NCBI GenBank assembly: GCA_022839995.1
Contig: JALHIN010000014.1
Location: forward strand, 2,664-66,663
DNA length: 64,000 nt
Origin: Synergistota bacterium
GTDB lineage: Bacteria; Synergistota; Synergistia; Synergistales; 79-D21
Reading direction: 5' to 3'
The position numbers and the translations under genes are program-made. Below are positions 1 through 64,000 of this stretch, in pieces. A model generated the notes under the pieces. The model was given only the letters and a program-made list of their open reading frames with translations, was not told the origin of the DNA and did not search any database. Positions within the stretch are counted from its first letter, which is position 1, and every line of letters begins with the position of its first letter.

Positions 1-296
1 AGACCGGAGGAAAACCCGCGTGGCAACTGATCTGGCCTGTGTTCGGCGCTTCCAACCAGCTGGTCGCCGCACTTGCCCTTCTTGCCGTCGGGGTGTGGAT
101 CATCAAGGGGCTCAAGAAGAGTGCGAACTTTGTCATGATCCCGATGGTGTTCATGCTCGTGACGACCATAGCCGCCCTTTTCCTGCTCATCAAGGACAAC
201 TTGAGCAACCTGATCCTTTCGGGGATTTCTGTCGTCCTGCTGCTGCTGGCCGTGATGCTGGTCAAGGAAGCATGGGCTGCGCTGAAGAAGGCCTAG
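1..296 (+). CDS. cstA: carbon starvation protein A, C-terminal fragment (5' end outside window)
   Basis: Open in frame 3 from the window edge to TAG at 294-296. The translation ...IWPVFGASNQLVAALALLAVGVW... matches the conserved CstA C-terminal membrane region (E. coli ...LWPLFGISNQMLAAVAL..., from memory). Confidence 0.8.
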   Translation, partial: TGGKPAWQLIWPVFGASNQLVAALALLAVGVWIIKGLKKSANFVMIPMVFMLVTTIAALFLLIKDNLSNLILSGISVVLLLLAVMLVKEAWAALKKA

Positions 297-355
297 GGAG
301 GGCAACGCTCGCCCGCAGTCTCTGCCATTTCTTCAGTTGCCCTGCACGATGTGAT

Positions 356-397
356 GAAAAAAGCCAGGAAGGGCACAATGCCCTTCCTGGCTTTTTT
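356..397. terminator. bidirectional rho-independent terminator between convergent cstA and the zinc-ribbon gene
   Basis: 13-bp stem GCCAGGAAGGGCA (363-375) / TGCCCTTCCTGGC (379-391), flanked by an A-run (356-362) and a T-run (392-397). Confidence 0.75.
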
Positions 398-408
398 CCC
401 GCTGTGGT

Positions 409-582
409 CTACTTTTTCAATCCGGGGACACTGAAGCTTTTGGCTCCCCAAGATTTTCCCTTCAGGGGTTTCCCCTCGATCAGGTGAACGAAGCGGCTCA
501 GGCACTTCGGACATTTCAGCGTCGAGGGCTTCTCTTCGAGTTCGAATTCGTGGTTGCAATTCAAACAGCGAAATTTCGTCAT
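409..582 (-). CDS. small zinc-ribbon protein (57 aa)
   Basis: MTKFRCLNCNHEF...LKCPKCLS contains two CxxC pairs. GGAGGAGG lies 6 nt upstream of the ATG at 582. The ORF-track start at 618 has no RBS. Confidence 0.6.
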   Translation of the reverse strand: MTKFRCLNCNHEFELEEKPSTLKCPKCLSRFVHLIEGKPLKGKSWGAKSFSVPGLKK

Positions 583-759
583 GCCGATCCTCCTCCTTCT
601 CCCAGAAAGTTTTCTCACAAGGCTAAGATATTATAAGGGAAACATGGCTTGAACGGAATGGAAGGAATGTTTTGAATATCGAGACGAGCCCTCTTGAATC
701 ATAGCAATGAAAATACAGATGAAGGTATAATACAATCAATTCTGAAAAGGAGGAATCTC

Positions 760-960
760 ATGAGGATCGGACTTGTAGTGCCCGACATGTCCTGTAGCCA
801 TTGTGCAGAAAGGATCCGTCGCGCTCTTGAGCAAATCGGAATCCAGGCGGAGGTAGACTTGCAAAACAAAACCGTCATCCTGGATGCGAAAGATGTAGAG
901 GAAGCCCGAAAAAAGCTGGAGGAGATCGACACTCCCGTGAAAAACACATTCGAGGTTTGA
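760..960 (+). CDS. heavy-metal-associated (HMA) domain protein, CopZ-like metallochaperone
   Basis: MRIGLVVPDMSCSHCAERIRRALE carries the M-x-C-x-x-C metal-binding motif at the expected position of a ~66-aa HMA fold. AAGGAGG lies 7 nt upstream of the ATG at 760. Confidence 0.7.
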   Translation: MRIGLVVPDMSCSHCAERIRRALEQIGIQAEVDLQNKTVILDAKDVEEARKKLEEIDTPVKNTFEV

Positions 961-1007
961 ACCCGGACTTGTAAAGAAAGGCAGCTCTTCGGCCTGGAGG
1001 TGAACGG

Positions 1008-2726
1008 ATGGTGCGCGAACTTTCGATCGTTCTTTGCGGGGCAGCGGGGCAAGGGGTTCAGACCGTTGAGGTCCTGCTGGTAAGGGCCTTGGGGAGAAGC
1101 GGCTTCCATGTTTTCTCCACAAAGGAATCAATGTCCCGTGTCAGAGGGGGCAACAATTCTACGGAAATTCGGGTTTCGGAGGAACACACGGAGGCCTTTG
1201 TCGATCGGATCGACCTTTTGGTCCCGCTCAACAGCGGCCTTCGAAAGAATATCTGGAAGCGGCTCGGCCCCGATACGCTCGTGCTTGGAGACAGGGAAGA
1301 ACTGAAAGAAGAATTCGCAAGCAAGGAGTTTCGGTTCCTCGACGTCCCCTTCCTGGAAATTGCAAGGGAAGCGGGGGGCGCTGTCACCGCGAACAGCGTC
1401 GCAGCAGCCGTTCTATGTGCCCTTTTTCGAATCGAGTTCGAAATCCTTGACGACCTCCTGAAGGAGCGGTTTGGAAAAACTCCGGAAGTTCTGGAAAAGA
1501 ACCTGCTTTCTGCAAAAAAGGGATACGAGCAGGGCGTCCGACTTCTGGAAGAGGGCGTTTTCGCCCTGAAAACGCCCAAGCCTGACCCGAACTGGCGTCC
1601 CTTGCTGATCGACGGCCACAAGGCGGTTTCTCTCGGGTCGCTCGCCGGGGGGTGCAATTTTGTAACGGCTTACCCCATGTCTCCCGGATCCGGTGTGCTG
1701 GCCTTCATGGCGCAAAACGCTTCGCGGTTCCAGATTGTCGTGGAGCAGGTAGAGGACGAGATCGCGGCGGTCAACATGGCACTTGGGGCCTGGTCTGCCG
1801 GGGCGCGTGGAATGGCCACGACGTCGGGTGGAGGTTTCGCTCTCATGGAAGAGGGGATCAGTCTTTCTGCGGTTACGGAAATTCCCCTGGTGATCCACCT
1901 GGGGCAAAGGCCCGGTCCTGCTACCGGCATGGCGACCCGGACTGAGCAAGCGGACCTGGAGCTGGCCCTTTACGCGGGTCACGGGGAATTTCCGCGGGTT
2001 CTGTTCGCTCCCGGAAACGCAAGAGAGGCATTTGAACTTTCCAGGCTGGCCTTCGATTGGGCGGATCGATACCAGGTCCCTGTGTTCATCCTGACGGACG
2101 AATACCTCCTGGACAGCATCTTCGAATTAGAATCCCTTCCGGTAGAGAGTGAACCCTTTTCCCGCCATTTCGTGGAAACGGAGCCGGGTTACGCGAGGTA
2201 CCGGGTAACGGAAAACGGCGTTTCGCCGAGAGGGATCTTCGGCCACGGCCGGGGCCTGGTCCGTATCGACAGCCACGAACATGACGAGAAGGGACATATC
2301 GAAGAAGACTTCGACGTCCGCGAGCGCATGCAGAAAAAGAGAATGTCGAAACTTCGGCTCCTCGAGGCGGCAGCTCTCCCGCCGACCGTAAAGGGAGATC
2401 CCCAGGCGCAAACCAAGGTCTTTTGCTGGGGGTCGACGGGACCGATCGTAGCCGAAGCGCTTGACCTGCTAGGAAGGGAAGATGTTTCGATGGTTCACCT
2501 GAAGCAGGTTTACCCCTTGCACCCTTCTGTCCGGACCCTGGTGGAACAGGCAAGGAGGGTCGTCGTCGCGGAGGGAAACTCGACCGGCCAGCTTGCCCGC
2601 TTGATCCGGCTTTACACGGGCAGGGAGGCTGAGCACCGGCTTTTGAATTTCAGGGGGCACCAGTTTTCCGTCGAGGAAGTTTCCGAGGGTCTCGGAAAAA
2701 TCCTGGAAGGGGGGGAACCGGAATGA
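1008..2726 (+). CDS. 2-oxoacid:ferredoxin (acceptor) oxidoreductase, alpha subunit with fused gamma-like N-terminal domain
   Basis: 572 aa. The N-terminus IVLCGAAGQGVQT is gamma-domain-like and is followed by a KorA/PorA-like core (AYPMSPGS..., TTSGGGFALM). Its stop overlaps the beta subunit start (ATGA). Substrate is not assignable from sequence. Confidence 0.85.
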   Translation: MVRELSIVLCGAAGQGVQTVEVLLVRALGRSGFHVFSTKESMSRVRGGNNSTEIRVSEEHTEAFVDRIDLLVPLNSGLRKNIWKRLGPDTLVLGDREELKEEFASKEFRFLDVPFLEIAREAGGAVTANSVAAAVLCALFRIEFEILDDLLKERFGKTPEVLEKNLLSAKKGYEQGVRLLEEGVFALKTPKPDPNWRPLLIDGHKAVSLGSLAGGCNFVTAYPMSPGSGVLAFMAQNASRFQIVVEQVEDEIAAVNMALGAWSAGARGMATTSGGGFALMEEGISLSAVTEIPLVIHLGQRPGPATGMATRTEQADLELALYAGHGEFPRVLFAPGNAREAFELSRLAFDWADRYQVPVFILTDEYLLDSIFELESLPVESEPFSRHFVETEPGYARYRVTENGVSPRGIFGHGRGLVRIDSHEHDEKGHIEEDFDVRERMQKKRMSKLRLLEAAALPPTVKGDPQAQTKVFCWGSTGPIVAEALDLLGREDVSMVHLKQVYPLHPSVRTLVEQARRVVVAEGNSTGQLARLIRLYTGREAEHRLLNFRGHQFSVEEVSEGLGKILEGGEPE

Positions 2727-3589
2727 ATCCGAGGGAGTACGACATCGAGCCGGTCGATTTGTCCTGGTGCCCAGGTTGCGGCAATTTCCAGATCCTTTCG
2801 GCCCTTAAGGAAGCCCTTGCGGAGCTGAAGATCCCACCCCAGGAAGTGGTGTTGGTTTCCGGGATCGGCCAGGCTGCGAAGACCCCGCATTTTATGAAGG
2901 GCCACATCATCCAGGGACTCCACGGGCGGGCTCTCCCCGTTGCCACTGGCGTGAAGGCGGCAAATCCAGGACTGACCGTTTTGGCGATCGGCGGAGACGG
3001 GGACATGTACGGAGAAGGAGGGAACCACCTGCTGCATACAATAAGGAGAAATCCCGACCTGACCAATCTCGTTCACAACAACATGGTTTACGGGCTGACA
3101 AAGGGACAGGCATCACCGACAAGCCCCCTGGGGCTGAAGACCCCGGTCCAGGTCGAGGGAGTGATATCGGAACCACTCAATCCGGTGGCCCTGGCCATTT
3201 CGCAGGGAGCTTCGTTCGTGGCCCGGTCCTTTTCTGCTGAAACCGAGCTGACGAAGGATCTCATCAAGGCGGCGATCCGCCATAAGGGGTATGCTCTCGT
3301 CGATATTTTCCAGCCGTGCGTCTCGTTCAACAAAGTGAATACCTACAAGTGGTTCCGGGAAAACACGTTTGTGCAAGAGAGCAGCCCTGAGGAATTGAGA
3401 GACCGCCGTAGGGCAATGGAACTGGCCCTGTCTGGGCCTCCCTTCCCCCTCGGAATCCTCTACCGGGAAGCATCCGGAAGGCCGTCGTTCGAGAACCTGC
3501 TCCCGGCGTACCGGAGAAACAGTGAGCCCCTCTGGAAGCGGACTCCCGATCGTGATGGAATCGAGGCCTATGTCGAAACGCTTAGGTAG
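2723..3589 (+). CDS. 2-oxoacid:ferredoxin oxidoreductase, beta (TPP-binding) subunit
   Basis: WCPGCGNF, SGIGQAAK and GGDGDMYGEGGNH match the TPP-binding signature of KorB/PorB-type beta subunits. Confidence 0.85.
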   Translation: MNPREYDIEPVDLSWCPGCGNFQILSALKEALAELKIPPQEVVLVSGIGQAAKTPHFMKGHIIQGLHGRALPVATGVKAANPGLTVLAIGGDGDMYGEGGNHLLHTIRRNPDLTNLVHNNMVYGLTKGQASPTSPLGLKTPVQVEGVISEPLNPVALAISQGASFVARSFSAETELTKDLIKAAIRHKGYALVDIFQPCVSFNKVNTYKWFRENTFVQESSPEELRDRRRAMELALSGPPFPLGILYREASGRPSFENLLPAYRRNSEPLWKRTPDRDGIEAYVETLR

Positions 3590-3612
3590 GGGAAACCGAA
3601 AGGAGGTTGGGA

Positions 3613-4227
3613 ATGATGACTGAAGACATGAGGATCAAGCCTGGGGACATCCTGAAGGATTTTCTGCTGTTCGACCAGGACAAGAACGAGTGGAGGCCTT
3701 CTTCTTGTAAGGGGAAGAGAATTCTGCTGTCCTTCCACCCCCTGGCCTGGACCCCGGTCTGTGCCGACCAGATGAAGTGCCTGGAGAGGGACATGGCAGT
3801 TTTTGAAAGCCTCGACACCGTGCCGGTGGGCATCAGCGTCGATTCTGTTCCCTGCAAGGCTGCCTGGGCAAAAGAGCTGAAGCTCGAGAAGCTGAGGATC
3901 CTTTCGGACTTTTGGCCTCATGGCGCGGTGGCGAAGGAAATGGGGCTTTTCAGGGAAACGGAAGGCTTCTCGGAGCGCGCCAATGTTCTCGTTGACGAGC
4001 AGGGCGTCGTCGTTTTCTCGAAAGTGTACCCGATCTCCAAGCTGCCCGATCTTCAGGAGATCGTGCATTTCCTCAAGGAACTGCACCATGCCGGAGTGGA
4101 GGGGAATGTGCCGGCAAAACAATGCATGGTGGACTTGAAAGGCAATTCCCTTTGCGTTGAAGATTCCAGGAATGCGGGCATTCAGTCGACCTCTGACCGG
4201 CACTTGGCCGAAGGAGGGGAGGGATAG
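3613..4227 (+). CDS. peroxiredoxin, AhpE-like 1-Cys type, with ~45-aa C-terminal tail
   Basis: HPLAWTPVC fits the Prx motif PxxxTxxC, and LSDFWPHGAV resembles mycobacterial AhpE (from memory). AGGAGG at 3601-3606 lies 6 nt before the ATG at 3613. Confidence 0.85.
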   Translation: MMTEDMRIKPGDILKDFLLFDQDKNEWRPSSCKGKRILLSFHPLAWTPVCADQMKCLERDMAVFESLDTVPVGISVDSVPCKAAWAKELKLEKLRILSDFWPHGAVAKEMGLFRETEGFSERANVLVDEQGVVVFSKVYPISKLPDLQEIVHFLKELHHAGVEGNVPAKQCMVDLKGNSLCVEDSRNAGIQSTSDRHLAEGGEG

Positions 4228-4230
4228 TGA

Positions 4231-4731
4231 ATGCGTCCTGAAAAGGGGACACGGGCCCCGGAATTCAGGCTGGAGGCTGCTGGGGGAAAAACCTTCTCGC
4301 TTTCCGATTTCAGGGGGAAGTGGGTGGTCCTGTTCTTTTATCCGAAAGATGGGACAAAGGGCTGAACCGAGGAGGCGGTCGCCTTTTCGGGCAGGATGCC
4401 CGAGTTTGAATTGGAGGATGCCGTCCTTGTCGGGATCAGCGCCGATTCGGTCAAGTCCCATGAACGGTTTGCCGAGAAAAACGGAATCAGGACCCTGCTC
4501 TTGAGCGATCCGGAAAAGGGAGTGATCCGGTCCTACGGGGCCTGGGGGGAAAAAAAGATGTACGGCAAAATTGTTGAAGGGATCGTCCGCTCAACGTTTC
4601 TGATCGATCCGGAAGGAACAGTGAGATGGACCTGGATTCCCGTAAAAGTGCCCGGGCATGCGGAGGACGTGCTTGAAACGCTCCGGCGGATAAAGGAAGA
4701 TTTTCCCAAGCAGTCCGAAGGGGGGAAATGA
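4231..4731 (+). CDS. bcp: Bcp/PrxQ-type peroxiredoxin with in-frame UGA (predicted selenocysteine) at the peroxidatic position
   Basis: ATG at 4231 follows GGGGAGGG. The frame is continuous to TGA at 4729-4731 except for TGA at 4363-4365. The translation FFYPKDGTKG[UGA]TEEAV equals PxxxTxx(C->U). Both flanks are Bcp-like along their full length (~166 aa). A hairpin lies directly 3' of the UGA. Confidence 0.7.
4363..4402 (+). promoter_or_regulatory. UGA codon plus candidate bacterial SECIS hairpins
   Basis: Hairpin 1 has stem 4367-4376 (CCGAGGAGGC) paired with 4381-4390 (GCCTTTTCGG, including 2 G-U pairs) and loop GGUC at 4377-4380. Hairpin 2 is CGGGCA/UGCCCG at 4388-4402 with a GGA loop. Confidence 0.5.
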
Positions 4732-4732
4732 A

Positions 4733-5077
4733 ATGAAAAGACCTTTCGTTCCTTTCTTGGCATCGATCGTCCTGGTTTTCCTGTGCGGTATCGCTGCGGC
4801 GCATCCCCCCTCTTCCCTGGAGGCTGCTCTCCAGCCCGACGGGAAACTCCGGATTCTTGTTTCCCACACGGTCAACGACCCGGTAAAACACTTCATCAAT
4901 CGCGTTGTCGTCTCCAGCGGAGGAAAGGTGATCGCCGAGGAAAGATTCAACCAGCAGGCGGACAGGACAGGGCTCGTCGTCGAGATCCCGGCGGGTGATC
5001 TCTCAAAGGGACAAACCGTGCTGGTCGAGGCGGATTGCAACATTTTCGGAAGCTTGAAAAAGGCCTTCACCCTTTGA
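4733..5077 (+). CDS. exported superoxide-reductase-like (desulfoferrodoxin Fe-domain-like) protein with variant metal site
   Basis: Signal peptide MKRPFVPFLASIVLVFLCGIAAA|HPP. The segments AHPP, SHTVNDPVKHFI and EADCNIFG parallel the SOR motifs KHVP, HPxxxxHxI and CNIHG (from memory), but the last His is Phe. The gene starts 1 nt after the bcp stop. Confidence 0.5.
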   Translation: MKRPFVPFLASIVLVFLCGIAAAHPPSSLEAALQPDGKLRILVSHTVNDPVKHFINRVVVSSGGKVIAEERFNQQADRTGLVVEIPAGDLSKGQTVLVEADCNIFGSLKKAFTL

Positions 5078-5092
5078 ACCCGTTTTTTCCAT

Positions 5093-5134
5093 AGAGGAAG
5101 GGGAGGAAGCTCATGAGCTTCCTCCCCTTCCTCT
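5093..5134. repeat. near-perfect 42-nt palindrome / very stable hairpin between convergent genes
   Basis: aGAGGAAGGGGAGGAAGCTC-AT-GAGCTTCCTCCCCTTCCTCt. The arms are 5093-5112 and 5115-5134. There is no adjacent U-tract on either strand. It abuts the stop (5135-5137) of the minus-strand gene. Confidence 0.6.
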
Positions 5135-5887
5135 TCAGGGCTTCCAGGAAAGCTCGGCGATTTTCCTGAAATTGAAGTTCAGGATCGCCTCGGCTGAGGG
5201 TTTCCCTCCCTCTGATAGGGCTTTGAAATCGCTCTCTAGGGCCTCGTAGGCCTTTTTCCTTCCCAGATCCACTTCATGTTCCCTGACGGTTTGAACAATT
5301 CGAAGAAGCTGCTTGTAGACCTCAGGAGCGTTCGTGAGTACGGGGCCCGTTTCCCCGAGCTGGATGCAGTAGACATAGGTCAGGATTTCCTTCCCCTGGT
5401 ACTCGGGCAACCTGAAAAAGGCCGGGAGAGCCGGTGAAACATAGAGAAGGATTCCACGGGGAACGGAAAGCCTCGGGCGGATGGCATCCCATAGCGTTTC
5501 TCCGATAGGGCTGACCGCAAGCCAGAGTCGGGGCTGCCGGCTTAGAAGCGAGATCCAGAGAACGGTTCCCTGCGAACGGTCGTTCCAGTTGACAAATGAA
5601 AGTTTCCAGATAAGGTCAGGTTTTGAGTCCCGATCCACTTTCAGGGTGGAAGAAATTTCCCCGGTAAGCGAAAAGCCAACGATCTCTGTTACGGGCTGGA
5701 TTCCCGCAGGTGTCCGGAGGACGGCTTGGGACACGACACCGGCTTCTTCCCTTAGGACGAGATAGATGGGATAACCGGGAACGGAAAGGACCCGGGTGTG
5801 CGCAAACGCGGTCCGGCTTCCGGCAATAACCGCAAAAACGGCAAGGAGCCATGCGATAGTGAGGACTCGTTTACGTGTTCCTTGCAT
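5135..5887 (-). CDS. hypothetical exported protein (250 aa)
   Basis: N-terminal signal peptide MQGTRKRVLTIAWLLAVFAVIAGSRTAFA. GGGAGG precedes the ATG. I recognise no motifs. Confidence 0.6.
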   Translation of the reverse strand: MQGTRKRVLTIAWLLAVFAVIAGSRTAFAHTRVLSVPGYPIYLVLREEAGVVSQAVLRTPAGIQPVTEIVGFSLTGEISSTLKVDRDSKPDLIWKLSFVNWNDRSQGTVLWISLLSRQPRLWLAVSPIGETLWDAIRPRLSVPRGILLYVSPALPAFFRLPEYQGKEILTYVYCIQLGETGPVLTNAPEVYKQLLRIVQTVREHEVDLGRKKAYEALESDFKALSEGGKPSAEAILNFNFRKIAELSWKP

Positions 5888-5911
5888 CGAAAAACCTCCC
5901 TTGAGAAAGGG

Positions 5912-6412
5912 TTAAAGGCAGGTGATGCGCGAGAAAGTCGCATCTTCCGCCTTGAAGCGTTCGGCCAGGACGATGATCTCCAGCCCCAGTACGGGGTGAA
6001 TCCAGCTCGGCGCGATTTCAGCCAAAGGAACGAGCACGAAAGCCCTTTCGGCGATTTGGGGATGCGGGATTTTCAAAGACTCGTCCTCGTAAACGAGATC
6101 CGGTATCAGGAGCAGGTCAAGGTCGATTTCTCTCGGTCCCCACCTTTCTCTTTCCTTCCGGCCCATTTCTTTTTCGATTGTTTTCAGGAGGGCAAGGATG
6201 GAAGGCGGGGATTCTCCGATTTCCAAGATCAGGGCAGCATTTAGGAATCGGGGCTGATTCGTGAACCCGAAAGGTGGAGTTTCAAAAACGGTGCTCGTGG
6301 CAAGGACCGTTCCCTTTTCCCGGAGGCGGGCGACGGCCTGCCTGAGGTTCCCCAGGCGGTCACCGAGGTTGCTGCCAAGCCCGATGGCCGCTCTTGTCCG
6401 CGCCAGGGTCAT
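5912..6412 (-). CDS. folK: 2-amino-4-hydroxy-6-hydroxymethyldihydropteridine diphosphokinase (HPPK)
   Basis: AAIGLGSNLGDR, FLNAA and WGPREIDLDLL are HPPK signatures. The start at 6412 overlaps the folP stop (ATGA). Confidence 0.85.
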   Translation of the reverse strand: MTLARTRAAIGLGSNLGDRLGNLRQAVARLREKGTVLATSTVFETPPFGFTNQPRFLNAALILEIGESPPSILALLKTIEKEMGRKERERWGPREIDLDLLLIPDLVYEDESLKIPHPQIAERAFVLVPLAEIAPSWIHPVLGLEIIVLAERFKAEDATFSRITCL

Positions 6413-7620
6413 GACGCCCCCCTGACGGCATCGATCATCTGGATGACACGGGAATTCTCCCTGACGTCGTGGACCCGGACCAGGGAAACGCCCTGCCAGG
6501 CGCAAAGTGCCGTCAGCGCGAGGGTTCCCTCCAGGCGGTCTGCAGGGGAAGGCAAGGAAAGGACGTGGCCGATGGTGCTTTTTCGTGAATGACCGATCAG
6601 CAGGGGACGTCCCAGCGTGGAGAAGGCCTTTGAATGTTTCAGGAGGCTCAGGTTATGGCAGGGGTTCTTCGCGAAACCGAGCCCCGGGTCGAGGATTACG
6701 GCTTCTTCCCTGATCCCTTCATTGACCGCATTTTTCAGGGATTTCTCCAATTCTTGCAGGACTTCTCCTACCACGTCCCCGTAAGAAGGGTTCTCCTGCA
6801 TGGTCCGGGGCGTTTCCCGGCTGTGCATCAGGATCACCGGGACTTGAAGCCGTGACAGGGTTGTTGGCATTTCGGGATCGTACCGCAGGCCCGAAACATC
6901 GTTGACGATGTCGGCTCCAGCTTCCACTGCGGCCTGGGCAACGACGGCCTTCCGGGTATCCACCGAGAGGACACAGCCAGGCAGGATGCGGCGGATTCCC
7001 ATCACGACGGGAATGATGCGTTCGATCTCCTCCCGGGGATCCAGGTCCAGAGCGCCGGGCCGTGTCGATTCCCCGCCGATGTCCACGATGTCCGCGCCTT
7101 CTTCGAACTGGGCGAGAGCCGTCCGGATAGCCTCATTTGGTTCAAGTCGGCGGCTTCCTTCAAAAAAGGAATCTCCCGTGACATTTACAATGCCCATGAT
7201 TTTGGTCCGTCCACCGAGCGTCAATTTCCTGCCGCCGGGAAGGGGGATGTCCCAGCTGGATCTCCGGGAGTTGGAGAGGGCCTCAGAAAGAGCGAGCCTG
7301 AACTCGCCAAGCCCCCAGTAGGGCATGGATTCAAGCTTTTCCAGCAAACGGCAGTATTGTCCCGGCGTGCCGATGAACAAGGCATCGGTGACGGGGACCC
7401 CGCAGTCGATCGTTCTGCGGTGCACGATCACGTCTCCCCCGCGCGAAAGCATTTCCTGCTTGAGTGCGTTGGCTGCCCGAACGTCGATTTCCTTGACGAA
7501 AAAAAGGAGCGTTTCCTTTTTTGCTGCGAAATAGGGCACGCTTCGCCGGTCGGCGCCTATCCTGTCGATTTGGTCGAGGAGTTCCTGCTCGGTCATCTTG
7601 TCCAGTAAATAAAGATTCAT
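6409..7620 (-). CDS. folP: dihydropteroate synthase with ~130-aa N-terminal extra domain
   Basis: IMGIVNVTGDSF, DIGGESTRPGA and GFAKN identify the pterin-binding DHPS core in the C-terminal ~270 aa. Confidence 0.85.
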   Translation of the reverse strand: MNLYLLDKMTEQELLDQIDRIGADRRSVPYFAAKKETLLFFVKEIDVRAANALKQEMLSRGGDVIVHRRTIDCGVPVTDALFIGTPGQYCRLLEKLESMPYWGLGEFRLALSEALSNSRRSSWDIPLPGGRKLTLGGRTKIMGIVNVTGDSFFEGSRRLEPNEAIRTALAQFEEGADIVDIGGESTRPGALDLDPREEIERIIPVVMGIRRILPGCVLSVDTRKAVVAQAAVEAGADIVNDVSGLRYDPEMPTTLSRLQVPVILMHSRETPRTMQENPSYGDVVGEVLQELEKSLKNAVNEGIREEAVILDPGLGFAKNPCHNLSLLKHSKAFSTLGRPLLIGHSRKSTIGHVLSLPSPADRLEGTLALTALCAWQGVSLVRVHDVRENSRVIQMIDAVRGAS

Positions 7621-7711
7621 GGTCCCTCTTCTTTTGAAAAGAAATTCGAAGCTACCGCGAATGGATGTTATCGCCTCGCCGGGAAGGGGTCAAGCCAGGG
7701 ATGGAGTCGGC

Positions 7712-8359
7712 TCAGACCCACTCCTGCACGATTTCTGAAAGGTGCCGGCTCTGGTTCAGCAGCGTCAGGCAATATCCGCGCTTTTCCTCGTGAACGAGAA
7801 CGGAGTATGAGGCCGTGTCCACGTGAAGTTTCCAGAAAGAGGGTTCGGCTATTCCCAGGCAAGCAGCCAGAAGGGGTTTGATTACGGCGCGGTGGGAGAC
7901 GATGGCGATGGTCTGCCCCGGGTGGGTTCTGACGAGATGTTCCAGGTTGGAAAAAGACCTCCTTTGGACTTCTGCCAGCGATTCCCCCCCGGGGATGTGA
8001 AGCCGATCCGGATGTTCGAGCCAAAGCCTCCATTCCTCAGGGTATTCCTGTTCGACCTCTTTTTTGGGGCGCCCTTCCCATATGCCCAATGCGATGTTGT
8101 TGAACCCGGCCCTGATTTCCCACTCCGCGTTGCAGGCGCGTGAAATCCTGGAAGCGGTTTCGGTTGCACGGGAGAGGGGGCTGGAAAAGATCCTGGAGAT
8201 CCCGAGATTCTTCAGCTCGGCGGCGAGAGCTTCGGCCTGCCGGATTCCGTTTTCGTTCAGGGGAAAATCGCACCTGCCCCTGAACAGCCCCTCGCGGTTT
8301 CCTTCGCATTCTCCGTGCCTGACGACGACGACAGTTGTTCGAACGACCGGTTGAACCAA
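7712..8359 (-). CDS. histidine phosphatase family protein (phosphoglycerate mutase / alpha-ribazole phosphatase-like)
   Basis: VVVVRHGECEGN carries the RHG motif, and IVSHRAVI lies further downstream. I chose the TTG at 8359, 6 nt after AAGGAGGG. Alternative ATG starts are at 8380, 8395 and 8455. Confidence 0.7.
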   Translation of the reverse strand: MVQPVVRTTVVVVRHGECEGNREGLFRGRCDFPLNENGIRQAEALAAELKNLGISRIFSSPLSRATETASRISRACNAEWEIRAGFNNIALGIWEGRPKKEVEQEYPEEWRLWLEHPDRLHIPGGESLAEVQRRSFSNLEHLVRTHPGQTIAIVSHRAVIKPLLAACLGIAEPSFWKLHVDTASYSVLVHEEKRGYCLTLLNQSRHLSEIVQEWV

Positions 8360-8435
8360 TTTGCACCCTCCTTCAGGCATCGAATCGAAATCCATTCTAT
8401 TGTAACGGCTTCGGTGAGGAGCTTTTTGACTTGTG

Positions 8436-8464
8436 TTGACAATCCGCCGGGTCATTGATACCCT
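8436..8464 (+). promoter_or_regulatory. sigma-70-type promoter of the hrcA operon
   Basis: TTGACA (8436-8441), a 17-nt spacer, then TACCCT preceded by TG (extended -10: TGATACCCT). It lies directly upstream of CIRCE. Confidence 0.55.
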
Positions 8465-8480
8465 ACCGGACGGATAGATT

Positions 8481-8507
8481 TTGGCACTCTCGTCTCTTGA
8501 GTGCCAA
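8481..8507 (+). promoter_or_regulatory. CIRCE operator (HrcA binding site)
   Basis: TTGGCACTC-N9-GAGTGCCAA is a perfect inverted repeat. It compares with the consensus TTAGCACTC-N9-GAGTGCTAA and lies 23 nt upstream of the hrcA start. Confidence 0.85.
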
Positions 8508-8529
8508 CCGGAAGGGGGAGGTGAAGAAC

Positions 8530-9555
8530 ATGCTGACAGAAAGGCAATACGAGGTCGTGATGGCGATTGTATTCGAATACATCCATACGGGCGAACCGGT
8601 CGGCTCGCGGTCGCTTTCGAAGAAATACCTGACCCGCATCAGTGCCGCGACGATCCGGAACGAGATGGCCGACCTGGAGGAAATGGGCTTCATCACCCAG
8701 CCCCACACTTCTGCTGGCCGGGTTCCGACGAGCAAGGCCTTCCGGATTTACGTCGATTCTATCCTGGAGGGAAAGAGGCAGAAAAGCCCGGAACTCGCCG
8801 ACAGGCTCCTTGACCTGAAACGGCAGCGTGCCGATTTCGAACAGGTTCTGGTGTACTCTTCCCAGCTCCTGAGCCGGGCCACGCAGACCGTCGCCCTTGC
8901 CGCTTCGGCTCCCTTGGCGCAGGTCCGGCTGGAGCGAGTCGAATTCGTCAGCATTGATTCGAACCATGCCCTTCTTCTGGTTGTCCTCCAGGGGCGCTTG
9001 ATCCACCAGAAAATGCTCGCGTTCCCCTGTGAAATGCCCCGGGAGACCCTGGATGAAATTGCCAGGAGAATCAATGCGATAGCCTCCGGCAAACCCTGGG
9101 ATGAAGTCCGCGATGGTCTCAGGATGTTCCTCCTGAACGAGCTGACCGAGGTTTCCGAAAGTTGTCGCCTGGCGATGACGGAAATCGACAGGCTCCTTTC
9201 GGCGGAGAACTTTCGTTTCTTTACCACGGGAATTCACCACATCCTGAACCTGCCTGACTTCCAAGATATCGGACGGCTGCAGGCGATTCTCTCCCTCCTC
9301 GAGGAAGAGGAGGCGCTTTCGAGGATGGTCAGGCGCTACTCGGCAAAGGATGGGTTGAACATCGTCATCGGCAACGAGGACCCGGAATCCGGCCTGGGAG
9401 CCTTTTCGGCGCTCTTTTCTTCCTACAGCGGGAAAGGAACCCGTACGGTGCTCGGGTTGATCGGGCCGGTCCGGATGGATTACGAAAAAGCAATCGCCGC
9501 ATTGGAAACTGTTTGGGACGGTTTGTCCGAGAATGGGAATTTGGAGGGTCGCTGA
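8530..9555 (+). CDS. hrcA: heat-inducible transcription repressor HrcA
   Basis: MLTERQYEVVMAIVFEYIHTGEPVGSRSLSKKY is the canonical HrcA N-terminus. GGGGGAGGTGA serves as RBS. Position upstream of grpE is as expected. Confidence 0.9.
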   Translation: MLTERQYEVVMAIVFEYIHTGEPVGSRSLSKKYLTRISAATIRNEMADLEEMGFITQPHTSAGRVPTSKAFRIYVDSILEGKRQKSPELADRLLDLKRQRADFEQVLVYSSQLLSRATQTVALAASAPLAQVRLERVEFVSIDSNHALLLVVLQGRLIHQKMLAFPCEMPRETLDEIARRINAIASGKPWDEVRDGLRMFLLNELTEVSESCRLAMTEIDRLLSAENFRFFTTGIHHILNLPDFQDIGRLQAILSLLEEEEALSRMVRRYSAKDGLNIVIGNEDPESGLGAFSALFSSYSGKGTRTVLGLIGPVRMDYEKAIAALETVWDGLSENGNLEGR

Positions 9556-9575
9556 AGGATTGGGGAGGAATTGCA

Positions 9576-10151
9576 ATGTCTGAACAGTATAGGCCGAAGG
9601 CAAGCGACGAGGAAGGAAACAACGGTCGTGCCGCCCAAGAGGAAGCCGAGATCCTGAGTCCTGAAAAAGTGGCCGACGACAGGGCTGAATTGGAGGAAAA
9701 GCTCAGGGAAACCGAAAAGGCCGTCGAAGCCCTGAGACAGGAAGGCCTAAGGATAAAGGCGGACTTTCTGAATTACCGTGCCCGGGTCGAACGGGATTCG
9801 GCGCGAATGAAACTTCTTGCTGCGGAAAGCGCGATCCTGAACCTTCTTCCGGTGCTGGACAACCTGGATCGGGCGATCGGATCTGCCGAAAGCAAACAGG
9901 GGGAAGCTCTCCTGGAGGGAGTCAAGCTGGTCCGTTCACAGTTTTTCACAGCCCTTCAGGGGATGGGCCTGGAAGAAATCGAGGCCGAGGGGTGTCTGTT
10001 CAACCCGGAAACCCATGAAGCCGTTCTGGTTTCGCCTGTAGGGGACCCTTCGGAAGACGGGAAAATCCTGGAGGTCCTGCAAAAAGGCTATCGATTGGGA
10101 GACAGGGTTGTCCGTCCCTCGAAGGTCAGGGTCGGCCGGTATGACGGATAA
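9576..10151 (+). CDS. grpE: nucleotide exchange factor GrpE
   Basis: The coiled-coil region, LRIKADFLNYRARVERD and LLPVLDNLDRA are GrpE signatures. Confidence 0.9.
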   Translation: MSEQYRPKASDEEGNNGRAAQEEAEILSPEKVADDRAELEEKLRETEKAVEALRQEGLRIKADFLNYRARVERDSARMKLLAAESAILNLLPVLDNLDRAIGSAESKQGEALLEGVKLVRSQFFTALQGMGLEEIEAEGCLFNPETHEAVLVSPVGDPSEDGKILEVLQKGYRLGDRVVRPSKVRVGRYDG

Positions 10152-10176
10152 TCCCGTAGATTGAGGGGGGATCCGT

Positions 10177-11301
10177 TTGGCCGCCATGGATGACCCGAAA
10201 GGGTACTACCGTCTCCTGGAGGTTCCTCCCGGCGCCTCCCAGGAAGAGATCAAGAAGAGCTATCGGAGGCTTGCCAGGACCTACCATCCCGATGCCAACC
10301 CGGGGAACCCGGAGGCCGAAGAACACTTCAAACTGGTCAACGAAGCCTACGCAGTGCTGGGTGACCCTGAAAAACGGGAACAGTACGATCGATTCGGAAC
10401 CGTCGGTAACGGTATGGGCGGATACGGTCCCTTCCGCGGGCAGGACCCGTTCAGCGACATGTTCGGGGACTTGTTCGAGACATTTATGGGCGGCGGGCAA
10501 CGGGCCCGGGCGAACGCTCCCCGCCAGGGAAGCGACCTGGAAGCCGCGGTTCGGATCTCCCTGAAGGAGGCAGCATCCGGAACCACCCGGAAGGTTACGG
10601 TTTCCCGAAGGGAGCAATGCGACCGGTGCGGGGGGTCAGGAGCCGAACCGGGCACAAAAGCGGAGACCTGTCCCAACTGCAGAGGCAGTGGACAGGTCGA
10701 GCAGGCTGCCAGGACTCCTTTCGGCCACTTCGTGACGGTGGTGCCCTGCGCTCGCTGCGGGGGCACCGGCCGTGTCATTCCGAACCCCTGCACGGAATGC
10801 TCCGGGCAGGGGCTAAAAAAAACCCGGCGCGAAATCGAGGTGCGAATCCCGTCGGGGGTTGACACCGGAAACCGCCTGAGGGTCAACGGAGGCGGAGAGG
10901 CAGGAATCAACGGAGGGCCGCCCGGGGATCTTTTCGTTCACATCGAGGTCGAACCGGATCCGCTTTTCATTCGGGATGGGAACGACTTGCACACGCAGGC
11001 GGTGATTTCCTTCCCGCAGGCCGTGCTGGGGTGCCAGGTGGAAATCCCCTCCCTGGATGGAACGGAGAAAAAGGAACTGCCAGCCGGTACTCGGCCGGGA
11101 GATACCTTTCGCTTGAAGGGAAAGGGGATGCCGCGGCTTCGCGGAGGCGGCAGAGGCGACCTGATCGTTCACGTGGATGTCGACATCCCCAGGAACCTGA
11201 CGGAAAAAGCCAGGCATCTCGTTGAAGAACTTGCCGAGGAAATGGGTACGCCGGTACAGCCGCCGGGCTTTCTCGACAGGCTGAAGACCTGGCTTTCCTG
11301 A
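10177..11301 (+). CDS. dnaJ: molecular chaperone DnaJ
   Basis: J-domain with YHPDANP, a G/F-rich linker, and four CxxCxGxG repeats (CDRCGGSG, CPNCRGSG, CARCGGTG, CTECSGQG). Confidence 0.9.
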   Translation: MAAMDDPKGYYRLLEVPPGASQEEIKKSYRRLARTYHPDANPGNPEAEEHFKLVNEAYAVLGDPEKREQYDRFGTVGNGMGGYGPFRGQDPFSDMFGDLFETFMGGGQRARANAPRQGSDLEAAVRISLKEAASGTTRKVTVSRREQCDRCGGSGAEPGTKAETCPNCRGSGQVEQAARTPFGHFVTVVPCARCGGTGRVIPNPCTECSGQGLKKTRREIEVRIPSGVDTGNRLRVNGGGEAGINGGPPGDLFVHIEVEPDPLFIRDGNDLHTQAVISFPQAVLGCQVEIPSLDGTEKKELPAGTRPGDTFRLKGKGMPRLRGGGRGDLIVHVDVDIPRNLTEKARHLVEELAEEMGTPVQPPGFLDRLKTWLS

Positions 11302-11338
11302 AACTGCGAAAGCATCCCGGTTCGTGGTAGGATTGATT

Positions 11339-11370
11339 CGAGGGAGGGAGGCGTCAGCCTCCCTCCCTTG
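11339..11370 (+). terminator. stable hairpin after dnaJ (possible partial terminator or processing site)
   Basis: AGGGAGGGAGGC (11341-11352), loop GTCA, GCCTCCCTCCCT (11357-11368), with 2 further flanking pairs. The U-tract is weak. Confidence 0.4.
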
Positions 11371-11391
11371 GCTATTCGGGGGGTGAAAACG

Positions 11392-12261
11392 GTGGGGGAA
11401 AAAGAATCTTTCTGGTGGTACATAACCCTGGAGACGAAAAGCGGGAACGAGGAAACCCTGGCGTCTCTCGCAGAACTTTCAGGGAGCATCGGATCCGAAT
11501 TTTTCGAAGGCAACGGCCGCATCGGAGTTCGTGCCTATTACCGCAGTCATTTTGAATTGGGGTACTGGTTGAAGCGGCTTGGAGACATCCTGAAACCCTG
11601 GCCGGAAATCGGCATTCGGGACATGGGCAAGATCGAAAACCGAGCCTGGCACACCACCTGGAAAGAGGCCTTCCCTCCGCTTGAAGTCGGGAGGAACCTC
11701 GTCGTGATGGCTCCATGGCACCAGGGATCCGAACCCCCGGGGAAAACGGCTCTTTACGTTTATCCCGGCAGCGCCTTCGGAACGGGATACCATGAAAGCA
11801 CGCAAATCGTCCTGGAGTTGATGGAGGACTTCCTGAAGCCCGGAATGGAAGCCGCAGACATCGGAACCGGATCGGCAATCCTGGCGATTGCCGCGGTCAA
11901 GCTGGGTGCGAAGAGATGTTGGGCTCGAGACATCGATCCGGCCGTCCTTGCCGAAGCAAGGGAAAACTGCCGGCTGAACGGGATAGCGGAAGAAACCGTG
12001 CTGATCGAGCAGGGAGACCTGCTCAAGGGTTTCACGCGCCGGGTGGACATTCTTACCGCGAACATCGTCCTCGAGCCCCTGTTAATGCTGCTGCCTTCAG
12101 TACCGGTCGTGCTCAGGCCGGGGGGGAAGGCCGTCTTTTCGGGGCTGGTGAAGAAAGAAAGGGAACAGTTCCTTGAAGCGCTGGCAAAAACCGGGCTTGA
12201 AAGCGTCCAGGAGCGGACGAAGGGAGAATGGTGGGGTGTCGCTGCCCAGGCTGCGTCTTGA
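11392..12261 (+). CDS. prmA: ribosomal protein L11 methyltransferase
   Basis: IDPGSAFGTGYHESTQ-like region (YPGSAFGTGYHESTQ), SAM motif DIGTGSAILAIAA, and synteny after dnaJ. Start is uncertain (GTG 11392 or 11383, TTG 11368). Confidence 0.8.
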   Translation: MGEKESFWWYITLETKSGNEETLASLAELSGSIGSEFFEGNGRIGVRAYYRSHFELGYWLKRLGDILKPWPEIGIRDMGKIENRAWHTTWKEAFPPLEVGRNLVVMAPWHQGSEPPGKTALYVYPGSAFGTGYHESTQIVLELMEDFLKPGMEAADIGTGSAILAIAAVKLGAKRCWARDIDPAVLAEARENCRLNGIAEETVLIEQGDLLKGFTRRVDILTANIVLEPLLMLLPSVPVVLRPGGKAVFSGLVKKEREQFLEALAKTGLESVQERTKGEWWGVAAQAAS

Positions 12262-13024
12262 ACGGTGCGCCGATCTCGGCGGGGGGATGTGGAAGGTCGA
12301 CGAAGGCCAGGCCCGTCACCTTCTTAGGGTACTGAGAATTCCTCCCCGAGGCGAGGTCGAAGGCCTCATTGCCGGTAAACGGTGGCGGATGGCACTGGAA
12401 ATTTCCGGAGAAGGGCTTTTTGCCAGGACACTCTACCAGGTCCCGGAAGCGGGGCATCCTCCCCGTATCGTGCTCCTGGCCTCACTTTTGAAGGGAAACG
12501 ATTTCGAACTCCTTTTAAGGGGGGTAACCGAAATTGGAGTCTCGACGATCGTGCCGATAGCGGCCTCACGATCCGTGCCCCGCTACAGCGGACCCGAAGC
12601 AGGGAAAAAGTTGCTGCGGTGGAAACGAATCCTGGAGGAATCGACCCGACAGTGCGGAGCTCCGGTAATCCCCGAAATAACTGCCCCTGTTCCTCTGGAA
12701 AAGGCTGTAGAAGTCGGCCTCCCGCCCTATCGGATCGCAGGATTCCTCGGAGAAAGGGCGATGCCGGTCGGGAGTTTCCCCCCGCGGCCCGAGGCGACCG
12801 TGGCGATCGGTCCTGAGGGGGATTGGGATGACCGGGAGAAACAGGTCCTGCTGGAGGCCGGTTTCTGTCCCGTTCGCCTTGGGCCTTTCGTGATGAAGGC
12901 CGTTACTGCAGCGATTGTCGCTTGTTCCTATCTTGTCCTTGCCTGGGAGGCCAACGTCATTGGGAAAAATCGAGGGGAAGAAGTTTCGGATCCGGGTCCT
13001 GGGATGCAGGACGAACCAGTATGA
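12236..13024 (+). CDS. rsmE: 16S rRNA (uracil1498-N3)-methyltransferase RsmE
   Basis: RsmE-like LLRGVTEIGVSTIVP, SVPRY and IGPEGDW, with synteny prmA-rsmE-mtaB. The GTG start at 12236 overlaps the prmA 3' end. The 3' end overlaps mtaB. Confidence 0.7.
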   Translation: MSLPRLRLERCADLGGGMWKVDEGQARHLLRVLRIPPRGEVEGLIAGKRWRMALEISGEGLFARTLYQVPEAGHPPRIVLLASLLKGNDFELLLRGVTEIGVSTIVPIAASRSVPRYSGPEAGKKLLRWKRILEESTRQCGAPVIPEITAPVPLEKAVEVGLPPYRIAGFLGERAMPVGSFPPRPEATVAIGPEGDWDDREKQVLLEAGFCPVRLGPFVMKAVTAAIVACSYLVLAWEANVIGKNRGEEVSDPGPGMQDEPV

Positions 13025-14261
13025 AGCGGAAGCCGTCGCTTCAGCCCTCGTCCTTCGGGGAGCCCGCCCCTCCGAGGAAGAGTGGGATGTTGCGGTCCTG
13101 CTTTCCTGTACGGTCACTTCGGAGGCCGACAGGAAATGCCGCCAGCAGGTCCGGCGGTTGAGGCGGGAAAACCCTCAAGGGGTGATCGTCGCCGCCGGTT
13201 GCTGGGCCCAGGAACTCGATGAAGAGGAAGGCGCGAAAATCGGTCTCGACGCGATCGTCGGGAACCGGCTGAAGGCCGCTTTACCGGAAATCCTCGAGAA
13301 GATCCTGGCAGAAGGGACCAGGCCTCGAGCCCCGGTTGTCTGCCGGCTCCCGAGCCCGCCGAACGGGGATTGGGACAAGCTTTCCGTGGAGAGGACAACC
13401 CTGCGCACGCGGGCCTTCATAAAGGTCCAGGAAGGGTGCGATCATTACTGCTCCTATTGCATCGTTCCCTATGTACGGGGGGGGCCGGTTAGCCGGGATT
13501 CAGGGGAAATCCTGGAAGAAGTTCGGAGAGTGGCCGTTGCGGGTTGCCGCGAGGTTGTCCTGACCGGTGTCCACCTGGGCCTGTACCGGCACGGGGAAGG
13601 AGGGGGGCTGGCGCGGCTCGTGAGGGAGATAGCGAAGACTCCCGGGATCTGCCGTATCCGCTTCGGTTCGATCGAACCCTTTGCCCTTGACGAAAACCTG
13701 GTCCGGACCCTGGCGGAAACACCCGGGTTCTGTCCCCACCTTCATCTTCCGCTTCAAAGCGGTGACGACGGGGTCCTCCGCGCGATGCGCCGCGGATACA
13801 GTGCTGCGGAATTCCGCCGGATCGTCGAGAAGGTTCGCGGACTGTGGCGGGAGAAAATTCATTTTTCCACCGATCTGCTCGTGGGGTTTCCAGGCGAATC
13901 CGATGCAGCGTTCGAAAACACCCTCGCTCTTGTCCGGGAACTGGAATTTGGCAAACTCCACGTGTTTCCCTACTCCAGGCGTCCCGGGACGGAGGCGGCC
14001 TGCATGAAGGGGCAGGTGCCGGAAGCAGTTGTGCGGGCCCGCTGCGAGGCGGGGATCCGCCTGGGGGAGAATCTGCTGGAACGCTACGCCGCTTCTTTCA
14101 TAGGGAAAACCGTGCCCGTCCTGGTTGAAAAGAGAAAGGGAAAAGAAGCACGGGGGCTTACCCCGCACTTCCTTCCAGTTCACTGGAATGGAGGAGGGGA
14201 AACCGGCGGGGTCTGCGACGTGGAGGTCAAGGGGTACAAAAGCGGAAAGCTTTTGGGGTAG
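12960..14261 (+). CDS. mtaB: tRNA (N6-threonylcarbamoyladenosine37) methylthiotransferase MtaB (radical SAM)
   Basis: N-terminal VLGCRTNQYEAE, radical-SAM CDHYCSYC, and a C-terminal TRAM-like region. Start is uncertain (TTG at 12960 after GGGAGG, or TTG at 12915). Confidence 0.8.
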   Translation: MGKIEGKKFRIRVLGCRTNQYEAEAVASALVLRGARPSEEEWDVAVLLSCTVTSEADRKCRQQVRRLRRENPQGVIVAAGCWAQELDEEEGAKIGLDAIVGNRLKAALPEILEKILAEGTRPRAPVVCRLPSPPNGDWDKLSVERTTLRTRAFIKVQEGCDHYCSYCIVPYVRGGPVSRDSGEILEEVRRVAVAGCREVVLTGVHLGLYRHGEGGGLARLVREIAKTPGICRIRFGSIEPFALDENLVRTLAETPGFCPHLHLPLQSGDDGVLRAMRRGYSAAEFRRIVEKVRGLWREKIHFSTDLLVGFPGESDAAFENTLALVRELEFGKLHVFPYSRRPGTEAACMKGQVPEAVVRARCEAGIRLGENLLERYAASFIGKTVPVLVEKRKGKEARGLTPHFLPVHWNGGGETGGVCDVEVKGYKSGKLLG

Positions 14262-14314
14262 GATTTCGCGTTTGAACTTCCGGACTATTGTTCCTTCCTG
14301 AAAGCTGGGATAAA

Positions 14315-14686
14315 ATGACTCCATCCTGCATGGACGGGGTGAACGGCTTGGCGGGTACCTGTGTCTTCTGCGAAATCATTGAAGGACGCAGAAAAGCCGA
14401 GATTCTTCATGAAGATCCCGAGGTCCTGGCTTTCAAGGACATCCTCCCGCAGGCTCCGACGCATATCCTGATCGTCCCGAAGGCGCATTTCCCATCTGTA
14501 GCCACGGTGGATCCTGAAGTCTGGGGAAAGGTCATGTCGGTTGCGGTGAAGCTTGCGGAAAAACTCGGGATCGAAGGGGAAGGGTTTCGCCTCGTGATCA
14601 ACGATGGCCCGAAGGCGGGACAGACTATCCCTCACCTTCACGTGCACCTGTTGGCGGGACGGTCGTTCCGCTGGCCACCGGGATGA
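14315..14686 (+). CDS. HIT (histidine triad) family protein
   Basis: CVFCEII at the N-terminus and the histidine triad HLHVHLL. Confidence 0.8.
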   Translation: MTPSCMDGVNGLAGTCVFCEIIEGRRKAEILHEDPEVLAFKDILPQAPTHILIVPKAHFPSVATVDPEVWGKVMSVAVKLAEKLGIEGEGFRLVINDGPKAGQTIPHLHVHLLAGRSFRWPPG

Positions 14687-14716
14687 GCGTGGGTGGCATG
14701 AAAGGGGGGATTCGGG

Positions 14717-14896
14717 ATGACAACTGTCGTTCGCAAGGACAATGAATCGATCGAAGACGCCTTGAGGCGTTTCAAGCGTGAAGTCTCCAAAGTGGGTGTT
14801 CTGCGCGAGGCGAGGCGCCACGAGCACTACCAGAAGCCGAGTGAGGCGAAGAAACTCAAGAGGGCGGCTGCGGCGAAGAAGAGGAAACGTTCCTAG
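14717..14896 (+). CDS. rpsU: 30S ribosomal protein S21
   Basis: Not in the ORF track (59 aa). I translated [59 protein letters not shown] by hand. GGGGGGA serves as RBS. Confidence 0.9.
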
Positions 14897-14912
14897 CAGG
14901 GGAGGCCTTCGG

Positions 14913-15374
14913 GTGGAATTGCAGAATCGTATCCAGCAAGACCTTGTCCAATCGATGAAGGATCGCGACGAGCTTCGCCTGGGTACGCTCCGGATGTTGA
15001 AAGCTGCCCTGCAACTGGCCCAGGTGGAGAAGGGGAAAAACGAGCCCCTTTCCGACGAAGACGTTCTCGCGGTTATCCAGAGGCTGATCAAGCAAAGAAG
15101 GGAAGCGTGCGAGCAGTACAGGGCCCATGGCGCAGAGGATAGGGCAGCCCGCGAGCTTGAAGAGGCGAAGATCCTTGAAACCTACAGGCCCGAGCAGTTG
15201 AAAGATTCCGAAATCGAAGCGATGGCCCTGGAAGCCGCGCTTTCGGTCGGGGCAAAGGACTCCCGAGATATGGGGAAAGTCATGGGAGCTCTGATGCCGA
15301 AAGTCAAAGGGAAAGCGGAGGGCTCCAGGGTCCGTGAAGCGGTCGCCAGGCTGCTCGAAAAAGGCCTTCCCTAG
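14913..15374 (+). CDS. yqeY: GatB/YqeY domain protein
   Basis: The GTG start follows GGGGAGG. LQNRIQQDLVQSMKDRDELRLGTLRMLKAAL and MGKVMGALMPKVKGKAEG are typical of YqeY. Synteny after rpsU matches. Confidence 0.8.
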   Translation: MELQNRIQQDLVQSMKDRDELRLGTLRMLKAALQLAQVEKGKNEPLSDEDVLAVIQRLIKQRREACEQYRAHGAEDRAARELEEAKILETYRPEQLKDSEIEAMALEAALSVGAKDSRDMGKVMGALMPKVKGKAEGSRVREAVARLLEKGLP

Positions 15375-15396
15375 TTGAGACGTCGATCCTTTCTGA

Positions 15397-15424
15397 ACGA
15401 GGGGTGCCGAAAGGCTCCCCTCGT
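15397..15424 (+). terminator. terminator-like hairpin after yqeY
   Basis: ACGAGGGGTGCC, loop GAAA, GGCTCCCCTCGT (one T-T mismatch), followed by CCTTTCC. Confidence 0.5.
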
Positions 15425-15476
15425 CCTTTCCGGTTCAAAGGTCCCAGGTTTGTCCCGAAACTCCCATCCTTAGACC

Positions 15477-15505
15477 CTGACAAGAGGGGAAAATCCGATT
15501 ATAAT
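15477..15505 (+). promoter_or_regulatory. sigma-70 promoter of nrdR-nrdD-nrdG
   Basis: CTGACA (15477-15482), 17 nt, TATAAT (15500-15505), about 32 nt upstream of the nrdR ATG. Confidence 0.65.
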
Positions 15506-15536
15506 GGGTGAGCCACCATATGTGGGGGGTGAGAAG

Positions 15537-16013
15537 ATGAAATGCCCTATTTGTGGAGCTGGCGACACCCGTGTGATCGAAACCCGGACGGCCGACGAGG
15601 ACCGCATCGTGCGTCGGCGTCGTGAATGCGTTTCGTGTCAGTCGCGGTTCACGACCTACGAGAGGCTTGAGCCCAGGACTCTTCTCTGGGTAGTTAAGAA
15701 GGACGGTCGAAGGGAAGCCTTCGACAGGGAAAAGCTCCTCAAGGGAATGGCCAAGGCCTGCGAGAAACTGCCGGTCCCGCTCGAGAGAATCGAAGAAGCG
15801 GTGGCCGAAATCGAGGAATCCCTGCGAAACACGGGACAGGGGGAAATCTCGAGCGTGCGCGTTGGAGAAATGGCCATGGAAAAACTGAGGGGCCTCCACC
15901 AGGTTGCCTACGTCCGTTTTGCTTCGGTATACCGGGAATTCACCGACCTCTCGGGCTTTACCCGGGAAATTTCCAAACTCCTCGAAGAAAGGGATGAAAA
16001 GAATGGCCGATAA
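15537..16013 (+). CDS. nrdR: transcriptional repressor NrdR
   Basis: MKCPICGAGDTRVIETR...RRRRECVSCQSRFTTYE is the zinc ribbon, followed by an ATP-cone. Confidence 0.9.
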   Translation: MKCPICGAGDTRVIETRTADEDRIVRRRRECVSCQSRFTTYERLEPRTLLWVVKKDGRREAFDREKLLKGMAKACEKLPVPLERIEEAVAEIEESLRNTGQGEISSVRVGEMAMEKLRGLHQVAYVRFASVYREFTDLSGFTREISKLLEERDEKNGR

Positions 16014-18132
16014 CAGCGAAATGCTGGCCGGGCGACAGATGCAGCTTTTCGGAAGCCGGGCCGAGTCGACCGACCTCCTTCTCATGGTCGATGCCCTGGC
16101 ACAGGAGGAACGATCCCCCTGGAAAGCCGAGCGCATCCAGAAAGCCCTGATCCTGGAGGCAGGAGTCGAGCCTCAGCTTGCCGCGGAGATCGCGGCGGAG
16201 GTTGAAGAGGACCTCGTCCGGTGCAACCGGGAACAGGTGACGACTACGCTGATCCGGGAGATGGTCAACGTCAAGCTGTTCCAGAGGGGCCTGGACGCGA
16301 AACTGAAGGACCACAGCCGTATCGGGATTCCTCTTTTCGACCTGGAATCGATGATGCTGTCCCCGAATCACGAGAACAGCAATACGACGCACAACCCGGA
16401 GTCGATCAACCTCTCGATCGCAGAAATGGTCCTGAAGGAATATGCCCTTACGAAGGTCTTTTCTCCTGACATCGCGGAAGCTCACTTGACGGGAGACATC
16501 CACCTTCACGACCTGGGGATGATCAACAGGCCCTACTGTTCCGGGCAAAGCATGGCTTACGTCGAAAAGTACGGGCTCAATTTTCCCTGCATCACGAGCA
16601 TCTCGGCACCCGCCAAACACGCGGACGTCCTCCTTGCGCACGTGTTGAAGATGACCTCCGTCCTTCAGAACAATTTTGCGGGAGCGATCGGCTGGGATGC
16701 GGTCAACGTCTTTTTCGCTCCCTACATCGAAGGAGAAAGCGACGAGAGGGTGAAGCAGCTTGCCCAGATGCTGGTTTTCGAATTCAACCAGCTGGCCGGA
16801 GGACGGGGGGGGCAGGTTGCCTTCACGGACATCAACCTTTACTACGAGGTTCCGAAACATTTCCGGGACGTGCCCGCGATCGGCCCCGGAGGGATGACCA
16901 CGGGCAAGACCTACGCGGACTACGCCCCCGAATCGAAGCGTTTCCTGAAGGCCCTCATGGATGTTTACCTGGAGGGAGACAGTCGCGGGCAACCTTTCTT
17001 TTTTCCGAAACCCCTTCTGCATATCACGGATGATTTCTTCAAGGAACCTGGCTGGGAAGAAATGTTGCACCTCGCCTGCCGGGTTGCTTCGGAAAAGGGC
17101 AACACCTATTTCGTGTTCGACCGCGGCGGGGTCGCCAAGCTTTCCGAATGCTGCAGGCTCAGTTTCGAGCTGACGCCGGAAGACCTCGAAGAAGCCCGAA
17201 TGCCCTGGAAGATGCGCTACTGTGCACTGCAGAACGTCACGATCAACCTCCCGCGCCTCGCTTACAGGAGCGGCGGGGACTATGACGTCCTCTTCGAACT
17301 GCTGGATCACGAGATGGAGCTGGCGGGCAGAGCCCACCTGGAAAAGCGCCGTTTCATCCAGGAAATCCTTTCGCTCGGGAAAAAAGGACCCCTGAACACC
17401 CTGTGTGTCGATCACGACGGGGAAACCTACATCCGGATGAACAAGGCCAGCCATCTCGTCGGAATCATCGGCCTCAACGAGCTTGCCCAGGCGATGACCG
17501 GGCACGAGCTTCACGAGGATCCGAAGGCCATGGAATTTGCCCTTGCCGTCATCAAATTCATGGAGCTCAAATGCGAAGAGCTGTCCAGCCGCACCGGGTT
17601 GAAAATCGTGCTGGAGCAGACCCCCGCGGAAAGCACGGCTTACCGCCTCGCCAAGTTGGACCTGCGCTATTTCCCGGACCAGGCAAGCCGGTACATCCGG
17701 GGAAACCGGGAAACCGGTGAGATTTATTACACGAACAGCAGCCACTTTGCCTACGATATCTCGATGGACCCGATCGAAAAGGTGCTTGAAGAGGGGCGTT
17801 TCCATCCGATGATCAAGGCGGGAGCCATCACCCATGTGTGGCTCGGAGAGCACCAGCCTGACCCGGGAGCCCTGGCTTCGTTCGTAAGGAAGATCTTCCA
17901 GCACTCGGAAAGCGCCCAGGTGGCCTTCAGCCCCGAATTCACGGTCTGTAACGACTGCGGCAAGGTGGTCCGGGGGCTCCGCGAGGACTGCCCTGCCTGC
18001 AGTAGCTTGAATGTCGATGGAATCACAAGGATCACCGGATATTTCACGCGGACTTCGTCTTGGAACGCCGGCAAGAGGGCGGAACTCCGCGACAGGAAAA
18101 GGGTGGCCATTCCCCTTGATGCAGATTCCTGA
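15994..18132 (+). CDS. nrdD: anaerobic ribonucleoside-triphosphate reductase (class III)
   Basis: C-terminal CNDCG...CPACSS zinc site and glycyl-radical motif RITGYFTR. The gene is ~710 aa. The start (15994 or 16003) overlaps the nrdR 3' end. Confidence 0.9.
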   Translation: MKRMADNSEMLAGRQMQLFGSRAESTDLLLMVDALAQEERSPWKAERIQKALILEAGVEPQLAAEIAAEVEEDLVRCNREQVTTTLIREMVNVKLFQRGLDAKLKDHSRIGIPLFDLESMMLSPNHENSNTTHNPESINLSIAEMVLKEYALTKVFSPDIAEAHLTGDIHLHDLGMINRPYCSGQSMAYVEKYGLNFPCITSISAPAKHADVLLAHVLKMTSVLQNNFAGAIGWDAVNVFFAPYIEGESDERVKQLAQMLVFEFNQLAGGRGGQVAFTDINLYYEVPKHFRDVPAIGPGGMTTGKTYADYAPESKRFLKALMDVYLEGDSRGQPFFFPKPLLHITDDFFKEPGWEEMLHLACRVASEKGNTYFVFDRGGVAKLSECCRLSFELTPEDLEEARMPWKMRYCALQNVTINLPRLAYRSGGDYDVLFELLDHEMELAGRAHLEKRRFIQEILSLGKKGPLNTLCVDHDGETYIRMNKASHLVGIIGLNELAQAMTGHELHEDPKAMEFALAVIKFMELKCEELSSRTGLKIVLEQTPAESTAYRLAKLDLRYFPDQASRYIRGNRETGEIYYTNSSHFAYDISMDPIEKVLEEGRFHPMIKAGAITHVWLGEHQPDPGALASFVRKIFQHSESAQVAFSPEFTVCNDCGKVVRGLREDCPACSSLNVDGITRITGYFTRTSSWNAGKRAELRDRKRVAIPLDADS

Positions 18133-18805
18133 TTTCCCGATGGTCGGCGGGTACCTCCCCACGTCGTTTCTGGACTGGGAGGGGCACGTCGTCGCTGTCG
18201 TCTTTGTAAGCGGCTGCAACTTCCGTTGTCCGTTCTGTCACAACGCACCCCTGGCGACGGGCATGGCTGAAGGGCTGAACACCCGGTCAGTTCTTTCGGA
18301 TATCTGGAAAAGGCGACTTTTTCTTGACGGTGTCGTGATCAGCGGAGGGGAACCCACGCTTTACCCGAACCTGCAGGAACTGCTCGAGTGGATACGGAAA
18401 AAGGCGGAGCTCCCGGTCAAGCTGGACACGAACGGATCCCGCCCGGAGATCCTCGAGCGGCTTGTTCGCAGCGGACTGGTCGATGCCGTGGCGATGGATG
18501 TCAAGGGGCCCTGGGAGAAGTACTCGGTCCTTTCGGGAGTTCCCGTTGAAACCGATCGGATCCGAGCCTCCATCGGTCTTTTGAGGGCGCTCCCGATCTG
18601 CTACGAGCTCAGGACGACGTTTGTCCCGGGCCTGCTGACGATTGAAGACATGAAGCGTGTCCAGCTTCAGCTCGAAGAAGATCCGCGGTGGGTCGTCCAG
18701 CTCTTCCGGCCCGAAAACCCGCTGGATCCGTCCCTACGAAACACCCCCCCCCCGTCGAAGGCGGAGATCGCGTCCGCGCTGCCGGGGGTCAAGATACGGG
18801 GGTAA
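18119..18805 (+). CDS. nrdG: anaerobic RNR activating protein (radical SAM)
   Basis: [27 protein letters not shown] carries the CxxxCxxC motif. The gene overlaps the nrdD stop. An alternative ATG is at 18140. Confidence 0.85.
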
Positions 18806-18854
18806 AGAGCGGTATAATTCACTCGCACCTATTCTGCGAAGGAGGGTCGAGTCC

Positions 18855-20045
18855 ATGTCCGTCGAAAAGCGGTTTATCCGGGAGGAACTGGAGAGGCTCA
18901 AGTCCGAGGGACTCTATACACAGATCCGGACGATCGAAAGTGCGCAGGGGCCCTGGGTGACGATCGAAGGGCGCCGCAGGCTGAACCTGTGCTCAAACAA
19001 CTATCTCGGGCTGTGCAGCGACGCCCGGGTCTGCGAGCGGGCCCGTGCGATGATCGACATTTACGGGGTAGGCCCCGGTGCGGTTCGTACGATCGCCGGG
19101 ACGATGAGTCCGCATGTCGAGCTGGAAACGAAGCTGGCCAAGTTTAAGGGGACAGAGGCCGCCATGCTGGTTCAGTCGGGGTTCTGTGCCAACCTTTCCG
19201 CAATCCCTCCGCTGGTTGGAAAAGGAGATCTCGTGTTCAGCGACGAGCTGAACCATGCCTCGATCATCGACGCGTGCCGCCTGAGCGGCGCAACCATCCT
19301 GAGGTACCCGCACAACAGTCCCTCCGGGCTCCGGGAGGTCCTCGAGAGCAAAAAGGACGACCCCTGCCGCAAGCTGGTCGTGACGGACGGCGTTTTCTCG
19401 ATGGATGGGGACATCGCCCCACTGCCGGAGCTCGTTGAAGTCGCCGAGGCATACGGGGCCATGATCATGGTGGACGATGCCCACGGCGAAGGCGTGCTGG
19501 GACGAGGGGGAAGGGGAATCGTGGACCATTTCGGCCTGCACGGGAGGGTCGATGTCGAGGTCGGCACCCTTTCGAAAGCTTTCGGAGTGGTGGGTGGGTT
19601 CATTTCCGGGACGGCGGAACTAGTCGACTACCTGCGGCAGAAAGCGAGGCCGAACCTCTTCAGCAGCGCCCTGACGGTCCCCGACGTGGCGGCGAACCTG
19701 GCTTCGGTGGAGATCCTGGAGGAAAGCGACGATCTCGTCCGGAAACTCTGGTCGAACGGCAAGCTCTTCAAAGAGCGGATGAAAGGATACGGGTTCAATA
19801 TCGGGCAAAGCCAAACCCCGATCACCCCGGTCATCCTGGGCGAAGCCGCCGTCGCAAGGACCTTTAGCGCGCGCCTTTTCGAGGAAGGGATCTTTGCACA
19901 GGCGATCGCCTTCCCGACGGTGCCGAAAGGGACAGCCCGGATCCGGGTCATGGTTTCGGCTGCGCATGAACCGGAGGACCTGGAAATGGCCGCGGATGTC
20001 TTCGCCAGGGTGGCGCGTGAGATGAATCTCCTTCCGAACCGGTGA
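18855..20045 (+). CDS. PLP-dependent alpha-oxoamine synthase: glycine C-acetyltransferase (Kbl) / 8-amino-7-oxononanoate synthase family
   Basis: [27 protein letters not shown] and the PLP lysine in [16 protein letters not shown] serves as RBS. Confidence 0.8.
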
Positions 20046-20144
20046 AACCCGTAAAGTCCCCTATGAAATCAGCCGCTCATCGTGTAGAATTCTCCTGTGC
20101 TTCGGAAGTTTCAGATTAAACTTTTGTGGAGGAGGGGTACGCGG

Positions 20145-21278
20145 ATGAAGTTCGGAAAGGTTGGAATCGCTCTTGCTCTGGTTCTGGTGTTCGCGGCGGG
20201 CGCCTTTGCCGCGGATACGGTCAAGATCGGTGTTTTCCTTCCGCTGACCGGCCAGATGGGCTTCGGTGGGCAGCTTGAGCTGGACGGGATCAAGATGGCT
20301 CACAAGGAAGCTCCGACGGTTCTCGGAAAGAAAGTGGAGCTGATTGTGGTCGACAACAAGTCCGATAAGGTCGAAGCCGCCAACGCCGTTAAGCGCCTGA
20401 TCGAGAAGGATAAGGTCGTGGCGATCATCGGGACCTACGGTTCGTCCCTGGCAATGGCCGGCGGCGAGATTTCCGAGAAGGCGGGCATCCCGCAGCTCGG
20501 AACCTCCTGCACCAACCCCCTCGTCACGCAGGGCAAGAAGTACATTTTCCGCACCTGTTTCATCGATCCTTTCCAGGGAGCGGGCGCGGCCACCTATGCC
20601 TTCCAGAAGATGAAGGCGAAGAACGCGGCGATCCTGATCGATGTGTCCCAGGACTATAGTGTCGGCCTGGCCAATTTCTTCGAAAAGTCCTTTACGAAGA
20701 TGGGCGGGAAGATCGTGGCGAAGCTGAACTACAACTCCGGCGACCAGGACTTTACGGCACAGCTCACCGAAATCATCAGCAAGAAGCCGGATGTCCTTTT
20801 CATCCCCAGCTATTTTGCTGAAGGGGCCATCATCATGAAGCAGGTCGGCGAGCTGGGCGGCCAGTTCAAGATCATGGGCGGAGACGCCATGGACAACCCC
20901 GAGATCGTCAAGATCGGTGGAAAGGCTGTCGAAGGGTTTGCCTACACCACGTTCCCGTATGATCCGACCATGAAGGACATGAGCCCGATTGCCAAGAAAT
21001 TCACCGAGAACTGGAAGAAGTCGTTCCCGGGCAAGGATCCCAACGTGAACGCGGCTCTGGGGTACGACTCCTACATGCTGATCCTCGATGCCATCAAGCG
21101 CGCGGGGAAGGCCGATCCCAAGCTGATCCGCGATAAGCTTGAAGCCACGAAGAACTTCCCCGGCGTCACGGGCAGCACCACGATGAACGCCACGCACGAC
21201 GCGGAGAAACCCGTCGGGATCATGATGATCCAGAACGGCAAGCGCGTCTTCGTGGACGTCATCCAGCCGAAGCTGTAA
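20145..21278 (+). CDS. branched-chain amino acid ABC transporter substrate-binding protein (LivJ/K-like)
   Basis: Signal peptide MKFGKVGIALALVLVFAAGAFA, a type-I periplasmic binding fold (IGVFLPLTG..., GTYGSS) and the liv permease/ATPase genes downstream. Confidence 0.85.
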   Translation: MKFGKVGIALALVLVFAAGAFAADTVKIGVFLPLTGQMGFGGQLELDGIKMAHKEAPTVLGKKVELIVVDNKSDKVEAANAVKRLIEKDKVVAIIGTYGSSLAMAGGEISEKAGIPQLGTSCTNPLVTQGKKYIFRTCFIDPFQGAGAATYAFQKMKAKNAAILIDVSQDYSVGLANFFEKSFTKMGGKIVAKLNYNSGDQDFTAQLTEIISKKPDVLFIPSYFAEGAIIMKQVGELGGQFKIMGGDAMDNPEIVKIGGKAVEGFAYTTFPYDPTMKDMSPIAKKFTENWKKSFPGKDPNVNAALGYDSYMLILDAIKRAGKADPKLIRDKLEATKNFPGVTGSTTMNATHDAEKPVGIMMIQNGKRVFVDVIQPKL

Positions 21279-21304
21279 AAAACCAATCTGTCCAGGAACT
21301 TCTT

Positions 21305-21334
21305 GACGGGGAGGGGGGCAACCTCCTCCCCGTC
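21305..21334 (+). promoter_or_regulatory. intercistronic hairpin between the binding-protein gene and the permease genes
   Basis: 13-bp stem GACGGGGAGGGGG / CCTCCTCCCCGTC with GNRA loop GCAA (21318-21321). No U-tract follows. Confidence 0.5.
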
Positions 21335-21356
21335 TTGATGAGCAAGGGGGCAACTC

Positions 21357-22250
21357 ATGAGTCTAGACATGTTCGTCCAGCACCTCTTCAATGCCTTGAC
21401 CCTCGGTAGCCTTTACGGCCTCATCGCGATCGGCTACACGATGGTCTACGGAATCCTGAGGCTGATCAATTTCGCGCACGGCGACATTTTCATGCTGGGT
21501 GCCTATTTCGTCTTTTTCGGGGTGACGCTGACCAAGCTGCCCTGGGGAATCGCCGTCGTCCTCGCGGTCGCGCTTTCCGCACTCTGCGGGGTGGTCATCG
21601 ATCGGATCGCTTACCGCCCCCTGAGGGATGCACCGCGAATTTCCGCCCTCATCAGCGCGATCGGCGTTTCCTTTTTCATTGAAAACCTTGGCCTCGTGGT
21701 GTTTACCGGTTTGCCGAAGCCCGTCTATCGCCCGGACTGGCTTGTAGAAATCATCTCCTTCGGGAACATCCGCGTCCTGCCTCTCGCGATCATCGTACCG
21801 GCCATCGCCTTTGCCCTCGTGATGGGGCTCCTCTGGATCGTCTACAAGACCAAGCCGGGGCTTGCCATGCGTTCGATCTCGAAGGACATCGAAACGACGA
21901 GGTTGATGGGGGTCTCCGTCGACAAGATCATCGCCCTGACCTTCGGGCTCGGATCGGCGCTTGCCGCCGCATCGGGCATCATGTGGGCCCTACGGTACCC
22001 GCAGATCCATCCCTTCATGGGAGTTTTCCCGGGATTCAAGGCGTTTATCGCTGCCGTTCTCGGCGGGATCGGCTCGATCCAGGGTGCGATGATAGGAGGA
22101 ATGCTCCTGGGGCTCATCGAAATCATGGCGGTCGCCTTTTTCCCGGCTCTTTCGGGCTACCGTGACGCTTTCGCCTTCATCCTGCTCATCGTGATCCTCC
22201 TCATGAAACCGACCGGGCTCATGGGTGAAAAACTGGAGGAGAAGGTATGA
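21357..22250 (+). CDS. livH: branched-chain amino acid ABC transporter permease (LivH-like)
   Basis: Polytopic membrane protein with NFAHGD, typical of LivH. Operon context agrees. Confidence 0.85.
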   Translation: MSLDMFVQHLFNALTLGSLYGLIAIGYTMVYGILRLINFAHGDIFMLGAYFVFFGVTLTKLPWGIAVVLAVALSALCGVVIDRIAYRPLRDAPRISALISAIGVSFFIENLGLVVFTGLPKPVYRPDWLVEIISFGNIRVLPLAIIVPAIAFALVMGLLWIVYKTKPGLAMRSISKDIETTRLMGVSVDKIIALTFGLGSALAAASGIMWALRYPQIHPFMGVFPGFKAFIAAVLGGIGSIQGAMIGGMLLGLIEIMAVAFFPALSGYRDAFAFILLIVILLMKPTGLMGEKLEEKV

Positions 22251-23299
22251 AGACCCCCAACAGGAAACGGGATCTCACGCTGACGTTTGTCGCGGTCGGA
22301 CTTTTTTTGGTGTTCCTCTGGTGGGCGAACGGACACCTGGACAACTACAAGATCCAGGTCCTGAACCTCATCGCGATCAACTCGATCCTTGCCCTGAGCC
22401 TCAACCTCATCTACGGGTTCACGGGAATGTTTTCCCTCGGGCATGCCGGGTTCATGGCCATCGGTGCCTATGTTTCTTCCCTGCTGATCCTGCCTCCGAT
22501 CCAGAAGGAAATGATTTATATCCTTCAACCCCTGGTCTGGCCGTTTTCGGTGCTCCAGGCCCCGTTTTTCGTGGCGGTGCTCGCCGGCGGCTTTGCAGCG
22601 GCCGTGCTGGGATTGATCATCGCGATTCCTGTGCTGAGGCTCGGAGGAGATTACCTGGGGATTGCAACGCTTGGGTTCGCGGAGATCATCCGAGTCGTGT
22701 TCACGAACCTGACTCCCATCACGAACGGTGCACTGGGGCTGAAAGGAATCCCCGACTACGCAAACATCTGGTGGAACTACGGGTGGTGCTTCCTGACCCT
22801 CTTCTTCATGGTCCGGCTCATCAACAGCAACTTCGGAAACGTCCTCAAGGCGATCCGGGATGACGAGGTCGCGGCCAGGGCGATGGGGATCAACACTTTC
22901 AAATACCGGGTTGTCTCCTTTTCGGTCGGTGCCTTCTTTGCCGGAGTCGGTGGAGCCCTTATGGCAAGCCTCATCACGACAATCGACCCAAAGATGTTCA
23001 GTTTCCTGCTTACCTTCAACGTCCTGATGATCGTTGTCGCGGGAGGGCTCGGATCCCTTACGGGAAGCATTATCGGTAGCGCTGTCATCACGATACTGCT
23101 GGAATGGCTCCGGTTCGTGGAGAATCCGATCGACATCGGAACCTTCCACCTTGAAGGCATACCCGGGATGCGAATGGTCATTTTTTCCCTGCTGCTCATC
23201 CTGATCATCCTCTTCAGGCGCGAAGGCATCATGGGAATGCGGGAATTCAACTGGAGTGCCCTGTTAAGCCGATCCTCCCGGGGAGGTGAGGCCCGATGA
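22247..23299 (+). CDS. livM: branched-chain amino acid ABC transporter permease (LivM-like)
   Basis: Polytopic membrane protein with GFTGMFSLGHAGFMAIGAY. It has ATGA overlaps on both sides. Confidence 0.85.
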   Translation: MKTPNRKRDLTLTFVAVGLFLVFLWWANGHLDNYKIQVLNLIAINSILALSLNLIYGFTGMFSLGHAGFMAIGAYVSSLLILPPIQKEMIYILQPLVWPFSVLQAPFFVAVLAGGFAAAVLGLIIAIPVLRLGGDYLGIATLGFAEIIRVVFTNLTPITNGALGLKGIPDYANIWWNYGWCFLTLFFMVRLINSNFGNVLKAIRDDEVAARAMGINTFKYRVVSFSVGAFFAGVGGALMASLITTIDPKMFSFLLTFNVLMIVVAGGLGSLTGSIIGSAVITILLEWLRFVENPIDIGTFHLEGIPGMRMVIFSLLLILIILFRREGIMGMREFNWSALLSRSSRGGEAR

Positions 23300-24090
23300 G
23301 CGCGAATCCTCCTGTTCCTGTTCTCGAAACCCGGGACGTCATGATTCGCTTCGGGGGGCTGACGGCGGTCAACAACTTCAACATTTCGGTCCCGAAAGGG
23401 AGCATCGTGGGCCTGATAGGGCCGAACGGGGCCGGAAAAACGACCTGCTTCAACATCATCACGGGGTTCTACAAGCCGACCCAGGGTGACGTTTTTCTCG
23501 AGGGGAGAAGGATTACCGGGCTTCCGCCCCACAAGGTCTGCGAGGCGGGGATCGCCCGGACCTTCCAGAACATCCGTCTTTTCTATAACGAAACCGTCCT
23601 TCAGAATGTCATGATCGGGGGGTTTGTCCGGCAGAAGAGCCAATGGTGGATGCCTCCCCTGATGGTTCCCTCCTGCACAAGGGAAGAGCGGGAACTCAGG
23701 GAAACTGCCATGGCCCTCCTCGATTCGGTGGGGCTTGGAAAACTCGCGGGCGAGGTCTCGAGTTCACTGCCTTACGGGGCACAGCGAAGGCTGGAAATTG
23801 CCAGGGCGCTGGCCACAAAGCCGAAATTCCTGCTCCTGGACGAGCCCGCTGCGGGGATGAACCCCCAGGAGTCACAGGAACTGATGGATTTCATCAAGCG
23901 GATCCGGACCGATTTCGACCTGACGATCCTGCTGATCGAACACGACATGAAAGTGGTCATGGGAGTTTGCGAGCACATCTGGGTCCTCGACTACGGAATC
24001 CTCATCGCAGAAGGGAACCCCGAGCAGATCCGGACGAACCCGAAAGTCATCGAAGCCTACCTCGGGGAGGAGGCGGCCCAGAATGCTTAA
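23296..24090 (+). CDS. livG: ABC transporter ATP-binding protein (LivG-like)
   Basis: Walker A GPNGAGKTT, signature LPYGAQRRLEIA and Walker B LLLDEPAAG. Confidence 0.9.
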   Translation: MSANPPVPVLETRDVMIRFGGLTAVNNFNISVPKGSIVGLIGPNGAGKTTCFNIITGFYKPTQGDVFLEGRRITGLPPHKVCEAGIARTFQNIRLFYNETVLQNVMIGGFVRQKSQWWMPPLMVPSCTREERELRETAMALLDSVGLGKLAGEVSSSLPYGAQRRLEIARALATKPKFLLLDEPAAGMNPQESQELMDFIKRIRTDFDLTILLIEHDMKVVMGVCEHIWVLDYGILIAEGNPEQIRTNPKVIEAYLGEEAAQNA

Positions 24091-24787
24091 GATCGAAGAT
24101 CTGCACGTCTACTACGGAGGCATTCACGCGCTGAAAGGCCTTTCTCTCGAGGTTTCGGAAGGGCAGATCGTGACCCTCATCGGGGCGAACGGAGCCGGGA
24201 AAAGCAGTACTCTTCGCTCGATTGCAGGCCTGGTCAAGAACAAAAAGGGGAAAATCCTTTTCGAAGGCGCGAACATCCTCGGCAAAACTCCGGAGGCCCT
24301 CGTCGGAATGGGAATCGCCATGTGCCCGGAAGGCCGCAGGATTCTGCCCCACCTGACGGTCATGGAAAACCTGATGCTGGGAGCGTATATCCGCAACGAC
24401 AAGGATGGAATCGCAAAAGACCTGGACTGGGTTTTTGAACTTTTCCCCCGGTTGAAGGAAAGGACCTGGCAAAAGGGCGGGACGCTTTCGGGAGGAGAAC
24501 AGCAAATGCTGGCCCTCGGCAGGGCCCTGATGAGTCGGCCCAAGCTTCTCATGCTGGACGAACCCTCCCTGGGACTTGCCCCGCTTCTCGTCAAAGAGGT
24601 CTTCGAGATCATCAAGACGATCAACGCCGAAGGGAAAACCGTCCTGCTCGTGGAGCAGAACGCCTACGCGGCCTTGAAAGTGGCACATTATGCCTACGTC
24701 CTTGAGGTCGGGGAAATCGTGCTGCAAGGAACGGGGGAGGCTTTGATCGAAGATCCGAAGGTTCGCGAAGCCTACCTTGGAGGCTGA
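24083..24787 (+). CDS. livF: ABC transporter ATP-binding protein (LivF-like)
   Basis: Walker A GANGAGKSS, signature LSGGEQQMLA and Walker B LMLDEPS. Confidence 0.9.
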   Translation: MLKIEDLHVYYGGIHALKGLSLEVSEGQIVTLIGANGAGKSSTLRSIAGLVKNKKGKILFEGANILGKTPEALVGMGIAMCPEGRRILPHLTVMENLMLGAYIRNDKDGIAKDLDWVFELFPRLKERTWQKGGTLSGGEQQMLALGRALMSRPKLLMLDEPSLGLAPLLVKEVFEIIKTINAEGKTVLLVEQNAYAALKVAHYAYVLEVGEIVLQGTGEALIEDPKVREAYLGG

Positions 24788-24891
24788 ACGGGAAATCCTT
24801 CGATTCGGTGCGGGTCGGCGTGCTGCGTCGGCCCGCATCGCGCGGCAATTTGAACGAGCCTGTTCCTGGAAACCGAACGGAGGGAGAAACG

Positions 24892-25431
24892 ATGGGGGCC
24901 TCGGCCTTGAACCTGCCGAATCTGCTTAGTCTATCGCGGGTTTTTCTCGCTCCTCTTGTGGTCGTCTTTCTCACACTGCGGATCGAATGGGGAGATCTCA
25001 TCGCGGGAGCGGTCTTCATCCTGGCAGCCTTGACGGACACGGCGGACGGTTACATTGCCAGGAAACACGGCATCGTCACGAACCTGGGAAAATTCATCGA
25101 TCCCCTGGCTGACAAGGTCCTCATTACCGCAGCCCTGGTCGGCCTCGTCGAGCTGCAGCGGATCCCAGCCTGGATGGTGGTCCTCATCCTTGCAAGGGAG
25201 TTCCTCGTGACCGGGCTCAGGATGATCGCAGCGGCCGAAGGGGTCGTGCTGGCGGCTTCGAGGGGAGGAAAGGCGAAGACCGTTTCCCAGATCATCGCAA
25301 TCGTGATGATGATCTTCGACCTGCCATTGGCACGCTCCGCAATGTGGGTTGCGCTGCTGTTGACCGTGTGGTCCGGGATGGACTATCTCATGAAGGGCTG
25401 GAGCCTTCTGAGCACCCCTCCGGCCCGGTGA
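24892..25431 (+). CDS. pgsA: CDP-diacylglycerol--glycerol-3-phosphate 3-phosphatidyltransferase
   Basis: The CDP-alcohol phosphatidyltransferase motif DTADGYIARKHGIVTNLGKFIDPLADKV. GGAGGGAG serves as RBS. Confidence 0.85.
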   Translation: MGASALNLPNLLSLSRVFLAPLVVVFLTLRIEWGDLIAGAVFILAALTDTADGYIARKHGIVTNLGKFIDPLADKVLITAALVGLVELQRIPAWMVVLILAREFLVTGLRMIAAAEGVVLAASRGGKAKTVSQIIAIVMMIFDLPLARSAMWVALLLTVWSGMDYLMKGWSLLSTPPAR

Positions 25432-25462
25432 CTCCCGCGGATGAAAGGAAGGTCTGTGAAGG

Positions 25463-26683
25463 ATGAACAAACCGGTTCAGGAATGGATTAAAGAACACGA
25501 GGAAGAAATGGTCGAGGCTCTTTGCGGATTGGTCCGAATTCCGGCCGTGAGCCCGAAAGACGGCGGTACAGGCGAACAAGAGAAGGCGAAATGGCTGGCG
25601 GAATTGATTCGCCGGCTTGGACTGCCGGAACCGGAATGGCATGAAGCGCCGGATCCCGCGGCTTTAGGGGGGAAGCGCCCGAACCTTGTCGTTCGCATCC
25701 CTGGAAGAACCGATGCCAGGACCTGGATCGTGACGCACATGGATGTCGTTCCCGAGGGAGACCGCTCCCTCTGGGAAACGGATCCCTTCCTGCCCGTGGT
25801 CAGGGACGGCCGCGTCTACGGCAGGGGCAGTAACGACAACGGCCAGGAACTGATCGCGAGCCTGTTTGCTGCGGCTGCCTTCGTCCGCCTCGGCATCACT
25901 CCCGAAACGGAACTCGACCTTGCCTTCGTGGCAGACGAGGAACTTGGAAGTGTTTTCGGCATCAGTCACTTGATCGGGAAAGGTTTGTTCCGGTCCGAGG
26001 ATCTCGTGGTCGTTCCGGATGGCGGGAACGACAAGGGAGATTTTATTGAAGTGGCGGAAAAGTCCGTGCTTTGGGTCGAGTTTACCCTCCAGGGGAAGCA
26101 GGTCCACGCCAGCCGACCGGACCTTGGAAACAATGCCTGCCGCGCGGCCAACCGGTTTTCCGTTGAACTGGACGACGCCCTTCACAAGGCTTTCCCCGAA
26201 AGGAACGACCTTTTCGAACCTCCCTATTCGACCTTCGAACCGACACGGCGGCTTGCAAACGTTGCAAACATCAACACCATTCCCGGAAAGGAGGTCCTGG
26301 CTTTCGATTGCCGGGTCCTTCCTGAAACGCCCCTTGAGGCGGTGGAGTCCGTGATGCAGGACGTTGGGAAATCCATCGAGAAGAAACACGGGGTGTCGGT
26401 AAGTCGGGAGATGATCCAGAGGGCCTCTGCGGCTCCTGCAACTCCTACCGAAGCGCCCGTGGTTACCCGCCTTCGGGCTGCCGTCCGAGGGGTTTACGGT
26501 TTTGAGCCGAGGATCGGGGGAGTCGGAGGAGGAACCTGCGCAGCGCATTTCCGAATGGCTGGAATCCCGGCTGTAGTCTGGGCGCAGGAGGCAGACACGG
26601 CCCACATGCCGAACGAATACGCGGTGATCGAGCACATGGTCAATGAAGCTCTCGTGTTTTGCAGTCTGGCCGATGCCGAATGA
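25463..26683 (+). CDS. M20 family metallohydrolase (DapE/ArgE-like)
   Basis: THMDVVPEG, GRGSNDNGQ and a C-terminal GGGTCAAHF-type region. Substrate is not assignable. Confidence 0.75.
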   Translation: MNKPVQEWIKEHEEEMVEALCGLVRIPAVSPKDGGTGEQEKAKWLAELIRRLGLPEPEWHEAPDPAALGGKRPNLVVRIPGRTDARTWIVTHMDVVPEGDRSLWETDPFLPVVRDGRVYGRGSNDNGQELIASLFAAAAFVRLGITPETELDLAFVADEELGSVFGISHLIGKGLFRSEDLVVVPDGGNDKGDFIEVAEKSVLWVEFTLQGKQVHASRPDLGNNACRAANRFSVELDDALHKAFPERNDLFEPPYSTFEPTRRLANVANINTIPGKEVLAFDCRVLPETPLEAVESVMQDVGKSIEKKHGVSVSREMIQRASAAPATPTEAPVVTRLRAAVRGVYGFEPRIGGVGGGTCAAHFRMAGIPAVVWAQEADTAHMPNEYAVIEHMVNEALVFCSLADAE

Positions 26684-26695
26684 GGAGGATCGGGA

Positions 26696-27853
26696 CTAGT
26701 CGAGGAAGGGCCAAACCCGCCACCGCATGGTAAGTACGATTCCTGCGATGAGAATCGCACTGACCCGTAGGACCGCGCCGAATCCCACCAGCTGTGCCAG
26801 TGCTGCAGCTGCAAGCGGGGCGATTGCCCAAAGAAGGTCGATGAAGGTACCGAAAAGCGTGAAAAGCGCGGTTCGTGATCGTTCGTCCGATGCCCTTGAA
26901 AGCAAGGAATACAGCAGGGGATAGACCATTCCCATCCCGATTCCATGGAGAAGTCCGCCTACAACAAAGGAAGCCGTGGTGCCCCCGATCATGGAGATCA
27001 TCGCCCCCAGGGCAATGCATCCAAAATAGGGAACTAACAGCCTTTTCCCGTACCGATCCACCCATCCGCCAAGGGCTAGGCGAGCGACGAAGGCCGAAAG
27101 AGCTTCCGGCAAGAGGAAGCTGCTGCCTGCGATCCCCCATTCCATCGCGGCATTGGCGACATACGGCATGAATCCTGCCGCGGAGAGGGCAAAAAGACTT
27201 CCGGAAAGAAGCAGCGCCCTCAGGGGAGGCTTTGCCCAGCTTTCCTGCAGGCATTCTCCCAGAGGGACGTGCGAAATGGGGCCGGGTTTTGCCGGGGTCA
27301 GTCTCCAGGAAAACACCACTGCAAAAAGGCACCCCGACAACGAGAGGGCGAAGAGAAGTCCGGGGCTGCCGCGACGTACCGTCCACTCGGCAAGGGGAAT
27401 GAGCCCCAGCTGTGGCAGTAGGGGCGCCAGGCCCGAAAGGCCGAACCCCCTACCGATCAGCCGCGTGGGGAGCACGCGTGCCTGGTGGAGAGTATTTGCG
27501 ATGGAAAAGAGTCCCCATCCGACTCCCATCAGAGAGCGTCCTAGAAGGATCATCGGGTAGGAAGGGCCCACGGAAAGAAGACCGACCCCTGCAGCAAGGG
27601 CAAGGGACCCTAGGATCATCCCGGTGCGGGATCCCCGGACGCTCAGCCAGTGGTTCACCCACCCCCGGGTTCCGAGCAGGACGAACTCGAAGATGATCCA
27701 GGCAGTCCCGATGGCCAGGGGCTCATACCCCTTTAGCTCGAGGACGAGCGGGAAGAGAAAAAAAACGGAAATGCAGGAATAAGCCGAGAGGGAAGCCCCA
27801 AGGCAAAGGAGGAAGTCCTTGGGGAATTGTCCCAGGCCAAAACTTGGTTTCAA
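26696..27853 (-). CDS. MFS transporter
   Basis: About 12 predicted hydrophobic helices. I propose the TTG start at 27853, 6 nt after GGGAGAG. The ORF-track start at 28009 would bury the tnaA-like gene's promoter and abut its start codon. Confidence 0.65.
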   Translation of the reverse strand: MKPSFGLGQFPKDFLLCLGASLSAYSCISVFFLFPLVLELKGYEPLAIGTAWIIFEFVLLGTRGWVNHWLSVRGSRTGMILGSLALAAGVGLLSVGPSYPMILLGRSLMGVGWGLFSIANTLHQARVLPTRLIGRGFGLSGLAPLLPQLGLIPLAEWTVRRGSPGLLFALSLSGCLFAVVFSWRLTPAKPGPISHVPLGECLQESWAKPPLRALLLSGSLFALSAAGFMPYVANAAMEWGIAGSSFLLPEALSAFVARLALGGWVDRYGKRLLVPYFGCIALGAMISMIGGTTASFVVGGLLHGIGMGMVYPLLYSLLSRASDERSRTALFTLFGTFIDLLWAIAPLAAAALAQLVGFGAVLRVSAILIAGIVLTMRWRVWPFLD

Positions 27854-28008
27854 AAGGATCTCTCCCGAACGTGGGCTTTTTCCCCAGGAGGGGGCGGCAA
27901 CCCGCAGGTTGTTTTCTGCTATATAATACGACCAGACGAGGAAAGGCGCTTCAACCAGACGAGCCCCCAAGCCGAGTCGAAGAAGAGATCGCATGGAGGG
28001 ACAGTTCA

Positions 28009-29403
28009 ATGGTAGACAGAATCATGCCCGAACCTTTCCGCATCAAGATGGTGGAACCCGTCACCGTACCGGACCGTTCTCAAAGGGAAAAAGCGTTGGA
28101 AGCGGGGCATTTCAACATGTTTGGCCTGAGGTCGGCGGATATTTACATCGACCTTCTCACCGACTCCGGTACAGGGGCGATGAGCAAGTACCAGTGGGCC
28201 GCCCTGATGAAGGGTGACGAGGCCTACGCGGGAGCCGACAGCTTCTACGCCCTGAAGGAGGCCGTCAAGGAAGTCCTGGGCTTCGATTACGTCATCCCGT
28301 GCCACCAGGGCCGGGCAACGGAAAACGTCCTGTTCGGTACGATGGCGAAAGCCGGGGACAGGATTCCCTTCAACATGCCCTTCGACACCACCCGCGGCCA
28401 TATTTTCAATGTCGGAGCCGAACCGGTCGATTGTGTCATCGACGAGGCCTACCAACCCGAACTCCAGCATCCTTTCAAGGGGAACGTCGACCTGAAGAAG
28501 TTGGAAAACGCCATTCTGACTTATGGAAAAGAACGGATTCCCCTGATCATGGTCACCGTGACGAACAACTCGGGCGGAGGACAGCCGGTCAGCCTCGAAA
28601 ACCTGCGTGGAGTTTCCGCCATCGCCAGGAAATATGGAATCCCGCTCTTCCTGGATGCGGCGCGCATGGCGGAAAATGCCTATTTCATCAAGATGCGCGA
28701 AGATGCCTGCAAGGGGATGACCCTAGCGGAAATCCTGAAAGCAACGATGGATTGCGCCGACGGAATCACCTGCTCCGCCAAGAAGGATCCGCTTGTCAAC
28801 ATCGGAGGAATGCTTTGCTGCCGGACGGAGGAGATGTACCATCGGCTGCTTCCCAGGGTCATCCTTTTTGAAGGGTTTGCGACTTACGGCGGCCTGGCCG
28901 GAAGGGACCTCGAAGCGCTCGCGGTGGGGCTGCGGGAGATGGTCGACGAACAGTACATGGCCCACCGGGTAGCACAGGTCAGGTATCTTGGAGATTTGCT
29001 CGAGGAGGGCGGAGTTCCGTTTGTGAAACCGGCCGGAGGGCATGCGATTTTCATCGACGCAAAGGCGTTCCTGCCGCATATTCCCCAGAAGATGTACCCC
29101 GCCGACGTTCTTTCGATCGAAATTTACCGGGAGGGGGCAATCCGGGGCATCGGGCTCGGGGCCTTGGCCTTCGCGACGGAGGACGAAAAGACCGGCGAGC
29201 TCATCCTTCCGAAACTGGAACTCTACAGGCTCGCGATCAACCGAAGGACCTACACGAACAGCCACATGGAATACGTTGCCCAGTCGATCATCGACGTTTA
29301 CCGCAGGCGTGATTCCATCCGGTACGGCCTGGTCGTCGATTACGCTCCGCCGGTCAAGGGGCTGCACCACTTCCTTGCAAGGCTCCGCCCCGTCCAGCTC
29401 TAG
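28009..29403 (+). CDS. beta-eliminating lyase: tryptophanase / tyrosine phenol-lyase family
   Basis: EPFRIKMVEP, IYIDLLTDSGTGAM, HQGRATEN, GGQPVS, FLDAARMAENAYFIK and the PLP lysine in SAKKD. Alignable end to end with E. coli TnaA and Citrobacter TPL (from memory). Confidence 0.85.
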   Translation: MVDRIMPEPFRIKMVEPVTVPDRSQREKALEAGHFNMFGLRSADIYIDLLTDSGTGAMSKYQWAALMKGDEAYAGADSFYALKEAVKEVLGFDYVIPCHQGRATENVLFGTMAKAGDRIPFNMPFDTTRGHIFNVGAEPVDCVIDEAYQPELQHPFKGNVDLKKLENAILTYGKERIPLIMVTVTNNSGGGQPVSLENLRGVSAIARKYGIPLFLDAARMAENAYFIKMREDACKGMTLAEILKATMDCADGITCSAKKDPLVNIGGMLCCRTEEMYHRLLPRVILFEGFATYGGLAGRDLEALAVGLREMVDEQYMAHRVAQVRYLGDLLEEGGVPFVKPAGGHAIFIDAKAFLPHIPQKMYPADVLSIEIYREGAIRGIGLGALAFATEDEKTGELILPKLELYRLAINRRTYTNSHMEYVAQSIIDVYRRRDSIRYGLVVDYAPPVKGLHHFLARLRPVQL

Positions 29404-29432
29404 AACCGAAAGTCCAGGAGGCAGCATCCACG

Positions 29433-29466
29433 AGGAGTCGGAACGCTCGTTCCGACTCCTTTTTTG
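29433..29466 (+). terminator. rho-independent terminator
   Basis: AGGAGTCGGAAC, loop GCTC, GTTCCGACTCCT, followed by TTTTT. Confidence 0.8.
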
Positions 29467-29492
29467 ACGGCATATCCCGAAAAATCTATAAT
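29464..29492 (+). promoter_or_regulatory. sigma-70 promoter of secA
   Basis: TTGACG (29464-29469), 17 nt, TATAAT (29487-29492). The -35 element overlaps the terminator U-tract. Confidence 0.7.
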
Positions 29493-29552
29493 GAATCGTT
29501 CTAGCCGGGGAGGATTCCCCTCCGCGGCATATGATCGTTGGGAGTTGTTGCA

Positions 29553-32231
29553 ATGTTCGAATCGCTGGTGAAAGCGCTCGGCCTGGACCCGAACGATCGG
29601 GCCCTCAAGCGATACAGGGAAAGAGTGGACCGCATCAACGCCCTCGAACCGGAAGTCGGTTCCCTGGACGATGCGGCCCTGGCAGCAAGCCTGAACGGTT
29701 TCAGGCAGCGGCTTGCCAGGGGAGAAGAGCTGGACGATTTGCTTGAAGAAGTTTTCGCGGTCGTTCGTGAGACCTCCCGTAGGCAACTGGGGATGAGGCA
29801 CTTCGATGTCCAGCTCATGGGGGGAATGGCCCTTCACGAAGGAAAAATCGCGGAGATGCAGACCGGGGAAGGGAAGACCCTGGTCGCAACCCTTGCCGTC
29901 GTATTGAACGCCCTCAAGGGTGAAGGGGTTCACGTCGTAACCGTCAATGATTACCTGGCCAGGCGCGATGCGGAATGGATGGGGAAAATTTACCGGTTCC
30001 TCGGCCTTTCCGTGGGGGTCATTTACGCGTTTATGCCACAGCAGGAACGAGCCAAGGCCTACCAGGCAGACATCACCTACGGGACGAACAGCGAGTTCGG
30101 ATTCGACTACTTGCGGGACAACATGGCCACTTCCGCCGAGCAGCAGGTGCAAAGGGGACACTCCTACTGCATCGTAGACGAGGTTGACTCCATCCTCATC
30201 GACGAAGCGAGGACCCCGCTGATCATTTCCGGTCCCTCGGAAGAGTCGGTCGAACCGTACATGACCGCAAATTCGATCGCCTTGAAACTGGTCAAGGGGA
30301 TCGACTTCGAGGTCGACGAGAAAGAGCGCAACGTGGTCCTGACCGAAAGGGGAATCCTCCGCTGCGAGGAACTCACGAGGACCCCGGAACTCTTCTCGGA
30401 GGCCCGCCATGCCGACATGGCCCACAAGATCGTCCAGGCGCTGAAGGCGCACCACCTTTTCCAGAAGGATATCCACTACGTCAACAAGGACGGGGATATC
30501 GTCATCGTGGACGAATTCACCGGCCGGCTCATGTTCGGCCGTCGGTATTCGGAAGGGCTGCACCAGGCAATCGAGGCCAAGGAACGGGTCAAGGTCGGGA
30601 GCGAGAACCAGACCCTGGCAACCATTACCCTCCAGAACTATTTCAGGATGTACAAAAAGTTGGCCGGCATGACCGGCACCGCTGCGACGGAAGCGGAAGA
30701 ATTCAAGGAAATTTACGGACTCGAGGTCGTTCAGCTGCCGACACACCGCCCCATGATCCGGCAGGCCTATCCAGACGTGATCTACCGGACCAAGAGGGAA
30801 AAATTCAATGCGGTCGCAGAAGAAGTCGCCGAGTGCTACGAGAAAGGGCAGCCGGTTCTGGTGGGAACAACCTCGATTGAAAACTCCGAGCTGGTCAGCC
30901 GCCTGTTGAAGGCCCGCAAGATTCCTCACCAGGTGCTCAACGCGAAGTACCATGAACGCGAAGCAGAGATCGTCTCTCAGGCGGGGCGCCTGAAAGCGGT
31001 CACCGTCGCGACGAACATGGCGGGAAGGGGTACGGACATCCTCCTGGGGGGGAACCCCGAGGTACTGGCGCGGGAAATCCTGAAGCAGCAGGAGATCGAT
31101 CCCACTAAAGAGGAAAAGCTTTATCGGGAGACACTTGAGAAAGTCAAGGCGGAATGCCGGAAAGAACATGAAGAAGTCGTCCGTTTGGGGGGGCTCCATA
31201 TCGTCGGAACCGAACGGCACGAGGCAAGGCGGATCGACAATCAGCTGATGGGACGTGCGGGTCGACAGGGAGACCCGGGAAGCAGCCGGTTTTTCCTTTC
31301 TCTGGAAGATGACCTGTTGCGCCTTTTCGGGTCGGAAAAGGTCCAGGGGCTGATGGGAAAATTAGGTATGGAAGAGGGGGAAGCCATCGAACACCCTCTC
31401 TTGACGAAGGCGATTGAAAACGCGCAGAAGAAAGTCGAGCAGATGCATTTCGACATCAGGAAACAACTCTTGATGTACGACAACGTAATGAACCAGCAAA
31501 GGGAAGCCGTTTATGCCGAGCGGGCAAGGATTCTCAAGGATCCGGATATCCTTGAAAACACGAGGGACCTGGTTCTGGACGTTGCGCGGAGCATCCTTGA
31601 CCAGTCCTTTCCCGCCGGGCAGGAGCCGGATGTCAAGGGGGCGCAACTGCGCTTTCGAAGCCTTTTCGGAAAGGGGTACGACGAAGAGATTTTGGCGGCG
31701 GGAGAAACCGCGGAAAGCGAACGCGATTTTGGACCGATCCTGGAAAAAGTCCGCGAGCATTTCGACGCACGGGTTTCGGCTCTTGGTGCCGAAATGGCGG
31801 CGGAAATCGCGCGCTTCATCACTTTGCATGTCCTGGACAGCCATTGGAAGGAGCACCTGCTCGCGATGGACGAACTTCGCTCCGGGATTGGGCTGAGGGC
31901 AATCGGACAAAAAGACCCGCTTCTTGAGTACCAGTTCGAATCGTATAACCTTTTCCAGGAAATGCTTGACCGGGTCCGAACGGCCATTGCCGAGACGGCT
32001 TTCCGGATCTCCATCGTCACCGAAGAGGGAACACAGAGGAGGCGAACCTTGCGGGAAAGCCGTGAAACCCTGCTTCTCCCGACCGGTTTCGGAGAACACG
32101 CCGAAGGCACTCCAGAGGCCCGTAGGACCTCCGTGGAACCGGTACGAAGGGGACCGAAAGTGGGAAGGAACGACCCCTGTCCCTGTGGCAGCGGGAAAAA
32201 ATACAAACATTGCTGCGGTCGAGGAGCGTGA
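29553..32231 (+). CDS. secA: preprotein translocase ATPase SecA
   Basis: MFESLVKALGLDPNDRALKRY..., DEAD-like motor motifs (MQTGEGKTL, IVDEVDSILIDEARTPLIISG, MAGRGTDI) and the C-terminal zinc motif CPCGSGKKYKHCCG. Confidence 0.95.
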   Translation: MFESLVKALGLDPNDRALKRYRERVDRINALEPEVGSLDDAALAASLNGFRQRLARGEELDDLLEEVFAVVRETSRRQLGMRHFDVQLMGGMALHEGKIAEMQTGEGKTLVATLAVVLNALKGEGVHVVTVNDYLARRDAEWMGKIYRFLGLSVGVIYAFMPQQERAKAYQADITYGTNSEFGFDYLRDNMATSAEQQVQRGHSYCIVDEVDSILIDEARTPLIISGPSEESVEPYMTANSIALKLVKGIDFEVDEKERNVVLTERGILRCEELTRTPELFSEARHADMAHKIVQALKAHHLFQKDIHYVNKDGDIVIVDEFTGRLMFGRRYSEGLHQAIEAKERVKVGSENQTLATITLQNYFRMYKKLAGMTGTAATEAEEFKEIYGLEVVQLPTHRPMIRQAYPDVIYRTKREKFNAVAEEVAECYEKGQPVLVGTTSIENSELVSRLLKARKIPHQVLNAKYHEREAEIVSQAGRLKAVTVATNMAGRGTDILLGGNPEVLAREILKQQEIDPTKEEKLYRETLEKVKAECRKEHEEVVRLGGLHIVGTERHEARRIDNQLMGRAGRQGDPGSSRFFLSLEDDLLRLFGSEKVQGLMGKLGMEEGEAIEHPLLTKAIENAQKKVEQMHFDIRKQLLMYDNVMNQQREAVYAERARILKDPDILENTRDLVLDVARSILDQSFPAGQEPDVKGAQLRFRSLFGKGYDEEILAAGETAESERDFGPILEKVREHFDARVSALGAEMAAEIARFITLHVLDSHWKEHLLAMDELRSGIGLRAIGQKDPLLEYQFESYNLFQEMLDRVRTAIAETAFRISIVTEEGTQRRRTLRESRETLLLPTGFGEHAEGTPEARRTSVEPVRRGPKVGRNDPCPCGSGKKYKHCCGRGA

Positions 32232-32235
32232 TCGC

Positions 32236-34086
32236 TTGAACCGGAAAAGAAGGTTCAAAGCAGGATTACGAAGGGTTTTCGGGTGGCTGCTCGTTTCGCT
32301 GTTTATCCAGGTCCTGCTCGTTTCCCTGGCTTTCGCCATGGAGGATCCCCGGCAGGAGATGAAACGGTTGCTCGAAGAGGCCCCAAGCCTGTCTTCCTAT
32401 CCAGCGGTGAAAGCGCTAGTGCTCTCAAGGTCGGTCGAAAACCGGCTGCTGGCAGACGGCAGCATGGAACGGAAGACCCGGTGGATCATCCTGTACCGGG
32501 GATCCCTCCCTGAAGGGTGGCAAACCTGGAGACTCCCCGCACCGGAAGGGGGGACCGCGCGGTTCGTTCGGGCCGAGCGGTATTCAGTCCTGGCAATCGA
32601 AAAGGCCGACCGCCTCGGGATCTCCGAAGGCGGCAACGGCGTCGCTGTCTTAAGGATCCCCGAATCGAGCGGAGAATCCATCCTGTACGTCGAAACCGCC
32701 CAGGTTTTCCCCCGTCGCTTCGAACTAGACGACCTGGTCAGCCTGGAACTGGACCTTCCCCAATGGGAATTGAGCATCGAAGTCACGGTGCCCGAAGGAA
32801 GCAGGCTGAGCTGGGCTGCAAGCGGAATCGGTCAGCCGGAACGAAGCCGGGAAAAGGGGATCGAACGGTTTTCCTGGAACGCGAAGAACCTTCCGCCCAT
32901 GCCCAAACGCACCCTCCTAGACCGGGGAATCCCAGCCTTGGGGTTCAGCCTGAAAAGCGGCCTCGTGACGTCCCTCAGAACGGTGCAGGACATCGAAAAG
33001 GGGAGTTCGCGACTGCCGCAAAGACTCTCGCGCCTGCTTTCCGGGAAAAACCCGGAAAAGACCGCGAGGGATTTCGTGGCGGCCTTGACCGCTGGGGACA
33101 ACATGGAAACGGTGCTGCCGAAAGAATCGGTACGTACCCCCGGCGGTGTTTTCCCCGAAAACGGGCCATGGACGGAATGGGAACGGACCCTCTTTGCCGC
33201 CCACGGCTTGAAGTCACTGGGCTGGTCGGTCAGGACCTGGTGGCTCCCCGCAATCCCAGTAGGACCTGAGCCTCCAGCCGGGATTGCCCTTTGGACCTCT
33301 CCTGTGCTTGAGGTGTCGGCACCAAGAAGCGGACAAAGCTTCTTTTTTACTGCCAGGCCCGACGGTGTTTTCGGCAGGACACCGAGCTGGCTGTATGGGG
33401 CAACCCTCTACCGGCTGGAAGGGGACAATGTCCTGAAGACGAAAATTCCCGAGGGGAGTCCTTCGGGGAACAGGCTTTCCGCGAAATGGCAGCTGAAGCT
33501 TGATGAGGCGGGTTTTGCCCGAGGAAAACTCCTTGTAGAGCTGAAAGGAGGCTGGGACTTCCTCCTTCGCGACGGAGAACGATCCCTCGGGGAAAGGGCG
33601 CTCCGCCTGCTCCAGGACCTGCTTTCCGGGACTCCATTCGCTTCCGGGATGGGGGAACTGAAGTTTTCGGAATCGACAAGCGGAATAGAAATCAGCGTCC
33701 CGGTAAACGGCCTTTTGGGCATCGCCTCTCAGAAGGACCTTCTCGTCCAATTCCCTTCGGTGTCGATTCCAGGGATACGGGAAATTCTCGAAGAAACCGG
33801 AACGGTCAAGCTGAGGTTCCCGTTCTCCGTCAGGCAGGAGCTCGTCCTGGAACTCCCCGCGGGATTCCGCGTTCTGGAACCCCCTTCCCTGAAGAGGAGA
33901 ACCGTCGGACGGACGGCCGTCGAAGAAACCTTCAGGAACATTGAAAAGAAATCCAGGGTGGAGACGGAACAATTGGTGACGGTTTCGGCTTCCGGCTTTG
34001 AACAGAACGATGCTGCGGGTTTGAAGGATACCCTGGCGCAGGTCCTGAGATGGGCAACGAACTCGATTCCGCTGCGAAAGCGTTGA
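32236..34086 (+). CDS. hypothetical exported protein (616 aa); tentative DUF3857 / degenerate transglutaminase-like / DUF3858 architecture
   Basis: The TTG start lies 4 nt after the secA stop. Signal peptide MNRKRRFKAGLRRVFGWLLVSLFIQVLLVSLAFA. The domain call rests on memory of the family layout only. I see no catalytic Cys motif. Confidence 0.55.
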   Translation: MNRKRRFKAGLRRVFGWLLVSLFIQVLLVSLAFAMEDPRQEMKRLLEEAPSLSSYPAVKALVLSRSVENRLLADGSMERKTRWIILYRGSLPEGWQTWRLPAPEGGTARFVRAERYSVLAIEKADRLGISEGGNGVAVLRIPESSGESILYVETAQVFPRRFELDDLVSLELDLPQWELSIEVTVPEGSRLSWAASGIGQPERSREKGIERFSWNAKNLPPMPKRTLLDRGIPALGFSLKSGLVTSLRTVQDIEKGSSRLPQRLSRLLSGKNPEKTARDFVAALTAGDNMETVLPKESVRTPGGVFPENGPWTEWERTLFAAHGLKSLGWSVRTWWLPAIPVGPEPPAGIALWTSPVLEVSAPRSGQSFFFTARPDGVFGRTPSWLYGATLYRLEGDNVLKTKIPEGSPSGNRLSAKWQLKLDEAGFARGKLLVELKGGWDFLLRDGERSLGERALRLLQDLLSGTPFASGMGELKFSESTSGIEISVPVNGLLGIASQKDLLVQFPSVSIPGIREILEETGTVKLRFPFSVRQELVLELPAGFRVLEPPSLKRRTVGRTAVEETFRNIEKKSRVETEQLVTVSASGFEQNDAAGLKDTLAQVLRWATNSIPLRKR

Positions 34087-34095
34087 TAATAGGAG

Positions 34096-35781
34096 ATGGT
34101 GAAGATGAAGGAAGTTTCACTGTTGTTCAAGGATCTCCTGACGGAAGCCGTACATGAATTCGCCAAGGAAAGGGGACTGCCGCCGGAGGAAGTTCCGGAA
34201 GTCCAGCTTGAACGCCCTAGACACGAAGGACAGGGAGATTGGGCCAGCAATATTGCGATGTTGATGTCCAAACCGCTCGGAATGCGGCCCAGGGATGTGG
34301 CTTCGGAGATCGTGTCAAGGATCGGGTCCGATCCGCACCTGGAGAAGATCGAAGTTGCCGGCCCCGGTTTCATCAACTTCTTCGTGACGAACCTTTGGGT
34401 CCGTGATGTCCTTGAAGCCGCGGTGATCGGGCGCGAAAACTATGGACGCTCCACTCAGGGGAAAGGCCGGAAGGTCCAGGTCGAGTTCGTGAGCGCGAAT
34501 CCGACGGGACCCCTTCACGTGGGACACGGAAGGGGGGCAGCCGTCGGGGACATGACGGCAAGCCTCCTCGAATACGCGGGCTGGCAGGTTGAGAGGGAAT
34601 ATTACATCAACGACGCAGGGCTTCAGATGAACCTCCTGGGGCAATCCACCCAGGCCCGGTATTTCGAGATCCTGGGGTTCCCCGAAAAGGCCCCCTTCCC
34701 GGAGAACGGCTACAAGGGAGACTACATCTACGATTTGGCAAGGGAGGTCCTGGAAAGGGACGGTAAGGTCCACCTCGATGTCCCCCTGGAGGAAAGCTTC
34801 CCGGTATTCCAGGAGCACGCCGCGAGAACCATCCTGGAAGGAATTCGAGAGGATCTTTCCCGTTTTGGCGTGAACTTCGACGTATGGTTCTCCGAAAAGT
34901 CGCTTTACGAAAAAGGCCTGGTCGAATCGGCATTGAGCTTTTTGAAGGCACGTGGCCATGCCTACGAGAAGGACGGAGCTCTTTGGTTCAGGACGACGGC
35001 TTTCGGGGATGACAAGGACAGGGTCCTGGTCAGGAGCAACGGCGTGACTACCTATTTCGCTTCGGATGTCGCCTATCACAAGGACAAGTTCGATCGGGGC
35101 TTTGATCTCGTGATTGACGTCTGGGGCGCGGACCACCACGGCTATGTCCCGAGGATGAAGGCTGCAGTCGAGGCTCTAGGCAAGGAACGGGAAGCTCTCC
35201 AGATTCTGCTGATCCAGTTCGTGAACCTCCTTCGGGGAGGGCAGCAGGTCTCGATGTCGACCCGATCGGGAGAATTCGTCACGCTGAAAGAAGTCCTCGA
35301 CGAGGTCGGAGTGGACGCGGCCCGGTTTTTCTTCGCCATGCGAAGGTGCGACAGTCACCTGGATTTCGATCTCGAACTGGCAAAGAAAGCTTCCACGGAC
35401 AACCCGGTTTTCTACGTGCAGTATGCCCACGCGCGGATCCAAAGCATCATGAGGGAAGCCGCCTCCAGGAACATGGGCATCCCGGATCCCTCCGGCGTAG
35501 ACGTCAACCTTCTCGTCGAACCGGAAGAAAAGGCCCTCGCGAAACGGATCGCCCGCTTCCCCGAAGAGGTCGAGAAAGCAGCTTCCGAGCTTGCGGCGCA
35601 CCGGATCGCGTTTTTTGCCTATGACCTGGCCGCGGATTTCCACGCTTTCTACAACGCCCACCGGGTCCTCGGAGTGGAGGAGCCCGTGTCGAAAGCAAGG
35701 CTATGTCTCGTGGAAGCGACGCGGGTTGCCCTGACGAACGCATTGGCCATCCTGCGGGTGCAAGCACCGGAAAGGATGTAG
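34096..35781 (+). CDS. argS: arginine--tRNA ligase
   Basis: SANPTGPLHVGHGRGA (HIGH), VSMSTRSG (KMSKS-like) and a C-terminal anticodon-binding domain ending ...APERM. An alternative start is at 34105. Confidence 0.9.
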   Translation: MVKMKEVSLLFKDLLTEAVHEFAKERGLPPEEVPEVQLERPRHEGQGDWASNIAMLMSKPLGMRPRDVASEIVSRIGSDPHLEKIEVAGPGFINFFVTNLWVRDVLEAAVIGRENYGRSTQGKGRKVQVEFVSANPTGPLHVGHGRGAAVGDMTASLLEYAGWQVEREYYINDAGLQMNLLGQSTQARYFEILGFPEKAPFPENGYKGDYIYDLAREVLERDGKVHLDVPLEESFPVFQEHAARTILEGIREDLSRFGVNFDVWFSEKSLYEKGLVESALSFLKARGHAYEKDGALWFRTTAFGDDKDRVLVRSNGVTTYFASDVAYHKDKFDRGFDLVIDVWGADHHGYVPRMKAAVEALGKEREALQILLIQFVNLLRGGQQVSMSTRSGEFVTLKEVLDEVGVDAARFFFAMRRCDSHLDFDLELAKKASTDNPVFYVQYAHARIQSIMREAASRNMGIPDPSGVDVNLLVEPEEKALAKRIARFPEEVEKAASELAAHRIAFFAYDLAADFHAFYNAHRVLGVEEPVSKARLCLVEATRVALTNALAILRVQAPERM

Positions 35782-35787
35782 TTCCGT

Positions 35788-36093
35788 TTGGTCAGGCTGC
35801 GCTGGGTTTTGGCAGCGGCCGTTCTCGGCGTGACCCTCGCGATCATCGGAACCGGAACCGTAATTGAATTGCGGAGGGCTAGCCGGCTGAAGTCCATGGT
35901 GGACGCCCGAATGGAGGAACTGGTAAAGTTGAGCCGAACGGTCCAGGACCTACAGGAACGTCTCCGGTACCTGCAAAGCCCGGAGGGAGTGGCCAGAAAG
36001 GCGAGACAGGACTTTAACCTTGTTTTTCCGGGTGAAAGGATTTACCGGATTGAGATCGAGTCGGGGGATCGGTTGCCGTCACAAGGCCCATGA
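35788..36093 (+). CDS. septum formation initiator family protein (FtsB/DivIC-like)
   Basis: N-terminal TM helix, a coiled coil, and C-terminal PEGVARKARQDFNLVFPGERIYRI, typical of the family. Confidence 0.65.
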   Translation: MVRLRWVLAAAVLGVTLAIIGTGTVIELRRASRLKSMVDARMEELVKLSRTVQDLQERLRYLQSPEGVARKARQDFNLVFPGERIYRIEIESGDRLPSQGP

Positions 36094-36101
36094 GGTATAA
36101 T
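36073..36101 (+). promoter_or_regulatory. sigma-70 promoter of rpsF-ssb-rpsR
   Basis: TTGCCG (36073-36078), 17 nt, TATAAT (36096-36101). It lies inside and just after the 3' end of the preceding gene. Confidence 0.55.
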
Positions 36102-36118
36102 CAATCCTCGTGTTCCCT

Positions 36119-36140
36119 GCCCCTCCGGTGTGGGAGGGGC
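36119..36140 (+). promoter_or_regulatory. 5'-UTR hairpin upstream of rpsF (candidate S6:S18 autoregulatory leader)
   Basis: GCCCCTCC, loop GGTGTG, GGAGGGGC (8 bp), between the -10 element and the RBS GGGAGGAGG. Confidence 0.35.
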
Positions 36141-36168
36141 CATAGTCCAAAGGGAGGAGGTGATCCAG

Positions 36169-36450
36169 GTGCGACCTTACGATTTGATGCTTCTGCTCCG
36201 GACCGATGTCGAAGACCACAAGGCCTTTTTGGACGACGTCCAGGCTCTGGTCGGAACGTTGGGAGGGGAAGTGGCGAAGGTCGACGTCTGGGGAAAGAGG
36301 AGGCTTGCCTATCCTGTCGAAAAGGAACAGGAAGGCTTCTACGCCATCTTCAACATGAAGCTCGATCCTGCCCAGGTCGTCGAACTCGACCGGGTTCTCA
36401 AGCTTCGTCCCCAGGTCCTGCGGCATATGGTCATCCGTCTTGACGAATAG
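36169..36450 (+). CDS. rpsF: 30S ribosomal protein S6
   Basis: GTG start 8 nt after GGGAGGAGG. RPYDLMLLLRTDVE...WGKRRLAYPVEK...GFYAIFNM is canonical S6. Confidence 0.9.
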   Translation: MRPYDLMLLLRTDVEDHKAFLDDVQALVGTLGGEVAKVDVWGKRRLAYPVEKEQEGFYAIFNMKLDPAQVVELDRVLKLRPQVLRHMVIRLDE

Positions 36451-36458
36451 GAAGGACG

Positions 36459-36944
36459 GTGGTCGGGTTGGCAAGAGGTTTCAACAAAGTGGTCCTCATG
36501 GGCAATTTGGCCCGTGACCCAGAGATCCGTTATACCGCTGCGAAACAGGCTGTCGCGAAGCTTACCGTGGCCGTCGGTCACCAGTACAAGGGAAAGACCG
36601 GCGAGGTCGTCGACCAGACCGACTTTATTCCCGTGGTCGTCTGGGGAAGCCAGGCGGAGAACTGCGAGAGGTACCTTCGGAAAGGCAGGCCTGTGCTTGT
36701 CGAGGGGAGGCTTCAGGTCCGGAGCTACGAGACGAAAGAGGGGGAAAAACGGACGGTCACCGAGGTCGTTTCCCAGAATGTCGTTTTCCTGGGAGGCCGC
36801 CGGGATGAAGATTCCGCTATGCCCTCCGTCCCGAGGACAAACGGTCAACTCTCCAGCCTGAGAGAGGAAAAGGCCTTCGAAGACTTCCCCATGGATATCA
36901 CGGAGATGGATTCCGGCGAAGAAGAGGCCGAAATCCCCTTTTAG
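36459..36944 (+). CDS. ssb: single-stranded DNA-binding protein
   Basis: FNKVVLMGNLARDPEIRYT identifies the OB fold. The acidic tail ends EEEAEIPF. Confidence 0.9.
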   Translation: MVGLARGFNKVVLMGNLARDPEIRYTAAKQAVAKLTVAVGHQYKGKTGEVVDQTDFIPVVVWGSQAENCERYLRKGRPVLVEGRLQVRSYETKEGEKRTVTEVVSQNVVFLGGRRDEDSAMPSVPRTNGQLSSLREEKAFEDFPMDITEMDSGEEEAEIPF

Positions 36945-36986
36945 CCGCCTCTTGCGAGATGTTGAGGAAAAGGAGGCATTTGACGG

Positions 36987-37220
36987 ATGGCTTTTACGAA
37001 AAAAAGGACACGGCGTCGTCCGAAAGTCTGCCAGTTCTGTGCGGATAAGTTGGACCACGTCGATCCGAAGGATATCGAAAAACTGCGTCGATTCATCACC
37101 GAACGCGGAAAGATCGTTCCCCGCCGCGTTACGGGGAATTGTGCAAAACACCAGAGGCAGTTGACTCGGGCGATCAAGTGTGCACGAATCATGGCCCTTC
37201 TCCCGTTCTCAGCCGACTAG
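36987..37220 (+). CDS. rpsR: 30S ribosomal protein S18
   Basis: [55 protein letters not shown] is canonical S18. Confidence 0.95.
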
Positions 37221-37248
37221 TCGGCCCGGGGAGGTTGGCGGAAAGGTA

Positions 37249-37283
37249 GGGGAGGGGCGCTAGGCGGCTCCTCCCCCTTTTTT
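37249..37283 (+). terminator. rho-independent terminator after rpsR
   Basis: GGGGAGGGGC...GCTCCTCCCC stem (~10 bp) followed by TTTTTT (37278-37283). Confidence 0.7.
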
Positions 37284-37300
37284 GAAACGGGAGGCCCTCA

Positions 37301-38257
37301 ATGACCCGAACAAAGGCACTTGTCGAGTCTTCGCTTCTTGTCGCGCTTGCTGTCGTTCTTTTCCTGGCGAGCAACACGATCCCGATCGTCGGCATCGCCT
37401 TCACCTTTCTATGTCCAGCCCCCCTGGTCGTCCTAGGATTACGGCATAGCCTGGGAAGGGCCGCGCTGGGGTCTGTCGTTGCGACCCTGATCGTTTCGAT
37501 CTTCCTGGGATTCGTCGGCGGCTTGTTTTTCCTCTTCGGTTTCGCGGTTCTTGGCGTCGCGCTCGGAGCCCTGGGAAAAAAGAGGGAGAACGCCGTGGAA
37601 ATCGCACTGTACGGGATTCTTGTTTCCCTTGCCAGCAAATTGGTCCTGATGGTGCTTTTGACCCGGCTGACGGGGGTGAACCCTTTTTCCCTCGATACAG
37701 CAGAATTCGATACGATCCTTGAACGGGTCATGTCTCTCTACTCGAAAACAGGCCTGATTCCCAAGGAGTCCCTTTCTGCGATGCGCCAGCAGTTCGAAGC
37801 GACCTTTCGATTCATTCCGCAGGTGTTCCCGGCCCTTCTCACGATCGCCGCATCCATCGACAGCGTCCTGAGCTATGCCGTGAGCCGAACGGTCCTCATG
37901 CGGCTCGGTCGTGGAGTCCTTCCGCCGCTTCCGCCGTTCGGCGAGTGGCGTTTCCCAAGGAACATCTTCTGGGCTCTCCTCGCTTCCGCAATCCTGCCTT
38001 TTCTGGGGGGAAGCGGCCACTGGGGAGATCTCCTGCAAAGGGTCGGGGTCAACCTTCGCCTTCTCGTTTCCCTGCTTTTCCTGGTCCAGGGAGTTTCCGT
38101 TGCCTGGGCGCTCTTGGGCAGGACGAGGTTCTCCAGCAGAATCGCGCGAGGCCTTATAATTTTCGTGGCGATCCTGGTTCCGATTCTTTCCTACCTGCTG
38201 ATGATCGTCGGACTGGTCGATATCTGGTGGGATCTTCGAGCCCGCCTCTGGAGGTGA
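37301..38257 (+). CDS. YybS-like (DUF2232) polytopic membrane protein
   Basis: Multi-TM protein in the position YybS occupies in the Bacillus rpsR-yybS-(gdpP)-rplI-dnaC arrangement. The call rests on synteny and topology only. Confidence 0.6.
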
Positions 38258-38262
38258 AAAGG

Positions 38263-38709
38263 ATGAAAGTGATCCTGAAAGAAGACGTGAGCAAGATCGG
38301 GAAAAAAGGGGATTTGGTCGAGGTTTCAGACGGTTATGCCAGGAACTACCTGTTCCCCCGGGGATTGGCCGAAGAAGCGACGGTAGGACGGCAGAAGGAA
38401 TGGGAGGCGAGGAAAAAGGAACTTGCGCAGAAGGCAAACCGGGCGGAAAAGGCTGCGCATGAAGCGAGGAGGAACCTGCAGGGCAAGCAGGTGACGGTGA
38501 AGGCCAGCGCCGGAGATTCGGGAAAGCTGTTCGGCAGCGTCACGGCCGCGACGCTCGCCAGGGCGATCGAAGAACAGCTCCATGTCGCGGTTGACAAGAA
38601 GGACATCCGGATTGCGGAGGCCATTCGGCAGGTAGGGCGCTACCCGCTGACCGTCCGGCTATACTCGAACGTCGAGGCGGAATTGAGCGTTTTGGTGGAG
38701 GCAGAGTGA
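38263..38709 (+). CDS. rplI: 50S ribosomal protein L9
   Basis: [38 protein letters not shown] is canonical L9. GGAGGTGA serves as RBS. Confidence 0.9.
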
Positions 38710-38710
38710 A

Positions 38711-40057
38711 GTGCTGAAAAACGCCTTTGAGAGGATCCCGCCCCATAGCCTGGAAGCGGAAAGAGCCGTGCTTGGCGCCTGCCTGCTGGATCGGGATGCC
38801 CTTCTTCTCGTGACGGAAACCCTCTCGGGGGAAGATTTCTACGAAACCCGGCATCGCCTGGCATTCGAATTGATTCTCGATATGGCGCGGAAAGACAAAC
38901 CTGTCGATCCGCTGACGGTCTGGGAGGAAATCTCGAGGAGGGAGATGGCGGACCGCCTCGGTGGGCAGGGCTTCATCGCGGGACTGATCGACACGGTTCC
39001 GACCATCGCCAACGTGGAATACCATACCCGAATCGTCAGGGACAAGTCGGTTCATCGAAAGCTGGTCCAGGTCGGAAGCGACATCGTAAAACTCGGGTAC
39101 GCCGAAGATCGTGAAATGGAAGACATCCTCGACGAAGCCGAGAGGTCCGTTTTCGAAATCACCCGCCGCGGGGGAGAACGGAATTTCCGACACATCGGGG
39201 ACATCCTTGGAACAGCCTTCCAGCAGATTGAAACGCATTACCAGCAACAGGAACCGGTTACCGGTATCTCATCCGGCTTTATCGATTTCGACAGGCTTAC
39301 CGCCGGTTTCCAGCCGGGTAGCCTCAACATCATCGCCGCGCGCCCCTCGATGGGGAAAACGGCCCTCGCATTGAACATCGCCCAGCATGCGGCTCTCGAA
39401 AGGAAAAAGCCGGTTCTCGTCTTCAGTCTCGAGATGGGGGGCGAACAACTCGCGCAACGAATGCTGGCTTCCGAGGCGCGGGTCAATGTTCATGACCTGA
39501 GGACGGGAACGTTCCATGAAAGTGCCTGGGAAGCCCTGGCGGATGCAGCGGGGCGTCTGTCCCAGGCCCCGATTTACATCGACGACAGTTCGGTGCTATC
39601 GACCCTTGAACTGCGTGCACGGTGCCGTCGGTTCAAGGCTAGAACGAACGACGTGGGCATGGTCGTCGTAGACTACCTTCAATTGATGCACCTGCCGCGA
39701 CCGACAGACAGCAAGCAGCAGGAGGTAGCGGAAATTTCCCGGGCCCTAAAGGGAATCGCAAGGGAACTGGAGGTCCCGATCATCGCGCTTTCACAGCTTT
39801 CCCGGGCCGTCGAGCAGCGGCAGGACAAGCGGCCGCAACTTTCCGACCTTCGGGATAGCGGTGCGATCGAACAGGACGCGGACTTGGTCATCCTCCTTTT
39901 CAGGCCAGGGTATTACTCTACAAACCCGGAGGAAGAAGACAACATCGCCGAGGCGATCATCGCCAAGCACCGGAACGGCCCGACGGGGACCGTCCCCCTG
40001 GTTTTCATCCGGGAATACACCCGTTTTGTGAGCGCTGAAAGATTCCGCCCATCCTAG
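38711..40057 (+). CDS. dnaB: replicative DNA helicase
   Basis: PPHSLEAERAVLGACLL, Walker A AARPSMGKTA, and LSQLSRAVEQR...LSDLRDSGAIEQDAD. Confidence 0.95.
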   Translation: MLKNAFERIPPHSLEAERAVLGACLLDRDALLLVTETLSGEDFYETRHRLAFELILDMARKDKPVDPLTVWEEISRREMADRLGGQGFIAGLIDTVPTIANVEYHTRIVRDKSVHRKLVQVGSDIVKLGYAEDREMEDILDEAERSVFEITRRGGERNFRHIGDILGTAFQQIETHYQQQEPVTGISSGFIDFDRLTAGFQPGSLNIIAARPSMGKTALALNIAQHAALERKKPVLVFSLEMGGEQLAQRMLASEARVNVHDLRTGTFHESAWEALADAAGRLSQAPIYIDDSSVLSTLELRARCRRFKARTNDVGMVVVDYLQLMHLPRPTDSKQQEVAEISRALKGIARELEVPIIALSQLSRAVEQRQDKRPQLSDLRDSGAIEQDADLVILLFRPGYYSTNPEEEDNIAEAIIAKHRNGPTGTVPLVFIREYTRFVSAERFRPS

Positions 40058-40082
40058 GGCAGAACGGGGGCCGGAGAGTTCC

Positions 40083-41954
40083 ATGAATAGAAATCACCCA
40101 GAAACCCGGGGATCCTTTCCCACCAGTCCCAGCAGAAACAGCAAGGAGAATTTCTCGGCAGGGTTCCTTCCGGAATGGCTCTTCTATCCGTTGATCACCG
40201 TGTCGTTGGTGATCCCGAACCTGGTTTTTGCCCCGGGTGCCTTTTTTTCCCAGTCCCTCCACCTTTTGAAGTGGGTCACCGCCTTTACGCCGATCGCGAT
40301 CCTCGCCTTTGCTGCGGGGCTATCGATCGTAGCCGCCCCGAAGGACAGGGGGGAGTTCAGGGTCGATCCCCTCGGATGGCTCTGGCTCTTCCTCCTTCTT
40401 TACGTCACTGCGCAGCCTCTCTGGGTAAGGGTGACCTCCGTACCCACTTTCGTCCGGGAGTGGCTGTTCTTTGCCAGTCTTTTCATCACCGCCATTCTCT
40501 GTTCAAACATGTTCCGGCGGAGGGACATGATGATGCTGGTCCTTTTCGGAGCGGGAATGAACGCGGCCCTGAACGTCCTTTTTGCGGAGCTGCAGGTACG
40601 GTCGGTTCGGCTTCCTTTCTTCATCCTGCCCGTGCCGGGCAATTACGTGGGGAACACCGGCCAGCAGAACATGCTCGGCATTTGGGTGGCGATGGCGGTC
40701 CTTTCCGGACTTGCACTGCACCTGATGCTGCTGGAGGAGAGGGCAAAAGGGCACCGGCAGAATTCCTCGGCAATTTTCGTCGGCATGAACCTGTCGGTCC
40801 TGGCGGTCAACTCCTGGGGAGTTTTTTCGACGACGAGTCGCCAAAGCCTCCTGGCACTTTTGGTCGGGATCACGGTGTTCCTGCTAGCCGGGGGAAGGCT
40901 GAGGGGAAAAGACTTCGTCCGGTCGATGATCCCCGGTTTGCTTGTCATCGCGCTGGCCATGGGTGCCGCCTATCAGTTCAACACAGGGCGCACGCAGGCT
41001 TTCGTGGAAAAGGCCGAGAGCCTCGCGAAAGGCGCGATCGGCGAAAAAGGCGAACTGTCGGAGGCCGATTCCGGGCGGCTGAGCATCTACGCGACGGCCC
41101 TCACGATGCTGAAGGAACACCCCCTTGGGGGTGTTGGATTGGGGCATTTCAAATGGAACTACCTGGATGCCCAGCGTGAACTTTTCCGGCGCTACCCCGA
41201 TTCGAAACTGAAATGGCAATACACGATGTGGGCTCACAGCGAAATGCTGCAATGGTTCTGTGAAACGGGAATCATCGGCGGGATTTTCCTTTTGGCCATC
41301 CTTTCCTGGTGTGCCCTACGGGTGCTGAAGGCGATAAGGTCAAAGAAGGAGGTCTCGCTGGAAGGGCTATGGTCCGTGGGGATGCTGACGCTGATCTGGA
41401 CGGTCGCCCTTTGGGGGGAAAGGCCGTTTCACAGGATCGAGGACGCTCTTTGGATGAGCCTGGCGTTTTCGTTCCTGGGCCGGGAGTTCCTTCCAAGGGA
41501 TTTTGCCTGGGCCGAAATCCGGCGCCCGTTGATCTGGAAAGGTTTCGGAATAACGGTCGCCGTGATCGCCCTGGCCGGGCTCGTGCTGCTGGGAAAAGGT
41601 GTTGTGGCGGACCATGCTCTCGCTATGGCTTTGCAGACCCGGGACGCCCAGGTGCAGAAATCGCTGATCGACCGGGCGGCTGGAAGCCTGCTGTTCAGGG
41701 ATCTTGCTGACCGTGCCTACGCGGAACACTATCTTGCCGTGGCGGTGGCTAGACGGGACGGGGAAGCCCTCGCAGAAGGACTCGCAAGGCTCGAAAACTA
41801 TTTCTTCAGGCAGCCGCAGACAAGGGAACTGAACGTGCTGATCGGTTGGTACGGGCGCCTTGGGAGCAGGGAAAAACTCGAGCTGTTCACCTCGTACCTG
41901 AAGCCTGGATCCTACTCGGTCCAGCCCGTCGAGGCCCTTTCTTCAGCGCCGTAA
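40083..41954 (+). CDS. O-antigen ligase (Wzy_C) family membrane protein with helical-repeat C-terminal extension
   Basis: >=10 hydrophobic helices. SGRLSIYATAL...HPLGGVGLGHF...WAHSEMLQWFCETGIIGG fits the Wzy_C/WaaL-type loop motif (H-x-x-x-L-Q-x-x-x-E-x-G). Confidence 0.7.
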   Translation: MNRNHPETRGSFPTSPSRNSKENFSAGFLPEWLFYPLITVSLVIPNLVFAPGAFFSQSLHLLKWVTAFTPIAILAFAAGLSIVAAPKDRGEFRVDPLGWLWLFLLLYVTAQPLWVRVTSVPTFVREWLFFASLFITAILCSNMFRRRDMMMLVLFGAGMNAALNVLFAELQVRSVRLPFFILPVPGNYVGNTGQQNMLGIWVAMAVLSGLALHLMLLEERAKGHRQNSSAIFVGMNLSVLAVNSWGVFSTTSRQSLLALLVGITVFLLAGGRLRGKDFVRSMIPGLLVIALAMGAAYQFNTGRTQAFVEKAESLAKGAIGEKGELSEADSGRLSIYATALTMLKEHPLGGVGLGHFKWNYLDAQRELFRRYPDSKLKWQYTMWAHSEMLQWFCETGIIGGIFLLAILSWCALRVLKAIRSKKEVSLEGLWSVGMLTLIWTVALWGERPFHRIEDALWMSLAFSFLGREFLPRDFAWAEIRRPLIWKGFGITVAVIALAGLVLLGKGVVADHALAMALQTRDAQVQKSLIDRAAGSLLFRDLADRAYAEHYLAVAVARRDGEALAEGLARLENYFFRQPQTRELNVLIGWYGRLGSREKLELFTSYLKPGSYSVQPVEALSSAP

Positions 41955-41978
41955 CCCCGGGAAACGAACCGGGGTTAC
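41951..41978. terminator. hairpin between convergent genes
   Basis: GTAACCCCGG, loop GAAACGAA, CCGGGGTTAC (10 bp). It includes the TAA stop at 41952-41954. No U-tract is present. Confidence 0.45.
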
Positions 41979-41998
41979 GGCGTCCAGGAGAAGCCGGG

Positions 41999-44113
41999 CT
42001 AGAAGATCAAAAGGAGTTCGCGGTAACGGGGGAAGGGCCAGAAGTCGTTTCCGACAGTGTTTTCGGCCGTATCGCAGAGGCTCCTGATTTCGCCCATCAG
42101 CGCCAGCCCTTCATTGGTTACGGCTTCCACCCCTTCCTCGAGGCTCAGGGAGGCGAGTTTCGAGCGTAAGGCTTGCGCACGATCGCAGGCTGCGACAAGT
42201 TTTTCCCGTATCCTGGCCAGGTCGGCGATTTTTTCCCTGAAATGGGGCATTTCTTCGGAAAGCGTTTCGATGACACCCCTGTAGGTTTTCAGGTCGAGCT
42301 CGAGCTGGCGGGTGATTGCGGGGAGAATCCCTTCCCTGACCATGGATTCCAAGACTCCGAGCTCGATTTCGCGCGATTTCAGGTACCGCTCGACCTGGAT
42401 CTCGTAAAAAGCCGAAACTTCCCGGTAGGACATGATTTTCAGGCTTGAAAGGAGCTCGCGGTTTTCCGGAACGAGGTAGTAGGAAAGAGCCTCAGGAGTG
42501 GAATAGGCCACGGGCAATCCTCGTTTGACCGCTTCCCGGGCCCATTCTTCAGAGTAGCAGTTGCCGTCGAAGCGGACATTTCGGCTTTCTTTCGCCGCAA
42601 AACGGATTGCCTCCAGGGCAGCTTCCGAAACTTCGACTCCATCCCCCAGGCGGTTTTCGATCAGGATCGTCATTTGCTCAAGGCCCCATGCCCAGGCTGC
42701 CATCAGCATGGTCACCGGACCTGCGAGGGACTGTGAAGCCCCGGTTCCCCTGAACTCGAATTTGTTGCCGGTAAAGGCGATCGGGGCGGTCCGGTTCCGA
42801 TCCGTGTTGTCCGCCTTGATTTCCGGCAGCCGGTTCAGGCCCAGGTCTATGGACCCTTTTGACGGAATGGACTCGGGGAGTCCTTCCTCGATCCGGTCGA
42901 GGATTCGGTTCAGGACTTCCCCCAGGTAGACGCTCATGATGGCCGGAGGTGCCTCGTTGCCTCCCAGGCGGTACATGTTTCCAGGCGAAGCGATGGAAGC
43001 CCGCAACAGGCTTCCGTACCGCGACAGCCCCAAAAGGAAGGCGCCAAGGAAGGTCAAAAACTGGATGCTTCGTTTCTGGGTGCCGGACGGAGACAGGAGG
43101 TTTCTACCCTCGCTGTCCATTAACGAAAAGTTCGTGTGCTTCCCGCTGCCGTTGAGTCCCGCGAAGGGCTTTTCATGCAGCATCAGCCGAAGGTCATGGC
43201 GACGGGCAAAACGCTTCATTACTGCCATCATCAGCTGGTTCTGGTCATTCGCAAGGTTCGCTTCGGAAAACTCCGGCGCAAACTCGAACTGGCAGGGGGC
43301 GACTTCGTTATGGCGCGTCTTGATTGCGATCCCGAGGCGGGCAAGCTCGTTTTCGACATCTTCCATATAGGCTAGGACCTTTGGGTGGATGGTCCCGAAA
43401 TAGTGATCCTCCATCTGTTGTCCCTTCGGGGGCTGCGCGCCGCACAGCGTGTGGCCGCAGAAGATGATGTCGGGGCGGAGACGGGCCTTGGATTCGTTGA
43501 CAAGGAAGAATTCCTGTTCGGCTCCGACGGTGGCTTTCACCCAGCGAACCCCTCGGTTTCCGAAAAGGCGCAAGAGCCGCAGTGCGCGGCTTTCGATCGC
43601 GGTGAGGGATTTCAGGAGGGGGGTCTTCAGGTCCAGGGGGGTTCCGTCATAGGAAATGAAGATGGAGGGGATGCAAAGCGTCCCTCCTTTTTCCGTCTGG
43701 ACGACGAACGCCGGGCTGGAAGGATCCCATGCGGTGTAGCCACGGGCCTCAAACGTAGACCGCATCCCGCCCGAAGGCAATGAGGAAGCGTCCGGTTCGC
43801 TCTGGATCAGTTCGCTTCCCGTGAAGGATTCCAGGGGCGTCCCTTCCAGGTCGAGGGACAAAAAGGCCATGTGCTTTTCCGCCGTTTTTTCCGTCCGGGG
43901 GTGAAACCAGTGCGTGTAGTGGGTTGCTCCCTTGGAAAGAGCCCATTCCTTCATTGCCGAGGCCACAATATCGGCGACTCCTGCATCGATTTTCTCCCCG
44001 GTATCGACCGCCGCCATCAGCTGGGCAAACACGTCTTTCGGAAGGCGTTCCCGCATGGCCTTTCGGTTAAAGACAAGTTCCCCGAACGTTGAAGATGGTC
44101 GTAGTTCCATCAT
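41999..44113 (-). CDS. glnN: glutamine synthetase type III
   Basis: ~704 aa. The N-terminus FGELVFNRKAMRERLPKDVF...THYTHWFHPRT and NGSGKHTNFS are typical of GSIII. GGGGGGAG lies 6 nt before the ATG at 44113. Confidence 0.9.
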   Translation of the reverse strand: MMELRPSSTFGELVFNRKAMRERLPKDVFAQLMAAVDTGEKIDAGVADIVASAMKEWALSKGATHYTHWFHPRTEKTAEKHMAFLSLDLEGTPLESFTGSELIQSEPDASSLPSGGMRSTFEARGYTAWDPSSPAFVVQTEKGGTLCIPSIFISYDGTPLDLKTPLLKSLTAIESRALRLLRLFGNRGVRWVKATVGAEQEFFLVNESKARLRPDIIFCGHTLCGAQPPKGQQMEDHYFGTIHPKVLAYMEDVENELARLGIAIKTRHNEVAPCQFEFAPEFSEANLANDQNQLMMAVMKRFARRHDLRLMLHEKPFAGLNGSGKHTNFSLMDSEGRNLLSPSGTQKRSIQFLTFLGAFLLGLSRYGSLLRASIASPGNMYRLGGNEAPPAIMSVYLGEVLNRILDRIEEGLPESIPSKGSIDLGLNRLPEIKADNTDRNRTAPIAFTGNKFEFRGTGASQSLAGPVTMLMAAWAWGLEQMTILIENRLGDGVEVSEAALEAIRFAAKESRNVRFDGNCYSEEWAREAVKRGLPVAYSTPEALSYYLVPENRELLSSLKIMSYREVSAFYEIQVERYLKSREIELGVLESMVREGILPAITRQLELDLKTYRGVIETLSEEMPHFREKIADLARIREKLVAACDRAQALRSKLASLSLEEGVEAVTNEGLALMGEIRSLCDTAENTVGNDFWPFPRYRELLLIF

Positions 44114-44244
44114 CGTGTTCTCCCCCCTTGCTCTGTGATGGAACATAAATAGCAGAAAGAAAGCAATAATGCAACTGCGAAACTATCATAGACCATTAAA
44201 ATGGCTGTTTTAATAACAAAGAAGGCTTCTTCTGTCCCTATATG

Positions 44245-44277
44245 AAAAAAAGAGGGCCGCCCCCGAGGCGGCCCTCT
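44245..44277 (-). terminator. rho-independent terminator of the isf/dapA-like operon
   Basis: On the minus strand: AGAGGGCCGCC, loop, GGCGGCCCTCT, followed by TTTTTTT (the plus-strand A-run at 44245-44251). Confidence 0.75.
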
Positions 44278-44294
44278 TCAACGGGAGCCATTTT

Positions 44295-44846
44295 TCATAG
44301 ACTCTTGCCGAATCGTTCGGCTCGATCCAGCCATTCGGTCCCATCGATGTCCCCCCGGCGGTAGATTCCGTGCGCCAGGAGTTCGAGCAGGCTTTCCAGG
44401 CCGAGCAGTTCGCAGGAAGCGCGGTAGGCGAAACGGAGGCCATCGAAACAGTCCGGGTCGGTGTCTCCCGCGGTGGAGAAAAGGATGGATTTTTTCCCCT
44501 TCAGGGTGTAAAGCGCGTTCTCGGAAACAAAAGGAAGGAATCGGTCAATCGCGAGCTTGATCTGTCCACTCCAGGTGTACCAGTAAAGCGGAGATACGAA
44601 CAGGATCAACTCGGACCGCCTGAGAGCCTCGTAGATCTCCCGCATCGAATCGTCCAGCACGCAGGGTTTCCCGCCAGTCCAGCATTGCCTGCAATCCATG
44701 CAGCCCGATATAGCATTGGGTTCTTCCAGGTGAAATCGGAAGATTTCCCCCGCTTTTTCACCGGCTCCACGAAGGAAGGCTTCCGCCAGGCTTTCGCTGT
44801 TTCCCCCACGCCGTGGACTTCCAAAAAGCACCGTTGTCCCTTTCAT
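44295..44846 (-). CDS. iron-sulfur flavoprotein (Isf-like flavodoxin-fold NAD(P)H-dependent FMN reductase family)
   Basis: VLFGSPRRGGNSE is the FMN-binding N-terminus. The compact cluster motif is CMDCRQCWTGGKPC (Cx2Cx2Cx6C). AAGGAGG lies 7 nt before the ATG at 44846. Confidence 0.7.
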   Translation of the reverse strand: MKGTTVLFGSPRRGGNSESLAEAFLRGAGEKAGEIFRFHLEEPNAISGCMDCRQCWTGGKPCVLDDSMREIYEALRRSELILFVSPLYWYTWSGQIKLAIDRFLPFVSENALYTLKGKKSILFSTAGDTDPDCFDGLRFAYRASCELLGLESLLELLAHGIYRRGDIDGTEWLDRAERFGKSL

Positions 44847-45745
44847 CGCCATGCCTCCTTGTCGAGGTATTTCGTTTCCGTGAGAAGTTGGATGACTGTT
44901 TGCCGGGCAAGCGGGTCCAGCTCCAGGAGCGGCAAACGGCAAGGCCCCCCGTAAAGGCCTATGGCGTCCACGGCTGCCTTCAGCCCCGCGATACCGTATC
45001 CCTTGGTGACGGCGTGATTCAGGCGAAGAAGCCGATGCTGGATCTCCCTGGCTTCCTCGATCTTACCCGCAAGAAAAAGGTTCATAAGGCGGTTGCAGGC
45101 AGCCGGCAGGATGTTCGAGATCGCCAGCGTTCCGCCCGTGCAACCGACGGCCAACCCGGCGAGGAAGAAGCCCCCTGATCCGACGAATACGGAAAACCCT
45201 TGCCTGGCTTCGGAGCAGAGCATCGCGATTTGTACGATGTCGCCGGACGTGTCTTTGATGCCGATGATCGAAGGGTGTGCGGAGACTTCCCTGACACACT
45301 CCGGTGTCAGGTTGAAACCCGTGTTTGCCGGCATGTTGTAGAGGACGACCGGTACGGGAGAACTGTCTGCAAGCTTCCAGAAATAGGATCTCAAGGTTTC
45401 GACCGTGTTTTGTCCCTTGTAATAATGGGGTGGGAGCGCAAGGACCGCATCGGTGCCGGCGTCTGAAACGGCCCGACAAAGTTCCAGTGTTTCGGAAAGG
45501 CTCGGGCAGTGCACGCCGGTGATAACCGGTATCCTTCCTTTGGTTCGGGACACGACGCGTGCGGTCAGGTCGACCCGCTCGGCAAAGGAGAGGAAGGGGA
45601 ATTCGCCGTTGGAGCCCCCGACAACGAGTCCGTGCAAGGGAGAGGAAAGCCATTTTTCAAGGTTTTCGTCAAGAGCGTCCCAGGCAATTGTCCCGCCCGT
45701 TTGAAAAGGGGTCGGGATCGGGGCGAAGATGCCTTTGAGTTCCAT
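44843..45745 (-). CDS. dihydrodipicolinate synthase/N-acetylneuraminate lyase family aldolase
   Basis: GIFAPIPTPF, VGGSNGEF and the Schiff-base lysine context IIGIKDTSGD. Whether this is the true DapA cannot be decided from sequence. Confidence 0.75.
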   Translation of the reverse strand: MELKGIFAPIPTPFQTGGTIAWDALDENLEKWLSSPLHGLVVGGSNGEFPFLSFAERVDLTARVVSRTKGRIPVITGVHCPSLSETLELCRAVSDAGTDAVLALPPHYYKGQNTVETLRSYFWKLADSSPVPVVLYNMPANTGFNLTPECVREVSAHPSIIGIKDTSGDIVQIAMLCSEARQGFSVFVGSGGFFLAGLAVGCTGGTLAISNILPAACNRLMNLFLAGKIEEAREIQHRLLRLNHAVTKGYGIAGLKAAVDAIGLYGGPCRLPLLELDPLARQTVIQLLTETKYLDKEAWR

Positions 45746-45852
45746 TCTTGGTCTCACTCCTTTCATCCATTCGGAGTCTATCACAAAGGGGAAAACACTG
45801 GGGAAGAGGATTCCGTATAATAGGTTCGGGGCACCGCCCCACGGGAGGGAAA

Positions 45853-46824
45853 ATGGGGATTCTTCGTGTCGGCTGTTGTTCCTGGACTGACCCCGGGCTG
45901 GTGAAAAGTGGATGGTACCCTGCCGAAGCCCGAAGCGCCGAAAAGCGCTTGCGCTTTTACGCTTCGCGATTTGATACCGTGGAAGTCGACAGCACCTATT
46001 ACGCCATTCCCGAGGAGACCGCTGCCTGGAAGTGGGTCGCAAGGACTCAAAAGGGGTTTCTCTTCAATGTAAAAGTTTACGGCCTTTTTACCCTGCATAC
46101 CGTTGACCGGAGGCACGTTCCGCCCTGGGCGTTGTCGGAGATCAGAATGCACGGCAAGTCCGACAGGTTGACCCTCCGCGACTTTCCGAGGAGCCTACTC
46201 CTTGAAATCTGGGAAAAGTTCCGCAGAAGCATCGCTCCGCTTGAGGCAACCGGGAAGATGGGGTACCTTCTATTTCAGTTCCCGCCTGGAATCGAGTTTT
46301 CCCGCGTACTGGAAAAGTACCTGCATCGGGTACGGGAAGTATCCGGGCCCCTTCGGATCGCCGTCGAAGCAAGGAACGGGAAATGGCTCGAGGGAAGCTC
46401 CGGGGAACGGTTCCTGGGAACCCTTCGCGACCTGAACATGGCCTACGTTGCAGTGGACGAGCCGTCGCTTTCCTGGACGGTCCCACCGAAATGGCCGATC
46501 ACCGCAAGCTGGGGGAGCGTGATCCGGTTCCACGGCCGCAATGCTGCGGCATGGGAGAAAAGGGGAGCCGGGGTTTCCGAAAAGTTCCGGTATCTTTATT
46601 CACCGGAAGAACTGCGTCCCTGGAAGAACCGGGTTCTTGAAATATCTGCCAGGGTAGAAAGGCTTTTTGTGATGTTCAATAACTGTTACGGCGACTATGC
46701 GGTTCGGAACGCGACCTGGATGAAAAAGGCCCTGGGGTTGTCGGTCCAGGACGCAGAGGCCTCCCAGGGGCTGCTGGACTACAGTATTGCGGAAGAGCCG
46801 AGGATCCCGAAAACGGAGGAATGA
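45853..46824 (+). CDS. DUF72 (YecE/UPF0759) family protein
   Basis: ILRVGCCSWTD...FYASRFDTVEVDSTYY...FLFNVKV is typical DUF72. GGGAGGG serves as RBS. Confidence 0.75.
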   Translation: MGILRVGCCSWTDPGLVKSGWYPAEARSAEKRLRFYASRFDTVEVDSTYYAIPEETAAWKWVARTQKGFLFNVKVYGLFTLHTVDRRHVPPWALSEIRMHGKSDRLTLRDFPRSLLLEIWEKFRRSIAPLEATGKMGYLLFQFPPGIEFSRVLEKYLHRVREVSGPLRIAVEARNGKWLEGSSGERFLGTLRDLNMAYVAVDEPSLSWTVPPKWPITASWGSVIRFHGRNAAAWEKRGAGVSEKFRYLYSPEELRPWKNRVLEISARVERLFVMFNNCYGDYAVRNATWMKKALGLSVQDAEASQGLLDYSIAEEPRIPKTEE

Positions 46825-47192
46825 ACATGAAAATCCGGAGGACCTTTTCCTTTGATGCGGCCCATAAACTCGAATCCTACCACGGCAAGTGTGAAAGGCT
46901 TCACGGTCACACCTACGCTTTTTCCCTGACGGTCCAGGGGAAACCGGACCGGGAGGGAATGGTCCTGGATTTCGCGGAGCTGAAGAGGCTGACGGAAGAC
47001 AGGGTCCTTTCCAGGCTGGACCATGCCTACCTGAACGAACTGATGCCTCAACCGACTGCGGAGAACATCGCGGCATGGATTTGGAGATCAATGGAAGAGG
47101 GGATCCGGCAAATGGGATGCAGCCTTTGCGAGATCGAAGTCTGGGAAACGAAGGATTGTTCGGCGATCCTGACCCGGGAGGATCTCGAATGA
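46821..47192 (+). CDS. queD: 6-carboxy-5,6,7,8-tetrahydropterin synthase (QueD / PTPS family)
   Basis: FSFDAAHKL...KCERLHGHTY (CxxxHGH) and LDHAYLNE. Confidence 0.85.
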   Translation: MNMKIRRTFSFDAAHKLESYHGKCERLHGHTYAFSLTVQGKPDREGMVLDFAELKRLTEDRVLSRLDHAYLNELMPQPTAENIAAWIWRSMEEGIRQMGCSLCEIEVWETKDCSAILTREDLE

Positions 47193-47971
47193 GGGACGTC
47201 CAGAGTGAACGGGACACCCGGAACATCCCGATCGACCGGGTTGGCGTCAGTGGGGTTTCCTATCCCCTGGCAGTGATGGACCCGAACGAGAACGTCCAGC
47301 ACGTCACTGGAACGGTCAGGATGTCCGTCTCCCTTCCCAAGGATTTTCGCGGCACCCACATGAGCCGCTTTATCGAGGTGCTCGAAACGTGCAGGGGGAA
47401 GATGACCCTGGGAAACCTGGAAGAAATCGTGGATGCTCTTAAGGAACAGCTTGCCGCGCCTGAAGCCGAAGTTGCGATCGCCTTCCCCTATTTTGTCCGG
47501 CGGGCAGCTCCGGTCAGCAGGGCCGAGAGCTATACCCGCACCGACGTCGAGTTCTGGGCGATGAAAGCACAACAGTTCGATTTCGTCCTGAAGGTCGGGG
47601 TTCCGGTCCAGACGTTGTGTCCCTGTTCAAGGGAGATCTCGCAATACGGTGCCCACAACCAGAGGGCGCGAGTCGAAATCGAAATCCGGATGAGGAGGCT
47701 CGTCTGGATCGAGGATCTGGTTTCCGTTGCCGAACAGTCGGCATCAGCGCCCGTTTTGACGCTCGTGAAGAGGGAAGACGAGAAAGCCCTTACGGAAATG
47801 GCATTTTTGAACCCCAGGTTCGTGGAAGACGTTGTTCGGGAAGTATCGGTTAGACTTGATCGGGACGATAGGATCAAGTGGTACCGGGTTTCCGTCCTCA
47901 GCGAGGAGAGCATCCACAACCACCAGGCTTTCGCGTGCCTGGAACGTTTCGTGTCGCCCCCAACACCTTGA
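47189..47971 (+). CDS. folE2: GTP cyclohydrolase I type 2 (FolE2 / GCYH-IB)
   Basis: IPIDRVGVSGVSYPL, GTHMSRF and LCPCSREISQYGAHNQR. It has an ATGA overlap with queD. Confidence 0.85.
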   Translation: MRDVQSERDTRNIPIDRVGVSGVSYPLAVMDPNENVQHVTGTVRMSVSLPKDFRGTHMSRFIEVLETCRGKMTLGNLEEIVDALKEQLAAPEAEVAIAFPYFVRRAAPVSRAESYTRTDVEFWAMKAQQFDFVLKVGVPVQTLCPCSREISQYGAHNQRARVEIEIRMRRLVWIEDLVSVAEQSASAPVLTLVKREDEKALTEMAFLNPRFVEDVVREVSVRLDRDDRIKWYRVSVLSEESIHNHQAFACLERFVSPPTP

Positions 47972-47986
47972 GAGGAGGAACAGGGA

Positions 47987-48964
47987 ATGAAAGTCCTTTT
48001 TGCCGGGAGTGCGTTCGATCGGATCAAGGAGAGTTTCCTCTCCCTCTTCGACGGCATGGAGGTCCGGGTTGCCAGGGACAACGAGGTCGACGAAGCGCTT
48101 CCCTGGGCGGAAGTCCTCGTCACTGCCCCAAGGGCCCTGGACGAAGAGTTCCTGGCGAGGGCGGTTTCACTGAAGTTGGTCCAGCAATGGGGTACCGGAA
48201 TCGAAGGGGTCGATTTGAAGGCCTGTTCAAAACGCGGGATCACCGTCTGCAACGTCCCATCGAGAGGAACGGGAAATGCTGAAAGTGTCGCGGAAATCGC
48301 CCTTTTGCTGATGCTTCTGCTGGCTAGGCGTTTTCCGAGAGCCCAGGAAAACCTGCTGAAGATCGGGCGGGTCCATGCCCCGAAAGGGATTGCGCTCTGG
48401 AAGCGCAAGGCCTGCGTGGTCGGGCTGGGAGGATTGGGCCAATGCATCACCGAGAGGCTGCTTTGTCTTGGAATGGAAATTGTCGGCGTGAACAGGACCG
48501 TTCGGCCGGAATTTCGGGCCTGGGGCATTCAAACGGTGCATCCTCTCGAAGAACTGGAAAAAGCAGTGGCCGGTGCCGACTTTCTCGTGCTTGCCCTTCC
48601 CCTGAACGAAGACACGGCTCATATCGTAGACCGGAAGATACTCCGGGCTCTCGGACCGAAAGGGTACCTGGTGAACGTCGCTCGAGGGGGGCTTGTCGTA
48701 AGGGAGGACCTGGAGGCTGCGCTGGACGAAGGAGAAATTGCCGGGGCCGGCCTCGACGTTTTCTGGATTGAGCCTCCGGACCCGAACGATCCCCTGCTGA
48801 GGCGAAGCAACGTGGTGGCGACCCCGCACATCGGGGGAGTGACCGACGAAGGACTTCAAGGAGTTGCCCGATTTATCAAAAACAACCTGGAACGTTTCGC
48901 TCGGGGAGAAGCCCCGCTTTCACAGGTTCGTTTCCCCTCGGAACGGGGAGAAAAGAGGTCGTGA
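47987..48964 (+). CDS. D-isomer-specific 2-hydroxyacid dehydrogenase family protein
   Basis: NAD-binding VVGLGGLGQ, NVARGGLV, and the catalytic His in TPHIGG. Confidence 0.8.
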   Translation: MKVLFAGSAFDRIKESFLSLFDGMEVRVARDNEVDEALPWAEVLVTAPRALDEEFLARAVSLKLVQQWGTGIEGVDLKACSKRGITVCNVPSRGTGNAESVAEIALLLMLLLARRFPRAQENLLKIGRVHAPKGIALWKRKACVVGLGGLGQCITERLLCLGMEIVGVNRTVRPEFRAWGIQTVHPLEELEKAVAGADFLVLALPLNEDTAHIVDRKILRALGPKGYLVNVARGGLVVREDLEAALDEGEIAGAGLDVFWIEPPDPNDPLLRRSNVVATPHIGGVTDEGLQGVARFIKNNLERFARGEAPLSQVRFPSERGEKRS

Positions 48965-50163
48965 TGCCGCTGAAGCAAGCCGTACTGGGCCGGAAAGACC
49001 TTGAAAAAATCCCTGGCCGTCATCCCTGGTTTTTCCGGGGAGATTTCGACAGGTTGCCCATGGAGGAGCAGAACGGGGCACTAATTCCGGTCACCACGCC
49101 GAAGGGCAGCGTATTGGGATGGGGGTTGTTCAGTCCCGGAGCTTCCCTGTGCGTCAGGATCCTTTCCTGGAAAGCCGAACGGCCGGACCTGGAAAGACTG
49201 TTTGAAAAGCGGGTCCAGGAAGCGGAGAAGAGAAGGCGCCCCTTCCTCGGAAAAGGGGAGGATGCTTACCGGTGGGTTCACGGCGAAGCCGACGGGCTGC
49301 CGGGCCTGGTTGTCGACAGGTACGGCCCGGTTGTCGTTGTCCAGACACTATGCGCCGGAATGTACCGGTCCCTGGATATCCTTGCGAAGGTCCTGGCCGG
49401 GTACCCGGGAGTCGATGCCCTCGTTCTGCGGAATGAAGCGAAATACCTTGAAAACGAGGGAATTCCAAGGGAAAAGAAACTTCTTTACGGCAAGTTGCCG
49501 GCCAATATTCCCTTCCCGGTACGAGCCGGTGAAATCAAAAGCCTGGTCGACCCCTTCAAAGGCCAGAAAACGGGACTCTACCTCGATGTCCGAAAGGCTC
49601 CGAACCTGATTCAGCCTCTTTGTCCCGGGGCAAGGGTATTGGACGCCTTTTCCTACACCGGGAATTTTTCCATCCATGCCTTGCACTGGGGCGCAAGCGA
49701 AATCCTGGCCCTGGACCAGTCCGCAGAAGCCCTGGGGGTAGCGAAAGACAATCTCGAGCTGAATGGATTCCGAGAATCCGGGAATGTCGTCCTGGAAGAG
49801 TGTAATGTCTTTGACCGCCTGAAAGAACTGGACGAGCGGAAAAGGTCCTTCGACCTCGTCATCATGGACCCCCCGCCTTTTGCCCCTTCGAGGAAACAGC
49901 TGGAGGGAGCCAGGAGGGGATACAAGGAACTGGCCGTCAGGTCCTTGAAGATGACCGCGGAGGGCGGATCGGTGCTTTTTTTTTCCTGCAGCCAGGCGTT
50001 CGGGAGGGAAGTCCTGCTGGACGTTCTTTCGGAAGCGGCAAGGGACGTCAAAAGGGAATGCCGCGTCATGGCCGAATTTCACCAGCCGCAGGATCACCCC
50101 GTGAGCCTGAACTTCCCTGAAAGCGATTACCTGAAAGGTTTCCTGCTGGAGGTCCAGGCATGA
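48961..50163 (+). CDS. class I SAM-dependent rRNA methyltransferase (RlmI-like, PUA + MTase)
   Basis: HPWFFRGD marks a PUA-like N-terminus. VLDAFSYTGNFS and DLVIMDPPPFA are methyltransferase motifs. Confidence 0.75.
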   Translation: MMPLKQAVLGRKDLEKIPGRHPWFFRGDFDRLPMEEQNGALIPVTTPKGSVLGWGLFSPGASLCVRILSWKAERPDLERLFEKRVQEAEKRRRPFLGKGEDAYRWVHGEADGLPGLVVDRYGPVVVVQTLCAGMYRSLDILAKVLAGYPGVDALVLRNEAKYLENEGIPREKKLLYGKLPANIPFPVRAGEIKSLVDPFKGQKTGLYLDVRKAPNLIQPLCPGARVLDAFSYTGNFSIHALHWGASEILALDQSAEALGVAKDNLELNGFRESGNVVLEECNVFDRLKELDERKRSFDLVIMDPPPFAPSRKQLEGARRGYKELAVRSLKMTAEGGSVLFFSCSQAFGREVLLDVLSEAARDVKRECRVMAEFHQPQDHPVSLNFPESDYLKGFLLEVQA

Positions 50164-50801
50164 AGCAGAAGATCGAGGCGGTTCTGTTCGATTTTGACAT
50201 GACCCTGATCGACAGCAGTCATGCGATTACACGCTGCATGAACGGGATGGCGGAAGACCTGGGCCTCCCGAGGGTTTCCCGGGAGCAGGTTCTTTCCACC
50301 ATCGGTTTGCCGATCGAAGCGGCCTGGAGAACAGTTTGGGGGGATTTCAGGCCGGAATGGCTCGAGCATTACAGGAATCGGTACAGTGCCCTGGAAAGGA
50401 GCGAGCTGAAACCGTTTCCTGGAGCCATCTTGCTGCTCGAAAGGCTGGGGCGGAAGAAAATCCGGCGTGGAGTCGTGACGAACCGACGGTATGCCCGGGT
50501 TTCGGTTGAAGCGGTAGGTCTGGCTTCTTACTTCGAGGCAATCGTCGGGCTTGAATCCGTGGAAAGGCCGAAACCGTTTCCGGACTCCCTGGAGCTAGGG
50601 CTGAAACTGCTGAACGTGCGTCCCGAAGGCGCCGTGTTTGTCGGGGACACCGACATCGACGTAAAGACCGGAATCGCAGCCGGTGTCAGGGTCGTGGGAA
50701 TTACGTCCGGGAATCACGGAGAAGGGGAATTGTCCGCGGCGGGGGCTTGGAAAACGGTTCCCGACCTCGAAGCTCTCGGCAGACTGTTGGGATTCGAATG
50801 A
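50160..50801 (+). CDS. HAD family hydrolase (phosphoglycolate phosphatase / PpaX-like)
   Basis: Motif I FDFDMTLIDS, motif II VVTNR, motif IV VGDTDIDV. Confidence 0.75.
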   Translation: MKQKIEAVLFDFDMTLIDSSHAITRCMNGMAEDLGLPRVSREQVLSTIGLPIEAAWRTVWGDFRPEWLEHYRNRYSALERSELKPFPGAILLLERLGRKKIRRGVVTNRRYARVSVEAVGLASYFEAIVGLESVERPKPFPDSLELGLKLLNVRPEGAVFVGDTDIDVKTGIAAGVRVVGITSGNHGEGELSAAGAWKTVPDLEALGRLLGFE

Positions 50802-50840
50802 CTTGGTGTGGCAACAGGAGTAGGGGTAGAAAATCCACTC

Positions 50841-50856
50841 CCCCTATATGTTGTGT
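50841..50856 (+). promoter_or_regulatory. candidate NrdR box upstream of nrdJ
   Basis: CCCCTATATGTTGTGT matches 13 of 16 positions of the remembered NrdR-box consensus acaCwAtATaTwGtgt. It lies just upstream of a possible promoter (TTGTAG 50865-50870, 17 nt, GATAAT 50888-50893). Confidence 0.45.
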
Positions 50857-50928
50857 TTTATCCCTTGTAGAAGGGGGCGTTCCGGAAGATAATGGGATCG
50901 ACGATGATTCCATGAGGGGGGCCTCACG

Positions 50929-53112
50929 ATGAAGGCGGACGGAAAGAACGCGGTTTTCTCCAAGAACGCGATCAAGGTCCTTGAAAAACGGTACCTGCGC
51001 AAGGACGAAGAAGGAAATGTCCTTGAAACCCCGGAGGAAATGCTGTGGCGGGTTGCCACTTCAGTCGCGGCTGCAGAGGAAGCCTGGAACCAGGATCGGG
51101 AAAAGCGAGCTGCAGAATTTTACGAGATCATGGCATCCCTGCAATTCCTACCGAACTCTCCGACGCTGATGAACGCGGGTTCCGAACTGGGGCAGCTCTC
51201 GGCCTGCTTCGTCCTGCCGATCGGGGACAGCATGGAAGAAATCTTCGATACGCTGAAGGCGACGGCCCTTGTTCACAAGAGCGGGGGCGGAACGGGGTTC
51301 AACTTCTCGAGAATCCGGCCTGCTGGAGATCGCGTTCGATCGACATCCGGGGTTGCTTCGGGTCCGATTTCCTTCATGGAACTCTTCAACGAGGCGACGG
51401 AAGTCGTGAAGCAGGGAGGGATGCGAAGGGGAGCCAACATGGGGATCCTGGAAGTCACCCATCCGGACATCTTCGATTTCATCCGGGCAAAGACGGCCCG
51501 CGGAAGACTATCGAATTTCAACCTCTCGGTGGGAGTGCCGGATTCCTTCATGCGGGCGGTCAAGGAAGACTCGGATTGGGAACTACGAAACCCCCGAACC
51601 GGGAAGACCGTTTCCACGGTCAAGGCTGCGGAAATTTTCGATTTGCTGGTCCAATCGGCATGGGCCACCGGAGATCCCGGACTGGTTTTCCTCGACCGGA
51701 TCAACGAAAAAAACCCGACGCCGCACATCGGCCGGATCGATTCGACGAATCCCTGCGGGGAACAGCCCCTTCTTCCCTACGAGAGTTGCAACCTGGGATC
51801 GATCAACCTGGTCCGGTTTTTGGGCAGTGACGGGGATTTCGACTGGGAGGCCCTGGCGGGTACGATCGAGACGGCGGTTCGCTTCCTCGACGATGTCATC
51901 GAGATGAACCATTATCCCCTGCCGGCGATAGGAGAGATGAGCCGGAAGAACCGGAAAATCGGCCTAGGGATCATGGGATGGGCTGAGGTCCTCTTTGAAA
52001 AGGGGATTGCTTACGGGAGCCGTGAATCGCTGGAGCTTGCCGAGGAGGTCATGTCGTTCATCCAGTCGAAGGGGCACGCCGCTAGCGAGGCATTGGCCGA
52101 GGAAAGGGGCTGCTTCCCCAACTGGAAGGGCAGCCTTTGGGAGAAATTGGGGAAAAAAATGAGAAACGCGACGGTGACGACGATCGCCCCGACAGGAACC
52201 CTTTCGATCCTGGCAGACTGCTCGAGCGGCATCGAGCCCGTTTTCGCGCTAGCCTACCAGCGGAAAACCTTCGAAACGGAAACCCTGAACGTCGTAAACG
52301 GCATCCTTTTAAGGAAGCTCGAGGAAGCGGGGCTCATGCGCCCGGGACTGATCGAGGCGATCGGGGAGTCAGGCTCGCTGAAAGGGCTTGATCTCCCGGA
52401 AGATTTCAAGAGGGTCTTCCGGACCTCCCACGAAATTCATTTTGAAGATCACGTCAGGACGCAGGCGGCCTTTCAAAAGTACACCGACAACGCAGTCAGC
52501 AAGACGATCAATTTTCCGAACGAAGCGGGCCTGGAGGAGATTCGCCAGGCATTTTGGCTTGCCTTCGATTCGGGGTGCAAGGGGATCACAGTCTACCGGG
52601 ACCGCTGCAAGGAAAACCAGGTCCTGTACTCAGGACTCAAGGAGAAGGCCGAACCCCCCAAAACCGAAGCAAAGACCGTGCCGAGACGCAGGCCCGCGAT
52701 GCTCCGGGGAACAACGGTCAAGATCCCGACTGCCTTCGGCAACCTCTACCTCACGGTAAACGAAATGGACTCAAGGCCGTTCGAAGTCTTCGCGACGCTG
52801 GGAAAATCAGGCAAGGACACGCAGGCTCACACGGAGGCCTTGGGCCGCCTGATCTCGCTGGCGCTTCGAAGCGGAGTGCCCGTCGAAGAAGTCGTCAGCC
52901 AGCTCAAGGGAATCGGCGGAAGCCAGCCGGTGTGGGAGGAAGACGGAATCATCCTGAGCCTTCCGGATGCGATCGCCAGGGGGTTGGAAAAGGCGGGGGG
53001 CTTCAAGGTCGAGGAATCAACCGTCGAGATGTGCCCCTGCTGCGGTTCTTCCTTAATCCACAGCGAGGGTTGTACGCGCTGCAGGAGTTGCGATTTTTCC
53101 AAATGCGATTAA
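50929..53112 (+). CDS. nrdJ: adenosylcobalamin-dependent ribonucleotide reductase (class II)
   Basis: FSKNAIKVLEKRYL, LQFLPNSPTLMNAG and the active-site STNPCGEQPL...SCNLGSINL. The gene is ~727 aa, with a C-terminal Cys-rich tail CPCCGS...CTRCRSC. Confidence 0.9.
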   Translation: MKADGKNAVFSKNAIKVLEKRYLRKDEEGNVLETPEEMLWRVATSVAAAEEAWNQDREKRAAEFYEIMASLQFLPNSPTLMNAGSELGQLSACFVLPIGDSMEEIFDTLKATALVHKSGGGTGFNFSRIRPAGDRVRSTSGVASGPISFMELFNEATEVVKQGGMRRGANMGILEVTHPDIFDFIRAKTARGRLSNFNLSVGVPDSFMRAVKEDSDWELRNPRTGKTVSTVKAAEIFDLLVQSAWATGDPGLVFLDRINEKNPTPHIGRIDSTNPCGEQPLLPYESCNLGSINLVRFLGSDGDFDWEALAGTIETAVRFLDDVIEMNHYPLPAIGEMSRKNRKIGLGIMGWAEVLFEKGIAYGSRESLELAEEVMSFIQSKGHAASEALAEERGCFPNWKGSLWEKLGKKMRNATVTTIAPTGTLSILADCSSGIEPVFALAYQRKTFETETLNVVNGILLRKLEEAGLMRPGLIEAIGESGSLKGLDLPEDFKRVFRTSHEIHFEDHVRTQAAFQKYTDNAVSKTINFPNEAGLEEIRQAFWLAFDSGCKGITVYRDRCKENQVLYSGLKEKAEPPKTEAKTVPRRRPAMLRGTTVKIPTAFGNLYLTVNEMDSRPFEVFATLGKSGKDTQAHTEALGRLISLALRSGVPVEEVVSQLKGIGGSQPVWEEDGIILSLPDAIARGLEKAGGFKVEESTVEMCPCCGSSLIHSEGCTRCRSCDFSKCD

Positions 53113-53135
53113 AGTTAAAGCAGGAGGGCCCGGGA

Positions 53136-54086
53136 ATGGACAGGAACCCCGCGGTCAACGGAAAACAGGGCAGGAAACCGAACGTGCGCTGGGGATATTG
53201 GGCCCTGCTGGCGGTGATCCTGGCGGGGAGCGCATCGGCATACCTTGCCTGGTGGTCGAATTTCAATTCGATGCGCCCTGAATTTGCCGTCGCGGAACCT
53301 TTTTCGATCCATGAAAAGACAAAGGCCAGGACGGTCCTCCTGTGGAGCGAATCCGTCCTTGCCTCCCCATTGGACGGAGCCGTGCATTACCCGCAGGGAG
53401 TGGAGCCTGTTCGGGTTTCAAAGGGCGAAACCGTCGCGGAAGTGATTTCCGGAAATCGCAAAGCAGTTATCCGGGCGCCGCAGTCGGGATATTTCCTGCC
53501 TGGGTTGGACGGGCTTGAGGGAAAGTGGAATTTCTCCGACCTGTGGCCTGGAGATGGTCAGCTTCCAGCCGTTTCAAAGTTCAGGAGGATTGGGGAAGGC
53601 AGCCGAGTCGGGAGGGGAGACCCGGTGGGAAAAATCCTCCCGCAGCCCCAGGAATTGAGGGCGATCGCCTACGTGGATGCGGACGAAGCGGTGAGAAGAC
53701 AGATCGGAAACGGGATTCTCCGTTTCTCGCTTGCAGGAGAGAGGCCGCAACGGGCCACGGTAAGGGCGGTGCAGGACTTCGGTCCGAAGGTGAAAGCCTA
53801 CTTGAGCCTGCCCGTCTTTCCCCTTTGGATCGCTGTTTCAAGGGAGAGGGAATTCGAATTTTTCCAGGGAGAAAAAAAAGGGATTGTGCTGCCGGAGAGC
53901 GCAATCCTGCAGAAGGAGGGGAAATTGGGAGTCTTCGCTTTTGTCTCGGGCAAGCTAGAATACCTCCCCGTGCTCGGTCAGCCGCTTCCCGGTTCCCGTT
54001 TCCTCGTCACAAATGGACTCCGGGCAGGCGATCTTGTCCTGAGCCGAGCCGAAGCAGGGGCGGAAAGGAAGGTTTTGCTCTGGTGA
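53136..54086 (+). CDS. single-pass membrane protein with HlyD/membrane-fusion-like C-terminal barrel (tentative)
   Basis: N-terminal TM helix WGYWALLAVILAGSASAYLAWW. The C-terminal pattern ...LPESAILQKEGKLGVFAFVSGKLEYLPVLGQ...VTNGLRAGDLVL resembles HlyD-family adaptors. It has a GTGA overlap with yggS. Confidence 0.5.
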   Translation: MDRNPAVNGKQGRKPNVRWGYWALLAVILAGSASAYLAWWSNFNSMRPEFAVAEPFSIHEKTKARTVLLWSESVLASPLDGAVHYPQGVEPVRVSKGETVAEVISGNRKAVIRAPQSGYFLPGLDGLEGKWNFSDLWPGDGQLPAVSKFRRIGEGSRVGRGDPVGKILPQPQELRAIAYVDADEAVRRQIGNGILRFSLAGERPQRATVRAVQDFGPKVKAYLSLPVFPLWIAVSREREFEFFQGEKKGIVLPESAILQKEGKLGVFAFVSGKLEYLPVLGQPLPGSRFLVTNGLRAGDLVLSRAEAGAERKVLLW

Positions 54087-54775
54087 CCGATCTGAATCAG
54101 CGACTTGCGGAAATCCGCTCGAGAATCGAGGAAGCCGCGCGCCGATCCGGGAGAAAGCCCGAGGAAATCGAGCTCCTGGCGGTGACCAAGACTCGTGGGC
54201 TTGCCGAATTGCTCGAGGCGTGGGAGGCCGGTTTGCGGCTTTTCGGCGAAAACCGCGTTCAGGAAGCCCTGGGGAAAATTACCGCGTGGCCCACGGAGCG
54301 CAGGGCAGAATGGAGGTTGATCGGGAACCTTCAAAGAAACAAAGCCAGGAAGGCACTCGACCTGTTCTCCAGGATCGATTCACTGGATCGCCTGGAGCTT
54401 GCCCTAGACCTTCAACGGATCCTTTCTGAAACCGACCGGAAGATCGAAGTCCTGGTCGAAGTGAACACCTCCGGGGAACCCTCGAAACACGGGGTTTCAC
54501 CGGATAGGCTCGAAGAACTCCTGGAGGGCGTGCTTCAACGTTGCCCGCGTCTCTCTGTCCGGGGCCTGATGACGGTAGGCCCGCTTTTCGAAGACCCGCG
54601 GGATGTCGCTGCGTCCTTTTGCCGGCTGAGAGAGTTGCGGGATAGGGTGTCGAAGGCTTTTGGATTGGAAATGCCCGTCTTGTCGATGGGCATGTCGGAT
54701 GATTTCGAGACTGCCATCGAGCAGGGCAGCACCTGTGTGCGTCTCGGACGAGCCCTTTTTGGGCCGAGGGAGTAG
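54083..54775 (+). CDS. yggS: YggS/YlmE family PLP homeostasis protein
   Basis: LLAVTKT (PLP lysine), FGENRVQE, IGNLQRNK and SMGMSDDFE. Confidence 0.85.
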   Translation: MTDLNQRLAEIRSRIEEAARRSGRKPEEIELLAVTKTRGLAELLEAWEAGLRLFGENRVQEALGKITAWPTERRAEWRLIGNLQRNKARKALDLFSRIDSLDRLELALDLQRILSETDRKIEVLVEVNTSGEPSKHGVSPDRLEELLEGVLQRCPRLSVRGLMTVGPLFEDPRDVAASFCRLRELRDRVSKAFGLEMPVLSMGMSDDFETAIEQGSTCVRLGRALFGPRE

Positions 54776-54791
54776 GGGAGGTGGGGGTATT

Positions 54792-55217
54792 TTGTGGGAA
54801 AAGCTCCTGGCATTTCTTGGCCTTATCGAAGAAGACGACGAATACGAAGATGAGGAAGAACTGCGCGGCACAGATTGGGAAGAACGGAAACGGAGGGTTT
54901 TCCAGCCTGCCATCGGGAAACCGGCTGTGATCCTCGTGAGAGGGCAGACGGCCATCGAAAGGAAGGAAGAGATTCTGGAAGCTCTCCGGATGGGCCAAAT
55001 GGTCATCCTGGATCTCCGCCCGGTCGACCTGGAACCGGGACAGGGCCTTCTCGACTTTGTCTGCGGAGCTGTTTACTCCACCCAGGGGAAGGTGATCCGT
55101 GTTTCTCCCGGGGTATTTCTTGCGACGCCGCACAGCCGCCTGCTGGAAACTTGGGAGGAGCGGCCGGTTTCCGGAGAACCGATAGCCGAGGAGGAAGAGG
55201 AGGCGAGCGAGGCATGA
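54792..55217 (+). CDS. sepF: cell division protein SepF
   Basis: TTG start after GGGGAGGTGGGGG. MWEKLLAFLGL..., the acidic linker, and VILVRGQTAIERKEEILEALRMGQMVILDL...DFVCGAVYSTQGKVIRVSPGVFLATP are all SepF-like. Confidence 0.8.
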   Translation: MWEKLLAFLGLIEEDDEYEDEEELRGTDWEERKRRVFQPAIGKPAVILVRGQTAIERKEEILEALRMGQMVILDLRPVDLEPGQGLLDFVCGAVYSTQGKVIRVSPGVFLATPHSRLLETWEERPVSGEPIAEEEEEASEA

Positions 55218-55690
55218 ACGGCCTTTTCACCCCGATCGACATCCAGCAGCAATCCTTCAAAAGGGCCTTGAGAGGCTATGACCCGGAGGAGGTTGACGAA
55301 TTCCTGGACAAGGTGGCCGAAAGTGTCCAGGGGTATGTGGAAAAGATCCGCGACTTGGAACGGAAACTTGAAGTTGCCGAAGAGCAGATCCGGGAATGCC
55401 GTGAACTGAAACATTCGCTGAACGAGGCGATTCTTTTCGCCCAACAGAGCGCGGAAGAAAAGATCAAGTCGGCTGCACAGCAGGCTGAGCTAACGCTGAA
55501 GGAGGCTCGGGCCAAAGCCGACTCGATCCTCGAGGAAGCCAGGATGAGGATCGAGGAGCAAAAACGGGAAATCGGCAGACTAAGCCAGGTCCGGCAGCAG
55601 TTTGTTGCTGAAATGAGAGGGACGCTTTCGAAGTTCGAAACCCTCGTGGGCCTCGTTTCGGACAACCAAAAACCGGAAGAAAAAAGGTGA
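55214..55690 (+). CDS. divIVA: DivIVA domain protein
   Basis: LFTPIDIQQQSFKRALRGYDPEEVDEFLDKV followed by a coiled coil. It has an ATGA overlap with sepF. Confidence 0.85.
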   Translation: MNGLFTPIDIQQQSFKRALRGYDPEEVDEFLDKVAESVQGYVEKIRDLERKLEVAEEQIRECRELKHSLNEAILFAQQSAEEKIKSAAQQAELTLKEARAKADSILEEARMRIEEQKREIGRLSQVRQQFVAEMRGTLSKFETLVGLVSDNQKPEEKR

Positions 55691-57759
55691 AGGAAACACC
55701 GGGACTTGAATCTTCGATCCTGACGCTGAAAGGTGTCGGGAAAACCCGTGAAAGGATCCTGAGGTCGCTTGGGGTGAGCACCCTGAGGGACCTCTTTCTG
55801 TATTTCCCGAAGCGATACGAGGATCGGCGCCGGATCGTCCCCATCCACGAGCTGGAGGAGGGAAAACCGGCGCTTCTGGTGGGGACGCTTACCTCCCTTG
55901 AGTTCTCGAGAGGGGTCAGGCACGGGAAAGGCGGAGTCCGGTCCGTTCTTTCCGCGGTCTTCGAAGATCACGGCGAGACCCTCCTCGTCAAATGGTTCAA
56001 CGCCTCCGGCGTGGTTTCCCGGCTTTTTGAAGGGACGCGAATTGCGATCTACGGCAGGGCCGAAAAAGGAAGGGGCGGCTGGGAAATGACCAATCCCGGC
56101 TTCGAGATCCTTGAAAACGAAGCCTTCCCGGAAACGGGGATCCTCCCGGTCTATCCCCTCGCAGCCGGGTTGAGACAGAAGACCCTCAGAAGGATCATGA
56201 GGGATCTGATTCGGGGACAGGGTGGCCGCTTGCTCGAGGAAACCCTCCCCGGGGAACTGAGAAGACGCCAGGGGCTCGTGGGCTTGCGGGAAGCGATCGA
56301 AACCCTCCATTTCCCGCCGAATGAAGAAGCCTGGAGGGCTGCAAGGAAAAGAATCGTCTTCGAGGAGCTTTTCCAGCTGCAGGTGAAGCACCGGAAGGCC
56401 CGGCTCGAGGAGGCATTCCTCAGGAAGGCACCGGTCATTCACGCGGGAGAACGGACGAAATCATTCCTTGAAAGAGGATTGCCATTTCGACTGACGGAAG
56501 ACCAGGAAAGGGCCCTTGGAGAAATCTTGAAGGACTTGGAGAGTTCCGTTCCGATGAGGCGCCTTCTCCACGGAGAAGTGGGCAGCGGCAAGACGGCCGT
56601 GGCACTCGGAGCGGCGATGGCCGCCATCGAATCCGGGCAGCAGGTGGCTTTTATGGCCCCGACCGAAGTGCTCGCGAGACAGCTTCACACGAGGGCTGCG
56701 GGGCTTTTTTCCTCGGTCGGAGTGGGTTGCTGGCTCCTGGCGGGAAAGGAAACCTCCCGGGGGAAGGGAAAACGCCTTTCTCCGGCCGAGGCGTGCGTTC
56801 CGGGTCTGTTCTTCGGCACGCAGGCCCTTTTCCAGGAAAAGACCGAATGGAAAAACCTGGGGCTGGTGATCATTGACGAACAGCACCGTTTCGGAGTTTC
56901 ACAAAAAGCTGCACTCGTTCGAAAAGGGAATTCGCCCCACCTCCTGGTGATGTCGGCCACACCGATACCGCGCTCGCTCGCCTTGACCGCTTATGGAGAG
57001 CTGGACCTGACCCGTTTGAACGGCAGGATTCCGGGAAGAAAGCCGGTTCGAACCTGTCTCCTCGAAAAACGGGACCTGAAGGGCCTTTTTCGCCGGGTCC
57101 GGGAGGAAGTTGCCTCTGGGGGCCAGGTTCTCTGGGTCTGCCCCCTCCTGGAAGAAAAGGTGCCGCGGAAGGCTGTTCCCGTCCGGGAAAGGTTCCAGTG
57201 CATCCAGAAAGAGCTGCCGGATCTCCCGTCGGGTTGGATACACGGAAAAATGGCACCGCACGAGAAAGAGGAAGCCGTGAGGCGGTTTGAGGACGGTGAA
57301 ACGAAGATCCTGGTTTCAACAACGGTCGTTGAGGTCGGGATCGACCTCCCCGGGGCGACGGTGATCGTGGTGGAGAATGCGGAGTGCTTCGGGCTATCCC
57401 AACTCCACCAGCTTCGGGGCCGCGTGGGACGCGGTCAACGGGAAGGCGCCTGCGTGCTCCTCGTTCCGTCACGAAGCGAAGGCACGGTAGAGCGGCTGTC
57501 GGTTTTCCTGCAGACAACAGACGGGTTTGCCCTTGCCGAAGCGGACTTGCGCCTGAGAGGACCCGGTGCCCTGTGCGGAGTGCGGCAGCACGGGGTGACT
57601 GAATTCAAGCTTGCCGACCCTTCGCGCGATAGAATCCTGCTTGAAAGGGCCAGGGATGAAGCCGGTAGGTTGAGGCCTGAAGACGGGTTGCTGGCTTTTT
57701 CTTCATGGGTTTGCGCGGACCCGGGTGAGGCCCTCACCGGCATCCCCTTTCTGGGATGA
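55687..57759 (+). CDS. recG: ATP-dependent DNA helicase RecG
   Basis: Wedge-domain N-terminus, Walker A GEVGSGKTAVA, DEQHRFG, and helicase motif VI QLRGRVGRG. Confidence 0.9.
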   Translation: MKETPGLESSILTLKGVGKTRERILRSLGVSTLRDLFLYFPKRYEDRRRIVPIHELEEGKPALLVGTLTSLEFSRGVRHGKGGVRSVLSAVFEDHGETLLVKWFNASGVVSRLFEGTRIAIYGRAEKGRGGWEMTNPGFEILENEAFPETGILPVYPLAAGLRQKTLRRIMRDLIRGQGGRLLEETLPGELRRRQGLVGLREAIETLHFPPNEEAWRAARKRIVFEELFQLQVKHRKARLEEAFLRKAPVIHAGERTKSFLERGLPFRLTEDQERALGEILKDLESSVPMRRLLHGEVGSGKTAVALGAAMAAIESGQQVAFMAPTEVLARQLHTRAAGLFSSVGVGCWLLAGKETSRGKGKRLSPAEACVPGLFFGTQALFQEKTEWKNLGLVIIDEQHRFGVSQKAALVRKGNSPHLLVMSATPIPRSLALTAYGELDLTRLNGRIPGRKPVRTCLLEKRDLKGLFRRVREEVASGGQVLWVCPLLEEKVPRKAVPVRERFQCIQKELPDLPSGWIHGKMAPHEKEEAVRRFEDGETKILVSTTVVEVGIDLPGATVIVVENAECFGLSQLHQLRGRVGRGQREGACVLLVPSRSEGTVERLSVFLQTTDGFALAEADLRLRGPGALCGVRQHGVTEFKLADPSRDRILLERARDEAGRLRPEDGLLAFSSWVCADPGEALTGIPFLG

Positions 57760-58196
57760 TGGGAATGAGCCGAAAATCACGACTTCGAGAGACATTGGCC
57801 GCTCATCTTTCGAGGTGGCCGAAGACGGTCCTGGAGGCACGGCGATGGCTGGGAAAAAAAGGGGCCGAGGAGCAAGAGGCGGAGGAAATCCTTGCAGAAC
57901 TCGAGGTCGCCGGCTTCCTGGACGATCCCCTTTACGCACGCCTCTTTGTCGAAGGGCACTCGGGCTGGGGCCCAGCCCGGCTCCGGCAAGAACTGCGACG
58001 ACGGGGCATCAGCGGGCCCGTTGCAAAGGAGGCCATCGAGGAGTTGGTGGATCCCAGGGCCGCGGAAGAGCTGGTGCGCGAATGGAGGAAAAACGGCGTC
58101 GATGACAGGCGGATCGCAGCGAGGCTGGCGAGAAGGGGATTCTCCTCCAGGGAGGCCTGGAAAGCCTTGAATTCTTCTTGTCCAGGAGCGGAATAG
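57756..58196 (+). CDS. recX: regulatory protein RecX (tentative)
   Basis: Helical-repeat pattern ...GFLDDPLYARLFVE...GPARLRQELRRRGIS...RRIAARLARRGFS, typical of RecX. It has an ATGA overlap with the recG stop. Confidence 0.65.
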   Translation: MMGMSRKSRLRETLAAHLSRWPKTVLEARRWLGKKGAEEQEAEEILAELEVAGFLDDPLYARLFVEGHSGWGPARLRQELRRRGISGPVAKEAIEELVDPRAAEELVREWRKNGVDDRRIAARLARRGFSSREAWKALNSSCPGAE

Positions 58197-58293
58197 AAGA
58201 TAGAATACGCTCGGACTCACGGTGTTCTGTCAACGACAAACGACAATCAGGCAGCATGCCGTACTTTGACAAATGAACAGGGGTGAAAGAAGC

Positions 58294-59823
58294 ATGTCGT
58301 TTATTGCACTTGTGGCAGGTGTCGCTTTCGGCCTTGCCATTGGATATTTGTTGCGAAGGTACCAGGACGAGAGGGCTTTGCAGGGAGCCGGGACTCAAGC
58401 CCAGAAGCTGATCAAGGACGCGATTTCCGAAGGGGAGGCCCGGAAAAAGGAGCTTCTCGCGGAGGGCAAGGAAGAAATTCAACGGCTGAAGCAGGAAGCG
58501 GATCGCGAAATCCGCGAAAGGAAAGCCGAACTCCAGAGGCAAGAGCGAAGGCTCGAACAAAAGGACGAGAACCTTGATCGGAAACTGGAATCCCTCTCAA
58601 AGAAGGAAGAAGAACTCAGGGCAAAGCAGGAAGAGGCACAGAGAAGGCTTGATGAAATCGAAGCGCTGAAACGGCAGCAAATCGAACGCCTGGAAGAAGT
58701 CGCAGCTTTAACCCGGGAGGAAGCCAGGGCCATTCTCCTGAAGGAAGTGGAAGAGGAAGCCGGCCACTTCATCGGGCTCCGGCTCAAGGAGCTCGAGGAA
58801 AAGGCAAAAAGGGAATCCGAACGAAAGGCCCGGGAATACATCACGACCGCGATTCAAAGATGTGCGGTAGAGCAGACTTCGGAAATCGCCGTAAGTGTTG
58901 TCAGTCTCCCTTCAGACGAAATGAAAGGCAGGATCATTGGCCGAGAAGGGCGCAACATCCGGACCTTCGAAACCATAACGGGAGTTGACCTGATCGTCGA
59001 TGACACTCCAGAGGCGGTTGCGCTGAGCAGTTTCGACCCCGTTCGCCGGGAGGTAGCACGCCTTTCCCTTGAAAGGCTCGTCGTCGATGGGCGGATTCAC
59101 CCGGCTCGAATCGAGGAAGTTGTCGACAAGGCGAGGAAGGATGTCGAGGAAATGATCCTGGAGGCCGGCGAGAACGCTCTCCTGGAGGCCGGTGTAAAGA
59201 ACCTGCATCCTGAATTGCTCAACATCCTCGGGCAGTTGCGTTTCAGGAACAGCTACGGCCAGAATGCCCTTGCACATAGCCTCGAGGTAGCGCACATCGC
59301 AGGCATCATGGCAGCCGAGCTGGGGCTCGACGAGGCGCTGGCACGACGGGCCGGACTTCTGCACGATATCGGGAAGGCCGTCGATCATGCGGTGGAGGGG
59401 CCTCACGCGATGATCGGGGCCGACCTGGCAAGGCGCCACGGCGAAAGCCTGGAGGTTGTCAACGCGATTGCATCGCACCACGAAGACGAAGAACCTCAAA
59501 CCCTCTACGCGGTTCTTGTGGCTGCGGCAGACGCGGTCAGCGCGGCACGTCCTGGGGCCAGGCGGGAGAGCCTGGATGCCTATGTCAAACGGCTGGAAAA
59601 GCTCGAACAGATCGCGAAGACGTTCAACGGAGTCACGAAGGCCTTTGCGATGCAGGCCGGTAGAGAAGTGCGGATCATGGTGAACCCTGGAATAACCGAT
59701 GACGGGGAAATCCAGAAGCTGGCCTACGACATCGCCAGGAAGATCGAGAACGAAATGAAATACCCGGGACAGATCAAGGTGACCGTCATCCGGGAATCCA
59801 GGGCCTTCGAATACGCGAAGTAG
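58294..59823 (+). CDS. rny: ribonuclease Y
   Basis: N-terminal TM helix ([20 protein letters not shown]), a coiled coil, KH domain ([15 protein letters not shown]) and HD domain ([10 protein letters not shown]...LLHDIGKA). An alternative ATG is at 58273. Confidence 0.9.
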
Positions 59824-59830
59824 GAACGAC

Positions 59831-60610
59831 ATGAAGATCCTTTTTATCGGCGACATCGTCGGTAGTGCGGGCAGGAGGGCCGTTGCGGCCCTTCTGCCGC
59901 GTCTCAGGAAGGAAGACGGGCCTTTTGATTTCGTCCTTGCAAACGGCGAAAATGCAGCTGCCGGTTTTGGCCTGACGGAAAGGGTCTTTCGCGAAATCCT
60001 GGACCTCGGGGTGGATTGCATGACTTCTGGAAACCACGTCTGGGACAAACGCGAATTCCTGGAAATTTTGGCGGGCGAAAAGCGTATCCTGCGGCCTGCG
60101 AATTACCCCCCAGGATGCCCGGGACAAGGAGTTGCCATCCTGGGGCGAGGAGACAGGCGGCTTGCAGTGGTCAACCTTCAGGGGAGGGTCTTCATGCCGA
60201 TGATCGACTGCCCCTTCAGGGCGGCGGACGCGATCCTCCAGGATGAGAACATGCCTCCCTGCATTCTGGTTGATTTTCATGCGGAAGCCACCTCGGAAAA
60301 GAAGGCTCTGGGGCTATACCTTAACGGGAGGGTATCTGCCGTGATTGGAACCCACACGCATGTTCAAACCGCGGACGAGACCATCCTGCGCGGAGGAACG
60401 GCCTACCAGACGGATTGTGGAATGACGGGCGGACACGGAGGGGTCATCGGCATGAGAAAAGACGGGGTCCTGCCCCGTTTCCTTACCGGAATGCCCACGA
60501 AGTTCGAGGTCTGCGAAGAAGAGATCCGGCTAAACGCGGTGCTCGTCGAGATCGACGATGAGACCGGAAGGGCCTTTGAGATCCGAAGGATCGACGTCCC
60601 CCTCGACTGA
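59831..60610 (+). CDS. ymdB: YmdB-family metallophosphoesterase (2',3'-cyclic-nucleotide 2'-phosphodiesterase)
   Basis: MKILFIGDIVGSAGRRAV, ANGENAAAGFG, GNHVWD and DFHAEATSEK. Synteny after rny matches. Confidence 0.85.
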   Translation: MKILFIGDIVGSAGRRAVAALLPRLRKEDGPFDFVLANGENAAAGFGLTERVFREILDLGVDCMTSGNHVWDKREFLEILAGEKRILRPANYPPGCPGQGVAILGRGDRRLAVVNLQGRVFMPMIDCPFRAADAILQDENMPPCILVDFHAEATSEKKALGLYLNGRVSAVIGTHTHVQTADETILRGGTAYQTDCGMTGGHGGVIGMRKDGVLPRFLTGMPTKFEVCEEEIRLNAVLVEIDDETGRAFEIRRIDVPLD

Positions 60611-60650
60611 TTCAGAGGCGGGGAGAATCGACGTTGAAGGACGTGGAAAC

Positions 60651-60917
60651 ATGGCTGACGAAACGCTGAAGGTAGGGGCAACGAGCGATCCCAAGACCGT
60701 GGCCGGCGCTATTGCGGCAATCGTCCGTTCCGGGAGGGAAGTCGAAATTCAGGCGATCGGTGCCGGTGCCGTCAACCAGGGAGTGAAGGCCATCGTGGTT
60801 GCAAGGGGGTACTTGGCTCCGAACGGGATCGATATCTGCTGTATCCCGGCCTTTTCGGAAATCGAGATCGACGGAATGGAACGCACGGCAATCAAGCTGA
60901 TGATCCGGGCAAGGTGA
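60651..60917 (+). CDS. spoVS: SpoVS family protein
   Basis: LKVGATSDPKTVAGAIAAIVRSGREVEIQAIGAGAVNQGVKAI is canonical SpoVS. Synteny rny-ymdB-spoVS matches. Confidence 0.9.
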   Translation: MADETLKVGATSDPKTVAGAIAAIVRSGREVEIQAIGAGAVNQGVKAIVVARGYLAPNGIDICCIPAFSEIEIDGMERTAIKLMIRAR

Positions 60918-60950
60918 AAAAAGCGGGGCGAAGCCCCGCTTTTTTGTTTT
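60917..60950. terminator. bidirectional rho-independent terminator (spoVS / hypE convergent)
   Basis: AAAAAA-GCGGGGC-GAA-GCCCCGC-TTTTTT (stem 60923-60929 / 60933-60939). Confidence 0.85.
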
Positions 60951-60971
60951 CCGTCTCTGCGCTGGAGAGCA

Positions 60972-61958
60972 TTAGCAGATTCGCGGCAAGATTTCACCGA
61001 CAGGCATGTCGAGAATCCTGGATCCTCCAAACCGTGTGTTCAGCGTGACCCACCGGGGGTGCTTCTCCGTAACGATGCCGATCCTGGATGCAAATTCCCC
61101 GTACTTCGATCGGCGGAGCCTATCCAGGACGGGTTCTGTTTCTTCCGGCGAAACAGCGATCAACATGCAGCCTTCGCAAGCCAGGTGGAACGGGTCGAAA
61201 CCGAGGAGGTCGCATACGGAAGCGACAGGAGCGGGAACGCAGACTGCAGCTTCTTCGATCTCCATTCCAAGGCCGGAAGATTCCGCCCATTCACAAAGCA
61301 CCGTCGCGAGACCACCGCGGGTGCAGTCCCGGATGGCCCTAAGCCCGTCAAAATCCAGGATGCCTTCGATCGTTTCCCACAAGGGGGCGCAATCGGAGGC
61401 CAATCCTTCGCTCTCCAAGCCGTACCTCAAGGCGGCGATCGTGGCTCCATGCAGGCCAATCGGACCGGTCAGGAGAAGCGAGTCTCCCGCGCGGATCGAT
61501 TGAATGCCCAATGTTTTCGGCAGGGAGGATTTTCCGATACCTGCCGTCGTCAGGACAAGACGATCGAGCTGCCCTTTGGGGACGACCTTGGTGTCTCCCG
61601 TAACGATCCGGACCCCGATTTGACGGCAGATCCCAGCGGCATCTCCAAGGTAGCCGAGAAGCTCGTCTTCGTCGAACCCTTCTTCCGCGATGACCCCCAG
61701 GGCGAGAAAAAGAGGCCTTGCTCCCCTGCAGGCAAGGTCGTTCAGGGTACCGCAGACGGCAAGTTTGCCGATATGCCCGCCTGGGAAGGAAAGGGGGCTC
61801 ACGGTGTATCCATCGATCGTCATAGCGAGGCCCTTTTCGAGGAAGGCGCAATCTTCGAGCGGGAAATCAGGGGTTTCTCCAGTGGCCTCCAGGATGGCGC
61901 TGACAAGGCGCTGGCTTTGCCTTCCCCCGCTTCCCTGGGAAAGGGAAATCGGTTTCAT
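60972..61958 (-). CDS. hypE: hydrogenase maturation protein HypE
   Basis: AIR-synthase-like fold. The C-terminus ends ...GEILPRIC, the HypE PRIC motif that carries the thiocyanate Cys. Confidence 0.9.
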   Translation of the reverse strand: MKPISLSQGSGGRQSQRLVSAILEATGETPDFPLEDCAFLEKGLAMTIDGYTVSPLSFPGGHIGKLAVCGTLNDLACRGARPLFLALGVIAEEGFDEDELLGYLGDAAGICRQIGVRIVTGDTKVVPKGQLDRLVLTTAGIGKSSLPKTLGIQSIRAGDSLLLTGPIGLHGATIAALRYGLESEGLASDCAPLWETIEGILDFDGLRAIRDCTRGGLATVLCEWAESSGLGMEIEEAAVCVPAPVASVCDLLGFDPFHLACEGCMLIAVSPEETEPVLDRLRRSKYGEFASRIGIVTEKHPRWVTLNTRFGGSRILDMPVGEILPRIC

Positions 61959-63037
61959 GAAGGTTCACCTCTTCCGTAACGGTATGCGGCGGAGCAGCTT
62001 CCCTCGGATGACACCATGCAGGGGCCGACGGGGGTTTCGGGGGAACAGGCCCGTGCGAACAGCGGGCAACCAAATGGAGAAATCCTTCCGGCAAGGACAT
62101 CTCCGCACCGGCACCCCGCCGGCTCTCTTGCCGGGACATCCGAAATCCCGAGGCGGATTCTTGCGTCGAAAGCCGAATAGGCAGGCCGGAACCTCAAGCC
62201 GGATCGCGGCAGCAAACCGAGGCCCCTCCAGTTTGAATCCGACTCTTCGAAGACGGTTTCGAGCAGCTCCCTGGCGTGGGGGTTTCCGGTTGGGCGGACG
62301 GCCTCCCGATACGCGCACTGGACGGAAAAGACTCCGCTCCTTTTCTGGAGAGCCAGCAGGGTGATCCCGGCCATGATCTGGTCGGGCTCGAATCCTGCGA
62401 CAACACAAGCGAGGTTGTATTTTTCGGGAATCGGAAGGTAGGGCGAAAGCCCTAGGATCGTGCTGACGTGACCCGGCAGCAGGAACCCGTCCAGGGCCAG
62501 CTCCGGATCGGATGCCAACGTTTCCAGCACTGCGGGCACCGTCTTGTGAAGGTTGAGGACCAGAAAATTCTCCACGTTTTGCCGGGCTGCCTGCAGGACG
62601 ACGGCTGCCGTGGCGGGAGCCGTCGTTTCGAACCCGACGCCCGCAAACACCACGATCCGGTTCGGCGTGTCCATGGCGAGCGCCAGGGCTTCCGCCGCGG
62701 AGAGCACGATACGGACGGAGGCGCCGCTTGACCTCGCTTCGGCCAGCGAAGTCGAGCTTCCAGGGACGCGGAGCATGTCCCCGTAGGTTGCAACGATTAC
62801 CTTTTCCATTGCCGAAAGCCGAATCAGGGAATCGATTTCTTCCTGGGCCGTTACGCAGACCGGACAACCGGGACCCGAAACCAGAGAAAGACCCTCGGGG
62901 AAAAGGGATCTCAGCCCCGACCGGTAAACCGAGACCGTATGGGTTCCGCAAACCTCCATGAATTTCAGCGGCCGGTCGGCCAGCCTTTCGAGGGCCGCGG
63001 CCGCAGCCAGTACCCTCTCTCGGGTCCGTTCACCCAT
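61955..63037 (-). CDS. hypD: hydrogenase maturation protein HypD
   Basis: FMEVCGTHT, GPGCPVCV, GFETTAP, and a C-terminal Cys cluster ...PCMVSSEGSCSAAY. The ATG at 63037 overlaps the hypC 3' end, and the stop overlaps the hypE start. Confidence 0.9.
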   Translation of the reverse strand: MGERTRERVLAAAAALERLADRPLKFMEVCGTHTVSVYRSGLRSLFPEGLSLVSGPGCPVCVTAQEEIDSLIRLSAMEKVIVATYGDMLRVPGSSTSLAEARSSGASVRIVLSAAEALALAMDTPNRIVVFAGVGFETTAPATAAVVLQAARQNVENFLVLNLHKTVPAVLETLASDPELALDGFLLPGHVSTILGLSPYLPIPEKYNLACVVAGFEPDQIMAGITLLALQKRSGVFSVQCAYREAVRPTGNPHARELLETVFEESDSNWRGLGLLPRSGLRFRPAYSAFDARIRLGISDVPAREPAGCRCGDVLAGRISPFGCPLFARACSPETPVGPCMVSSEGSCSAAYRYGRGEPS

Positions 63038-63269
63038 TTTGCCGTGTCCCTGAAAGAGCCCGGATTTCTTCCCAAAGGGCCTCGATCTCTGTGGCTTCTT
63101 CCGGCTGGAGCTTTTCGATCGCAAAGCCTGCATGCACCAGCACGCGATCTCCGGGACGAGCCCCTTCCAGCAGGTCGGTCCGGATTTCCACCTCGATGGT
63201 TCCAGCCCGGCCGATGGCGGTGCAGGGGCCTGTGATCTCGACAAGGACATGCGGTACGGCAAGGCACAT
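63030..63269 (-). CDS. hypC: hydrogenase maturation chaperone HypC
   Basis: Begins MCLAVPHVLVEI (the essential N-terminal Cys2 motif MCLxxP). GGGAGGG lies 6 nt upstream. The product is 79 aa. Confidence 0.9.
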   Translation of the reverse strand: MCLAVPHVLVEITGPCTAIGRAGTIEVEIRTDLLEGARPGDRVLVHAGFAIEKLQPEEATEIEALWEEIRALSGTRQNG

Positions 63270-63394
63270 TTTGTTTCCCTCCCTAAGGCTACTGAGGAAC
63301 ATAATCATCCTTCGAGGGGGGGTTCCTGTCAATGCCGACGGGTTCACGATATAATCCGCTGGAAGGTTCCGGAAACCGAGAAAGGGGAAAGAAG

Positions 63395-64000
63395 ATGGAG
63401 GTTTTGCCGGTCGCTCTCGTCCAGGCGGCGATTTCCCGGAAAAGCCCGGCAGCCAATCTCGAGGCTCTTGTCGAAGAGACAGACCGGGCTGCGAAAAACG
63501 GTGCAAAGGTGGCAGTTCTACCCGAGTTGTGGAACCAGACCTTCCTTCTCCGGGAAAGGGAAGATCCCGCTCGGAAAGAAGGACTGATCCTCTCGGAATT
63601 CACTCGACTGGCAAAGCGGCACGAAATGGCGATCGTCGCGGGAAGCGTGGCGATGCGTTGCAGGGAGGGCCTGCTGAACCGTTGCCACGTGATCGGCCCG
63701 AAGGGGAACGTCATCCTGAGGTACGACAAGATCCACGTCTTCCCTTCTTTTTTCGAGGGGGAGGGGTTCAAGGCGGGGACAACGCTGGGAATTTGCGATC
63801 TTTTCGGTTGGAAAACAGGGGTCCTGGTCTGCTTCGACGTCGAGTTCCCGGAATTGTGCCGTTACCTGGCTGAAAAGGGGGTTCGGCTTCTCGTTGTAGT
63901 AGGAGCCTGGCCCGCGGAACACATCCGCATCTGGAAAACCCTGAACGCCGCTCGTTCGATGGAAAACCAGCTTTTTACCGTGGGAGTCAACCGATGCGAC
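63395..64000 (+). CDS. carbon-nitrogen hydrolase (nitrilase superfamily) protein, N-terminal 202 codons (3' end outside window)
   Basis: Not in the ORF track because it runs off the window. I translated MEVLPVALVQAA...VAVLPELW (catalytic Glu)...YDKIHVF (Lys)...VLVCFDVEFPE (Cys) by hand. Confidence 0.8.
   Translation, partial: MEVLPVALVQAAISRKSPAANLEALVEETDRAAKNGAKVAVLPELWNQTFLLREREDPARKEGLILSEFTRLAKRHEMAIVAGSVAMRCREGLLNRCHVIGPKGNVILRYDKIHVFPSFFEGEGFKAGTTLGICDLFGWKTGVLVCFDVEFPELCRYLAEKGVRLLVVVGAWPAEHIRIWKTLNAARSMENQLFTVGVNRCD

Follow-up and report, generated by a model that had tools for sequence, protein, structure and literature searches.

Positions 4231-4731 (+) of the window, by which we mean the whole 64,000-nucleotide stretch of DNA that was analyzed, very probably hold a genuine selenocysteine (Sec)-decoded gene for a PrxQ/Bcp-like peroxiredoxin (here Sec-Prx) of a Synergistaceae bacterium. 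The gene has a single in-frame UGA at the codon of its peroxidatic residue; this codon is under purifying selection, it is followed by a SECIS-compatible hairpin, and the encoded protein contains no Cys.

Gene structure and reading frame

The features of the gene are as follows.

4213-4223 (+): Shine-Dalgarno-like GGAGGGGAGGG, read from the sequence, 7 nt 5' of ATG 4231
4231-4731 (+): predicted Sec-peroxiredoxin gene, PrxQ/Bcp-like, AhpC/TSA fold; ATG 4231, stop TGA 4729-4731, 166 codons
4363-4365 (+): in-frame UGA at the peroxidatic position, predicted Sec45 of PxxxTxxU

Translation from the ATG at 4231-4233 gives a frame of 166 codons that is interrupted only once, by TGA 4363-4365, in the peptide VVLFFYPKDGTKG*TEEAVAF. 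A full-length Bcp/PrxQ homolog of ~166 aa, beginning at ATG 4231 behind a ribosome-binding site, had been proposed in a preliminary description of this DNA, and both elements are found in the sequence, the site being GGAGGGGAGGG at 4213-4223 and the frame running to the TGA that ends at 4731. As that description also stated, the mechanical list of open reading frames (ORFs) contains solely the 111-aa piece at 4396-4731 for this gene. Both halves of the gene score as coding in a codon-usage model for which the window's confident genes served as the training set, and the same model rejects a long antisense ORF at 3568-4461. Truncation of the locus by gene callers, another point of the preliminary description, extends to relatives: in the assemblies examined, the gene is split into pieces of 44 and 111 aa or yields one of 106 aa.

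Conservation of the UGA codon

The TGA at 4363-4365 had been placed at the catalytic Cys position, and in an alignment of 116 homologs this peroxidatic column is indeed Cys in all 110 Cys-form homologs. A motif scan of homologous genome loci found the peroxidatic Cys in 75 of 80, and the remaining loci were read manually. The TGA is present at the peroxidatic codon in two deltaproteobacterial MAGs as well, Desulfobacterales bin36 (L003; CP070746.1, TGA 3124-3126) and Deltaproteobacteria BM512 (L015; PKTT01000039.1); both genes are PrxQ-type, both are split by ORF calling, and their local peptide is FFYPKDNTSG*TAEALEF. The three database proteins closest to Sec-Prx are themselves fragments of 111-117 aa, and the contigs that encode them, together with the Synergistaceae MAG L001, carry TGA at the identical codon with the identical split. 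As read from the aligned sequences, the UGA column is the classical signature of a Sec/Cys pair.

Among the Synergistaceae, the TGA is retained in four diverged lineages (the window together with L089, L001, L081, and L088), across which synonymous sites are saturated (pS 0.55-0.85, dS ~1) and dN/dS is 0.07-0.23 both 5' and 3' of the TGA. The 166-codon gene with its TGA was recovered in 18 independently assembled contigs (NCBI, JGI, ENA, and Logan), with no frameshift or extra stop in the gene in any of these assemblies. Preservation of the TGA-containing gene is far beyond chance. The earlier reading of a frame conserved through the stop is borne out on both flanks in all four lineages, and the disrupted sequence 3' of the TGA that might have been found in relatives is absent from the 18 intact assemblies.

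These observations bear on two simpler explanations. The gene could be a pseudogene, a Cys-peroxiredoxin struck by a nonsense mutation with its two halves decaying, as might be suspected from the fragments that gene callers report and from the absence of visible Sec machinery within the window. We exclude such decay, as extremely improbable, because the identical TGA codon is kept in four lineages with saturated synonymous sites and low dN/dS on both sides and in 18 assemblies free of frameshifts and extra stops; moreover, a chance nonsense mutation would not strike, in each of three groups that are separate in phylogeny, the very column of the catalytic Cys. An error of sequencing or assembly that turned TGC or TGT into TGA is excluded on the same grounds and has a negligible probability, since the same TGA appears in 18 independent contigs from four sources.

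Between the TGA and ATG 4396 (codons 46-55), the changes between lineages are synonymous only (ACC/ACG, GAG/GAA, GTC/GTT/GTG, and TCG/TCA), and therefore these codons appear to be translated. This weighs against a split gene, in which the 44-aa and 111-aa polypeptides assemble or the 111-aa polypeptide alone is made. Although ATG 4396 has purine-rich sequence upstream and opens the 111-aa ORF, the peroxidatic residue would lie in neither piece, and we consider such an arrangement very improbable compared with a single, Sec-decoded 166-codon gene. Suppression at synonymous sites after the UGA (7/12 vs 30/93, p = 0.07) is only suggestive.

A degenerate-pattern scan of metagenome contigs for further lineages returned only close relatives of those already known. 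When the window was scanned with the codon model for further genes interrupted by TGA, only ordinary gene junctions came back, and the 64 kb yielded no second selenoprotein gene.

Candidate SECIS hairpins

Two overlapping hairpins lie downstream of the UGA.

4386-4404 (+): hairpin B, the favored SECIS candidate, UUCGGGCA-GGA-UGCCCGAG, 8 bp, loop GGA at 4394-4396
4367-4390 (+): hairpin A, the one noted in the preliminary description, CCGAGGAGGC-GGUC-GCCUUUUCGG, 10 bp, overlapping hairpin B

We compared both with the published bSECIS criteria (PMC13188914), namely, a loop of 3-9 nt, an upper stem of 4-16 bp, a G in the first two loop positions, a UGA-to-loop distance of 16-37 nt, and an MFE of <= -7.5 kcal/mol. 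The stable hairpin reported to start 1 nt after the TGA, hairpin A, is present and reaches -16.8 kcal/mol alone in the window, but its spacing of 11 nt from the UGA is outside the 16-37 range, and its stability falls to -6.9 kcal/mol in L081. Its pair 6:27 is broken in three of the four lineages, and its z-score against shuffled sequences (-1.7) is alone not beyond chance. Because hairpin A is too near the UGA and decays in one lineage, hairpin B is the better SECIS candidate. The loop of hairpin B is 28 nt from the UGA, and all of its parameters fall within the bSECIS limits in all four lineages. Folded as a fixed hairpin, it has -11.1 kcal/mol in the window and -8.9 to -11.1 kcal/mol across the four lineages, and a slightly longer segment folded freely gives -9.5 to -11.7 kcal/mol. 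Its cells are 97% paired, and pair 27:39 alone varies, as G-C, G-U, or A-U.

Covariation in either hairpin, assessed on only four distinct sequences, is anecdotal and lacks statistical meaning; a comparison with the Cys-form homologs is the stronger test of a SECIS. At the homologous position, structures within the bSECIS limits occur in 5/6 Sec-form sequences versus 2/75 Cys-form loci (Fisher p ~5e-6). The deltaproteobacterial Sec forms L003 and L015 have a loop AGUU[C] 16 nt downstream of the UGA. A bacterial-SECIS model had been suggested as a check in the preliminary description. Scanned against Rfam, whether with gathering or with permissive thresholds, the sequence matched no SECIS family and gave no meaningful hit; the published bSECIS limits accommodate hairpin B. 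On these sequence comparisons, hairpin B (4386-4404) is probably the SECIS, and hairpin A is possibly an accessory or alternative structure.

In the mechanism that we propose, SelB loaded with Sec-tRNA(Sec) would be recruited by an mRNA stem-loop just 3' of the UGA, most likely the one at 4386-4404 with its GGA loop 28 nt past the UGA, and UGA 4363-4365 would then be decoded as Sec (U45) and not as a stop.

Search for the Sec machinery

Essentially every coding ORF in the window was annotated with Pfam or NCBIfam, and by this annotation none of selA, selB, and selD is present in the 64 kb. An ARAGORN search of the window gave no tRNA at all, and in 11 related loci it gave a tRNA-Val only, with no tRNA-Sec. 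No Sec machinery was seen in the ~10-kb flank of sister contigs, extended at both ends via POR-alpha and HypE. The ORFs at 38711-40057 and 40083-41954, a candidate pair of SelA/SelB size, were identified as DnaB and an O-antigen-ligase-like membrane protein, respectively, and the ORF at 60972-61958 (-), considered as SelD, is HypE (TIGR02124, 342 bits, versus 25 bits for the selD model). HypE has AIRS domains in common with SelD and can be mistaken for it; it belongs to a hypD-hypE pair at 60972-63262 (-) for [NiFe]-hydrogenase maturation, with hypC found in sister contigs.

Near-cognate read-through of UGA occurs in bacteria. With no Sec machinery seen in the window or its flanks, the UGA might be read by a standard tRNA, either under a reassigned code (Trp or Gly) or through near-cognate read-through (Trp or Cys). 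A reassigned code is excluded because TGA ends 10 of the 20 confident genes in the window, tightly coupled junctions included, and is the most frequent normal stop there. With Trp or Gly as its peroxidatic residue the enzyme would be inactive, and yet strong purifying selection acts on the gene; the conserved SECIS-type hairpin after the UGA is nearly absent from Cys-form homologs. The phylum, furthermore, is overwhelmingly Sec-using: Sec is used by 13 of the 14 sequenced Synergistetes, and most are selenoprotein-rich (PMC5029168, whose supplements give selenoprotein counts per Synergistetes genome, without family names). We therefore regard any reading by a standard tRNA as unlikely and favor decoding as Sec; Sec-Prx would place the source genome among the users of Sec. 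The complete Sec-insertion system that the preliminary description expected of the organism has indirect support, from this phylum-level figure and from the evolutionary conservation of the UGA.

Family assignment and proposed catalytic mechanism

For profile scoring, the in-frame stop (U) was replaced by Cys. Sec-Prx matches Pfam AhpC-TSA (PF00578) with 133.2 bits against a cut-off of 26, over profile positions 2-123 of 124. The top NCBIfam model is PrxQ (154.6 bits, short of its equivalog cut-off of 260), followed by Bcp PRK09437 (119 bits, short of its equivalog cut-off of 140), and the top PDB matches are all Bcp/PrxQ, the best of them being Xanthomonas PrxQ/Bcp. These scores agree with the preliminary assignment of a Bcp/PrxQ-like peroxiredoxin. 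The PrxU model NF040737 gives only 62 bits against a cut-off of 270, which is below an equivalog match. In the translation, the active-site motif is P38-K-D-G-T42-K-G-U45, and the catalytic Arg is R120, where GIVRSTF aligns with GIERSTF of Xanthomonas PrxQ.

The resolving Cys of PrxQ/BCP enzymes with an atypical 2-Cys mechanism, located at CP+5 (alpha2) or in alpha3 and not universal in the subfamily, is absent from Sec-Prx. The CP+5 residue is Val50 (Leu in the deltaproteobacterial Sec forms, and Cys in 61 of 110 Cys-form homologs), Ala81 stands where Xanthomonas PrxQ has its resolving Cys in alpha3, and not one Cys is encoded in any of the 18 orthologs. A 1-Sec mechanism had been suggested from the Val at +5, and the wider lack of Cys strengthens this: with none available, Sec-Prx must act as a 1-Sec peroxidase, the selenenic acid of which would be reduced by an external thiol. 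The selenolate, held by Thr42 and Arg120, would attack H2O2 or an organic hydroperoxide to form the selenenic acid, and the protein, predicted to be cytoplasmic with 166 residues, would be recycled by its thiol partner as are 1-Cys peroxiredoxins and GPx. By analogy with PrxQ-type enzymes, for which it is the default expectation, thioredoxin is probably this reductant.

Genomic neighborhood

Proteins of the window match, exactly or nearly so, those of Synergistaceae MAGs and of assembly GCA_022839885.1. Sec-Prx is part of a same-strand cluster that includes the following genes.

1008-2726 (+): 2-oxoacid:ferredoxin oxidoreductase (POR) alpha/gamma, NCBIfam TIGR03710, 592 bits
2723-3589 (+): POR beta, PRK11869, 422 bits
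3607-4227 (+): AhpE-type Cys-peroxiredoxin, tandem paralog with PLAWTPVC, probable start ATG 3613
4733-5077 (+): 114-aa exported protein, tentatively of SOR-like fold, coupled to the Sec-Prx stop as TGAaATG

The two POR genes head the cluster (1008-3589), with synteny kept in relatives, and the conserved order is POR alpha/gamma, POR beta, the AhpE-type Cys-peroxiredoxin, Sec-Prx, and the 114-aa exported protein. The deltaproteobacterial Sec forms are found without this POR/AhpE/SOR-like context.

The AhpE-type peroxiredoxin upstream scores 82.6 bits with Pfam AhpC-TSA, matches Mycobacterium tuberculosis AhpE at E ~1e-20, and is 29% identical to Sec-Prx. It carries a C-terminal extension of ~45 residues with QCMVDLKGNSLC (CX10C) invariant in all four lineages, and it may serve the Cys-free Sec-Prx as a redox partner.

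The 114-aa ORF follows Sec-Prx in every related locus. It has a predicted signal peptide and belongs to a small family of 18 clusters, all of ~114 aa, in which H45, H53, C102, and DCNIFGSLKK are invariant. Pfam and NCBIfam gave no match, and a profile search against PDB sequences returned noise only; two homologs bear the JGI label "desulfoferrodoxin (superoxide reductase-like)." The best matches of an AlphaFold (AF2) model (pLDDT 79) are 1Fe-SOR/neelaredoxin folds (TM 0.61/0.71), with generic Ig-like folds close behind, and the model has a Phe where the last His iron ligand of SOR would be. Judging from this model, the protein may be an exported, atypical SOR-like protein.

The conserved same-strand POR/AhpE-Prx/Sec-Prx/SOR-like arrangement suggests an oxidative-stress module that would be coexpressed with the oxygen-sensitive 2-oxoacid:ferredoxin oxidoreductase, a plausible physiological role for Sec-Prx. 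A more elaborate scheme, which we think unlikely, would combine a selenium-dependent ROS module cotranscribed with POR, the CX10C tail in place of thioredoxin as the thiol for Sec-Prx, and a Synergistaceae Sec form independent of the deltaproteobacterial one. If it were true, the module would consist of an AhpE-type Cys-peroxiredoxin with a CX10C tail, a Cys-free Sec-PrxQ, and an exported SOR-like protein without the last His ligand; the Cys tail of the neighbor would resolve or reduce the selenenic acid in an interprotein peroxiredoxin relay, and the Synergistaceae Sec form would have arisen separately, along with a differently placed SECIS of its own.

Several other features of the region may be recorded here. 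A rubrerythrin gene, one more oxidative-stress gene of this neighborhood, lies ~3 kb 5' of the POR/Prx cluster, just past the left end of the window (6592-7059 in L095/L096). Farther left of rubrerythrin/CstA/POR, GCA_022839885.1 (L095, 1-6057) has prophage-like genes (SPP1_Dit, Gly_rich, Peptidase_M15, and Glyco_hydro_108), in place of which a sister metagenome contig (L096, 1-6314) has the housekeeping genes FtsX, Peptidase_M23, and adenylosuccinate synthase; the prophage is a strain-variable insertion. A 250-aa ORF at 5135-5887 (-), with a good coding score and no Pfam or NCBIfam match, neighbors the Prx cluster in all related loci, and ORFs of 617 aa at 32233-34086 (+) and 323 aa at 53115-54086 (+) likewise have good coding scores without Pfam or NCBIfam matches. 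The window also encodes two ribonucleotide reductases, at 15904-18805 (+) and 50929-53112 (+), the types being an anaerobic NrdD with a radical-SAM activase and a barrel-type large subunit with a TSCPD domain.

Comparison with known systems

The preliminary description held that Sec-containing peroxiredoxins are not new, and the literature agrees. "Peroxiredoxin (Prx)," COG1225 (Bcp)/PF00578, with the motif TxxU, is a catalogued and experimentally anchored selenoprotein family with WP_011365628.1 as its reference (PMC9312934, PMC13188914), and it ranks seventh among bacterial selenoprotein families in how widely it occurs (91 proteins from 78 organisms; PMC5029168). The gene in the window shares with this family the fold and Pfam domain, Sec (here predicted) at the peroxidatic position of PxxxTxxU, widespread Cys homologs, and a SECIS-type hairpin in the coding region after the UGA; it differs in that the Synergistaceae clade is represented only by fragments in the protein collection searched. 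The gene is real but ordinary: the Sec-Prx family and the standing of the Synergistetes as a selenoprotein-rich phylum are already known, and knowledge of peroxiredoxins and of selenocysteine decoding is unchanged. Specific to this case are the Synergistaceae clade itself, a better-supported SECIS position, the complete lack of Cys, and the tandem AhpE/Sec-PrxQ/SOR-like order. The practical value lies in annotation: every assembly examined has fragments of 44, 106, or 111 aa, as a result of which the selenoproteome and the antioxidant capacity of anaerobic-digester Synergistaceae are under-counted. The locus also contributes a well-supported Sec/Cys pair, together with a candidate SECIS from a phylum in which the preferences of this element have been little described.

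The window Sec-Prx is 48-50% identical to the deltaproteobacterial Sec forms, and the candidate SECIS is at 28 nt in the former and 16 nt in the latter. PrxU of Eubacterium (Peptoclostridium) acidaminophilum (Soehling et al. 2001, as cited in PMC9312934), given as the example in the preliminary description, is a valid precedent for a Sec-peroxiredoxin: it is a thioredoxin-dependent enzyme of an anaerobic amino-acid fermenter, likewise with Sec at the peroxidatic site. It is not, however, an ortholog of Sec-Prx (62 vs 270 bits on NF040737, a model 233 positions long); Sec-Prx is of the shorter PrxQ/Bcp type, and its nearest family is COG1225/Bcp TxxU and not PrxU specifically.

The closest solved structures are those of Xanthomonas campestris PrxQ/Bcp (PDB 3gkk, 5iph, and related entries; E ~1e-37), the active site of which aligns with that of Sec-Prx over YPKD-T-G-C/U-T and R-STF. 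These are Cys enzymes with an alpha3 resolving Cys, whereas Sec-Prx has Ala81 at that position and no Cys. Escherichia coli Bcp is also a Cys enzyme, with its resolving Cys at CP+5, the counterpart of which in Sec-Prx is Val50. The 1-Cys peroxiredoxins, such as M. tuberculosis AhpE, resemble Sec-Prx in having one redox-active chalcogen and an external reductant, but Sec-Prx is PrxQ-like, unlike AhpE, and has only 29% identity to its own AhpE-type neighbor.
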